In this document: in pieces, positions 1 through 64,000 of the stretch
Layout of the letters: every line of letters starts with the position of its first letter
How positions within the stretch are numbered: position 1 is the stretch's first letter
Assembly: GCF_006345805.1 (NCBI RefSeq)
Contig: NW_021833284.1
Coordinates: forward strand, 14,515-78,514
From: Octopus sinensis
Taxonomy: Eukaryota
Length of the DNA stretch: 64,000 nt
Direction: 5' to 3'
The notes under the pieces: generated by a model
What the model was told of the DNA's origin: nothing
The model's input: the letters and a program-made list of their open reading frames with translations, nothing else
Database searches by the model: none
Translations under genes and position numbers: made by a program

Positions 1-1909
1 GTCTGATCTGGCAATGTTTCTACGGCTGGATGCCCTTCCTAACGCCAACCACTCCATGAGTGTAGTGGGTGCTTTTTACATGCCAGACGGGGCTGGCAAA
101 CGGCCATGGTCGGATGGTGCTTTTTACGTGCCACCGGCACGGGGGCCAGGCAAGGCTGGCAAGTGCCATGTAAAAATCACTCAGTCCCCTCTGCAGGGTG
201 GTTGGTGTTAGGAAGGGCATCCAGCCATAAAAACCATGCCAAAACAGACACAGAAGCATGGCACGGGCTCCTGTCTGGCCAGCTGCTGTCAAACCGTCCA
301 ACCCTTGGCCGAGCATGGAAGGAGGATGTTAAAACGATGATGATGTTGGACTGATGCCCCCCATCTTCATGAGGTCTAGAGTTGGGCCCCCAGGGTAACA
401 CGAGACCGAGCACAAGGTCCCTGTATAACACATGAATTGTGAAGGACCCAGTTATACTGCGTGAGATCTGGGAAGGGAATTAATTGAAGGAGAGAAAGAA
501 AGGGGACAGAAAGCAAGGGGTTTAGGGAAAGGGGAGAGGGCTGAAAAAGACAGATGCAGCCAAAGGAGAGATAGAGAGTTGTAAAATTAAAGACACACAA
601 AACTTATCATCATCATCATCATCGTTTAACGTCCGCTTTCCATGCTAGCATGGGTTGGACGGTTCGACCGGGGTTCTGGGAAGCCAGAAGGCTGCACCAG
701 GCTCCAGTCTAATCTGGCAATGTTTCTACAGCTAGATGCCCTTCCTAACGCCAACCACTCCGTGAGTGTAGTGGGTGCTTTTTACGTGCCACCTGCACAG
801 GTGCCAGGCGAGGCTGGCAACGGCCACGGTCGGATTGGTGTATTTTATGTGCCACCGGCACGGAAGCCAGTTGAGGCGGTGCTGGCATCGGCCACATCGG
901 ACGTTAAACGATGATGATGATGATGATGATGATAAGTTTTGTGTCTTTAATTTTACAACTCTCTATCTCTCCTTTGGCTGCATCTGTCTTTTTCAGCCCT
1001 CTCCCCTTTCCCTAAACCCCTTGCTTTCTGTCCCCTTTTTTTCTCTCTCTCTCTCTCTTTCCATCGCCACAGCCAGTCTCCCATCACCATTTAACAGCTG
1101 TTCCTTCCCTCCATCCCTCCATCTCTGGCACCAGTTTCAGTGGAAGTTACCAAATTCATACACATACAGACACACACACACATGCATACTGGCGCAGTGG
1201 CACACGCGCACACAAATATACCGACACAGTGGCACACACACATGTATGCACTGACACATACAGATCCACCAGAAACACATGCCCCCAGATGCAAACATGC
1301 GGGGATAAAGGGACATGAAAGAGAAAGGAGAACAGGAGCCCTATATTAGGGGCTCACCTGATGATAGTATCAGGGTGCACAGTAACCTTGTCCCCTGCCC
1401 TTCTGGGGACGGAAATCAAAGAGAAAAAGATCAGAGCCGACGGGGGGGGGGAGTGGGTAGAGGTGTTGATACCACTGTTTACCATTATAATCTCAAGGTA
1501 CCTCCCCCCCCCCTTATGTAAGGTACACCGCCACCACCCTAGTCCATTTCAGCAGCAGCAGCAGCAGTGGTTGATAAGGGGACGGGGGGGGCTGATTGGT
1601 AAAAGGCGCCAAAATTAACACCAGATACCAGTACCAGTGAGGGGAGGGGCAGGGCTTTAGTACACCAACCTCCACAACCATCAACACCCCCTCTGCTAGC
1701 TCCACTATGACCAACTGCCTGGCACCCCCACCCTGTTACTATCACTAGTGCCATGTTGCACCAACCTCCACCAAACCCCTACACTAGCTCCCTGGTATGG
1801 AGACCACTTTGAACACTACCGAAGGCTCCCTGGTACTGCAGCCTTCAACTTCTCCGCCATCACCACCACCGACTCCATTACTGCATCACCTCAGCATCCC
1901 CACTTACCA

Positions 1910-2690
1910 TCATCATCATCATCGTAGCTATGAACACTATCATCATCATCATCATCGGAACTGCTATCACTACCAGTACCAACATCACCGCCACAATCAC
2001 CTTCACCTCTACTATCTCCTCTGCCACCGCCATCACCCCCTCTGCCACTATCGCCCCCACCACTGCTGCCACCATCATCACCGCCTCCACCACTATCATC
2101 ACCACCTCCACCACCATCATCACCAATTCCACTACTGTCACCACCTCCACCACCATCATCAACGCCTCCACCACCACCATCACCACCTCTGCCACCGTCA
2201 TCACCACCTCCACCATCATAACCCGCTCCGCCACCACCACCTCTGCCACCATCCCCACCTCCGCCATCACCTCCACCACCATCATCACCGCCACCACTGT
2301 CACCACCTCCACCATCATAACCCGCTCCGCCACCACCACCTCTGCCACCATCCCCACCTCCGCCATCACCTCCACCACCATCATCACCGCCACCACTGTC
2401 ACCACCTCCACCATCATAACCCCCTCCGCCACCGCCACCTCTGCCACCATCCCCACCTCCGCCATCACCTCCACCACCACCTCCACCACCATCATCACCG
2501 CCACCACTGTCACCACCTCCACCATCATAACCCCCTCCGCCACCACCACCTCTGCCACCATCCCCACCTCCGCCATCACCTCCACCACCATCATCACCGC
2601 CACCACTGTCACCACCTCCACCATCATAACCCCCTCCGCCACCGCCACCTCTGCCACCATCCCCACCTCCGCCATCACCTCCACCACCAT
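1910..2690. repeat. ACC/ATC-rich compound repeat with ~99-bp higher-order units
   Basis: The unit accaccatcatcaccgccaccactgtcaccacctccaccatcataacc... is repeated about 5x. Confidence 0.85.
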
Positions 2691-3057
2691 CTCACTGTCT
2701 GTAGGTAAACCCTCACTAGAGACAGACTCTCTGGAAGCAGGTCATGCATGAGATTGAAGGAAATGAAGAAGAAGAAGAAGCAGCTCCCATCTTGAGGAAG
2801 TGAGGAGGATGAGTGGATGGGGGGAAGAGAGAGAGGAGAGATGGGGGGGCTGAACACCATGTGACATGTGTGTAGAACATATGTTGTAGGGATTGGGTCT
2901 GCAGGAGGGACTGTCGGCAGTGGTGGTGGTGGTGGAGGCAGTGGTGGTGGTGGAGGCAGTGGTGGTGGTGGAGGCAGCGGTGGTGGTGGTCTTGGTGTTG
3001 TGATCTCTTGTTTTTCAACAGACCCCCCTCTTCACTTAGCCACTTTTCTCTCTTTCC

Positions 3058-3104
<47 letters not shown>

Positions 3105-3186
3105 CCTCCAGTCTGTTGATGGGGGAGAGAGAGTGAATCTTTCCTACACCTCTTCACACCCCACCCTCAGCCTCCCTCTATATTGG

Positions 3187-3508
3187 CACCACCATCATCA
3201 CCATCACCATCATCATCACGACCACCATCTTCATCACCACCACCATCATCACCAGCACCACCATCATCATCACCATCATCACCATCACCACCACCACCAC
3301 CATCACCACCATCATCATCATCACCATCACCACCATCAGCACCAGCACCATCATCATCACCATCACCACCACCACCATCATCACCACCATCATCACCATC
3401 ACCACCATCACCAGCACCACCATCATCACCACCACCATCACCAGCACCACCATCAGCACCATCACCAGCACCACCATCATCACCACCATCAGCACCAGCA
3501 TCATCATT
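3187..3508. repeat. (CAC/CAT)n microsatellite
   Basis: Seen directly in the sequence. Confidence 0.95.
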
Positions 3509-4074
3509 AGACAGACAGAGAGAGAGAGAGAAAGAGTTAGGGGTGTTTGTGACAGAAAGAGAAAGAATCTGGGGTGTGAGAGAGAGAGATGGGAATGATT
3601 ATTCTTATCTGAGTTTTAGACTTTCCAATATAGATTTATCGTCTTGGGAAATGTAAACAGATTTAACAGTTTCTTCAGCTGTTCATTGTGTGTTCTGTTC
3701 GGCTGTTTCTGTTCTACAGGGAATATATACATTACATACATACATATGTGTGTGTATGTGTATATATATATGTAGACGCCATGATAGATTTTTAGCCACT
3801 ACACACATTTTTCTCTCCTTGTTTTTTCTCTGTGTTCCTTTCTGTAGAAGAGCATAGGCTCGAAACGTAAAAGACTTTTTCTATTCCTGAGCGTTATACT
3901 AATACATCTGTTTGTTTTGTACACCACCCGTCTTTGTCTTTTGTTTTTTTTTTCGTAAACTCTCCCTATATATATATATGATTGATTGATTGATTCTAGT
4001 TTCAGCTTATGAGCTGTGGCCATGCTGGGGCACCGCCATTTGGTGTTGCTACTTGGTTTCACTTCACGAAAGCT

Positions 4075-4345
4075 TTCTAGCAACTGCCATTTGGTGCATG
4101 AGAGAGTTTGATGCGCTGCCCTCATCTGCCCCTCCTGCCGTGAAGTTGGTTCATCTGGACACCTGACAGGAAGAGATCCGCTTCATTTTAAAGACATCTG
4201 CATCCACCCCATGCAGGTCTCCAGGTTCTTCGGGAGGATATTGAAGAGCTGTGGGCCTCGGAAGCCCAGGCTATCACAGAATCTTGTCCTACATCTTGAT
4301 GGCAAGTTTGGAGTCCTAGGCACCACGCAGTGGCGCCCAGTTCTG
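4075..4345 (-). mobile_element. Degenerate CR1/L2-like LINE C-terminal fragment
   Basis: The minus strand reads SLGFRGPQLFNILPKNL...PDEP, resembling GP.LFN.LP...PDEP termini. Confidence 0.55.
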
Positions 4346-5094
4346 GCATTTGCGTAACTCTCGATGCCAAAGTTCAGGATATATACATATCACAGGATTT
4401 CAGCTCAAACTGCAAATCAAATAAGATCACATGATCTTGGCTCAAATCTCAAGTCTGCTAAGATCACGGGTTCTCGGCTCAAACTGCATATCAAAGATCT
4501 CGGCTCAAATTACGTATTTCATGATCTCAATTCAAATCAGCTGTCACACAAGATTACATGATCTCGGCTCAAATCACATAAACCCCTCATGTGTGTGTTG
4601 TGTGTATCTGCTTGTGTTCTCTTTAAAAGTAAGTAAATGCTTGGCAGATCTGCTTGAGAGATCATAGATAGGCAAGCCCCAATATGCTAATTGATCCATA
4701 ACTTTCTAGTCTATGACCATCTTCAATCCAGGTCATGACAACTGGAGATTGAGACAGATGCAGTGGATGACCAAGATGTCTTACTTTCTTCATCTTGCTC
4801 TCTGCATCCCACAATGCATTGCTGCTTCCATCTTCCCTTTCTGTTGAACTATAAAGGTTTCTTCTGCAGAATCTACCAGACGCAGTCTTTACATATACAG
4901 ATATGCTAATCAACCCATAGCTTTCTAGTGTATGACCATTTTCAATCCAGTAACAAGACCAGGTCAATAGTTGAGAGACAAGCTTATTGTTATTCTCTTT
5001 AATTTTTTTGTGATTCTGTCCATTAGTTTGCCTAGCAAATACAATAGTTGTGAGATCGGCCTATTATTTTTATTCTAGAATATCACCATTCTAC

Positions 5095-6975
5095 AGGTCA
5101 AGGTGAGGCTGACATTAAAACACGAATCGACCTCGCTCACCAAGCCTTCAACCAACTCAGTGCATGACTCTGGTCAAGATCTGAAATCCAACGCACCACC
5201 ACAGTATGGATCTACCAAGCACTAGTGTGAACGGTTCTCCTTTACAGCAGTGAGTCATGGCTGATGAGGTTGGAAGATATTAAGCGACTAGAATCCTTCG
5301 ATCACCTCTGTCTACGCCGCATCCTTCGTGTCCGATGGCATCACTTTGTCCCCAACAATTCAGGGCAACACCAGTGCAGAATCACCTCCCTCCGACAAGT
5401 CATCCTAACGAGACGTCTGCATTGGCTGGGTCATGCCCTCTGTCGTCAACCAGGAGAATTCATCCACGAAGCAATTGCCCCAGCTCCCCTTCAGGGTTGG
5501 CGAAAGCGATGTGGTGGACAACGAAAAACCTGGCTGATGACAGTCAAGGCTGATCTGGAACCCAACCTACGAAGCAATTGCCCCAGCTCCCCTTCAGGGT
5601 TGGCGAAAGCGATGTGGTGGACAACGAAAAACCTGGCTGATGACAGTCAAGGCTGATCTGGAACCCAACCTACGAAGCAATTGCCCCAGCTCCCCTTCAG
5701 GGTTGGCAAAAGCGATGTGATGGACAACGAAAAACCTGGCTGATGACAGTCAAGGCTGATCTGGAACCCAACCTACGAAGCAATTGCCCCAGCTCCCCTT
5801 CAGGGTTGGCAAAAGCGATGTGATGGACAACGAAAAACCTGGCTGATGACAGTCAAGGCTGATCTGGAACCCAACCTACAAAGCAATTGCCCCAGCTCCC
5901 CTTCAGGGTTGGCGAAAGCGATGTGGTGGACAACGAAAAAACCTGGCTGATGACAGTCAAGGCTGATCTGGAACCCAACCTACAAAGCAATTGCCCCAGC
6001 TCCCCTTCAGGGTTGGCGAAAGCGATGTGGTGGACAACGAAAAAACCTGGCTGATGACAGTCAAGGCTGATCTGGAACCCAACCTACAAAGCAATTGCCC
6101 CAGCTCCCCTTCAGGGTTGGCGAAAGCGATGTGGTGGACAACGAAAAAACCTGGCTGATGACAGTCAAGGCTGATCTGGAACCCAACCTACAAAGCAATT
6201 GCCCCAGCTCCCCTTCAGGGCTGGCGAAAGCGATGTGGTGGACAACGAAAAAACCTGGCTGATGACAGTCAAGGCTGATCTGAAACCCAACCTACGAAGC
6301 AATTGCCCCAGCTCCCCTTCAGGGCTGGCGAAAGCGATGTGGTGGACAACGAAAAACCTGGCTGATGACAGTCAAGGCTGATCTGAAACCCAACCTACAA
6401 AGCAATTGCCCCAGCTCCCCTTCAGGGCTGGCGAAAGCGATGTGGTGGACAACGAAAAAACCTGGCTGATGACAGTCAAGGCTGATCTGGAACCCAACCT
6501 ACGAAGCAATTGCCCCAGCTCCCCTTCAGGGTTGGTGAAAGCGATGTGGTGGACAACGAAAAACCTGGCTGATGACAGTCAAGGCTGATCTGGAACCCAA
6601 CCTACGAAGCAATTGCCCCAGCTCCCCTTCAGGGTTGGCGAAAGCGATGTGGTGGACAACGATAAACCTGGCTGATGACAGTCAAGGCTGATCTGGAACC
6701 CAACCTACGAAGCAATTGCCCCAGCTCCCCTTCAGGGTTGGCGAAAGCGATGTGGTGGACAAGGAAAAACCTGGCTGATGACAGTCAAGGCTGATCTGGA
6801 ACCCAAACTAGGACCCCATATCTACAGCGTTCACCACTGGAATAAGGAGTGGTTGATCACGCGGTCGTTAGCCTCAAATCGCCAGGCCTGGTCGGCGTTT
6901 GTGAGAGATGCAGTATTGAGGATGAATGAAGCCAGCTCAATCCACCCCGGGTGGATGCTGTAAGGAGAAGAAGAA
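5095..6975 (+). mobile_element. Degenerate RTE-clade LINE 3' portion with an internal 103-bp x13 array
   Basis: Reads TRIDLAHQAFNQL...LESFDHLCLRRILRVRWH...RRLHWLGHALCR...GGQRKTW, with stop codons. Ends in a short (AAG)n tail. Confidence 0.85.
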
Positions 6976-7263
6976 GATTATTCTTATTCTCCTGAATTTT
7001 TTTGTCAGTCTATCCATTAGTTTGCTTGTTATCATTACTCTTGAGCTGCATGTGTAGTTACTTATATTTTTGCTCAGGAGCCCACAAGGGATCTGGTGTG
7101 AAAGGGCTTAAGACACCAGAACTCCTGAAGCAGGGCGCCACATCCAAGTGCAATTCAAAATCATACCCAGGACATCTACCGACACATACCCCTATACCCC
7201 TGTCTAAAAGTACCCCTATACCGCCATGCACATACTTCAATGTCAACAACTTATTTCTTCCAG

Positions 7264-7413
7264 TGAACGCTACAAACTGCCACCCATTTCCAGCTGTTCC
7301 ACCCAGAATTCCTCTGATGCCTTTGGATCCCCACTCAAGGAACTGTCCAAGGAACCCTTTGATCATCAATTGGCCAAAATATTACAGAGGTCAGCAAGTA
7401 CCCCACTCTTAAA
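7264..7413 (+). CDS. NUP88: Nucleoporin Nup88, internal coding exon (first one recognisable in the window)
   Basis: Acceptor ttatttcttccag|, donor |gtaagc. Reads ERYKLPPISSCSTQNSSDAFGSPLKELSKEPFDHQLAKILQRSASTPLLK, which resembles the vertebrate Nup88 segment SPLRVLAE...FEKHIRSILQRS..NP.FLK as recalled. The phase-2 end joins the 8786 exon in frame. The 5' boundary is less certain than the 3' boundary. Confidence 0.82.
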
Positions 7414-8081
7414 GTAAGCCCCTTTTTTACCTTATTTTCTGAGGTTTTGTTGGGTTTTTTTTCTTTTTTTTATAAAATTAAACTGTGTGTGTGTGTGTGT
7501 GCATGTGTGTATAAATATACATGTGTATATTTAACATTAAAGGCATGAAATTGTAATGATCTCTTGGGCATTGACCGATGAGGAATGAGCTACAAATGTT
7601 CAGTTTATGCTTCTATAATATTTCCGTTCATTGTCTTTGAAATATATATATATATGTGTGTGTATGATGTTGTTGTTGTATATATATATATATATTCTTT
7701 TATTCTTTTAGTCATTTGATTGCGGCCATGCTGCAGCACCACCTTTAGTCGAGCAAATCGACCCCAGGACTTATTCTTTGTAAGCCCAGTACTTATTCTA
7801 TCGGTCTCTTTTGCCGAACCGCTAAGTAACGGGGACATAAACACACCAGCATCGGTTGTCAAGCAATGCTAGGGGGACAAACACACACACACATATATAT
7901 GACGGGCTTCTTTCAGTTTCCGTCTACCAAATCCACTCACAAGGCTTTGGTCGGCCCGAGGCTATAGTAGAAGACACTTGCCCAAGGTGCCACCCAGTGG
8001 GACTGAACCCGGAACCATGTGGTTGGTAAACAAGCTACTTACCACACAGCCACTCCTGCACCTATACATATATATATATAT

Positions 8082-8294
8082 ATCAAAATAAGCAACAAGG
8101 ATATCCAAGGTAGAGTGATACAATTGTTTCATGCTACTTCATTTTATTAAACACTGTAAGTATTACATCAGTTTTAAAATGTCGAGCAATCTTCAGCCAC
8201 ATACAGAATTTTTCAATTAAACGGACACTGCACATTCTTATACTTATTTCAATTGTACTACTCTACCTTGGATATCCTTGTTGCTTATTTTGAT
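8082..8294. mobile_element. MITE-like element with 45-bp inverted termini
   Basis: Arms at 8082-8126 and 8250-8294 are reverse complements apart from 2 nt. It sits next to (TA)n. Confidence 0.7.
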
Positions 8295-8420
8295 TATAAT
8301 CACCCCATTTGATTTATATGGATTGTACCATAAAAAATTCTGGTGCCTTTAACTTAAGTACCATATTCATCTGAATCTAAATTTTGCTGAACTTATATAT
8401 ATATATGTATGTATATGTAA

Positions 8421-8713
8421 CTAGTAGTATCGCCCAGCGTTGCTCGGGTTTGTAAGGGAAATAACTATATAAGCATTTTTAGAGAGTTACTTCCCTTATA
8501 TAGACCGAGCAAAAAATGCGGAAAAATGATGGTAAATTTTTTTTAAATCATAGACTCATCGTATACGTGCGCTAATACCCAGAAGGGCTTGATATGAATC
8601 ACGACCATAAGATACCCGCTTTTGGTTAAACTGCACTGCAAAATGTGGGAGTAGTTAGGAATCTAAATCGGAGTAGACAGACACACACACAACTTCAGTT
8701 TTATATATAAAGA
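8421..8713 (-). mobile_element. Non-autonomous Helitron, family 1
   Basis: On the minus strand: A|TC start, subterminal CCCGAGCAACGC(C/T)GGG hairpin, CTAG|T end, no target-site duplication. Confidence 0.8.
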
Positions 8714-8785
8714 TATACACACCCTTTGTAATGAAGCAGCCAGATATCAGTAATAATGTCCTGTGCTGGTTGGCTTTTTTTGCAG

Positions 8786-8908
8786 AAGCGGAAAGAGTGC
8801 AGACATTAGCCAGGAGGAATGCTACATGCTGCTGATCCGAAGTACCAAAGTCTTCCGTGAACAGTACATCCAGAAGCAGGATTTGGCCATCGAGGAAATC
8901 AAACGAAG
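8786..8908 (+). CDS. NUP88: Nup88 coding exon
   Basis: ttttttgcag| ... |gtaatg, 123 nt. SGKSADISQEECYMLLIRSTKVFREQYIQKQDLAIEEIKR matches the Nup88 motif EEC.[28 protein letters not shown]. Confidence 0.95.
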
Positions 8909-10464
8909 GTAATGTATAACAAACGCACATGCACGGACAAGCCCTCACCCCACGCTCATGCATGTACACCTATACACATGAAAGAAAGACAGTTATCTAC
9001 ATTCTTACTCTTTTACTTGTTTCAGTCATTTGACTGCAGCCATGCTGGAGCACAGCCTTCAATCGAGCAACTCGACCCCGGGACTTGTTCTTTTGTAAGC
9101 CCAGTACTTATTCTATCGGTCTCTTTTACCGAACCGCTAAGTAATGGGGACATAAACACAGTAGGAAGCCCCTCTTCACTACCAGGCATAAATTCTTTTC
9201 TTTTCTTTTACTTGTTTCAGTCATTTGACTGCGGCCATGCTGGAGCACCGCCTTTAGTCGAGCAACTCGACCCCGGGACTTATTCTTTTGTAAGCCCAGT
9301 ACTTATTCTATCGGTCTCTTTTTGCCGAACCGCTAAGTAACGGGGACGTAAACACACCAGCATCGGTTGTCAAGCAATGCTAGGGGGACAAACACACTCA
9401 CACAAACACACACATGCATACATATATGTACATATATACGACAGGCTTCTTTCAGTTTCCGTCTACCAAATCCACTCACAAGACTTTGGTCGGCCCGGGG
9501 CTATAGTAGAAGACACTTGGCCAAGGTGCCATGCAGTGGGACTGAACCCGGAACCATATGGTTGGTAAGCAAGCTACTTACCACACAGCCACTCCTGTGC
9601 ATATACACAAAATTAAACCAGTCTATATTATCTTTTTACTTGTGTCAGTCATTAGCCAATGGCCATGCTGGGGCACTGCCTTGAAGAATTCCCTCTTTTT
9701 AGCTGAATGAATTGATCCCAGTATTTTTTTTTTTAAGCCTGGTATTTATTCTATCGTGGAGGCAAAATGGCCCAGTGATTAGGGCAGCGGACTCGCAGTC
9801 AGAGGATTGTGGTTTCAATTCCCAGACTGGGCGTTGTGTTTGTTTATTGAGCGAAAACACCTAAAAGCTCCATGGGGTTCCACCAGGGGGTAGTGGCGAC
9901 CCCCATTGCACTCTTTCGTCCCAACTTTCTCTCACTCTCTCTTCCTGTTTCTTGAGAAACGCTGCGATGGACTGGCGTCCTGTCCATCTGGGGGGGGGGG
10001 ACACATACGCCACAGAAACCGAGAAACCAGGCCCATGAGCCTGGCTAGGATTGAAAAGGGGGCGTAAATAAATAAATAAATAAATTTATTCTATCAGAAT
10101 TTTTTGCCAAACCTCTAAGTTACTAGGGACATAAACACACCAACACCGGTTGCCATGCAGTGGTGGGTTACTAACACATGCACAAAGACATATACCCACA
10201 CACATACACACATATTTATGCTGGGCTTCCTTCACCAACACCAACACCACTGTATTCTCCACTACCACCACCACCATCACCAACACCAACACCACTGTAT
10301 TCTCCACTACCACCACCACCATCACCAACACCAACACCACTGTATTCTCCACCACCACCAACACCAACACCACTGTATTCTCCACTACCACCACCACCAT
10401 CACCAACACCACTGTATTCTCCACTACCACCACCACCATCACCAACACCAGTGATATATCCTGA

Positions 10465-10500
<36 letters not shown>

Positions 10501-10508
10501 ATTTTTAG

Positions 10509-10655
10509 GATGAATATTTTAATGGCCCAGAAAGGTTACCAAATGTCGGAACTGAAGGAAATGGCTCAAAGTCAGTCGACGCTGAAGGACTTCAGTCAAG
10601 CTCTGGCAGAGAAATATGAATCGAGCAAAGAGAAACAGGACAGTCTTCTGAAGAG
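10509..10655 (+). CDS. NUP88: Nup88 coding exon (coiled coil)
   Basis: atttttag| ... |gtgggc, 147 nt, phase 2-2. MNILMAQKGYQMSELKEMAQSQSTLKDFSQALAEKYESSKEKQDSLLKR, compare LADKYEEAKEKQEDIMNR. Confidence 0.93.
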
Positions 10656-11544
10656 GTGGGCGTGGCATTCTGCTTGTGTATTTATATGACTATTGGTAGT
10701 TGGGCAGCTTGGAAACTTCGATAATAATTTCATTTATCGGGCACGATGACGAGCGTAAATTCACTGCTGGAGGACCGAAGCGCAAACGCAGAACTTGTTG
10801 TAATTGATCTGAAGATCTTTTGAATTATGATGCATTTTCGCTGGAGACCGTTACTTTTGTACCTCCTGTACTAATGCTTATGCATGTAAAGTATCTGCTT
10901 GGCCGTTGCTAGCGCCGCCCTGACAGGCCTCCGTGCCGGTGGCACATAAAATGCACCATCCGATTGTGACCGTTGCCAGCCTTGTCTGGCCCCGTGCCGG
11001 TGGCGCATAAAAGGCACCATCCAATCGTGGCCATTTGCCAGCCTCGTCTGGCAACTGTGCAGGTGGCACATAAAAAGCACCCACTACACTCATGGAGTGG
11101 TTGGCGTTAGGAAAGGCATCCAGCCGTAGAAACACTGCCAGATCAGACTGGGCCTGGCGCAGCCTTCTGGCTTCCCAGACCCCAGTTGAACCGTCCAACC
11201 CGTGCTAGCATGGAAAGCAGACACTAGACGATGATGATAATGATGTCATTGGCCTACTGCTAGTCTCATGACTTGGACGTAACCTAAAATAGCTGAGATA
11301 ATGCACGGAACGGCAAGCGCACGCACCTCAAGAGATAAAGTACACGATAGCGAACGTAAACATACGTCAGCCGCTAAAAAGTCCGTGATAGATGTAGGGC
11401 AGCTCTACATCGTATATTTACGTTAACCGCGGGTAGGCAAGCAAAAGTGTGCTCGCATATTTGGGCCAACCGTTGTCAAGGGGTTAATAACATATACCCT
11501 ATCTACCCTGCTGTACAATAAAAACCACTAAATAATAATAATAA

Positions 11545-12658
11545 TATAATAATGAAATTATTGTATACAGTGCTCAGGTGCACCACAACTTGTCAGAAAG
11601 TGCATATAAAGTATATGCAGTAATGTAGAAATGTCTGGAAAGCGAACAGTGTATGAGTCAGATACATGCTTGCGTGTGTATGGAGGGAAGAAAATCAGGT
11701 GTAGTGTTGGCGAATCTCTCAGGAAGCATGGAAGTTTTGAAGGATGCAGTGCTCCGACAACTAACAATTGATGCCGGCAGTTTGTTCCATGCTTCAGCGT
11801 GTGTATGGAGGGGAGAAAATCAGGTGTAGTGTTGGCGAATCTCAGGAAGCATGGAAGTTTTGAAGGATGCAGTGCTCCGACAACTAACAACTGATGCCGG
11901 CAGTTTGTTCCATGCTTCAGCGTGTGTATGGAGGGGAGAAAATCAGGTGTAGTGTTGGCGAATCTCAGGAAGCATGGAAGTTTTGAAGGATGCAGTGCTC
12001 CGACAACTAACAACTGACGCAGACAGTTTGTTCCATGCTTCAGCGTGTGTATGGAGGGGAGAAAATCAGGTGTAGTGTTGGCGAATCTCAGGAAGCATGG
12101 AAGTTTTGAAGGATGCAGTGCTCCGACACCTAACAACTGATGCTGGCAGTTTGTTCCATGCTTCAGCGTGTGTATGGAGGGGAGAAAATCAGGTGTAGTG
12201 TTGGCGAATCTCAGGAAGCATGGAAGTTTTGAAGGATGCAGTGCTCCAACAACTAACAACTGATGCCGGCAGTTTGTTCCATGCTTCAGAGTGTGTATGG
12301 AGTGGAGAAAATCAGGTGTAGTGTTGGCGAATCTCAGGAAGCATGGAAGTTTTGAAGGATGCAGTGCTCCGACAACTAACAACTGACGCAGACAGTTTGT
12401 TCCATGCTTCAGCGTGTGTATGGAGGGGAGAAAATCAGGTGTAGTGTTGGCGAATCTCAGGAAGCATGGAAGTTTTGAAGGATGCAGTGCTCCGACAACT
12501 AACAACTGATGCCGGCAGTTTGTTCCATGCTTCAGCGTGTGTATGGAGGGGAGAAAATCAGGTGTAGTGTTGGCGAATCTCAGGAAGCATGGAAGTTTTG
12601 AAGGATGCAGTGCTCCGACAAATAACAACTGATGCTGGCAGTTTGTTCCATGCTTCAG
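11545..12658 (-). mobile_element. CR1/L2-type LINE 3' end with a 123-bp x8 tandem array
   Basis: The minus strand reads EAWNKLPASVVSCRSTASFKTSMLPEIRQHYT-stop, then a 3' UTR ending in (ATT)n. The WNKLP..VV...S...FK motif is typical of CR1/L2 C-termini. Confidence 0.75.
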
Positions 12659-12752
12659 TAGAGCTTTTAGGATTTTCCTGTTTGTTTCAGCAGAGTTAAT
12701 ACAACTGGGCCCAAAACAAGTTTTTCATATTTCTTCTTCTTGTTTTCTCCAG

Positions 12753-12879
12753 GTTATCCGTGTTGGTCCGTAAGATCCAGAGCCATCTTCCCATTCTGTC
12801 TGATGCTGAGAGAGATATGATGAAGGAACTGAAGAATATGGAAGTGCAACTGGAGTCCCTTCGCAAGGAATTAAACAAA
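12753..12879 (+). CDS. NUP88: Nup88 coding exon (coiled coil)
   Basis: gttttctccag| ... |gtcagt, 127 nt, phase 2-0. LSVLVRKIQSHLPILSDAERDMMKELKNMEVQLESLRKELNK, compare LPVLSDSERDMKKEL. Confidence 0.95.
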
Positions 12880-12984
12880 GTCAGTTGTTGTTGTTGTTTT
12901 TATTTGTTCTTACCTTTTTTTGCTTTTTCGTAAACGGGATTATTCCGGAGGACTGAGGACTTGATGGGGGATGCTGGGGTTGGA

Positions 12985-15005
12985 GGAATCAGTGGAACGG
13001 CTGGCATGGGGGAATGGAGTGTGGTGGCATAGCCTTATGGAGTGCGGTGGCATGGGCGAATGGAATGCTGTGACATGGGCGAATGGAGTGCGGTGGCATG
13101 GGGGAATGGAGTGTGGTGGCATGGGGAAATGGAGTGTGGTGGCATGGGCGAATGGAGTGCGGTGGTATGGCCGAATGGAGCGCGGTGGTATGGCGAATGG
13201 AGTGCGGTGGCATGGGTGAATGGAGTGTAGTGGCATGGCTGAATGGAGCACGGTGGTATGGGCGAATGGAGTGCGGTGGCATGGGTGAATGGAGTGTGGT
13301 GGCATGGCTGAATGGAGCACGGTGGTATGGGCGAATGGAGTGCGGTGGTATGGGCGAATGGAGTGCGGTGGCATGGGTGAATGGAGTGTGGTGGCATGGC
13401 TGAATAGAGCATGGTGGTATGGGCGAATGGTGTGCGGTGGCATGGGTGAATGGAGTGTGGTGGCATGGCCGAATGGAGCACGGTGGTATGGGCGAATGGA
13501 GCGCGGTGGTATGGGCGACTGGAGTGTGGTGGCGTGGGTGAATGGAGTGTGGTGGTATGAGCGAATGGAGTGCGGTGACATGGGCGAATGGAGTGTGGTG
13601 GCATGGGCGAATGGAGTGCGGTGGTATGGGCGAATGGAGTGTGGTGGCAAGAGCGAATGGAGTGCGGTGGCATGGGTGAATGGAGTGCGGTGGTATGGCC
13701 GAATGGAGTGCGGTGGCATGGGCGAATGGAGTGCGGTGGCATGGGCGAATGGAGTGCGGTGGCATGGGCGAATGGAGTGCGGTGGCATGGGCGAATGGAG
13801 TGCGGTGGCATGGGCGAATGGAGCGCGGTGGCATGGGCGAATGGAGTGCGGTGACATGGGCGAATGGAGTGCGGTGGTATGGCGAATGGAGTGCGGTGAC
13901 ATGGCGAATGGAGTGTGGTGGCATGGGGAAATGGAGTGTGGTGGCATGGGCGAATGGAGTGCGGTGGTATGGGCGAATGGAGTGCGGTGGCATGGGTGAA
14001 TGGAGTGTGGTGGCATGGCTGAATAGAGCATGGTGGTATGGGCGAATGGTGTGCGGTGGCATGGGTGAATGGAGTTTTGTGGCATGGCCGAATGGAGCAC
14101 GGTGGTATGGGCGAATGGAGCGCGGTGGTATGGGCGACTGGAGTGTGGTGGCGTGGGTGAATGGAGTGTGGTGGTATGAGCGAATGGAGTGCGGTGACAT
14201 GGGCGAATGGAGTGTGGTGGCATGGGCGAATGGAGTGCGGTGGTATGGGCGAATGGAGTGTGGTGGCAAGAGCGAATGGAGTGCGGTGGCATGGGTGAAT
14301 GGAGTGCGGTGGTATGGGCGAATGGAGTGCGGTGGCATGGGCGAATGGAGTGTGGTGGCATGGGCGAATGGAGTGCGGTGGCATGGGCGAATGAAGTGCG
14401 GTGGCATGGGCGAATGGAGTGCGGTGGCATGGGCGAATGGAGCGCGGTGGCATGGGCGAATGGAGTGCGGTGACATGGGCGAATGGAGTGCGGTGGTATG
14501 GGCGAATGGAGTGCGGCGGCATGGGCGAATGGAGTGCGGTGGCATGGGCGAATGGAGCGCGGTGGCATGGGCGAATGGAGTGCGGTGACATGGGCGAATG
14601 GAGTGCGGTGACATGGGCGAATGGAGTGCGGTGACATGGGTGAATGGAGTGTGGTGGTATGGCCGAATGGAGCGCGGTGGTATGGGCGAATGGAGTGCGG
14701 GACATGGGCGAATGGAGTGCGGTGGTATGGGCGAATGGAGTGCGGTGGCATGGGCGAATGGAGTGCGGTGGCATGGGCGAATGGAGCGCGGTGGCATTGG
14801 TGAATGGAGTGCGGTGACATGGGCGAATGGAGTGCGGTGACATGGGTGAATGGAGTGTGGTGGTATGGCCGAATGGAGCGCGGTGGTATGGGCGAATGGA
14901 GTGCGGTGACATGGGCGAATGGAGTGCGGTGGTATGGGCGAATGGAGTGCGGTGGTATAGGCAAATGGAGTGTGGTGGCATGGGCAAATGGAGTGCAGTG
15001 GTATG
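12985..15005. repeat. 23-bp G-rich minisatellite (GGCATGGGCGAATGGAGTGCGGT), roughly 85-90 units
   Basis: Period 23 (atggg at 13741, 13764, 13787). It generates the overlapping 670-750 aa spurious ORFs. Confidence 0.93.
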
Positions 15006-16259
15006 GGCATGTGTTGTGGAAGCATGTTCTGAAGAGGGTGCTGGGGCTTGAGGTAAATGGATAGCAAAAGCAAAGTAGACCGAGGAAAATGTGGAGGGGG
15101 CAGGTGGGGGAGGGGATTGGGAGGGTTGGCTTGAGAAGGGAGGATACCCAAAACCAGGCAAGATGGTGTAAGGGTGGTTGTTATAGCATTGAAGTAGATC
15201 CAGATTTAAAATGATGGTGATGATGTAAACATGATTATTTAAGTGGAAATGCTGCTGATGGAGTAAGAGAGAGTAATTATTATGAGACAAGAGACTGATG
15301 AGGATGAGAGAGAGAGAGAGGGAGTAAATGTTCTTCTCAAGGGGAGAGAACTGCTTCAGGGTTTATATTTTCCCCCCTTATATTGAGAGATTTTATTTTC
15401 TTTGAGTAAAAAGAGGGAAGAGCATATAATATTTCTATATAATTCATTTGTTACATATTCCAGAAGTTCACCCTTGTTCTGGGCTCTTCTGCACAGCATA
15501 ACTCAACATCTTGCTTTTGACAAACGAATCAGACTGCTAAAAGGTTACTAATGGTTACCTGACACTTGTCTTGCTCTTCCAAACTCCTTCTCTGTTTTTT
15601 TTTCTCTCTCTTCACTCATCATCATCGTTTAGCGTCCGCTTTCCATGCTAGCATGGGTTGGACGGTTCAACTGGGGTCTGGGAAGCCAGAAGGCTGCGCC
15701 AGGCTCCAGTCTGATCTGGCAATGTTTCTATGGCTGGATGCCCTTCCTAACGCCAACCACTCCGTGAGTGTAGTGGGTGCTTTTTACGTGCCACTGGCAC
15801 GGAGGCCAGGCCAGGCTGGCAATGGCCACGATTGGATGGTGCTTTTTACATGCCACCGGCATGGAGGCCAGGTGTGGCTGGCAATGGCCACGATTGGATG
15901 GTGCTTTTTACGTGCCACCGGCACGGAGGCCAGGTGAGGCTGGCAACGGCCACGATCAGATGGTGCTTTTTACGTGCCACCGGCACAGAGGCCAGGCCAG
16001 GCTAGCAAACGGCCACAATAGGATGGTGCTTTTTACGTGCCACTGGCACGGAGGCCAGGCCAGGCTGGCAACGGCCATGATCGGATGGTGCTTTTTATGT
16101 GCCACCGGCACGGAAGCCAGTCGCGGCGGTGCTGGCAACGGCCACATTCAGATGGTTCTCTTATGTACCACCGGGACTGGTATCTCAGCTACAATTTCCA
16201 TTGATGTTTTTTGATTTTGATTTTGATATAGATTTTGATTTCATTATTTTCTCCATCAG

Positions 16260-16375
16260 ACGAAGAAAAAGAAGGAATACCAAGAGCACCAGCTGTCCCT
16301 CAGCAAATCTGCTTACCCTAATACAGTACTCAGCAGCCAAAACTTGGTACAGATTAAGGATATCCTGAAGGACCA
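16260..16375 (+). CDS. NUP88: Nup88 coding exon
   Basis: ttttctccatcag| ... |gtaagt, 116 nt, phase 0-2. TKKKKEYQEHQLSLSKSAYPNTVLSSQNLVQIKDILKDQ. Confidence 0.92.
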
Positions 16376-16549
16376 GTAAGTTCTGTTTTTTCCTATTTGT
16401 TGGGACCAGTAATACTTTAAAGAAAAAGAATTAGCTTGATTTGTGGTGGGGATGAGCAGGGGGTCAATAAAACTTGTGGCTTTTAGTGACCCAAAATCCA
16501 TAACTTAAATTCCAAGAACTAGATAGAACTGTTTTAGTAATAGAATTAA

Positions 16550-16771
16550 CCCTTTCGTTACCCTATTTCTGTTGAGATGCTCTGTGTTTCTTCCAATTAC
16601 TTTTAAATATAACAAAGAATTTAGTAAAATAACTTGGTTATCATTCAGCTAGTGTTAGGAACATAAATTGTGACTAAGGTTTGGTGGAAGATTTTAATTC
16701 AAAACTTATGAAAACAAGACATTTGTACTACAGAGCCAGAGGTGGTTTCTGCCAGGTTGGTAACGAAAGGG
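16550..16771. mobile_element. piggyBac-type MITE
   Basis: 13-bp terminal inverted repeats CCCTTTCGTTACC / GGTAACGAAAGGG, flanked by TTAA on both sides. Confidence 0.85.
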
Positions 16772-17391
16772 TTAAACCTTTTGAAAGCAGCCTACCCAAG
16801 ATTGCCCCTAGTTATATTATGCAAGCTTCCTGTTTTGTTAAAGTGATCTAAATTAAAACCCTTCATCAAAATTCCATGTTAATTTATGTTCCAAAGACCA
16901 AATTATTTTAATAAATTTTTCGTTATTTTCCTAATTAATGCTATGTATTTTAACAGAAATATGGTAAATAAGTTACACAAGTTATGTATATATACATATA
17001 TATATATGTATGTGTATGTATGTATGTGTGTTTGTCCCCCCAACATTGCTTAACAACCGATGCTGGTGTGTTTACGTCCCGGTAACTTAGCGGTTCAGCA
17101 AAAGACACCGATAGAATAAGTACTAGGCTTACAAAAAGAATAAGTCCTGGGGCCGATTTGCTCGACTAAAGGCGGTGCTCCAGCATGGCCACAGCCAAAT
17201 GACTGAAACAAGTAAAAGAGCTCATGACCTTTCCCTTTAAAAAATATGTGGAAACTCCCCCCCCCCCCCCATGTAAAATTTTACCTCCCTAGTTGCAAGT
17301 GTCTGTGACTTACATCTTGGAATGAGTAAATGCACACTCACACACACACCTTAAGGTTTTTCGTCTTTGTCGTCTCATCCTTTTTATAGAA

Positions 17392-18859
17392 CTAGCAGTA
17401 TCGCTCGGGTTTATAAGGGAAATAACTATATAAGCATTTTTAGAGAGTTACTTCCCTTATAGATGCCAATTCGGGCTTTCTTAGCCATTTCTGTTTTGGC
17501 AACTTCAAGCCATGAAGTCGTCGTTCTAAAAGAACGCTGGTCTCCTTGACAACGCTTTACGACATTGATTTCCTTACACTCCCTTCCCCACAGCTTCACG
17601 AGGGAGGGAAGAAGGGGGAGAAGCAAACAGGTGCAGGTGTGACCATGGACGCCAACTCCGCCGCCATCCACACAAAAATTATGCATTAAAATGGAATAAA
17701 AAATAATGCTAAATTATTTTTAAAATCGTAGACTCATCGTAAACGCGCGCTAATAGCCAGAAGGGCTCGATATTAATCACGACTATAAGATACCCGAATT
17801 TGGTTAAACTGCACCGCAAAATGTGGGAGGAGTTAGGAATCTAAATCGAAGGGGACAGACACTCACACAACTACAGTTTTATATATATATATAGACTAGC
17901 AGTATCGCCCGGCGTTGCTCGGGTTTGTAAGGGAAATAACTATATAAGCATTTTTAGTGAGTTATAGCAAAAAAAACATTAAAAATGGAATAAAAAATTA
18001 TGGTAATTTCTTTTTTAAATCGTTGACTCATCTTAGACATTTTTAGAGAGTTACTTCCCTTATATAATAGCGAAAAATGCATTAAAATGGAATAAAAAAT
18101 TATGGTAATTTTTTTTTAATTGGGACTCATCGTAGACATTTTTAGAGAGTTACTTCCCTTATATAATAGCGAAAATGCATTAAAATGGAATAAAAAATTA
18201 TGGTAATTTTTTTTTTAATGTTGACTCATCGTAGACATTTTAGAGAGTTACTTCCTTATATAATAGCGAAAATGCATTGAAATGGAATAAAAAATTATGG
18301 TTTTTTTTTTAATCGTAGACTCATATAGACGCACGCTAATACCCAGAAGGGCTCGATATGAATCACGACTATAAGATACCCGGTTTTGGTTAAACTGCAC
18401 CGCAAAATGTGGGAGTAGTTAGGAATCTAAATCGAAGGGGACAGACACTCACACAACTACAGTTTTATATATATAGACTAGCAGTATCACTCGGGTTTGT
18501 AAGGGAAATAACTATATAAGCATTTTTAGAGATCTATGGCAAAAAAATGCATTAAAAATGGAATAAAATATGATGGTAATTTTTTTTTTAAATCGTTGAC
18601 TCATCGTAGACATTTTTAGAGAGTTACTTCCCTTATATAATAGCGAAAAAATGCATAAAAATGGAAAAAATGATGGGTTTTTTGTTTTTAAACGTAGACT
18701 CATCGTAGATGCGCGCTAATACTCAGACTGGCTCGATATGAATCACGACTACAAGATACCCGAATTTGGTTAAACTGCACCGCAAAATGTGGGAGTAGTT
18801 AGGAATCTAAATCGAAGGGGACAGACACTCACACAACTACAGTTTTATATATATATAGA
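17392..18859 (-). mobile_element. Head-to-tail trimer of Helitron family 1
   Basis: Copies at 17392-17895, 17896-18477 and 18478-18859. The internal junctions read CTAG|TC on the minus strand and the outer flanks are A and T. Confidence 0.88.
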
Positions 18860-18915
18860 TTTCACTGCATCCTATAGGTTGGAAAATGAAATGGTTTTTC
18901 TTTTGTCTTTTCCAG

Positions 18916-18979
18916 AAGTGATGACATCAACTCTATGGTGAAGTCTGTGAAAGATTTGAAACTGGAGACCCTCAGCTGA
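18916..18979 (+). CDS. NUP88: Nup88 terminal coding exon with stop
   Basis: ttttgtcttttccag|, phase-2 start, SDDINSMVKSVKDLKLETLS then TGA (compare EHIREMVKQINDI). Followed by two AATAAA signals. Confidence 0.9.
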
Positions 18980-19088
18980 GTTAATGCATGTTAGTGTGTG
19001 GAGAAGAGGGGGGAAAGCACCACCTCATCTACAAAGACTCTGTATTTCTCTCCAACCATTCATCACAAAAAATATAAAGTATTTTTCC

Positions 19089-19119
19089 AATAAAAGTTTT
19101 CCATGTTTTACAAAATAAA
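19089..19119 (+). terminator. Candidate NUP88 polyadenylation signals (AATAAA at 19089 and 19114)
   Basis: Two canonical hexamers 110-135 nt after the stop codon, followed by T/GT-rich sequence. Confidence 0.6.
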
Positions 19120-19783
19120 TGTCTTCCTTGCTTTAGTATTTTACACAAATAGTGGGGGGGGGTTTTTGTTTGTTTTTTGTTTTTATGTCGAAAGAAAAAA
19201 ATGAAAGTCAAATGTGAAGATGACCTTCTGCCGGCTTGAGTCATTGGACTGCAGCCATCCTCATTTACAGTGCTTGGTGATACTACTACTGGTGCTGCTG
19301 TATTCCTTGCCTTAGTATTTTACACAAATATTGTTTTTTTTTTAATGACGAAAGAAAAAAATGAAAGTCAATTGTGAAGATGACCTCCTGCCGGCTTAAG
19401 TCATTGGACTGCAGCCATCCTCAAGTACAGTGCTTGGTAATACTACTACTACTACTGCAGCTGTATTCCTTGCCTTAGTATTTTACACAAATATTGTTGT
19501 TTTTTTTTATGACGAAAGAAAAAAATGAAAGTCAATTGTGAAGATGACCTCCTGCCGGCTTGAGTCATTGGACTGCAGCCATCCTCAAGTACAGTGCCTG
19601 GTGATACTATTACTACTACTACTGCTGCTGTGCCTTCATCATCATCATCGTCCGTTTTTCATTCTGGCATGGGTTAGACGGTTTGACTGAGATCTGGAAA
19701 GCCAGCGGCTGCACCAGGCTCCAATCTCATCTGGCAATGTTTTACAACTTGATGCCCTTCCTAATGCCAATGACGGAAACAAA

Positions 19784-22619
19784 TCTTTATATATAAAACT
19801 GAAGTTGTGTGTGTGTCTGTCTACTCCGATTTAGATTCCTAACTATTCCCACATTTTGCGGTGCAGTTTAACCAAAACCGGGTATCTTATAGTCATGATT
19901 CATATCGAGCTCTTCTGGGTATTAGCGCGCTTCACAATGAGTCTACGATTTAAAAAAAAATTTACCATCGGAAACACTGATGGGGTTGGAGGCGTGGGTA
20001 TACTTCTCGCTAAAAAACTGGTAGATAAGGTACTTGAGGTAATCAGAGTAAGTGACAGAATACTTAAGATTAGAATAGTGCTTCATCATAGATTAGCAAC
20101 CATTATATCGGCCTATGCCCCTCAGCCAGGGCTACCCGATGGACAGAAAGACAGTTTCTATGACACCCTACTGCAAACCACCTCATTGACGAATGACAGG
20201 GACCTTCTCTTTGTGGCTGGTGACTTCAATGGGCATGTTGGACGACATGCTGGGGGCTTCCATGGCGTACATGGAGGCTACGGTTATGGTTCCTGCAACA
20301 AGGAGGGAACCAGGCTGCTGGAGTTCTGCGATGCGAATAGTCTTATGGTTTGCAACACTAACTTCAGGAAACCAACAAGCCACCTGATCACCTACCGATC
20401 GGGCCGGCATACTAGCCAAATCGACTACATCCTTGCCAGAAAAAGGGAAAGATGGCTGCTTATAAATGCCAAAACCTTCCCAAGCAAAGAATGCACCCCA
20501 CAACATAGACTGGTAGTTAGTGACTTTAGGATCAGGACGACTAGAAGACGACCAACATGGAGAAGAAGGGTCTGGAAGCTTAAAGACCCTGCGAATGGAC
20601 AGAGATTTAGAGACATGTTACTTGAAGCCTTTGACGAAATAGAAGGGGGTATAGCTACACATGGGGTAGAAGACAACTGGACGTTTCTGAGGGACAACCT
20701 GCTGAAAGCCACTCACCAGATCTGTGGCTGGTGCAAAGTCCCCTCAAGACCCAAAATAACGTGGTGGTGGAACAATATTGTTGACAGGGCTATTAGACAA
20801 AAGAAACAGGCTTGGAAGAACTCCATTCCCCCATACCACCACACTCCATTCGCCTCATGCCACCACACTCCATTCCCCCATGCCAGCCGTTCCACTGATT
20901 CCTCCAACCCCAGCATCCACCTATTTATCATAGTCCTCCAGGCAATAACGGAGGAATTCAAGACAGGATGCCCCTGGGAGCTCCTCTATGCTGATGACCT
21001 TGCTCTAATTGCTGAGTCACTATCAGAACTGGAGAAGTTTCAGGTGTGGAAGCAAGGATTAGAATCGAAGGGCCTTAGAATCAACCTAGCCAAAACCAAA
21101 GTCCTAATAAGTAGGAAGGTAGACCAATCACAAACGACTTCAGGTAGATGGACCTGCTCAATCTGTAAAAAAGGTGTAGGTAGAAACTCTATAAGGTGCA
21201 CCAATTGTAAGCTATGGACACATAAGAGGTGCAGCAATGTCAAAGGAAGGCTAACTAGGAAAATAGTTTTTGTCTCTGGCAGATGCTCAGGAGCAATAAA
21301 CACTGGAAATGTGCAGAGACCAACTAATACCACGTTCCAGGGAGACAAACTAGAAGTAGTTGACAGCTTCTGCTACCTAGGTGACCAAGTCAGTAGCGGG
21401 GTGTGGGTGTGCTGAAAGTGTAACTGCTAGAGTAAGAATAGCCTGAGCAAAGTTTAGAGAGCTCTTACCCCTGTTGGTGACAAAAGGCCTCTCGCTCATA
21501 GTAAAAGGCAGACTGTGTGATGCATGTGTACGTACAGCCATGCTACATGGTAGTGAAACATGGGCCGTGACTGCTGTGGATATGCGTAAGCTCGCAAGAA
21601 ATGAAGCCAGTATGCTCCGATGGATGTGTAATGTCAGTGTGCATACTCGACAGAGTCTAAGTACCTTGAGAGAAAAGCTGAACCTAAGAAGCGTCAGTTG
21701 TGGCGTGCAAGAGAGACGGCTGCGCTGGTATGGTCATGTGACGAGAATGGCTGAAGATAGTTGTGTGCAAAAGTGCCACACCCTAGCAGTTGAGGGAACC
21801 TGTGGAAGAGGTAGACCCAGGAAAACCTGGGACGAGGTGGTGAAGCACAACCTTCGAACTTTAGGTCTCACCAAGGAAATGACCAGAGACCGAGACCTTT
21901 GGAAGTGTGCTGTGCGTGAGAAGACCCGGCAAGACTAGTGAGACCATAACCCGTGGCCTCTACCTGGTATGTAGCCGGTCGACTTATACATACCTTTCCT
22001 TCTTGGGACGTAAAATTCCACTTGTGAAGACCCTTTGAGGCAAGTGAAAATCAAAATCAAAATCAAAATTGCGGCTGTGACAAGTAAGCAAACCATCCGA
22101 TCGTGGCCGTTGCCAGCGTCGCCCCGACTGGCCTCCGTGCCGGTGACACGTAAAAAGCACCATCCGTTCGTGGCCATTGCCAGCCTCGCCTGGCCCCCGT
22201 GCTAGTGGCACGTAAAAAGCTCCATCCGTTCGTGGCCGTTGTCACCGCCGCCTCGCCTGGCCTCCGTGCCAGTGGCACATAAAAGCACCATCCGTTCGTG
22301 TCCGTTGCCAGCCTCGCCTGGCCCCTGTGCAGGTGGCACGTAAAAAGCACCCACTATACTCGCGGAGTGGTTGGCGTTAGGAAGGGCATCCAGCCGTAGA
22401 AACACTGCCAGATCAGACTGGGCCTGATGCAGCCTTCTGGCTTCACAACCCCGGTCGAACCGTCCAACCCATGCTAGCATGGAAAGCGGATGCTAAATGA
22501 TGATGATGATGATGATTTTCCGCATTTTGAATGCATTTTTGCTCGATTTATATAAGGGAAGTAACTCTCTAAAAATGCTTATACAGTTATTTCCCTTACA
22601 AACCCGAGCAACGCCGGGC
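19784..22619 (+). mobile_element. Helitron family 1 copy split by the RTE insertion (19784-19968 and 22515-22619)
   Basis: The two halves are collinear with the 8421-8713 copy. The final CTAG is missing. Confidence 0.75.
19969..22514 (+). mobile_element. 5'-truncated RTE-clade LINE (APE endonuclease, partial RT, Cys-rich finger, 3' UTR with VNTR, (GAT)n tail); RT core deleted
   Basis: Endonuclease motifs SAYAPQ, GDFNGHVG, QIDYIL, SDF. RT motif LLYADDL. CSICKKGVGRNSIRCTNCKLWTHKRC. C-terminus RRLRWYGHV...RGRPRKTW. 3' end ggttggcgttaggaagggcatcc...gatgatgat. Frameshift and stop near 21415. Confidence 0.93.
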
Positions 22620-22916
22620 AAAGAAACAGAAGAATGTATTCAAATACAAACAAACACACATATATAGGCCATATATATATATATATATATATATTCTCTC
22701 TTTTACTTGTCTCAGTCATTTGACTGTGGCCATGCTGGAGCATCACCTTTAGTCAAGCAAATCAACCCCAGGACTTATTCTTTGTAAGCCTAGTGCTTAT
22801 TCTATCAGTCTCTTTTGCAGAATCACTAAGTTACTGGGACGTAAACACACCAGCATCGGTTATCAAGCGATGTTGGGGGACAAACACATACACACACATA
22901 CATACATACATATACG

Positions 22917-22969
<53 letters not shown>

Positions 22970-23253
22970 CACGTGACCGACCAGGTATCAGATGTTGCTA
23001 CACATCGCTGGTCACAATGCGTTCGCATTGTTTTAGCCTTCAAATGATGCCACCCCGCTGCCTAAGCGAGCAGGCCAACAGCAGAAAGAGTGATGAAAGA
23101 GTACAGCAGGGATCACCATCCCCTGCCGGAGCCTCGTGGAGCTTTTAGGTGTTTTCGCTCAATAAACACACACATTGCCCGGTCTGGGAATGGAAACCGC
23201 GATCCTACGACCGCGAGTCCGCTGCCCTAACCACTGGGCCATTGCGCCTCCAC
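22970..23253 (-). mobile_element. tRNA-derived SINE, family B (representative copy)
   Basis: Head gtggaggcgcaatggcccagtggttagggcagcggactc...ggtttccattccc. Relatives at 9757-10060, 46780-47030, 41005-41083, 41235-41312, 52880-53275 and 38815-39150. Confidence 0.8.
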
Positions 23254-23288
<35 letters not shown>

Positions 23289-23929
23289 AACATATACACG
23301 ACAGGTTTCTTTCTACCAAATCCACTCACAAGGCTTTGGTTGGCCCGAGGCTATAGTAGAAGACACTTGCCCAAGGTGCCACGCTGTGGGACTGATCCCA
23401 GGACCATGTGGTTGGTAAGCAAGCTACTTACCACACAGCCACTCCTGCTCCTATACATACACATTGATGTGTATGTGATCGAAACATTTGTAACCAGAAG
23501 TAAACAACCATGTTTTGATGGTTGGGGTTCGATCCTGACATTGGATATTTGCTTTTGCTCAGGCCTAGGAACAAAGCAGAAAAACGATTCTTCTTGCCCC
23601 GACGCCAACCTTAACCAAAAGTGCAGCTGTAACACCTAACCTCAGCTCAAAATCGCCTCACCCCGAACCTCGACTCTCAGAATCTTCTTTCAGGCCCTGT
23701 CTAACCTTGATTGAAATGCACGAGAGACATGAAGGAGGGGGAGGAGAAGGGGACAAGAGAGAGGCGGAGGGAGAATAAACAATTCTGATTGGTTGATACC
23801 TCATCACCTCCCAAATACGTTGACCTTTCACTTTTTGTAAGCAAAAGGAAAACAGAAATTTATTGAAATCAGGGATTAGTAATAATATATTTAACAATGA
23901 GATGTTTCTAGAAAAATTCTTGAAGTATA

Positions 23930-23986
23930 AGTATATATATATATATATATACACTGTTTCTGTTCCTTTGTTTGCTTCGCTCTCTC

Positions 23987-24052
<66 letters not shown>

Positions 24053-24428
24053 ACTCTATCTCTATGTGTGTATATATAAAGATATGCGTGTATGTTTGTA
24101 CACACACATATATATATATATATATAAAGATATGTGTGTGTGTGTGTATATATATATGTATATATATATATATATATAAAGATATAAAGATGTGTGTGTG
24201 TGTATATATATACATATATATACACACACATATATATATATACACAGGCATATATATACATACATATATATATATACATATATATACATACATACATATA
24301 TATATATATACATATATATACATATATATATATACACATATATATACATATATATATATATATACACATATATATACATACATATGTATATATACACACA
24401 CACACATATGTATATATATATATAAAGA

Positions 24429-24460
<32 letters not shown>

Positions 24461-24580
24461 CAAATAAACATACACACATACAAATAAACATACACACACA
24501 CACACACACATACAAATAAACATACACACACACACACACATACAAATAAACATACACACACACACATATACATGTGTGTG
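23930..24580. repeat. Compound (TA)n/(CT)n/(CA)n microsatellites
   Basis: Seen directly. Similar tracts at 30720-31380, 59870-60720 and 62300-62420. Confidence 0.95.
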
Positions 24581-26526
24581 TTCTGTCTGTTTGTCTTTTG
24601 GTTTTCTCATGTCTGTCTCACTTTCTCCATTTCATTTGTTTAATTCTCTCTTCAAGTAAAATAAAACAATTTTTTTCCATGATTTTGTTTGCCGAATAGC
24701 AACCCTGACCTCTCTGCAGCAGACCCCACACCCTCAATTGCTAAGAGGTTATTATCCAACTCCCTGGGTCAGCCTGATCCAAAACACTAATAAAAAAAAT
24801 GGTTTCCATACTATCTCAATCCTGTCCTACATTCAGACAATATTTCTAAGACAACATTATATTGTACTGAGTCAAAAGTTTTACAATTTTTTGGTAAATT
24901 CCTTGCTTTCTTTGTCAAAATGCAACAGTAGCAGGAGTGGCTGTGTGGTAAGTAGCTTGCTAACCAACCACATGGTTCCGGGTTCAGTCCCACTGCATGG
25001 CACCTTGGGCAAGTGTCTTCTGCTATAGCCCCGGGCCGACCAAAGCCTTGTGAGCGGATTTGGTAGATGGAAACTGAAAGAAGCCCGTCATATAGGCGCA
25101 GGAGTGGCTGTGTGGTAAGTAGCTTGCTTACCAACCACACGGTTCCGGGTTCAGTCCCACTGTGTGGCATCTTGGGCAAGTGTCTTCTGGTATAGCCCCG
25201 GGCCAACCAATGCCTTGTGAGTGGATTCGGTAAACGGAAACTGAAAGAAGCCTGTCGTATATATGTATATATATATGTATGTGTGTGTGTTTGTCCCCTT
25301 AGCATTGCTTGACAACTGATGCTGATGTGTTTACGTCCCCGTCACTTGGCGGTTCGGCAAAAGAGACCGATAGAATAAGTACTGGGCTTACAAAGAATAA
25401 GTCCCGGGGTTGATTTGCTCGACTAAAGGCGGTGCTCCAGCATGGCCGCAGTCAAATGACTGAAACAAGTAAAAGAGAGAAAGAGAGAGAGAGAAGCAAC
25501 TTAGCTGGCATCCAGAGTTGAGGCCATCATGTTGCACCGTCTGAAGCTACCATTCCACCAGTTCTTTGATACCAGTTCTTATTTCTTTATTGCCCATAAG
25601 GGGCTAAACACAGAGGGGACAAACAAGGACTGACAAAGGGATTAAGTCGATTATATCGACCCCAGTGCGTAACTGGTACTTGATTAATCCCCCAAAAGGA
25701 CAAAAGGCAAAGTCAACCTCAGCGGGATTTGAACATGGAACGTAGCATCTGACGAAATACCTATTTCTTTACTACCCACAAGGGGCTAAACATAGAGACG
25801 ACAAACAAGGACAGACAAAGGGATGAAGTCGATTATATCGACCCCAGTGTGTAACTGGTACTTATTTAATCGACCCCGAAAGGATGAAAGGCAAAGTCGA
25901 CTTTGGCGGAATTTGAACTCAGAATGTAACAGCAGATGGAATATATATATATACTTGGAAAAGAATGCGTAGTGTTCAATCATATAATGATATGAATAAT
26001 ATATAAATATATGCATATATACATACACATATGTACATACCTACATATATATGTATATATACATGCATATATGGGTACAGGACATCAAAGAAACATTGAA
26101 CACAATGAGAAACGAAAACATAAAAACAAAAACGTAGAAACATCGACCCCAGTGCGTAATTGGTACTTATTTAGTAAACCCCAAAAGGATGAAAGGCAAA
26201 TTGACCTCGGCAGAATTTGAACTCAGAACGTTGTGGCAGATGAAGTACCGCTAAGCATTTTGCCCAGTGTGCTAACATTTCTGCTAGCTCGCTGCTTTCT
26301 GATACCAATTTGTCAGAAAATTACTATTTTTTAATCTCACAACATGAGATATTCAGCAACAGTACTTTGTAGTAAAGATTGTTTGCCAACATAACATGGC
26401 AGTCCTGGTTTAGGACGAAGGTTGCTGTAATTTAGCCCCAGGAGACATCGTCACCAGCTGGCTATATGACACGATATGTACCCAAGAATAGCTTAGGATA
26501 CAAGTTAATTAGCAAACTAAGACATA

Positions 26527-28994
26527 CTAGCACTATGACCCGACAACGCTCGGTCGTAGCGCTAGTGCATGCATATACAGCTGCGTGCGTGCACACATAC
26601 ACGCGAGTACTGTCCAAATCTCCGACCAATCACATACAGCTAGCTGGCATTCAATTGGCGTATCAAGTTTCGGGCATTTTGATTGGGTTTTGGATAGAAA
26701 ATTCACAAAAAAGTCACTTCTATTGATTTTTTAATGGCTTTGCTGGGTGACTGGGGAAATATAAAGATGTGCACAACCACCCTTGGACGGTTTTGAATGA
26801 CCATAGAAAGTGTGAGCCCTCTAACTGAAAAATTATGGATTTGTATAAAGGATACACACACACAGACAGACATTTTGCCATTTATATATATATTTAATGG
26901 CTTTGCTGCGTGACTGGGGAAATGTAAAGATGTGCACGACCACCCTTGGATGGTTTTGAATGACCATAGAAAGTGCAAGCCCTCTAACTGAAAAATTGTG
27001 GATTTGTATAAAGGATACACACACAGACAGACATTTTGCCATTTATATATATATTTAATGGTTTTGCTGGGTGACTGGGGAAATGTAAAGATGTGCACAA
27101 CCACCCTTGGACGGTTTTGAATGACCATAGAAAGTGCGAGCCCTCTAACTGAAAAATTGTGGATTTGTATAAAGGATACACACACAGACAGACATTTTGC
27201 CATTTATATATATATTTAATGGCTTTGCTGGGTGACTGGGGAAATGTAAAGATGTGCACGACCACCCTTGGACGGTTTTGACTAACCATAGAAAGTGCGA
27301 ACCCTCTAACTGAAAAATTGTGGATTTGTATAAAGGATACACACACACAGACAGACATTTTGCCGTTTATATATATATATTAATGGCTTTGCTGGGTGAC
27401 TGGGGAAATGTAAGATGTGCACGACCACCCTTGGATGGTTTTGAATGACCATAGAAAGTGCGAGCCCTCTAACTGAAAAATTGTGGATTTGTATAAAGGA
27501 TACACACACAGACAGACATTTTGCCATTTATATATATATTTAATGGCTTTGCTGGGTGACTGGGGAAATGTAAAGATGTGCACGACCACCCTGGATGGTT
27601 TTGAATGACCATAGAAGTGCGAACCCTCTAACTGAAAAATTGTGGATTTGTATAAAGGATACACACACAGACATACATTTTGCCGTTTATATATATATAT
27701 TTAATGGCTTTGCTGGTGACTGGGGAAATGTAAAGATGTGCACAACCACCCTTGGACGGTTTTGAATGACCATAGAAAGTGCGAGCCCTCTAACTGAAAA
27801 ATTGTGGATTGTATAAAGGATACACACACAGACAGACATTTTGCCATTATATATATATTTAATGGCTTTGCTGGGTGGACTGGGGAAATGTAAAGATGTG
27901 CACGACCACCCTTGGACGGTTTTGAATGACCATAGAAAGTGCGAACCCTCTAACTGAAAAATTGTGGATTTGTATAAAGGATACACACACAGACAGACAT
28001 TTTGCCATTTATATATATATTTAATGGCTTTGCTGGGTGACTGGGGAAATGTAAAGATGTGCACGACCACCCTTGGATGGTTTTGAATGACCATAGAAAG
28101 TGCAAGCCCTCTAACTGAAAAATTGTGGATTTGTATAAAGGATACACACACAGACAGACATTTTGCCATTTATATATATATTTAATGGTTTTGCTGGTGA
28201 CTGGGGAAATGTAAAGATGTGCACAACCACCCTTGGACGGTTTTGAATGACCATAGAAAGTGCGAGCCCTCTAACTGAAAAATTGTGGATTTGTATAAAG
28301 GATACACACACAGACAGACATTTTGCCATTTATATATATATTTAATGGCTTTGCTGGGTGACTGGGGAAATGTAAAGATGTGCACGACCACCCTTGGACG
28401 GTTTTGACTAACCATAGAAAGTGCGAACCCTCTAACTGAAAAATTGTGGATTTGTATAAAGGATACACACACAGACAGACATTTTGCCGTTTATATATAT
28501 ATATTTAATGGCTTTGCTGGGTGACTGGGGAAATGTAAAGATGTGCACGACCACCCTTGGATGGTTTTGAATGACCATAGAAAGTGCGAGCCCTCTAACT
28601 GAAAAATTGTGGATTTGTATAAAGGATACACACACAGACAGACATTTTGCCATTTATATATATTTAATGGCTTTGCTGGGTGACTGGGGAAATGTAAAGA
28701 TGTGCACGACCACCCTTGGACGGTTTTGACTAACCATAGAAAGTGCGAACCCTCTAACTGAAAAATTGTGGATTTGTATAAAGGATACACACACAGACAT
28801 ACATTTTGCCGTTTATATATATATATTTAATGGCTTTGCTGGGTGACTGGGGAAATGTAAAGATGTGCACGACCACCCTTGGATGGTTTTGAATGACCAT
28901 AGAAAGTGCGAGCCCTCTAACTGAAAAATTGTGGATTTGTATAAAGGATACACACACACACACACAGACAATTTGCCGTTTATATATAGAGAGA
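26527..28994 (-). mobile_element. Non-autonomous Helitron, family 2, with the 5'-terminal ~161 bp repeated 14x
   Basis: The minus strand starts A|TCTCTCTATATATAAACGGC and ends GACCGAGCGTTGTCGGGTC-ATAGTG-CTAG|T. Fourteen copies of ctaactgaaa lie at 161-163 bp spacing. Confidence 0.78.
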
Positions 28995-30102
28995 TTAGCG
29001 TAAACACAGTTGCCAAAGTAATTCAGAAGTACAAAGCTACTGGACGGCCAAGCAATGCACATCGCCCAGGTCATCTGTCTATTTTAACTCTTTTACTCTT
29101 TTACTTGTTTCAGTCATTTGACTGCGGCCATGCTGGAGCACCGCCTTTTAGTCGAGCAAATCGACCCCGGGACTTATTCTTTGTAAGCCCAGTACTTATT
29201 CTATCGGTCTCTTTTGCCGAACCGCTAAGTGACGGGGACGTAAACACACCAGCACCGGTTGTCAAGCGATGTTGGATAGGACAAACACAGACACACAAAC
29301 ATATACACACACATACATATATACGACAGGCTTCTTTCAGTTTCCATCTACCAAATCCTCCCACAAGGCTTGCCCAACATGCCACGCAGTGAGACTGAAC
29401 CCGGAATCATGTGGTTGGTAAACAAGCTACTTACCACACGGCCACTCCTGCGCCTGTGCATGATGTTCGCCACATCCTATGTTGCATGATGGAGGACAAG
29501 CATTGAACTGCTTCATCTTTGACCCAAGAAGTGTCTTCTGTATGTGGAAAGAGTGTATCCACCCAAACAGTTTGCCAAATTTTGAAGCAGTGTGGTCTTC
29601 ATGGACACATTCCTTGTAGGAAGCCCCTCTTCACTACCAGGCATAAATTCTTTTCTTTTCTTTTACTTGTTTCAGTCATTTGACTGCGGCCATGCTGGAG
29701 CACCGCCTTTAGTCGAGCAACTCGACCCCGGGACTTATTCTTTGTAAGCCCAGTACTTATTCTATCGGTCTCTTTTGCCGAACCGCTAAGTTACGGGGAC
29801 GTAAATACACCAGCATCGGTTGTCAAGCGATTTGGGGGGGACAAACACAAACACACACACACACACACACACTCACACACACACACACATATATATATAC
29901 ATATACATGACAGGCTTCCTTCAGTTTCCGTCTACCAAATCCACTCACAAGGCTTTAGTTGGCCTGAGGCTATAGTAGAAGACACTTGCCTAAAGTGCCA
30001 CGTAGTGGGATTTAACCCGGAACCATATGGTTGGTAAGCAAGCTACTTACCACACAGCCACTCCTGCGCCTATATATATATATATATATAAAATATATAT
30101 AT

Positions 30103-30133
<31 letters not shown>

Positions 30134-30610
30134 CTCCCTGCTTCCATCTCCTGAGCGCCTATTAATAATAATACTGTAATTGTTCCTGTTGTTGTTGTTT
30201 TTTTGTTTCCCTTTTGGATTAAAATTATATATATATATATATATAATATATATACATATATATACATATATACGACGGGCTTCTTTCAGTTTCCGTCTAC
30301 CAAATCCACTCACAAGGTTTTGTGCGGCCTGAGGCTATAGTAGAAGATACTTGCCCAAGGAGCCACGCAGTGGGACTGAACCCGGATCCATGTGGCTGGT
30401 AAGCACCAAAACCTATGTGAGTAAGGGGAAGGAGTTTTGGACTAAATTTTTTTTTTTCTGGCAAGACTAAATTCAACTTGTACAGGTGAGATGGTATTTA
30501 ACGAGTATGGTGATGACCAGGTGAAGATAACAGTGACAAAAGCACCGTGCCGGCCTTGAAACACAACGATGGAAGTGTTATGCTTTGGGAACGCATGAGT
30601 GGACTGGAGC
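28995..30610 (+). pseudogene. Fragmented Tc1-family transposase interrupted by SINEs
   Basis: Collinear pieces with stops: ISVNTVAKVIQKYKATG (28995), VSTQTVCQILKQCGLHGHIPCRKPLFTTRHK (~29560-29647), FWTKFFFSGKTKFNLY..DG and LKHNDGSVMLW (30405-30600). These match Tc1 RKKP, W..VLWSDESKFNL and KHGGGSVMVW motifs. Confidence 0.8.
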
Positions 30611-30935
30611 AATGTGAAAATAAAGTGTCTTGCTCAAGGACATAACACGTTGCCAGGAATTGAACTCACAAGCTTACAATCATGAGCTGAATGCCCCTAA
30701 CCATAAAGGCATGTGCGTTCACACATACATACATACATATATAAATATGTGTGTGTGTTTGTATGTATATATATATATATATATGCATGTATATAAATAT
30801 ATACATATATATATGCACACACAGATATATATATATACATATATATACTTACATATATATATGTATATATTTATATATTTGTATATATATACACATATAT
30901 GTGTGTGTGTGTGTGTGTGCATGTATATATATACA

Positions 30936-30971
<36 letters not shown>

Positions 30972-31184
30972 CATATATATATATATTATATATACATACA
31001 CATACATATATATATATGTATGTTATCTATATACATCAAATAACTGAAACTAATAGAAGAATAAAAGAATATATATATGTTTATTTATATATATATATAT
31101 AATATATATATATATATGTATATATATATTTATATATATACATGTATATATATATTTATATATACATACATACATGTATATATA

Positions 31185-31238
<54 letters not shown>

Positions 31239-31583
31239 ATATACACATGAATGTATATATATGTATATATTATATATATACATATATATGTGTATATATA
31301 TATGTGTGTGTGTATATATATATATGTATGTATATATATATATATTTATATATATATATACATATATGTATGCATGTACGTGTGACACTCTACGTAATAT
31401 TTGTTCTGTATTTCTCTTTTGTCCTGTCTAAGCCCGAATCTCCAGTTACAAGAGGAAGAATGCTGCTAACAAAATCGGACAAAAACAAGGTGAGTTTTTG
31501 ATATTCCGTCGAGAGAAACATTTCGTTGCATAACACACTCACATTCACTGTCATTCGCTGAGTTTCGTTGCAAGAATTTGGCA

Positions 31584-31623
31584 ATGCCAAGCAAAAACAG
31601 TTACATGGATCTAAAGAACAACG
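31584..31623 (+). CDS. Candidate first coding exon of the + strand chitin-binding gene (MPSKNSYMDLKNN, phase 1)
   Basis: An ATG-initiated frame ends at a perfect donor, acg|gtaagt, in an island of non-repeat sequence. The phase-1 join to 36733 gives a signal-peptide-like stretch. A further donor, aag|gtgagt, lies at 31489/31490. The link to the gene is inferred. Confidence 0.35.
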
Positions 31624-32310
31624 GTAAGTGATTTTACACAATTTAATAATATACTCTTTTCTCTTTTACTCTTTTACTTGTTTCAGTCATTTGACTGCGG
31701 CCATGCTGGAGCACCGCCAGTACTTATTCTATCGGTCTCTTTTGCCGAACCGCTAAGTGACGGGGACGTAAACACACCAGCATCGGTTGTCAAGCAATGC
31801 TAGGGGGACAACAAACAGACGACACAAACACATACACACCATATATATATATACATATATACGACGGGCTTCTTTCAGTTTCCGTCTACCAAATCCACTC
31901 ACGAGGCATTGGTCGGCCCGGGGATATAGCAGAAGACACTTGCCCAAGATGCCACGCAGTGGGACTGAACCCGGAACCATGTGGTTGGTTAGCAAGCTAC
32001 TTACCACACAGCCACTCCTGCGCCCATTTGATTAGATCAAATATGATTGGATCATTACAATAATAATAATAATAATAATAATTAATTCCTTTATTGGCCA
32101 CAAGGGCTGACAAATATGATTCGAAAACATAAAGGGACAAAACAGGACGAAAGGTTACAAAAGGTTTTTTGCTAACCAACCACATGGTTCCGGGTTCAGT
32201 CTCACTGCGTGGCATCTTGGGCAAGTGTCTTCTGCTATAGCCCCGGGCCGACCAATGCCTTGTGAGTGGATTTGGTAGACGGAAACTGAAAGAAGCCTGT
32301 TGTATATATG

Positions 32311-32351
<41 letters not shown>

Positions 32352-33311
32352 TTGTGTGTCTGTTTTGTCCCCCTAGCATTGCTTGACAACTGATGCTGGT
32401 GTGTTTACGTCCCCGTCACTTAGCGGTTCTGCAAAAGAGACCGATAGAATATGTACTGGGCTTACAAAGAATAAGTCCCGGGGTCGATTTTGCTCGACTA
32501 AAGGCGGTGCTCCAGCATGGCCGCAGTCAAATGACTGAAACAAGTAAAAGAGAGTAAAAGAGAGAGAGTAAAAAGCAGTTTAACAATCAAAAATCTTAAC
32601 AACGAGAAACCCCCAATAGAGGAGACGCTTCGAAAAAAGAAAAGGTCTCACGTGGAAAAACCCATAAAAGCCACGGAAGCCTGGTCAAAAGTGGGGTAGA
32701 GAGCCCCTTTCTCCTTTTATAATACCTTTTTCAATTACAGGCGAAACTTCAAAATTGGTTCATTTATACTGGCCATTCTTGCACAATTCTCTCACCTTTC
32801 AGAAAACTTGCTATCGGACAGCACTCTCCTCTCTAACCTCATCTTCCTTTTCAATAATAATAATAATGATAATAATAATAAACTTTTATTCTTTTATTCT
32901 TTTACTTGTTTCAGTCATTTGACTGTGGCCATGCTGGAGCACCGCCTTTAGTCGAGCAAATCGACCCCAGGACTTATTCTTTGTAAGCCTAGTACTTATT
33001 CTATCGGTCTCATTTGCCGAACAGCTAAGTTACAGGGACGTAAACACACCAGCATCAGTTGTCAAGCGATGTTGGGGGGACAAACACAGGCACACAAACA
33101 CAAACACACACATACATACATATATACGACAGGCTTCTTTCAGTTTCCGTCTACCAAATCCAAGGCTTTGGTCGACCTGAGGCTATAGTAGAAGACACTT
33201 GCCCAAGGTGCCATGCAGTGGGAATGAACCCGGAACCATGTAGTTGGTAAGCAAGCTACTTACCACACAGCCACTCCTGCACCTATAATAATAATTATCC
33301 TTATTATCATA

Positions 33312-34212
33312 ATAGTTGTGTGCAAAAGTGCCACACTCTAGCAGTTGAGGGAACCTGTGGAAGAGGTAGACCCAGGAAAACCTGGGACGAGGTGGTGAAG
33401 CACGACCTTCGAACTTTAGGTCTCACCAAGGAAATGATTAGAGACTGAGACCTATGGAAGTATGCTGTGCGTGAGAAGACCCGGCAAGACCAGTGAGAAC
33501 AGTCAAAATCAAACCAAATCAACATCAGCGGCAATTGCAGCTGTGGTTAAGCGAACCATCCGATCATTTGTCCGTTGCCAGCCTCGCCTGGCCCCCGTGC
33601 CGTTGGCACGTAAAAGCACCGTCCGCTCGTGTCCATTGCCAGCCTCGCCTGGCCCCCGTGCTGGTAGCACGTAAAAGCACCATCCATTCATGTCCGTTGC
33701 CAGCCTCGCCTGGCCCCTGTGCCGGTAGCACGTAAAAGCACCATCCGTTCGTGTCCATTGCCAGCCTCGCCTGGCCCCCGTGTCGGTAGCACGTAAAAGC
33801 ACCATCCGTTCGTGTCCGTTGCCAGCCTCGCCTGGCCCCCGTGCCGGTAGCACGTAAAAGCACCATCCGTTCGTGTCCGTTGCCAGCCTCGCCTGGCCCC
33901 TGTGCCGGTAGCACGTAAAAGCACCATCTGTTTGTGTCCGTTGCCAGCCTCACCTGGCCCCCATGCCGGTGGCACGTAAAAACACCATCCGTTCGTGGCC
34001 GTTTGCCAGCTCTGTCTGGCACCTGTGCGGGTGGCACGTAAAAAGCACCCACTACACTCACGGAGTGGTTGGCGTTAGGGATGGCATCCAGTCATAGAAA
34101 CACTGCCAGATCTGACTGGGCCTGATGAAGCCTTGCAGCTTCACAGACCCCAGTTAAACCGTCCAACCCATGCTAGCATGGAAAACGGACGCTAAATGAT
34201 GATGATGATGAT
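33312..34212 (+). mobile_element. RTE 3' end (ORF tail plus 3' UTR with about seven ~61-bp internal repeats)
   Basis: Near-identical to 21760-22510. Other tail copies lie at 1-165, 608-898, 10880-11245, 15617-16240, 19640-19772, 37402-37845 and 57676-58170. Confidence 0.88.
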
Positions 34213-34280
34213 GATTATTATTATTTTTACTATTATTATCATCATCATTATTATTATTATCATTATTACTATTATTATTA

Positions 34281-34379
<99 letters not shown>

Positions 34380-34654
34380 CATTATTATTATTATTATTAT
34401 TGTTATTATTGTCATCATCATTACGGCAAGCAGTATTTATTCTGTCCTTGCGTTTTGAGTTCAAATTCTGCTGAGGTCAACTTTGTCTTTCATCCTTTCG
34501 GGGTCAATCAAATAAGTACCAGTTGTGTACTGGGGTCGATGTAATCAACTAGTCACCTCCCAGCAAATTTAGGGCCTTGTACCTTCAGCAGAAAAAATTA
34601 TCATTATTGTTGTTGTTCTTCTTCTTTTTCTTCTTCTTCTTCTTCTTCTTCTTC

Positions 34655-34686
<32 letters not shown>

Positions 34687-34702
34687 ATTATTATTTTTAT
34701 TA

Positions 34703-34740
<38 letters not shown>

Positions 34741-34800
34741 TTTATTATTTTTATTATTATTATTTTTATTTTTATTATTATTATTATTCTATTATTATTA

Positions 34801-34831
<31 letters not shown>

Positions 34832-34833
34832 CA

Positions 34834-34882
<49 letters not shown>
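34195..34882. repeat. Two long (ATT)n tracts flanking a SINE fragment
   Basis: Seen directly in the sequence. Confidence 0.95.
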
Positions 34883-34883
<1 letters not shown>

Positions 34884-34997
34884 AGTTAAATTCAAATTAC
34901 GATGAACGTAAACAAACAAAGTTTGCTTTAGAAGTGTTTAGATGCTTTAGAAAGTTAAAGAAGTGATTTTATATTCTCCAATGCAGGATAATACTAA

Positions 34998-35632
34998 TGA
35001 GCTGGCAGACTCGTTAGCACGCCGGGTGAAATGCTTAGCTGTATTTCGTCTGCCCTGTGGGTAGTAAAGAAATAGGTATTTCGTCTGTCGTTACGTTCTG
35101 AGTTCAAATTCCGCCAAGGTCGACTTTGCCTTTCATCCTTTCGGGGTCGATTAGATAAGTACCAGTTACGCACTGGGGTCGATATAATCGAATTAATCCG
35201 TTTGTCTGTCCTTGTTTGTCCTCTCTGTGTTTAGCCCCTTGTGGGTAGTAAAGAAATAGGTATTTCGTCTGTCTTTACGTTCTGAGTTCAAATTCCGCCG
35301 AGGTCAACTTTGCCTTTCATCCTTTCGGGGTCGATTAGATAAGTACCAGTTACGCACTGGGGTCGATATAATCGAATTAATCCGTTTGTCTGTCTTTGTT
35401 TGTCCTCTCTGTGTTAAGCCCCTTGTGGGTAGTAAAGAAATAGGTATTTCGTCTGTCTTTACGTTCTGAGTTCAAATTCCGCCGAGGTCGACTTTGCCTT
35501 TCATCCTTTCGGGGTCGATTAGATAAGTACCAGTTACACACTGGGGTCAATATAATCAAATTAATCCGTTTGTCTGTCCTTGTTTGTCCTCTCTGTGTTT
35601 AGCCCCTTGTGGGTAGTAAAGAAATAGATAAT
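34998..35632 (+). mobile_element. tRNA-derived SINE, family C, with three ~184-bp tandem units
   Basis: gagctggcag...gagttcaaattcc B-box. The unit gtgggtagtaaagaaatag recurs near 35057, 35241, 35424 and 35608. Relatives at 25620-25940, 26150-26300, 41560-41770 and 55970-56105. Confidence 0.8.
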
Positions 35633-36732
35633 ACTAATAATATTACCTGAACAGGATAAGCATGTGTGTGTGTGTTTGTCACTCATCTGCTTCATAACTG
35701 GTGTTAGTTTGTTTACATCCCCATAATCTTAAGGTTTGGCTAACGAGACTGGAATTGATTTCTTTGGCTAAACCCTTCGACATATTGCTCCAGCCTGGTC
35801 ACCATTCAATGACAGAAGTGAATAGAAAGATAAAAAAATAAAAAGACATTCTCTTATTTTTTAGCTTGCCTCAGTCATTGGGCTGCGGCCATGCTGGGGC
35901 ACCATTGACCTCAGTACCTATTTGTCAATTCTGCTACTTATTCTATCAGTCTCTTTTGCTGAACTGCTAAGTTGTAGGCACATAAACAAACAAACACTGA
36001 TTGTCAAGCAGTGGAGGTCAGAGCAAATAGACACAAACACAAAGGAACACATATACATACAATGGGCTTCTCCACAGTTTCCAATTGCCTGTTTCACTCA
36101 CTGGACATTGGTCATTCTGGAGCTGTATTGGAAGACACATACCCACAGTGCCATGCAGTGGGACTGAACCTATAACCAACTGGATGCAAAGCAGACTTCT
36201 TAACCACACAGCTATACTTTTTCTCTTTTACTTGTTTCAGTCATTTGACTGCGGCCATGCTGGAGCATCGCCTTTAATCGAGCAAATCAACCCCGGGACC
36301 TATTCTTTTGTAAGCCCAGTACTTATTCTATCGGTCTCTTTTGCTGAACTGCTAAGTAACAGGGACATAAACACACCAGCATCGGTTGTCAAGCAATGCT
36401 AGGGGGACAAACACAGACACACAAACATATACACATACACATATATATACACATATATACGACAAGCTTCTTTCAGTTTCCGTCTACCAAATCCACTCAC
36501 AAGGCTTTGGTCGGCCCAAGGCTATAGTAGAAGGTGCCACGCAGTGAGACTGAACCCGGAACCATGTGGTTGGTAAACAAGCTACTTACCACACAGCTAC
36601 CCCTGCATCTCTTCAGAATTTTTTATTTGCCATTAACTCATGAAGTTAATGTAATCGGCTGACCCATCCCCTTGAAATTGCTGGCCTTTTGTCAAAATTT
36701 GAAGCTAATTCCCTTTCTCTATTTTCTTGCAG

Positions 36733-37256
36733 CTGTCAATATCAATGTCAAAACAGTCGTTGCCGTCACTACCCTCGTGACCGTCATCTTTTCTGTCAAC
36801 ACGAGTTCATGTGTGTAGACTACTCCGTGTATCCGAATGGCCAGTGTGACAAGTTCATACGTTGCGTTGGCCACAGACCGATCATCATGAATTGTCCGAT
36901 AAACACGTTGTACAACGTCGTCCTAAGGGTCTGCGATTGGCCCTACGCCGTCGTTTGTACGTCGCCAGCCTTCAGGACCATCAGAACCAGCAGGGTTGTC
37001 ACCGATCACATTACAGTTCCGACATCCACGACAACGACGGAAACGTCCACAGCAACGGTAGACGACGGCTTCAGAGGGGTCAGTGACAATGGCATTACTG
37101 ACAGCGGTGGTGGAGGTGGCATTCACACTAGGACGACATATTGGCTGGTATCATCTTTGCTCTCTTCCTCGGCGATACCACCTGTGCATGTGACGACAGC
37201 ATCACCTGTGACAACGATGGAAACATTTCTAACGTCAAAGCTGTCAACTGAAAAAG
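36733..37256 (+). CDS. Chitin-binding protein exon: peritrophin-A (CBM14) domain plus Thr/Ser-rich linker
   Basis: Acceptor ctattttcttgcag|, donor aaaaag|gtaaat. CVDYSVYPNGQC-DKFIR-C-VGHRPIIMN-C-PINTLYNVVLRV-C-DWPYAVV-C has CBM14 spacing (x10, x5, x9, x12, x7). Followed by VPTSTTTTETSTAT. The frame of the first ~80 nt is ambiguous (see findings). Confidence 0.85.
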
Positions 37257-37845
37257 GTAAATCCTCAAGATTTTTTCAGATTCTAATTTGTAAAACTGAC
37301 CATTGTCCAGAAAGATAATTTATTCAATGTTTTATTTATACAGTGAAGACTTAAGCAATGTGTTCAAAGATGATTAACCCTTTGGAATTTAAACCGGCCA
37401 TCATCATCATCATCATCATCATTGTTTAATGTCCGCTTTCCATGCTAGCATGGGTTGGACGGTTCAACTGGGGTCTGGGAAGCCAGAAGGCTGCACCAGG
37501 CCAGTCATATCTGGTGGTGTTTCTACAGCTGGATGCCCTTCCTAATGCCAACCACTCCATGAGTGTAGTGGGTGCTTTTTACATGCCACCGACACAGGTG
37601 CCAGACGAGGCTGGCGAACGGCCACGCTCGGATGGTGCTTTTTACGTGCCACTGGCACGGATGCCAGGTGAGGCTGGCACGGCCACGATCGGATGGTGTT
37701 TGTTACGTGCCACCAGCACGGAGGCCAGTTGATGCGGTGCCGGCTATGGCCACGTTCGGATGGTTCTCTTATGTGCCACCGGCACTGGTACCACAACTAC
37801 AAATTCCATTGATGTTGATCGATTTCGATTTTGATTTAGTTAGTT

Positions 37846-38275
37846 AGTTAGTTAGTTAATTTGGCTCAAAAGCAAATAGCAAGGCCATATAGGGGGACAT
37901 GGAGTTAAGTACAGGGTGGTGTTCATGTAAAGAGTTCAGGCCACTTGAGGTCAAGGGAGGCTTTGAACAAAGCGGTCGTCGGCATCTTCACCATCTCGTC
38001 TGGCAGCTTATTCCACGGAGTCGCAACCCGGACGGAGAAAGCTCCTCTCCTTCGATTGAGATGAAATCGTCGCAGGTAGAGCTTTTCGGAATGACCCCGC
38101 AGCCTACGCTCTGGAGCAGGAGTGAAGAACAGCTCTTTCGAGAGGTTACACTTTCCACTTATGATGTTGTGGGCGAGAATGAGATCACCACGGCGGCGGC
38201 GTTTTTCAAGAGAATAAAGGTCGAGCGTCCTCAGCCATTCTTCGTAGGACAAGCGGGTAGCCAGCATTTGATTTT
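37846..38275 (-). mobile_element. CR1-clade LINE 3' fragment (same family as 53625)
   Basis: RLSYEEWLRTLDLYSLEKRRRRGDLI...PWNKLPDEMV, with a (TAAC)n tail. Confidence 0.87.
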
Positions 38276-39569
38276 TTTGATTCATATCCAGCCAAAACTG
38301 GCCAGATCTGGTCTCTCACACCAACCCTACAATGTCATTTTAAAAATTAACAGCTACCTCATCAAAATCTCAAAGCTACAAGATAATGCATGATTAGTTC
38401 AAAACAAAGTGGATGAAAAAGCATTAATTTTGGTAGAATAATGCGAACACTAAAAGGTTAATGGGTTGGATGGGTGCTGATGAAGGAGCAAAAACCCCTG
38501 AATTATGGCATATACACCCCTTATCCATTTTTCATCTTTGATCTCATTGTTTGTTTATATCTGATGTCTTGTATACGAAATGTTATAGCAAAAATGGTGG
38601 TGCCCCAGCATGGCCACAGCTCGTGAGCTGAAACTAGATAAAAAATTTTTTAAATAAAATAAAATAAACAATGGCTATAATTTCTATAGAATATCTGAAG
38701 AAATAACCTTAACAAAATAATGTTAAAAGCACTGCTATCACAGAAGTACAGGCTGTTGACTTATAAAGACATTTAATATAATTTATAGTATAGTATAGTA
38801 TAGTATAGTATGGTTGTGAAGGTGCATGGCTCAGTGGTTAGAGCTTGCAATCATGAGGTTGTAAGTTTGAATCCCAGACCAGACTGCGTGTTGTGTTCTT
38901 GAGCAAGACTCTTTATTTCATGTTGCTCCAGTTAACTCAACTGTAGAAATGATTTGCGATGTCACAGGTGCCAAGCTGTATTGGCCCCTTTGCCTTTCCC
39001 TTGGGTAACATCAGTGGCGTGAAGAGGGGAGGCCGGTATGCATGGGCAACTGCTGGTCTTCTATAAACAAACTTGCCCGGACTTGTGCCTTGGAGGGGAA
39101 CTTTCTAGGTGCAATCCCATGGTCAGTGCTGTGACCAAAAGGGGTCTCAGTATGGTTGCATAGCTAAATGCCATCTACCCACCATTCATTAATATATCTC
39201 TATGATCCCATAAAAAGTATATTCCAAGCTGTATCCAACGTTGATGAAGGGATGCTCCAACGCATCCTTAAAAATGTTTTAGCCCGAAGGCCGTGGCCAT
39301 GCTGAGGCAACACCGCCGCATATGAATAGAAATTGAGCATCGTCCAGATGTCTTGCATGCAACCAACGGGGCCCAGCTGGAAGGGTTCTGATATTTCTAA
39401 AAAACCATTATTCATTTATCTTTAATCTTTTATCATTTAGCTTTCACTTGTTTCAGTCATTGCACTGCGGCCATGCTGGGGCATCGCCCTCAAGAATTTT
39501 TAGTTGAATAAATTGCCCCCACTCTCCAGTACTTCTTTTTAAAAAAAAACTTGGTATTTATTCTATCTA

Positions 39570-40175
39570 TAGGCGCAGGAGTGGCTGTGTGGTAAGTAGC
39601 TTGTTTACCAACCACATGGTTCCAGGTTCAGTCCCACTGCGTGGCACCTTGGGCAAGTGTCTTCTGCTATAACCCCGGGCTGACCAATGCCTTGTGAGTG
39701 GATTTGGTAGACAGAAACTGAAAGAAGCCTGTCGTATATATGTATATATATATATATATAGGCGCAGGAGTGGCTGTGTGGTAAGTAGCTTGCTCACCAA
39801 CCACATGGTTCCGGGTTCAGTCCCACTGCGTGGCACCTTGGGCAAGTGTCTTCTACTATAGCCTCAGGCCGACCAAAGCCTTGTGAGTTGATTTGGTAGA
39901 TGGAAACTGAAAGAAGCCCGTCGTATATATGTATATATATATATATGCGTGTGTGTGTTTATGTGTCTGTGTTTGTCCCTCTAGCATTGCTTGACAACCG
40001 ATGCTGGTGTGTTTACGTCCCCGTCACTTAGCGGTTTGGCAAAAGAGGCCGATAGAATAAGTACTGGGCTTACAAAAGAATAAGTCCTGGGGTCGAGTTG
40101 CTCGATTAAAGGCGGTGCTCCAGCATGGCCGCAGTCAAATGACTGAAACAAGTAAAAGAGTAAAGAGTAAAGAGA
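39570..40175 (+). mobile_element. tRNA-derived SINE, family A (representative copy, duplicated head)
   Basis: A-box gtggctgtgtggt, B-box ggttcagtccc, core gcaccttgggcaagtg, internal (TA/TG)n, tail (gagtaaa)n. More than 20 copies or halves, e.g. 7695-8063, 9200-9600, 24930-25480, 29085-29455, 29655-30070, 31655-32022, 32168-32570, 32885-33283, 36215-36605, 54525-54940, 55515-55930, 60985-63720. Confidence 0.88.
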
Positions 40176-40250
40176 GTCTCTTTTGCCGAACTGCTAAGTC
40201 ACAGCGTATTAACCACACTGATGCTGGTGGTCAAACTGAGGCAGAAGACT

Positions 40251-40291
<41 letters not shown>

Positions 40292-40352
40292 CTGTTAAAT
40301 TTTTTTTTTTCATTTTTAAAAAATTTTATTCTTATTTCCGAATTCTTTTCAG

Positions 40353-40531
40353 ATGCCTCAATCCATTGTTCCGACTCGATTGCCTGGAGACCAATCGCAG
40401 ACCGCGCTTCTCATTGTGAATATTACTATGTCTGTCATTTTGGTCAGCTGTTACACGTTCCGTGCACACCCCCGCTCATCTTCAATGCCGTATACAACAT
40501 CTGTGATAAGAAAGAAAACACAGTGTGTTGA
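40353..40531 (+). CDS. Terminal exon of the + strand chitin-binding gene: second CBM14 domain
   Basis: gaattcttttcag|, phase-1 start in frame with the 37256 donor. DASIHCSDSIAWRPIADRASHCEYYYVCHFGQLLHVPCTPPLIFNAVYNICDKKENTVC then TGA, Cys spacing x15, x5, x9, x12, x7. The ORF track shows the wrong frame here. Confidence 0.9.
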
Positions 40532-40599
40532 ACGACCTCAACGATGCTTAGACTCACACCTTCAGAGAAACTCTTTATCTTTCCCTATATATATATATA

Positions 40600-40996
40600 C
40601 TAGCAGTATCGCCCGGCGTTGCTCGGGTTTGTAAGGGAAATAACTATATAAGCATTTTTAGTGATGTAAAGTATAATAGCCATCTCAATATGGCTAACCA
40701 CAAAGGGGGGTGTTACTGTAGCTTTTTATGTTCTGAGATTTAATAATAAATTTTTAGAGAGTTACTTCCCTCATATATATGCCAAAAATGCATTAAAAAT
40801 GGGAAAAATTGATGGTAAATTTTTTTTTTAAATCGTAGACTCATCGTAGACGCGCGCTAATACCCAGAAGGGCTCGATATGAATCACGACTATAAGATAC
40901 CCGGTTTTGGTTAAACTGCACCGCAAAATGTGGGAGTAGTTAGGAATCTAAATCGTAGGAGACAGACACACACAACCTCTCTTTTATATATAAAGA
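40600..40996 (-). mobile_element. Helitron family 1 copy
   Basis: Same termini (TC ... hairpin ... CTAG in an A|T site). It starts 69 bp after the stop codon of the + strand CBM14 gene. Confidence 0.83.
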
Positions 40997-41312
40997 TGTA
41001 TATATTCCCGGTCTGGGAATTGAAACCGTGATCCTCCGACCGTGAGTTCACTGCCCTAACCACTGGGCCCATTGCGCCTCCACAATAATAATAATAATAA
41101 TAATAACAACAACAACGACAACAATTACACGAATATTCGTTATTTTCCTTTTATTATTTGTATGATATTTATTCAGTGGTCATATGTGGAGTGTGACCCC
41201 TTTTAATTACAGAAAATAAAAGTCCTATATATATATTCCCGGTCTGGAATTGAAACCGCGATCCTCCGACCGTGAGTCCACTGCCCTAACCACTGGGCCA
41301 TTGCGCCTCCAC

Positions 41313-41389
<77 letters not shown>

Positions 41390-41929
41390 CAATTACACGA
41401 ATATTTGTTATTTTCCTTTTATTATTTGTATGATATTTATTCAGTGGTCCCATGTGGAGAGTGACCCCTTTTAATTGCAGAAAATAAAAGTATCTATTCT
41501 AAATCTATGAGGATCATGCTATATCCTAAGGACATCGACAATAACAATAATCCTTTCTACTAAAGGCACAGTGCCTGAAATTTTGGTGGGCGAGGGGTAG
41601 TCGATTGCATTGAGCCCCAGTGCTTAACTGGTACTTATTCAATCGACCCCTAAAGAAGGAAAGGCAAAGTTGACCTCGACAGAACTTGAACTCAGAACAT
41701 GACAACAAACAAAATACTGCTGAGCATTTCACCTCGCATGCTAACGATTCTGCCAGCTCATCACCTTCATAATAATAATAATGATAATAATAATAATGAT
41801 AATAATAATTATAACCAGCAGAGCATCACACCAAATCACAGCACATACCCAAGGCACACAGAGCTGCGATCGGTAGTGAAGTGAAAGCACGCTATAAAAA
41901 TAAAACTACTGAATAATAATAATAATTAT

Positions 41930-43322
41930 AAATGCCCTGATGCAGTACCAGGCAGTGGCTCCCATGGCTTCTGATCTTAACTGATTGGAAGTGTTATCAT
42001 GTACATTGTTTTGTCTTGGTATAAAAGATGGACTACAGCAAATATTCTGCTCAATACCACAGATTTGCTAATGCCCTGTTGCAGTACCAGGCAGTGGCTC
42101 TCATGGCTTCTGGTCTTAACTGATTAGAAGTGTTATCATGTACATTGTTTTGTCTTGGTATAAAAGATGGACTACAGCAAATATTCTGCTCAATACCACA
42201 GATTTGCTAATGCCCTGATGCAGTTACCAGGCAGTGGCTCTCATGGCTTCTGATCTTAACTGATTGGAAGTGCTATCATGTACATTGTTTTGTCTTGGTA
42301 TAAAAGATGGACTACAGCAAATATTCTGCTCAATACCACAGATTTGCTAATGCCCTGATGCAGTTCCAGGCAGTGGCTCTCATGGCTTCTGATCTTAACT
42401 GATTGGAAGTGCTATCATGTACATTGTTTTGTCTTGGTATAAAAGATGGACTACAGCAAATATTCTGCTCAATACCACAGATTTGCTAATGCCCTGATGC
42501 AGTTCCAGGCAGTGGCTCTCATGGCTTCTGATCTTAACTGATTGGAAGTGCTATCATGTACATTGTTTTGTCTTGGTATAAAAGATGGGCTACAGCAAAT
42601 ATTCTGCTCAATACCACAGATTTGCTAATGCCCTGATGCAGTACCAGACAGTGGCTCTCATGGCTTCTGATCTTAACTGATTGGAAGTGTTATCATGTAC
42701 ATTGTTTTGTCTTGGTATAAAAGATGGGCTACAGTAAATATTCTGCTCAATACCACAGATTTGCTAATGCCCTGATGCAGTACCAGACAGTGGCTCTCAT
42801 GGCTTCTGATCTTAACTGATTGGAAGTGTTTTCATGTACATTGTTTTGTCTTGGTATAAAAGATGGGCTACAGCAAATATTCTGCTCAATACCACAGATT
42901 TGCTTGTCAATTGTTTGACCTTAATCAGTTGAGCATGTCCCTTAGTGGCTGACGATATGTGCATCTCTGATCACGAGCAGAAATAGTTGGGGAGCATCAT
43001 AGCCATGTGTTGAGAGGGATTTTTTGGGGTTTGAATAATTCACCTCTGGAAATATGGGTATTTCATTCAACATCCTTAAACAACCCTTAATTAGGGACCT
43101 TTTGAGCAGGATGGGTTACTTGACCAGAAGAAAATTCTAACTGGGCCCCACCTGCAAGGTCATGTGCTGTTTATCTTGATATGAAATCACCATGTCGCGC
43201 ACATATGGTTGTGGTGCATGTGCCTAGTGTACCCTTATCAGATGAGTAGTCATGATGGGTATACTGGGCTTCGTATATTTTATCCCAGTGTCACTTTGAT
43301 GGCATGCGATGCTCTCTCACTC
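41930..43322 (+). mobile_element. (AAT)n-associated non-coding interspersed element with a 139-bp head repeated 7x
   Basis: Seven 139-bp units (41930-42903), then a ~420-bp body ending ctctctcactc-(AAT)n. The same structure occurs at 47232 and 56107. Confidence 0.85.
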
Positions 43323-43369
<47 letters not shown>

Positions 43370-43384
43370 CAACAACAAAAACAA

Positions 43385-43838
43385 CAACACTGTCCCAATC
43401 GATATAAACGTATCTTTCAAAACCTACCAAAAACTGAGTAATTATAAAGATATTGAAATAGAAATCAGCAAAATGTGGAACCTGAAGACTAAAACAATAC
43501 CTGTTGTCATAGGTGCCCTAGGAATGATAGCAAAAGGGGCTGATTTCTACCTAGCTCAGATACCAGGAAACCCCAAAATGGCAGAAATTCAAAAGATAGT
43601 GCTCATGGGAACTGCCCATATCCTACGCAAAATACTTTCTATGTAATCTCAAGTTTTAAAACAAACATAATTTTTGTATGGGTTTTTAGACATTCTCTAG
43701 AACAACACTATGTACAAAACCAAATATATGGCACCCTAGGCATAACACCAACATGAACTTCTAACTTGTTGTCTCTTGAGGTCTCTGGGTGAGACTTGGG
43801 GCCAACTTGTACAAATGCAAAGCAAAAGTCAAACATAA
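43385..43838 (+). mobile_element. R4/Dong-type LINE 3' end (restriction-like endonuclease tail plus 3' UTR) inside (AAT)n
   Basis: KLSNYKDIEIEISKMWNLKTKTIPVVIGALGMIAK...IQKIVLMGTAHILRKIL. Flanked by AAT/AAC repeats on both sides, consistent with Dong-type TAA targeting. Confidence 0.85.
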
Positions 43839-43846
43839 GATAATAA

Positions 43847-43894
<48 letters not shown>

Positions 43895-44172
43895 TGATAA
43901 AAATAATAATAACAATAATCCTTTCTATTAAAGACACAAGGCCTGAAATTTTGGGGGAGGGGATGGGATGAGTCGATTACATCAACCCCAGCGTTTCACT
44001 GGTACTTAATTTATTGACCCCTGAAAGGATGTATGTCAAAGTCAACTTGGAGGAATAATAATAATAATAACAACAACAACAACAACAACAACAATCAATC
44101 AATATTCATTGATAACATACAGAGACACTTGTAACATTAACCTAAACACAATAAATTTTTCCCATTTCACAT

Positions 44173-44339
44173 TCAGCACTTGAAGTCCTTATTGAAATCA
44201 CAAATCTGCTTGTCATAATTGAACGTCAGTCCTTTGGGGCATTCGAAGAGCATTCCTTTATATTCGTTGCAATAAATGAATTTCGTGCAGGCTTTGGGGT
44301 GTGGAAATAGTCCATATTTCTTCGGACAGCCGTAAATAT
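44173..44339 (-). CDS. Terminal exon: CBM14 domain 3 with stop
   Basis: tgcttgtttttcag|, phase-1 start. DIYGCPKKYGLFPHPKACTKFIYCNEYKGMLFECPKGLTFNYDKQICDFNKDFKC then TGA (x12, x5, x9, x12, x7). Confidence 0.93.
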
Positions 44340-44617
44340 CTGAAAAACAAGCAGAAGACAAAGTTTACATCCATCGAATGTTTAAATATCTGACAGGAAC
44401 TGGTTGTTAATACAGCACTTGTAATTTTGGGGGAAAATTCATTTTATCTTCAGGGAGAAGCATTTTTGAGTATCATACAGACAGGACAGTAATATTTTGA
44501 ATACAGTATAGCCATGAAAACAGTCGAAAGATTGGACATTTTACCCTTGAGAGGACCCATGAGCCAATTGCACTCGTGCTAGTGGCCTGTAGAGAACACC
44601 TTTTGAGCATTGGGCCT

Positions 44618-45462
44618 CACGGAGGCAAAGTGGCTGAGTTCCTTTCGGGTGCTGGGCCCCATAAAGGTAAAGTGGCTGAGTTCCTTTCGGGTGTTGGGCC
44701 CCATAGAAGTAAAGTGGCTGAGTTCCTTTCGGGTGTTGGGCCCCATAGATTAAAGTGGCTGAGTGCCTTTCGGGTGTTGGGCCCCATAGAGGTAAAGTGG
44801 CTGAGTTCCTTTCAGGTTTTGGGCCCCATGGAGGTAAAGTGGCTGAGTTCCTTTCGGGTGTTGGGCCCCATAAAGGTAAAGTGGCTGAGTTCCTTTCGGG
44901 TGTTGGGCCCCATAGAGGTAAAATGGCTGAGTTCCTTTCGGGTGTAGGGCCCCATAGAGGCAAAGTGGCTGAGTGCCTTTCGGGTGTTGGGCCCCATAGA
45001 GGCAAAGTGGCTGAGTTCCTTTTGAGTGTTGGGCCCCATAGAGGCAAAGTGGCTGAGTTCCTTTTGAGTGTTGGGCCCCATAGAGGTAAAGTGGCTGAGT
45101 GCCTTTCGGGTGTAGGGCCCCATAGAGGTAAAGTGGCTGAGTGCCTTTCGGGTGTAGGGCCCCATAGAGGTAAAGTGGCTGAGTGCCTTTCGGGTGTTGG
45201 GCCCCATAGAGGTAAAGTGGCTGAGTGCCTTTCGGGTGTTGGGCCCCATAGAGGCAAAGTGGCTGAGTTCCTTTTGAGTGTTGGGCCCCATAGAGGTAAA
45301 GTGGCTGAGTGCCTTTCGGGTGTAGGGCCCCATAGAGGTAAAGTGGCTGAGTGCCTTTCGGGTGTTGGGCCCCATAGAGGTAAAGTGGCTGAGTGCCTTT
45401 CGGGTGTTGGGCCCCATAGAGGCAAAGTGGCTGAGTTCCTTTCGGGTGTTTGGCCCCATGGA
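44618..45462. repeat. 42-bp minisatellite, about 20 units
   Basis: Unit ggtaaagtggctgagtgcctttcgggtgttgggccccataga. The period is a multiple of 3, so open frames arise on both strands. Confidence 0.92.
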
Positions 45463-45823
45463 AGCAATGACCGAGACCTTTGGCATTATGTCATGCTTGA
45501 GAAGAAGACTCCTCGAGCCGAACAAAGTCACAGTCTTGGCAGATACCGGTGTCACAGAAATTGGCACCCAAGCCGGAAATTGAACTCACAACCTTTTGAC
45601 CATGAGCTAAATAGCCTAAACACTAATCCATGAGCTTTCATCCTGGCTTCGTAGTGGTGATGGATTGGCAAAGCTAATAGCTTCATGATTTTGACGAAGG
45701 ATTGTAACTTGTAACAACTCTTTGATCTTGCGTGGCACTTTGGGCAAGAGCTTTCTACTCTAGCCTCAGGCCAACCAAGGCTTTGTGAATGGATTTGGGA
45801 GATGGAAGCTGAGAGAAGCCCAT

Positions 45824-46499
<676 letters not shown>

Positions 46500-46534
46500 A
46501 TCAGAAAATAGTAGAACCAGTTCGTGTAACTTGC

Positions 46535-46609
46535 CTTTGGAAGGTTTTTCAACGGAAGAACTTCGACTGGGGCCTGGGTCACCTTCCTTCTGTTGACTGC
46601 CAACACTTC
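46535..46609 (-). CDS. Probable exon 4: 75-nt Ser/Gly-rich linker with a GC donor
   Basis: Acceptor catcctctcacag|, reads GSVGSQQKEGDPGPSRSSSVEKPSK, ends aaag|gcaagt (GC-AG consensus). Symmetric phase 1-1, open frame, in a unique-sequence island between microsatellites. Confidence 0.62.
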
Positions 46610-47231
46610 CTGTGAGAGGATGAATATATATATAAAAACATCAAAAATACAATAAAACTAATGATTTGTGAGGGAGACATGAAGAATTTTTTTTCCAGGG
46701 AAGGCCCAGTCAGACATAATGATAAAAACGTTGGCCCTTTTCAAGTCTAGCCAGGCTCATGGGCCCGGTTTCCTAGTTTCTGTGGCATATGTGTTCCCCG
46801 CAGCTGGACGGGACGCCAGTCCATCGCAGCATTACTCAAGAAACAGGAAGAAAGAGTGAGAGAAAGTTGGGGCAAAAGAGTACAACAGGGGTCACCACCA
46901 TCCCCTGCTGGAACCTCGTGGAGCTTTAGGTGTTTTCGCTCAATAAACACACACAACGCCCGGTGTGGGAATCGAAACCGCGATCCTCTGACCGCAAGTC
47001 TGCTGCCCAAACCACTGGGCCATTGCGCCTCCTTCCCAGTCAGATTTACCGAATTAATATTCTGTTTTATTTTATTGATTCCTGCCCACTGAGGGATGAA
47101 AGGCCAAATAGACTTTCATGGAGTTTGAACTGAGAATGTAAAGAGATCTTGTCAAACATTGCAAGGTATTTTGTTTGACACACAACCTACTGCCAAATTA
47201 TTATTAATAATAATAATCATAATAATAATAA

Positions 47232-50200
47232 TAATTATAATAATGCAGTACCAGGCAGTGGCTCTCATGGCCTCTGATCTTAACTGATTGGAAGTGTAAT
47301 CATGTACATTGTTTTGTCTTGGTATAAAAGATGGGCTACAGCAAATATTCTGCTCAATACCACAGATTTGCTAATGCCCTGATGCAGTACCAGGCAGTGG
47401 CTCTCATGGCTTCTGATCTTAACTGATTGGAAGTGTTATCATGTACATTGTTTTGTCTTGGTATAAAAGATGGGCTACAGCAAATATTCTGCTCAATACC
47501 ACAGATTTGCTAATGCCTTGATGCAGTACCAGGCAGTGGCTCTCATGACTTCTGATCTTAACTGATTGGAAGTGTTATCATGTACATTGTTTTGTCTTGG
47601 TATAAAAGATGGGCTACAGCAAATATTCTGCTCAATACCACAGATTTGCTAATGCCCTGATGCAGTACCAGGCAGTGGCTCTCATGGCTTCTGATCTTAA
47701 CTGATTGGAAGTGTTATCATGTACATTGTTTTGTCTTGGTATAAAAGATGGGCTACAGCAAATATTCTGCTCAATACCACAGATTTGCTAATGCCTTGAT
47801 GCAGTACCAGGCAGTGGCTCTCATGACTTCTGATCTTAACTGATTGGAAGTGTTATCATGTACATTGTTTTGTCTTGGTATAAAAGATGGGCTACAGCAA
47901 ATATTCTGCTCAATACCACAGATTTGCTAATGCCCTGATGCAGTACCAGGCAATGGCTCTCATGGCTTCTGATCTTAACTGATTGGAAGTGTTATCATGT
48001 ACATTGTTTTGTCTTGGTATAAAAGATGGGCTACAGCAAATATTCTGCTCAATACCACAGATTTGCTAATGCCTTGATGCAGTACCAGGCAGTGGCTCTC
48101 ATGACTTCTGATCTTAACTGATTGGAAGTGTTATCATGTACATTGTTTTGTCTTGGTATAAAAGATGGGCTACAGCAAATATTCTGCTCAATACCACAGA
48201 TTTGCTAATGCCCTGATGCAGTACCAGGCAGTGGCTCTCATGACTTCTGATCTTAACTGATTGGAAGTGTTATCATGTACATTGTTTTGTCTTGGTATAA
48301 AAGATGGGCTACAACAAATATTCTGCTCAATACCACAGATTTGCTAATGCCTTGATGCAGTACCAGGCAGTGGCTCTCATGACTTCTGATCTTAACTGAT
48401 TGGAAGTGTTATCATGTACATTGTTTTGTCTTGGTATAAAAGATGGGCTACAGCAAATATTCTGCTCAATACCACAGATTTGCTAATGCCCTGATGCAGT
48501 ACCAGGCAGTGGCTCTCATGGCTTCTGATCTTAACTGATTGGAAGTGTTATCATGTACATTGTTTTGTCTTGGTATAAAAGATGGGCTACAGCAAATATT
48601 CTGCTCAATACCACAGATTTGCTAATGCCTTGATGCAGTACCAGGCAGTGGCTCTCATGACTTCTGATCTTAACTGATTGGAAGTGTTATCATGTACATT
48701 GTTTTGTCTTGGTATAAAAGATGGGCTACAGCAAATATTCTGCTCAATACCACAGATTTGCTAATGCCCTGATGCAGTACCAGGCAGTGGCTCTCATGGC
48801 TTCTGATCTTAACTGATTGGAAGTGTTATCATGTACATTGTTTTGTCTTGGTATAAAAGATGGGCTACAGCAAATATTCTGCTCAATACCACAGATTTGC
48901 TAATGCCCTGATGCAGTACCAGGCAGTGGCTCTCATGGCTTCTGATCTTAACTGATTGGAAGTGTTATCATGTACATTGTTTTGTCTTGGTATAAAAGAT
49001 GGGCTACAGCAAATATTCTGCTCAATACCACAGATTTGCTAATGCCCTGATGCAGTACCAGGCAGTGGCTCTCATGGCTTCTGATCTTAACTGATTGGAA
49101 GTGTTATCATGTACATTGTTTTGTCTTGGTATAAAAGATGGGCTACAGCAAATATTCTGCTCAATACCACAGATTTGCTAATGCCCTGATGCAGTACCAG
49201 GCAGTGGCTCTCATGGCTTCTGATCTTAACTGATTGGAAGTGTTATCATGTACATTGTTTTGTCTTGGTATAAAAGATGGGCTACAGCAAATATTCTGCT
49301 CAATACCACAGATTTGCTAATGCCCTGATGCAATACCAGGCAGTGGCTCTCATGGCTTCTGATCTTAACTGATTGGAAGTGTTATCATGTACATTGTTTT
49401 GTCTTGGTATAAAAGATGGGCTACAGCAAATATTCTGCTCAATACCACAGATTTGCTAATGCCCTGATGCAGTAACAGGCAGTGGCTCTCATGACTTCTG
49501 ATCTTAACTGATTGGAAGTGTTATCATGTACATTGTTTTGTCTTGGTATAAAAGATGGGCTACAGCAAATATTCTGCTCAATACCACAGATTTGCTAATG
49601 CCCTGATGCAGTACCAGCCAGTGGCTCTCATGGCTTCTGATCTTAACTGATTGGAAGTGTTATCATGTACATTGTTTTGTCTTGGTATAAAAGATGGGCT
49701 ACAGCAAATATTCTGCTCAATACCACAGATTTGCTAATGCCCTGATGCAATACCAGGCAGTGGCTCTCATGGCTTCTGATCTTAACAGATTGGAAGTGTT
49801 ATCATGTACATTGTTTTGTCTTGGTATAAAAGATGGGCTACAGCAAATATTCTGCTCAATACCACAGATTTGCTAATGCCCTGATGCAGTACCAGGCAGT
49901 GGCTCTCATGACTTCTGATCTTAACTGATTGGAAGTGTTATCATGTACATTGTTTTGTCTTGGTATAAAAGAGGGGCTACAGAAAATATTCTGCTCAATA
50001 CCACAGATTTGCTAATGCCCTGATGCAGTACCAGACAGTGGCTGTCATGGCTTCTGATCTTAACTGATTTGAAGTGTTATCATGTACATTGTTTTGTCTT
50101 GGTATAAAAGATGGCCTACAGCAAATATTGTGCTCAATACCACAGATTTGCTAATGCCCTGATGCAGTACCAGACAGTGGCTGTCATGGCTTTTGATCTT

Positions 50201-50700
50201 AACTGATTGGAAGTGTTATCATGTACATTGTTTTGTCTTGGTATAAAAGAGGGGCTACAGAAAATATTCTGCTCAATACCACAGATTTGCTTGTCAGTTG
50301 TTTGACCTTAACCAGTTGAGCATGTCCCTTAGTGGCTGACAATATGTGCATCTCTGATCATGAGCAGAAGTAGTGGGAGAGTATCATAACCATGTGTTGA
50401 GAGGGATTCTTTGGGGTTTGGATAATTCACCTCAGGAAACATGGGTGTTTCCTTCAACATCCTTAAGCAATCCTTATTCAGGGACCTTTTGAGCGGGATG
50501 GGCTACTCGAACAGAAGAAAATTTTAACTGGGTCCCACCTGCAAGGTCATGCGCTGTTTATCTTGATATAAGATCACCCTGTAGCGCACATATGGTTGTG
50601 ATGCATGTGTCTGGTGTACCCTTATCAGATGGGTAGTCATACTGGGCTTCATATATTTTACCCCAGTGTCACTTTGATGGCATGAACAGCTCTCTCAGTG
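47232..50700 (+). mobile_element. Same element, head repeated ~22x
   Basis: Period 139 bp (47371 to 47510). The array ends at 50290 and runs into the same body sequence. Confidence 0.88.
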
Positions 50701-51660
50701 ATAACAGCAGCAATAGCAACAACAATAGCAATAACATCGATAATAACTGCAATGGCAATAACAACATCAACAACAACAATAGCAAGCATAGCAACAACAA
50801 CTACCATAAGAACCGAAACAGCAACCATGATGATAACATCAATAATAACAATGAGGATGATAAAAACAATAACAACAACAACAGCATTAACAACAATGAC
50901 TGTCATAACAACAGCTATAACAGGAGCAATGATGATAACAACAACATTAGCAACAGCAATGATGATAACAACAATAATGAAAAAACTGAACCAATAGCAA
51001 CAACAATGAAAAAAGGCTACAACAATAGCAACAACTACAAAAATCAAAAGCTACATTAGCAACAACAATGAAAGAAACTACACCAATAGCAACAACAATG
51101 AAAGAAAGCTACAACAATAGCAACAACAATAAAAGAAGGCTACAACAATAGCAACAACAATGATGATAACAAAAGCAATAGCAACAACTATGAAAGAAGG
51201 CTACAACAATAGCAACAACAACAAAAAATGTTAAGACTACATTAGCAACAACAATGATGATAACAACAGCAATAGCAACAAAAATGAAAGAAAGCTACAA
51301 TAGCAACAACAACAACAAAAATCAAAAGCTACATTAGCAACAACAATGAAAGAAACTACACCAATAGCAACAACAATGAAAGAAAGCTACAGCAATGGCA
51401 ACAACTACAAAAATCAAAAGCTACATTAGCAACAACAATGATGATAACAAAAGCAATAGCAACAAAAAATGAAAGAAAGCTACAATAGCAACAACAACAA
51501 CAAAAATCAAAAGCTACATTAGCAACAACAACAATGATGATAACAACAGCAATAGCAACAAAAATTAAAGAAAGCTACAATAGCAACAATAACAACAAAA
51601 ATCAAAAGCTACATTAGCAACAACAATGATGATAACAACAGCAATAGCAACAATGATGGC
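50700..51660. repeat. (CAA/AAT)-rich compound repeat with recurring aaaatcaaaagctacattagcaacaac blocks
   Basis: Seen directly. It ends about 30 bp from the exon 3 donor of the - strand gene. Confidence 0.88.
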
Positions 51661-51686
51661 TGATGTGCATTGCCAAAATCCCTTAC

Positions 51687-51896
51687 CAAACCTTCGTCTG
51701 CCGTTGCTGTCACATTCTGGGAGTCTGTCTGGGTAGTTACAAACTCTGATGGAATGGTCGAAAAAGGTTCCTCTGGCACATTCAAACTTGAATGGACGTC
51801 CGGCGATGCAACGGAAAAACAGCTTGCAGTTGTATTGGTGAGGGTAGAATCCGTTCTTTTCAGGACAGAAAAACTCTTGGTTACCTTCAGTGACAC
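51687..51896 (-). CDS. Exon 3: CBM14 domain 2
   Basis: tttctgaaacacag| ... tttg|gtaagg, 210 nt, phase 1-1. VTEGNQEFFCPEKNGFYPHQYNCKLFFRCIAGRPFKFECARGTFFDHSIRVCNYPDRLPECDSNGRRRF. This frame is not in the ORF track. Confidence 0.93.
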
Positions 51897-52021
51897 CTGT
51901 GTTTCAGAAAAAATTAAAAGACATTTTAAAAGAAAGAAAAAAACAAAAACATCTGGTAGTGGTGGATGGTAGTGGGGGTGGCAGCAGCAACGGTGGTGGT
52001 GGTGATGGCGAGAGTGATGAT

Positions 52022-52612
52022 GAGGCGGTTGGATGGAACCTACACTCGCCTCCTTATGAGAGCTCAAAATCTCTCGTGGAAGCGTCATCCAACCAAAATG
52101 CAAATATATGGGAAACTACCACCTGTGTCATCTCTTGTGAAAGGTAGGAGAGTCCAGTTTGCTGGACATTGTTGTAGAGCTGAAAACGAGGTAATTTCTA
52201 CTCTTCTCCTCTGGAAGCCATCTACTCGCAATACCAGAGGGCGCACACTCTTCGAGAGGCGGTTGGATGGAACCTACACTCGCCTCCTTATGAGAGCTCA
52301 AAATCTCTCGTGGAAGCGTCATCCAACCAAAATGCAAATATATGGGAAACTACCACCTGTGTCATCTCTTGTGAAAGGTAGGAGAGTCCAGTTTGCTGGA
52401 CATTGTTGTAGAGCTGAAAACGAGGTAATTTCTACTCTTCTCCTCTGGAAGCCATCTACTCGCAATACCAGAGGGCGCACACTCTCCTCCCCTGATGTAA
52501 TCTCCAGGGATACAGGCATCCAGCAACAGGACCTCCGTAATGCTATGATGGACCGTGAAGTCTGACGTAGCATGGTAAATTCCATTGTCTCGACCACGGT
52601 CGAACAATGATG
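52022..52612 (+). mobile_element. RTE-like LINE 3' fragment with an in-frame 234-bp tandem duplication
   Basis: RRLDGTYTRLLMRAQNLSW...RRVQFAGHCCRA occurs twice (52022 and 52256). Ends in a (GAT)n tail. Confidence 0.8.
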
Positions 52613-53624
52613 ATGATGATGATGTGATTACGATGACAATGATAATGATGATGATGAAAGTGATGATAAAGAACTAAATCCATCTCTATAAGAAGAAGAA
52701 TATTCCAAGAGAATTCCCTCTATCCATTCCTTTTCTGTCTGGCGCTGACACCTTAAACTGACATGTTAAACCAGTGCTCCACAGCTGGTATTCCATGGCA
52801 CACCAGTGTGCCACGAGACGATGCCAAGTGTGCCACAGTGTAACCTGAAAATAATTATTTTCCCTATACCTTTAGTTATGTAGAGGCGCGTGGCGTGGCT
52901 TGGTCGTTAGGGTGTCAGCATCATGATCGCAAGATTGTGGTTTCAATTCCTGGACCGGGCGACGCGTTGTGTTCTTGAGCAAAACACTTCATTTCACGTT
53001 GCTCCAGTCCACTCAGCTGGCAAAAATGAGTAAGGCTGCGATGGATTAGGGTGTCAGCACCATGATCGCAAGATTGTGGTTTCGATTCCTGGACCGGGCG
53101 ACGCATTATGTTCTTGAGCAAAACACTTCATTTCACGTTGCTCCAGTCAACTCAGCTGGCAAAAATGAGTAACGCTGCAATGGACTGGTGTCCTGTCCAG
53201 CTGGGGAAAACATACGCCATAAAACCCGAGAAACCGGGCCCATGAGCCTGGCTAGGCTTTAAAAGGGCGCATTTATTTTTTTTTATATCTTTAGTTATAT
53301 TTTTAGTTCAGGTGTGCCGCCGAATTTTGAAAAGAATATAAGTGAACCAAATTAGAAGCATTTCATTTCTAAATCTCTCAAAGAGAGTCATATAGCAGCA
53401 GCACTATAAAGTGATGGTAGATTGCCAATTTAATGTGGCAGTCCCAGGAAAGGGAAGAATATTACTGTTATTTAGGGAAGAATGATACTGCTATCTAGTC
53501 CCAAGAAACACCGTTTCTATGGTGTTTCTTTGGGCTAAATAGCAATAGCATTCTTCCCTTTCCTGGGACTGCTACATTAAGTTGGCAATGAACCATCACT
53601 TTATAAGTTTATAGCCGAGCCAGG

Positions 53625-54335
53625 TCGTCTGCTGCTGGAGAGGACCGACCAGGTAAAGGACCTGGGTATCTTGGTGGATTCCTCCTTTTCGCCTTTGGCG
53701 CAGTGCGTCCATGCTGCCAACAAAGCACGCAGAGTTCTGTTCTTGATTCGACAGTCATTCGGAATGCTCACAGCAGCCATATTCCTACCGCTCTATGTCA
53801 TGCTGATGAGACCCATATTGGAGTACGGGATTCAAGCCTCTTCTCCTTATCTCCTCAAAGACATACAGCATCTCGAAAGAGTCCAGAAGCTGGCTATCCG
53901 CATGGTTCATGGTCTCAAGAATTTGTCTTATGAAGAAAGGCTGAAGACGCTCAACCTTTATTCTCTAGAAAAACGCAGCCGCCGTGGTGATCTCATTCTC
54001 GCCCACAACATCATAAGCGGAAAGTGTAACCTCTCGAAAGAGCTGTTCTTCATTCCTGCTCCAGAGCGTCGGCTGCGGGGTCATTCCGAAAAGCTCTATC
54101 TGTGACGATTTCGTCTCAATCGAAGGAGAGGGGCTTTCTCCGTCCGGGTTTCGGATCCGTGGAATAAGCTGCCAGATGAGATAGTGAAGATGCCGACGAC
54201 TGCTCAGTTCAAAGTCTCCCTTGACCACAAGTGGCCTGAACTCTTTACATGAACATCACCCTGTACATAACTCCATATCCCCCTAAATGGCCTTGCTTTT
54301 TGCTTTTTGAGCCAAAAAATTAACTAACTAACTAA
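53625..54335 (+). mobile_element. CR1-clade LINE 3' fragment
   Basis: DLGILVDSSFS...RPILEYG...HLERVQKLA.RMV.GL.NLSYEERLKTLNLYSLEKR.RRGDLI. Ends in a (TAAC)n tail. Confidence 0.88.
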
Positions 54336-54339
54336 ATGA

Positions 54340-54520
54340 AAAAAAGGTTTCAGAGCACTGTGTTAAACAGAATTGGATGTGAATACAAATGCTATGACAA
54401 AGCAATCAACCACTCTTTGTATATGGATGATCTCAAGGTTTATGCTGCAAATGATGAAAAAATAACTAGAAACATTACTACAGAAAGTACATGGATTTGT
54501 AGAAAGTCCTGGGATATGAA
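54340..54520 (+). mobile_element. RT fragment of R4/Dong-like type
   Basis: GCEYKCYDKAINHSLYMDDLKVYA contains the YMDD catalytic motif. Confidence 0.7.
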
Positions 54521-55067
54521 AACACTTACTCTTTTACTCTTTTACTCTTTTACTTGTTTCAGTCATTTGACTGAGCCATGCTGGAGCACCACCTTTAGTC
54601 GAGCAAATCAACCCCGGGACTTATTCTTTTGTAAGCCCAGTACTTATTCTATCGGTCTCTTTTGCCGAACCGCTAAGTAACGGGGACATAAACACACCAG
54701 CATTGGTTGTCAAGCAATGCTAGGTGGACAAACACAGGCACACAAACACGCACACGCATATATATATATACATATATACGACGGGCTTCTTTCAGTTTCC
54801 GTCAACCAAATCCACTCAAAAGGCATTGGTCGGCCTGAGGCTATAGTAGAAGACACTTGCCAAAGGTGCCACGCAGTGGGACTGAACCCGGAACCATGTG
54901 GTTGGTAAACAAGCTACTTACCACACAGCCACTCCTGTGCAAGATGCTGCACTATAGAACCAAACCCAGAACTGTATAATTTGAGAAGCAAGCTTCTGGG
55001 CCACAAATCCACATAACGCTGCCCCCTCATACATTATCTATGAATAAGGAAAACGTGAATGAATGAC

Positions 55068-55469
55068 CTGAATTATGAGGGTCCTGTCCTTTTTCGGGTT
55101 CCGGTATAAAGCTCTCGAAATGGCGTGACTCAGGGAAAGCTCCGTCTTCTCCATGGAAACTCCAACCACCGTTATTCTTATTGTTGTTGTTGTTGTTGTC
55201 GTTGTAGTGCGCTTCTGGTAAACTTAGTTTGTTCGAGGGGTCGGGACGTATTCGCCTGCCCTTTTCATCACAGTTCTGCACCTCGTGAGGCCAGTTGCAC
55301 ACGTTGAGGCCAGAATCGAAATATATTCCTGGTGGACAGGTGAACTGGTACGGAATGCTTCCTACACATCGATAAAATATCCGGCAGTCGTAGGCATCTG
55401 CATAGAAGCCATCTTTTAGCCCATGGCAACTGGGAACACTCATTCCCCACACTGGCCATACAATTGATT
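55068..55469 (-). CDS. Exon 2: CBM14 domain 1 plus Asn-rich linker
   Basis: tatatttacag| ... tcag|gtcatt, 402 nt, phase 1-1. CHGLKDGFYADAYDCRIFYRCVGSIPYQFTCPPGIYFDSGLNVCNWPHEVQNC (x13, x5, x9, x12, x8). The linker contains an AAC-repeat-derived NDNNNNNNKNN. Confidence 0.92.
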
Positions 55470-55475
55470 CTGTAA

Positions 55476-55518
<43 letters not shown>

Positions 55519-56106
55519 CTTACTTTTTACTCTTTTACTTGTTTCAGTCATTTTGACTGTGGCCATGCTGGAGCACCGCCTTTTGTCGAGCAAATCAACC
55601 CTGGGACTTATTCTTTGTAAGCCTAGTACTTATTCTATTGGTCTCTTTTGCCAAACCGCTAAGTTACGGGGGACGTAAACACACCAGAATCGGTTGTCAA
55701 GCAATGCTAGGGGGACAAACACAGACACACAAACACACACACATACACATATATATACATATATACGACAGGCTTCTTTCAGTTTCCGTCTACCAAATCC
55801 ACTCACAAGGCATTGGTCGGCCCGAGGCTATAGCAGAAGACACTTGCCCAAGGTGCCACGCAGTGGGACTGAACCTGGAACCATGTGGTTGGTTAGCAAG
55901 CTACTTACCACACAGTCACTCCTGCGCCTATAATAATAAAAAAAAATTATAATAATAATCATCTATTCTACTATAGGCACAAGGCCTGAAATTTGGGAGG
56001 GGATAAGTCGATTACATTGATACCAGTACTCAACTGGTACTTAATTTATCGAGCCCCGAAAGGATGAAAGGCAAAGTTAACCTCGGCAGAATTTGAACTG
56101 AGAGCA

Positions 56107-57000
56107 TAATGCCTTGATGCAGTACCAGACAGTGGCTCTCATGGCTTCTGATCTTAACTGATTGGAAATGTTATCATGTACATTGTTTTGTCTTGGTATA
56201 AAAGATGGGCTACAGAAAATATTCTGCTCAATACCACAGATTTGCTAATGCCCTGATGCAGTACCAGACAGTGGCTCTCATGGCTTCTGATCTTAACTGA
56301 TTGGAAATGTTATCATGTACATTGTTTTGTCTTGGTATAAAAGATGGGCTACAGAAAATATTCTGCTCAATACCACAGATTTGCTAATGCCCTGATGCAG
56401 TACCAGGCAGTGGCTCTCGTGGCTTCTGATCTTAACTGATTGGAAGTGTTATCATGTACATTGTTTTGTCTTGGTATAAAAGATGGCCTACAGCAAATAT
56501 TCTGCTCAATACCACAGATTTGCTAATGCCCTGATGCAGTACCAGGCAGTGGCTCTCATGGCTTCTGATCTTAACTGATTGGAAGTGTTATCATGTACAT
56601 TGTTTTGTCTTGGTATAAAAGATGGGCTACAGCAAATATTCTGCTCAATACCACAGATTTGCTAATGCCCTGATGCAGTACCAGGCAGTGGCTCTCATGG
56701 ATTCTGATCTGAACTGATTGGGAGTGTTATCATGTACATTGTTTTGTCTTGGTATAAAAGATGGCCTACAGCAAATATTCTGCTCAATACCACAGATTTG
56801 CTTGTCAGTTGTTTGACCTTAACCAGTTAAGCATGTCCCTTAGTGGCTGACAATATGTGCATCTCTGATCATGAGTAGAAGTAGTGGGGGAGCATCATAC
56901 CCATGTGTTGTGAGGGATTCTTTGGGGTTTGAATAATTCACCTCTGGAAATATGGATTACAGCAAACATTCTGCTCAATGCCACAGATTTGCTTGTCAGT
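56107..57000 (+). mobile_element. Same element, head repeated 5x, body truncated
   Basis: Five units (56107-56802), then body to about 56950. Confidence 0.85.
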
Positions 57001-57636
57001 ACCTACTGACTAGCTCCCATAAAAAGCACCTATATATGTATATATATATGTGTATGTATATATATATATGTGTATGTATGTATGTATGTATGTATGTATG
57101 TATGTATGTATGTATGTACGAATATATATTTATGTGTGTGTCTTTGTGTCTGTGTCTGTTTCCTTCACCATCGCTTGACAACCGATGTTGGTGTGTTTAT
57201 GTCCCTGAAACTTAGCGGTTCAGCAAAAAGAATAAGTACTCGGCTTACGAAGAATAAGTCCCGGGGTCAATTTGTTCTGCCTGAAGGCGGTGCTCCAGCA
57301 TGGCCACAGTCAAATGACTGAAACATGTCAAATGAGTAAAGGAGTAAAGACGTAGAACATTCAACTCTGCGTGCAATGCTCCAGCATGGCCTTAACCACG
57401 AAGGGTTAAAAGTACAGAACTGAAAGGAGTGGCTGTGTGGTAAGTACAACCACATGGTTCCGGGTTCATTCCCACTGTGTGGAACCTTCGGCAAGTGTCT
57501 TCTACTATAGCCTCCGGCCAACCAAAGCCTTGTGAGTGGATTTGGTAGACAGAAACTGAAAAGAAGCCCATCGTATATATGTATATATATATAAAATTTG
57601 ATATTTCTGATTACGGTAACCAGTGAATAGATTTCA

Positions 57637-57676
<40 letters not shown>

Positions 57677-58617
57677 CCCGTGGCCTTCTACTTGGGATGG
57701 AGCCAGCCTACGTATGCATACCTTCCCTTCTTGGGACACAAAACTCTACTTGTGAAGACCTGTTGAGGCAAGTGAGGATCAGAATCGAAATCGATCAATG
57801 GAAATTGCAGATGTGTTACCAGTGCCGGTGGCATGTAAGAGAACCTTCCGTTTCGCGACCGTTGCCAGCACCGCCCCGTTTCGTGTCCGTTGCCAGCCTC
57901 GCCTGGCCCTTGTGCCGATGGCACATAAAAAGCACCATCTGTTCGTGGCCGTTTGCCAGCTCTGTCTGGCACCTGTGCGGGTGGCACGTAAAAAGCACCC
58001 ACTACACTCACGGAGTGGTTGGCGTTAGGAAGGGCATCCAGCCGTAGAAACACTGCCAGATTTGACTGGGCCTGATGAAGCCTTCTGGCTTCACAGACCC
58101 CAGTAGAACCGTCCAACCCATGCTAGCATGGAAAACGGACGTTAAACGATGATGATGATGATGATGATGATATTATATATTGATCATTCATTTTTATACT
58201 TTTTGAGATCTAGTTATATGATTGATTGATTCTAGTTTCAGCTCATGAGCTGTGGCCATGCTGGGGCACCGCCATATATGTTTTATAAATATATATATTA
58301 TTTGTTATTTATGTTTTGCTTTATGTCTATCAATGTTTGAGTTGCATAATAGTGGTTTTATCTCTAATTTATATTTTATATGTGTGTGTGTGTGTTTGTC
58401 CTCCCCAACATCGCTTCACAACCGATGTTGGTGTGTTTACATCCCCTGTAACTTAGCGGTTCGGCAAAAAAAAAAAACGATAGAGTAAATACTAGGCTTA
58501 CAAAGAATAAGTCCCGGGGTCGATTTGCTCGACTAAAGGTGGTGCTCCAGCATGGCCACAGTCAAATGACTGAAACAAGTAAACGAGTAAAGAGTATCAA
58601 TTAAAAAATTGACAATC

Positions 58618-58698
58618 CTCTCTTACAGCTGTTTCAATTACAGACGTTCAGAAGATTAATTAATAAAATTAAAAATTATCGAATCTCATCAGAGATAG
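58618..58698 (-). ncRNA. Type I hammerhead ribozyme-like motif (Penelope-type, palindromic stem III)
   Basis: The minus strand reads CTATCT-CTGATGA-GATT-(42 nt)-AATT-GAAAC-AGCT-GTA-AGAGAG. The CUGAUGA and GAAA core is intact, the cleavage triplet is GUA, stem I is 5/6 paired, and position 10.1-11.1 is G.U instead of G-C. Confidence 0.6.
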
Positions 58699-58840
58699 TT
58701 GAAAATATACAAAATAGGTGTTCAGTTCCTGCATGATGAGTATAAAGCAACAAAGGTATACCGGAAAAATTAAACATCTTATTGAATCTGACAATAATTT
58801 TATAACAAATCCTACCATGCCTATTAAGGAGGCCAAACAT

Positions 58841-59731
58841 TGGATCTTTTCGGTTTGACCGGCAGTTTTTTAAAAATAATTTCTAGGTAACTAAACACTT
58901 TTAAACTTCGTATTCTGGTAGAATGTGTTTATAAAACATCTTTTTCTCTCGGCTTTATTGAGAAAATTCTATAGTTTGTAAGATATTTGTTGTTGTTTTT
59001 CTTCAATTTCTGCAATTTCAACCAATCAATGACGTCTATTGAGGTAAACAACATTCTGTGCCGTATGAATATGTCCCTCGTTTAAGAAACAGATTGGGTT
59101 TATTTACATTTCTGAAGAAAAAAAGGGATCTTTTCGGTTTGACCGGCAGTTTTTAAAATAATTTCCACGTAACTAAACACTTTTAAACTTCGTATACTGG
59201 TAGAATGTGTTTATAAAACATCTTTTTCTCTTGGCTTAATTGAGAAAATTCTATAGTTTGTAAGATATTTGTTGTTTTTTTCTTCAATTTCTGCAATTTC
59301 AACCAATCACTGATGTCTACTGAGGTGAAAACATTCTGTGCCGTATGAATATGTCCCTCGTTTAAGAAACAGGGATCTTCTCGGTTTGACCGGCAGTTTT
59401 TTAAAATAATTTCTAGATAAATAAATACTTTTAAACTTCGTATACTGGCAGAATGTGTTTATAAAACATCTTTTTCTCTCGGCTTTATTGAGAAAATTCT
59501 ATAGTTTGTAAAATATTTGTTGTTTTTTTTCTTCAATTTCTGCAATTTCAACCAATCAATGACGTCTATTGAGGTAAAAATGTGATCTTTTCGGTTTGAA
59601 CAGCAGATTTTAAAAATAATTTCCACGTAACTAAACACTTTTAAACTTCGTATACTGGTAGAATGTGTTTATAAAACATCTTTTTCTCGTGGCTTTATTG
59701 AGAAAATTCTATAGTTTCTAAGATGTTTGTT
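58841..59731. repeat. Four imperfect 150-285 bp tandem units of an AT-rich repeat
   Basis: Units start (g)gatcttttcggtttg at about 58841, 59126, 59372 and 59584. Confidence 0.85.
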
Positions 59732-59771
59732 GTAAAGAGTAAAGAGAATAGCTAAAGAATATCGTACTTAC

Positions 59772-59817
59772 GTAGAAGGGAGATGAAGACCACGGTGTTA
59801 AAAGCAGCAGACTTCAT
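59772..59817 (-). CDS. First coding exon (signal peptide) of a secreted protein with three CBM14 domains
   Basis: ATG at 59817, MKSAAFNTVVFISLL, donor |gtaagt, phase 1. Joined to the next exon it gives MKSAAFNTVVFISLLQSIVWPVWG|MSVPSC, a plausible signal peptide. A possible acceptor (tttctcag) 7 nt before the ATG suggests an upstream non-coding exon. Confidence 0.8.
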
Positions 59818-60313
59818 GATCAATCTGAGAAAGGCATCAGAATCACTTTGTGTTCCAGTTATAGCATGGACGGTATATATATATGTGTATGTATGTGTAG
59901 AAGTGTACGTGGGTGAGTAAGGATATATATATCTATATCTATATATATACATATATATGTGTGTATATATATATATATAAATATATATATGTGTATATAT
60001 ACATATATATATATTATTATATATATAATACATATATATATGTGTGTGTGTGTGTATGTGTGTGTATGTATGTATGCGTGTAAATGTGTGAGAGTGTGTG
60101 TGTGTGTGTGTGTGTTTGAGTATGTATATCTATACGCGTGTGGATGTACGTGTGTGTGTGTGCTTTAGTTATGATGACTTGACTGCTTTCTGTATCTTTT
60201 TTTTGTTCTTTAAATTTCTCCACTCCCCACCCTCTCTTTCATGGTGTGTATATATGTATGGGTGTGTGTATGTATATATATACTACATACATATATATAT
60301 ATCTATATATATA

Positions 60314-60344
<31 letters not shown>

Positions 60345-60428
60345 CGTATAATATATATATATATATATACGTATATATATTATAATATATATATATATAT
60401 ATATTATATTATATATATATATATATAT

Positions 60429-60513
<85 letters not shown>

Positions 60514-60593
60514 TATATATATATATAATATTATATATATATATATATATATATAACATACATACATATATATATATATATGTATGTATGTAT

Positions 60594-60630
<37 letters not shown>

Positions 60631-61884
60631 CATACACACACATATATATACACATACATATATATATACGTACATACATACAGACAGACAGACACGTACA
60701 CACACACACGCCTACACACACATTCTCTCTTTCTGTCTGTCTGTCTCTCTGTTCGTCTGTCCATCCGTCCGTCGATCTGTCTGTGTGTCTTCTGGTCAAA
60801 GCACTGCTGATCATACAGAAAGACTATAAACTGGTGTCATAAAAATACTAATAGCTGTGGTGTTGGTGTTGGTGGTACTGTTTAACCCCAGGCTAACAAT
60901 GACTCCGTAGACTTATGATCAAAGACATTCCAGCCATGACTATGATGTTTTTACTTTATAATATACAATATGAATGTAGTGCTAGCATGGCTGTGTGGTT
61001 AGAAGCTTGCTTACCAACCACATGGTTCCGGGTTCAGTCTCACTGCGTGGCACCTTGGGGAAATGTCTTCTATAGTAGAAGACACTTGCCCAAGCTACCA
61101 CTCAGTGGGACTGAACCTGGAATCACAAGTTTGGGAAGCAAGCTTCTTACCACACAGCCATGCCTGCACCTTTATATATATATTCTTTTACTCTTTTACT
61201 TGTTTCAGTCATTTGACTGTGGCCATGCTGGAGCAACACCTTGAAGGGTTTTAGCCAAATGAATTGACCCAAATGAATTGACCAAAGCCTTGTGAGTGGA
61301 TTTGGTAAACGGAAACTGAAAGAAGCCCGTCGTATATATGTATATATATATATATAGGCGTAGGAGTGGCTGTGTGGTAAGAACCTTGCTTACCAACCAC
61401 ATGGTTCCGGGTTCAGTCCCACTGCGTGGCACCTTGGGGAAATGTCTTCTACTATAGCCTTGGGCCTACCAAAGCCTTGTGAGTGGATTTGGTAAACGGA
61501 AACTGAAAGAAGCCCGTCGTATATATGTATATATATATATATATAGGCGTAGGAGTGGCTGTGTGGTAAGAAGCTTGCTTACCAACCACACGTTTCCAGG
61601 TTCAGTCGCACTGTGTGGCACCTTGGGAAAGTGTCTTTTACCATAGCCTTGGGCCAACCAAAGCCTTGTGAGTGGATTTGGTAGACAGAAACTGAAAGAA
61701 GCCTGTCGTATATATGAATATATATATATATATATATGAATTAAAAAAATGGAGTTAACGCAGGTGTAATCAAATATTTTTACTTTCGACACATGTTTCG
61801 AAAATTCCACTGATTTTTGCTGCCCTGGTAAATATTTATTTATTTTTTCCGTGTTAATTGTTAACAAGGTAAAAATACACTCAC

Positions 61885-61920
<36 letters not shown>

Positions 61921-62326
61921 TTTACTCTTTACTCTTTTACTTGTTTCAGCCATTTGACTGCGGCCATGCTGGAGCACCGCCTTTTAGTCGAGCAAATCGA
62001 CGCCGGGACTTATTCTTTCTAAGCCCAGTACTTATTCTATCAGTCTCTTTTGCCGAACCGCTAAGTGACGGGGACGTAAACACACCAGCAACGGTTGTCA
62101 AGCAATGCTAGGGGGACAAACACAGACACACAAACACACACACATATATATATATATATACATATATACGACAGGCTTCTTTCAGTTTCCGTCTACCAAA
62201 TCCACTCAAGATGCCCAAGATGCCACGCAGTGGGACTGAACCCGGAACCATGTGGTTGTTTAGCAAGCTACTTACCACACAGCCACTCCTGCACCTTATA
62301 TATATATATATAATATTATATATATA

Positions 62327-62413
<87 letters not shown>

Positions 62414-64000
62414 ATATATAATAATGTACTAGACTTAAAAAATAATTCCAGGGGTCAATTCATTTGGCTAAAACCCTTCAAGGTGTTGCTCCAGCATGGC
62501 CACAGTCAAATGACTGAAACAAGTAAAAGAGTAAAAGAATATATATATAAAGGTGCAGGCATGGCTGTGTGGTAAGAAGCTTGCTTCCCAAACTTGTGAT
62601 TCCATGTTCAGTCCCACTGCGTGGCATCTTGGGCAAGTGTCTTCTACTATAGACTCGGGCCGACCAAAGCCTTGTGAGTAGATTTGGTAGACGGAAACTG
62701 AAAGAAGCCCGTCGTATATATGTATATATGTATATATATATATATATGTGTGTGTTTGTGTGTCTGTGTTTGTCCCCCTAGCATTGCTTGACAACCGTTG
62801 CTGGTGTGTTTACGTCCCCGTCACTTAGCGGTTCGGCAAAAGAGACTGATAGAATAAGTACTGGGCTTACAAAGAATAAGTCCCGGGGTCGAGTTGCTCG
62901 ACTAAAGGCGGTGCTCCAGCATGGCCGCAGTCAAATGACTGAAACAAGATACTGCTAGTTACTTTTAAATCTTTACAAATAATTGAAGTTAGGTTACTCT
63001 TACTCTTTACTCTCTTTTACTTGTTTCAGTCATTTGACTGCGGCCATGCTGGAGCACCGCCTTTAGTCGAGCAGATCAACCCTGGGACTTATTCTTTGTA
63101 AGTCTAATACTTATTCTATTGTTCGCTTTTTGCCGAACCGCTATGTTACGGGGACGTAAACACACCAACATCGGATGTCAAGCGATGTTGGTGGGGACAA
63201 GCACACACACACATATTCTTTTATTTGCTTCAGACATTTGACTGCGGCCATGCTGGAGCACCGCTTTTAGTCGAGCAGATCGACACCAGGACTTATTCTT
63301 TGTAAGCCGAGTACTTATTCTATTGTTCTCTTTTTGCCGAACCGCTAAGTGACAGGGACATAAACACACCAGCATCGGTTGTCAAGCAATGTTAGGGGGA
63401 CAAACACACACACACACATATATTATATATACATATATACGACGAGCTTCTTTCAGTTTCCGTCTACCAAATCCACTACGACAGTTTTGCAAAAATATTT
63501 AATCTTTTGCTCTTTTATTTGTTTCAGACATTTGACCGTGGCCATGCTGGAGCACCGCCTTTAGTTGAGCAGATTGACCCCAGGACTTATTCTTTGTAAA
63601 CCGAGTATTTATTCTATTGTTCGCTTTTTGCCAAATCGCTAAGTTACAGGGACGTAAACACACCAGCATCGGATGTCAAGCAATGTTGGGGTGACAAACA
63701 CAGATACACAAACATAGACACATAAACACATACATATATACATATATATACTTATATACATATGTGGTGGTGGTTGTGGTGGTGGTGATGGTAGCGGTGG
63801 TGGTGATGATGATGGTGACACAATATATGATTATCTCCACATAGGGCAGACACAGTTACCAACCGTCGGTGCCAGTTGTCCAGTCTACAATAATGGCAGA
63901 TGACATTTGTGTCACCTCGCACAGATATATATATATTTGTGTGTATGTGTGTGTGTATGTGTATGTGTGCGTGTGTGTGTGTAGTAAAATGTGAGTGTCT

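What the first reader, a model, noticed from the sequence alone, without database searches (positions are those of the whole stretch)
58618..58698. Hammerhead ribozyme motif in sense orientation in intron 1 of the chitin-binding gene
Seen: the minus strand carries a full type I core, CTATCT-CTGATGA-GATT...AATT-GAAAC-AGCT-GTA-AGAGAG, with palindromic stem III (ACAGCTGT) and a 42-nt AU-rich stem II loop. Known: minimal type I hammerheads with palindromic stem III occur in Penelope-like elements and retrozymes and usually cleave as dimers. Inference: the host gene is transcribed from the same strand, so its pre-mRNA would contain a potential self-cleavage site about 1.15 kb after exon 1. A G.U at 10.1-11.1 and one stem I mismatch may have attenuated it.
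Basis: partly seen in the sequence, partly recalled or inferred. Interest (0 to 1): 0.72.

Follow-up and report, generated by a model that had tools for sequence, protein, structure and literature searches.

The report
Lone hammerhead look-alike in an intron
The hammerhead ribozyme letters are really there, on the sense strand of intron 1 of a chitin-binding gene, but two of its three stems are too weak to hold the fold, it has no partner copy and no hammerhead model recognises it, so it is most likely a coincidental or dead look-alike and not a working self-cleaving RNA.

Summary
The motif is present exactly as described, on the minus strand at 58698-58618. It has a complete catalytic core, an 8-nt palindrome at helix III and a GUA cleavage site (58624|58623). 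My gene model puts it sense-strand in a 4.3-kb intron 1 of a signal-peptide + CBM_14 gene.

It does not behave like a hammerhead.
- No Rfam hammerhead model reports it at E<=10. Phage type I hammerheads used as controls score 25-30 bits.
- The hammerhead fold costs +5.2 kcal/mol against an MFE of -11.5. It is still 11 kcal/mol worse with a dimer-like helix III.
- In 70 control hammerheads the ribozyme fold is the MFE in 97%.
- Helix II (+2.6) and helix I (-0.6) lie outside the control ranges.
- It is single-copy in the window. It lies outside the neighbouring tandem array, has no partner on its strand in 64 kb, and no Penelope-like element is nearby.

A match this good is rare per window (about 1e-4) but expected about 1-4 times per 2.5-Gb genome.

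Verdict: probably a coincidence (0.6), less likely a rearranged relic (0.2), and unlikely an active intronic ribozyme (under 0.1).

The parts
58693..58698 (-). Putative helix I, 5' strand (CUAUCU)
   Evidence: Pairs with 58623-58618 with one A x G mismatch. Duplex energy is only -0.6 kcal/mol.
58686..58692 (-). Core box 1, CUGAUGA (C3-A9)
   Evidence: It is the only CTGATGA on the minus strand of the 64-kb window.
58636..58685 (-). Putative helix II (GAUU/AAUU: G.U plus three A-U pairs) closing a 42-nt AU-rich loop
   Evidence: As a hairpin it costs +5.3 kcal/mol, or +2.6 at best with internal pairing. In 70 control hammerheads helix II has a median of -4.0 and a maximum of +0.4.
58632..58635 (-). 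Core box 2, GAAA (G12-A15.1)
58625..58632 (-). Helix III: palindrome ACAGCUGU. It gives 2 bp plus an AGCU loop as a monomer and 8 bp as a dimer.
   Evidence: The self-duplex is -11.1 kcal/mol. The 8-mer occurs at 2 sites in the window against 1.1 expected.
58618..58624 (-). A17 (58624), putative cleavage site 58624|58623, and helix I 3' strand AGAGAG
58598..58834 (-). Single-copy AT-rich (30% GC) stretch that carries the motif
   Evidence: No other copy in the window, even with a word-7 blastn. Its fold is no better than shuffles, z = -0.16. No terminal inverted repeats.
58366..58597 (-). SINE copy starting about 20 nt 3' of the motif; not part of it
   Evidence: 84-89% identical to about 25 other copies, all of which end at the same boundary. 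The SINE core is found 23 times in the window.
58835..59733 (-). Tandem array of about 3.3 units of 213-281 bp, 5' of the motif; it carries no hammerhead boxes
59772..59817 (-). Inferred exon 1 of the host gene (ATG plus signal-peptide-like MKSAAFNTVVFISLL), followed by donor GTAAGT at 59771-59766
   Evidence: Inferred from sequence only.
55470..59771 (-). Inferred intron 1 (4302 nt, 38% GC), holding the motif, the SINEs and two tandem arrays
   Evidence: Joining exon 1 to exon 2 keeps the reading frame.
55068..55469 (-). Inferred exon 2 with a chitin-binding Peritrophin-A (CBM_14) domain. The 3' end of the exon is not determined.
   Evidence: Pfam PF01607, E 1.6e-15. Sequence.

Best explanation
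This is a solitary hammerhead look-alike and not a working ribozyme.

A stretch of single-copy, AT-rich intron DNA happens to spell both hammerhead core boxes, an 8-nt palindrome in the helix III position, and minimal pairings for helices I and II.

In the pre-mRNA the region would fold differently. One hairpin pairs U4-A9 and the 5' strand of helix II with the AU-rich 'loop 2'. A second hairpin pairs the 3' strand of helix I with CUUCU inside the same loop. The catalytic three-way junction is therefore essentially never populated, and the intron is simply spliced out.

Shown here: the sequence, the energetics, the lack of any model match, and the lack of repeats or a partner copy. Inferred: that the origin is coincidence and that no cleavage occurs in vivo.
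For: 1. Rfam. There is no hammerhead match at gathering score, nor at E<=10 in 701 nt or 116 nt. In that last search, unrelated families at 7-16 bits were listed. Real phage type I hammerheads score 25-30 bits against RF00163, with E 2e-5 to 1e-3.

2. Energetics. The hammerhead-constrained fold is +5.2 kcal/mol against an MFE of -11.5. Its ensemble share is about 1e-12, and lower with flanks. With helix III lengthened to mimic the dimer, it is still 11.0 kcal/mol worse than the MFE.

3. Controls. In 70 control hammerheads the ribozyme fold equals the MFE (difference <=1) in 97%. Their helix II has a median of -4.0 and a maximum of +0.4, against +2.6 for the candidate. Their helix I has a median of -4.1 and a weakest value of -1.5, against -0.6 for the candidate.

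4. The MFE sequesters both core boxes.

5. There is no second copy to dimerise with. The minus strand has one CUGAUGA in 64 kb, and a relaxed CUGANGA descriptor finds no partner.

6. It belongs to no repeat in the window. The neighbouring tandem array has no hammerhead boxes, and no PLE (GIY-YIG/RT) is present.

7. The 237-nt host stretch is no more structured than shuffles.

8. The candidate sits at or near the minimum of every element. Long loops and all-weak pairs are what chance matches in 30-38% GC sequence look like. About 1-4 such matches are expected per 2.5-Gb genome.

9. A perfectly intact core beside a helix II with no G-C pair is not what neutral decay of a real copy predicts. It is what selecting on the core pattern predicts (inference).
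Against: - The per-window chance of a match this good is small. It is about 3e-5 to 1e-4, and 0 of 1889 decoy descriptors gave even a palindromic-helix-III hit.
- None of 14 chance two-box matches in viral contigs had helices I and II this good.
- Helix sizes (I 6 bp, II 4 bp, III 2 bp plus a 4-nt palindromic loop) are exactly those given for canonical metazoan type I hammerheads in PMC4209133.
- Solo monomers of retrozymes are common, and in Xenopus 42-44% overlap introns (bioRxiv 10.64898/2026.07.22.740005).
- Nearest-neighbour energies ignore tertiary contacts and protein chaperones.
- For twister ribozymes, stem imperfections and predicted stem energy barely affected cleavage (PMC11662667).
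- The controls were phage hammerheads with long helix III, not metazoan ones.
- The source genome could not be searched, so family membership is untested.
Confidence: 0.6

Rival explanations
1. It is a rearranged, dead relic of a real type I hammerhead from a Penelope-like element or a non-LTR retrozyme. A solo or 5'-truncated copy landed in the intron, and its helix II/loop 2 was later disrupted by an insertion or deletion. Today it is inactive.
For: - The helix sizes and the palindromic helix III match the canonical metazoan type I design (PMC4209133).
- Chance expectation is low per window.
- Solo retrozyme monomers are frequent and often intronic.
- The motif sits in an intron crowded with retroelement insertions, next to a low-GC tandem array with retrozyme-sized units.
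- 23 nt of 'loop 2' are AAUU/AAUUUU-like low complexity that could be an expansion.
Against: - There is no homology to anything else in the window and no PLE ORF.
- The adjacent array lacks hammerhead boxes.
- Removing the low-complexity part of loop 2 reveals no hidden helix II (my reading of the sequence).
- Decay strong enough to erase every G-C pair of helix II should also have hit the ~20 core and palindrome positions, all of which are intact. At the ~11-16% divergence seen among neighbouring SINE copies, helix II should still be recognisable.
- No Rfam match.
Confidence: 0.22
2. It is a genuine, weak or regulated sense-strand intronic hammerhead. It cleaves the CBM_14 pre-mRNA at 58624|58623, perhaps as an intermolecular dimer or with protein help, and so lowers expression of the host gene.
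For: - All invariant core positions, A15.1-U16.1 and a cleavable GUA are intact.
- It is in sense orientation in the inferred intron 1.
- The dimer helix III would be 8 bp, -11.1 kcal/mol.
- PLE min-hammerheads also show very low activity in vitro and may need host factors (PMC4209133).
- Ribozymes can tolerate stem imperfections (PMC11662667).
Against: - Helices I and II are outside the range of 70 real hammerheads, and the catalytic fold is 11-17 kcal/mol above the MFE.
- There is no second copy in cis, so dimerisation would need two nascent transcripts to meet.
- G.U replaces the usual G10.1-C11.1 pair.
- No hammerhead model matches, including HH9 and HH10 if they are among the 4227 families.
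- No conservation data exist.
- A 42-nt unstructured loop 2 is not described for canonical, min-HHR or retrozyme hammerheads in the papers read.
Confidence: 0.08
3. The UGAUGA box belongs to another small RNA, such as an intronic C/D-box snoRNA, and not to a hammerhead.
For: - UGAUGA (58691-58686) and CUGA (58651-58648) lie on the sense strand.
- There are weak C/D-box hits on the minus strand: TtnuCD1, 15.8 bits, E 6.3.
- There is a SNORD27-like hit on the plus strand at 58728-58795: 22.2 bits, E 0.42.
Against: - All scores are far below gathering (52-70 bits).
- The boxes are only 34 nt apart.
- The flanks form no terminal stem.
- The better hit is antisense to the host gene (my reading of the sequence).
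Confidence: 0.02

Closest known systems
Canonical metazoan type I hammerhead (Rfam RF00163; Schistosoma/newt/retrozyme type)
   Same: Same topology, with helix I open. Identical core boxes. Helix I of 6 bp and helix II of 4 bp. A 2-bp helix III capped by a 4-nt palindromic loop, which implies dimer-dependent cleavage (PMC4209133).
   Different: Helix II has no G-C pair and closes a 42-nt loop instead of about 4-8 nt. 10.1-11.1 is G.U. Helix I has a central mismatch. No loop-loop contact nucleotides are recognisable. There is no match to RF00163 at E<=10, where real ones score 25-30 bits. It is not in a tandem repeat.
Min-hammerheads of Penelope-like elements (Cervera & De la Pena 2014)
   Same: Short palindromic helix III, dependence on dimers, and frequent occurrence as single motifs away from full elements.
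   Different: Those have a long helix II (6-8 bp) with a bulged 5' nucleotide, and they fall into multi-copy consensus families in pLTRs. Here helix II is 4 weak pairs, there is no PLE ORF or pLTR in 64 kb, and no second copy.
Metazoan non-LTR retrozymes (Cervera & De la Pena 2020; Li et al. 2026 preprint)
   Same: Low-GC context. A tandem array with 213-281-bp units lies 137 nt away. Solo monomers of retrozymes are known, many of them in introns.
   Different: The array units carry no hammerhead boxes and the motif lies outside the array. The surrounding 237 nt are not highly self-paired, z = -0.16.
Conserved intronic hammerheads of amniotes (HH9/HH10; De la Pena & Garcia-Robles 2010, title seen in the reference list; details are from my own knowledge)
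   Same: Sense-strand position inside an intron of a protein-coding gene, so that cleavage would cut the pre-mRNA.
   Different: Those are deeply conserved and fold stably. Here conservation could not be tested, and no hammerhead-family model in the Rfam library matched.
'HHR_core' matches in Naiad PLEs (Craig et al. 2021, PMC8557442)
   Same: Sequences that hold the hammerhead core strings but do not fit the stem/loop descriptors. This is the same situation of a core without convincing helices.
   Different: Those lie within a defined transposon family. This one is in single-copy sequence, and it does fit a relaxed descriptor.

Membership tests
Hammerhead ribozyme, type I (Rfam RF00163 / clan CL00010) | Invariant core: C3 U4 G5 A6 N7 G8 A9, G12 A13 A14, A15.1-U16.1, H17 | tested here: met
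   All positions are present on the minus strand, with A17 at 58624.
Hammerhead ribozyme, type I (Rfam RF00163 / clan CL00010) | Stable helix II closing a short loop, usually with G10.1-C11.1 | tested here: not met
   Helix II is G.U plus three A-U pairs closing a 42-nt loop. It costs +2.6 to +5.3 kcal/mol. The 70 control hammerheads have a median of -4.0 and a maximum of +0.4.
Hammerhead ribozyme, type I (Rfam RF00163 / clan CL00010) | Helix I able to hold the substrate strand | tested here: inconclusive
   5 of 6 pairs can be drawn. The duplex is only -0.6 kcal/mol (-2.5 when extended), and the weakest control is -1.5.
Hammerhead ribozyme, type I (Rfam RF00163 / clan CL00010) | Three-way-junction fold is the predicted or near-predicted structure | tested here: not met
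   The difference from the MFE is +16.7 kcal/mol as a monomer and +11.0 with a dimer-mimic helix III. In controls it is <=1 kcal/mol in 97%.
Hammerhead ribozyme, type I (Rfam RF00163 / clan CL00010) | Significant score against the family covariance model | tested here: not met
   No hammerhead-family hit at gathering or at E<=10. The positive controls score 25-30 bits.
Hammerhead ribozyme, type I (Rfam RF00163 / clan CL00010) | Site-specific self-cleavage 3' of position 17 | not testable with these tools
   This needs in vitro transcription or mapping of RNA ends.
Penelope-like-element min-hammerhead | Lies in a pLTR of, or a fragment homologous to, a PLE (RT + GIY-YIG) | tested here: not met
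   Among the 47 ORFs of >=130 aa, the 10 scanned with Pfam showed no GIY-YIG or PLE RT; the only RT is a LINE fragment at 19856-21938. The flanks are single copy in the window. Homology to PLEs elsewhere in the genome could not be tested.
Penelope-like-element min-hammerhead | Long helix II (6-8 bp) with a bulged 5' nucleotide; short palindromic helix III | tested here: not met
   The palindromic helix III is present. Helix II is only 4 weak pairs, and no alternative pairing with a bulge exists (feature list from PMC4209133).
Penelope-like-element min-hammerhead | Member of a multi-copy consensus family with covariation | not testable with these tools
   The source genome is not available. The metagenome collection holds no DNA of this organism: its SINE core, present 23 times in the window, gives 0 hits.
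Metazoan non-LTR retrozyme | Tandem repeats of 150-450 bp, each unit with a type I hammerhead | tested here: not met
   The array at 58835-59733 has units of 213-281 bp but no CUGANGA boxes on the motif's strand (one CTGAAGA on the opposite strand, not a descriptor hit). The motif lies 137 nt outside it.
Metazoan non-LTR retrozyme | Monomer RNA highly self-paired | tested here: not met
   The 237-nt host stretch folds at -41.2 kcal/mol against a shuffle mean of -40.5, z = -0.16.
Conserved intronic hammerhead (HH9/HH10 type) | Sense orientation within an intron of a protein-coding gene | tested here: met
   Exon 1 (59817-59772), intron (59771-55470) and exon 2 (from 55469) join in frame. CBM_14 has E 1.6e-15. 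This is a gene model only.
Conserved intronic hammerhead (HH9/HH10 type) | Conservation of the motif across species | not testable with these tools
   No homologue of the host protein was retrieved, and no contig encodes the overlapping ORF.

The most novel reading that the evidence does not exclude
A solitary type I hammerhead with an unusually long AU-rich loop 2 is a real, attenuated ribozyme kept in the sense strand of intron 1 of an invertebrate chitin-binding gene. It would cleave the nascent pre-mRNA, as a trans-dimer or with protein help, and so tune expression of the host gene.
Probability: 0.07. Interest if true: 0.55.

Novelty: not a real feature. Interest (0 to 1): 0.2.

Why it matters
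If it were active, it would be an invertebrate example of a pre-mRNA-cutting intronic hammerhead outside any transposon, with an odd helix II. That would bear on how such ribozymes get co-opted for gene regulation.

As it stands, its value is cautionary. A complete hammerhead core with a palindromic helix III, and even drawable stems, can turn up about once or a few times per large AT-rich genome. Pattern hits therefore need three checks: stem energetics against real controls, family membership, and conservation.

One practical point came out of the controls. Clear phage type I hammerheads score 25-30 bits against Rfam RF00163, below its gathering score of 34. A gathering-threshold scan alone would therefore miss real ones.

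Tried and rejected
1. Rfam at gathering on the whole window, and at E<=10 on 701 nt and 116 nt: no hammerhead family.

2. Search for a partner or second motif with strict and relaxed (CUGANGA, long loops) descriptors: the three other relaxed hits lie in other repeats and have stems of only 1-2 bp in places. None is near or convincing.

3. Search for in-window homologues of 58598-58834, with blastn word 11 and word 7: none. No terminal inverted repeats.

4. Orthologue route.
- A protein search with the spliced exon 1+2 product found nothing.
- An exact look-up of the ORF overlapping the motif found nothing.
- I ran no further search on this.

5. A metagenome scan for the motif found nothing. 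A control scan with the window's own high-copy SINE core also found nothing, so that negative carries no information.

6. A viral-contig scan for CTGATGA...GAAACAGCTGTA gave 14 matches. None is a hammerhead by Rfam or by stems. I used them only as an empirical null.

7. Hidden helix II: deleting the low-complexity part of loop 2, or allowing a bulged 5' nucleotide, gives no better pairing (my reading of the sequence).

8. C/D-box snoRNA reading of the UGAUGA/CUGA boxes: rejected. Scores are far below threshold, there is no terminal stem, and the spacing or strand is wrong.

9. The idea that the adjacent tandem array is a retrozyme: rejected, because its units have no hammerhead boxes.

10. Literature search for hammerheads in cephalopods or octopus: nothing specific. 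I think the SINE resembles an octopus SINE, but that is recollection only and was not tested.

Full report
WHAT IS THERE. Read on the minus strand, 58698-58618 spells CUAUCU-CUGAUGA-GAUU-(42 nt)-AAUU-GAAA-CAGCUGU-A-AGAGAG.
- All invariant hammerhead positions are present: C3-A9 at 58692-58686, G12-A14 plus A15.1 at 58635-58632, U16.1 at 58625 and A17 at 58624.
- Helix III is the palindrome ACAGCUGU. It gives 2 bp plus an AGCU loop in a monomer and 8 bp in a dimer.
- Helix II is G.U plus three A-U pairs.
- Helix I is 6 bp with a central A x G mismatch.

CONTEXT. The host gene model holds up.
- An ATG at 59817 opens MKSAAFNTVVFISLL, followed by a GTAAGT donor at 59771.
- A pyrimidine/AT-rich tract and an AG at 55471-55470 lead into an exon that continues the frame into a CBM_14 chitin-binding domain (Pfam E 1.6e-15).
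- The motif therefore lies on the sense strand of a 4302-nt intron 1, 1148 nt after exon 1. No transcript data were available, so this remains a model.
- The intron is crowded with repeats. A SINE (58366-58597) starts about 20 nt 3' of the motif; its core occurs 23 times in the window. A tandem array of 213-281-bp units runs from 58835 to 59733.
- The motif itself sits in 237 nt of 30%-GC sequence. That stretch has no other copy in the window even at low stringency, has no terminal inverted repeats, and has no more secondary structure than shuffled sequence (z = -0.16).
- Of the 47 ORFs of 130 aa or more, the ten I scanned with Pfam include no Penelope-like element. The only reverse transcriptase found is a LINE fragment at 19856-21938.

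IS IT MORE THAN CHANCE?
- A loose descriptor is expected 0.003-0.008 times per 64 kb on both strands. That descriptor asks for helix I 5/6, helix II >=3 bp, helix III >=2 bp and any loop 2 up to about 80 nt.
- Adding a fully palindromic helix III and helix II >=4 bp brings the expectation down to about 3e-5 by simulation, and to about 1e-4 by a product of base-frequency terms (my calculation).
- On the real sequence, 1889 decoy descriptors with permuted core boxes gave 5 loose hits and no hit with a palindromic helix III.
- None of 14 chance two-box matches in viral contigs had helices I and II as good.
- For this one window the match is therefore unexpected.
- Scaled to a 2.5-Gb genome, the same rates give 200-300 loose and about 1-4 strict chance matches. 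The strict descriptor was also written after seeing the hit, and I do not know how many windows the scan read.

DOES IT LOOK LIKE A HAMMERHEAD TO TOOLS THAT KNOW HAMMERHEADS? No.
- Rfam reports no hammerhead family at gathering score on the whole window.
- It also reports none at E<=10 on 701 nt or on 116 nt. That last search did list unrelated families at 7-16 bits.
- To check that this negative means something, I fetched real type I hammerheads from viral contigs with a two-gap pattern.
- Most of these have clean 4-12-bp helices. Three in locus L079 score 25.1-30.2 bits against RF00163, with E 2e-5 to 1e-3 in an 801-nt search.
- These scores are below the family's gathering score of 34, which is why a gathering scan of 20 such loci found none.
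- By extrapolating the E-values, I estimate that the candidate scores at least about 14 bits lower than these controls.

ENERGETICS.
- With the hammerhead pairs enforced and the core kept unpaired, the 81-nt motif folds at +5.2 kcal/mol. The MFE is -11.5. The ensemble share of the hammerhead fold is about 1e-12, and smaller with flanks.
- Helix II as a hairpin costs +5.3 kcal/mol, or +2.6 at best. Helix I as a duplex gives -0.6, or -2.5 when extended with a bulge. Only the dimer form of helix III is stable, at -11.1.
- The predicted fold pairs U4-A9 and the 5' strand of helix II with the AU-rich loop. It also pairs AGAGAG with CUUCU inside that loop.
- In 70 bona fide-looking control hammerheads, the ribozyme fold equals the MFE within 1 kcal/mol in 97%. 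Helix II has a median of -4.0 (maximum +0.4) and helix I a median of -4.1 (weakest -1.5).
- The candidate is 16.7 kcal/mol off its MFE. It is still 11.0 off when helix III is lengthened to mimic the dimer.
- Dimerisation therefore does not rescue it.
- Dimerisation would in any case have to be intermolecular. The minus strand has only one CUGAUGA in 64 kb, and a relaxed CUGANGA descriptor finds no partner.

ORIGIN.
- The helix sizes match the canonical metazoan design: I = 6 bp, II = 4 bp, III = 1-2 bp with a 2-4-nt palindromic loop, active as dimers in tandem repeats (PMC4209133).
- Solo retrozyme monomers are common, and in Xenopus 42-44% overlap introns. A relic cannot be dismissed.
- A relic nevertheless predicts the wrong pattern. 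Neighbouring SINE copies differ by 11-16%. At that level helix II should still be recognisable.
- Decay deep enough to remove every G-C pair from helix II should not have spared all of the roughly 20 core and palindrome positions.
- An intact core with minimal, all-weak helices and an arbitrary long loop is what one gets by selecting random AT-rich sequence on the core pattern.
- Removing the low-complexity part of the loop reveals no hidden helix.
- The adjacent array is retrozyme-sized, but its units have no CUGANGA boxes on the motif's strand; the one CTGAAGA on the opposite strand is not a descriptor hit.
- Craig et al. describe the same phenomenon of core strings without fitting helices in Naiad elements (PMC8557442).

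CAVEATS.
- Nearest-neighbour energies ignore tertiary contacts and proteins.
- PLE min-hammerheads are barely active in vitro yet conserved.
- Twister ribozymes tolerate many stem imperfections (PMC11662667).
- My controls are phage hammerheads with long helix III, not metazoan ones.
- The decisive tests could not be run: a genome-wide family search, orthologous introns and cleavage assays.
- The protein search for the host gene returned nothing, and the ORF look-up returned nothing.
- The metagenome collection holds no DNA of this organism, because even its high-copy SINE core gives no hit.

VERDICT.
- My probabilities are: coincidental look-alike 0.6; rearranged dead relic of a PLE/retrozyme hammerhead 0.22; real weak intronic ribozyme 0.08; other small RNA 0.02.
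- Whatever its origin, I put the probability that it does not cleave as it stands at about 0.9.

Noticed in passing
window 5466-6810: A 103-bp satellite with 13 copies at 98% identity. Each unit contains CTGATGA on the plus strand, which explains why the plus strand has 21 such boxes and the minus strand only one. No unit forms a hammerhead.
   Followed up: partly
window 41931-42904, 47243-50291, 56107-56802: The same 139-bp satellite occurs in three blocks of 7, 22 and 5 copies at 97-98% identity. The last block lies inside the same inferred intron 1.
   Followed up: no
window 58366-58597 and about 22 other sites: A high-copy SINE with core TGACTG[C/T]GGCCATGCTGGAGCACC has 23 copies in 64 kb on both strands. 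CG-to-TG variants point to CpG decay. From memory it resembles an octopus SINE; this was not tested.
   Followed up: partly
window 58835-59733: A low-GC tandem array of about 3.3 units with variable length (213, 245 and 281 bp) lies directly 5' of the motif on the minus strand. It is retrozyme-like in size, but its units carry no hammerhead boxes on the motif's strand; one CTGAAGA lies on the opposite strand.
   Followed up: yes
window 58728-58795 (+): A C/D-box-like stretch (AUGAUGA ... CUGA) resembles SNORD27 at 22.2 bits against a gathering score of 52, E 0.42 in 701 nt. It is antisense to the host gene and has no terminal stem, so it is probably chance.
   Followed up: partly
window 55068-55469 (-), about 51700-51860 (-), 36689-37318 (+): Three separate CBM_14 (Peritrophin-A) reading frames suggest a small cluster of chitin-binding genes on both strands. 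A protein search with the first one found no homologue in the 5.8-billion-protein collection.
   Followed up: partly
window 19856-21938 (+): A non-LTR retrotransposon fragment carries an endonuclease/exonuclease/phosphatase domain, an RT and a PHD-like zinc finger. The reading frame is interrupted.
   Followed up: no
window 13002-15008; 2201-2695; 44610-45459: Long minisatellites: 23 bp x 87, 99 bp x 5 (His/Pro-rich in translation) and 42 bp x 20. They create long spurious ORFs in several frames.
   Followed up: no
L079 2403-3095 (IMG/VR contig IMGVR_UViG_3300006924_000032), and dozens of other loci L015-L101: Clear type I hammerheads in viral contigs often occur several within 1 kb. They score 25-30 bits against Rfam RF00163, below its gathering score of 34, so gathering-threshold scans miss them.
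   Followed up: partly
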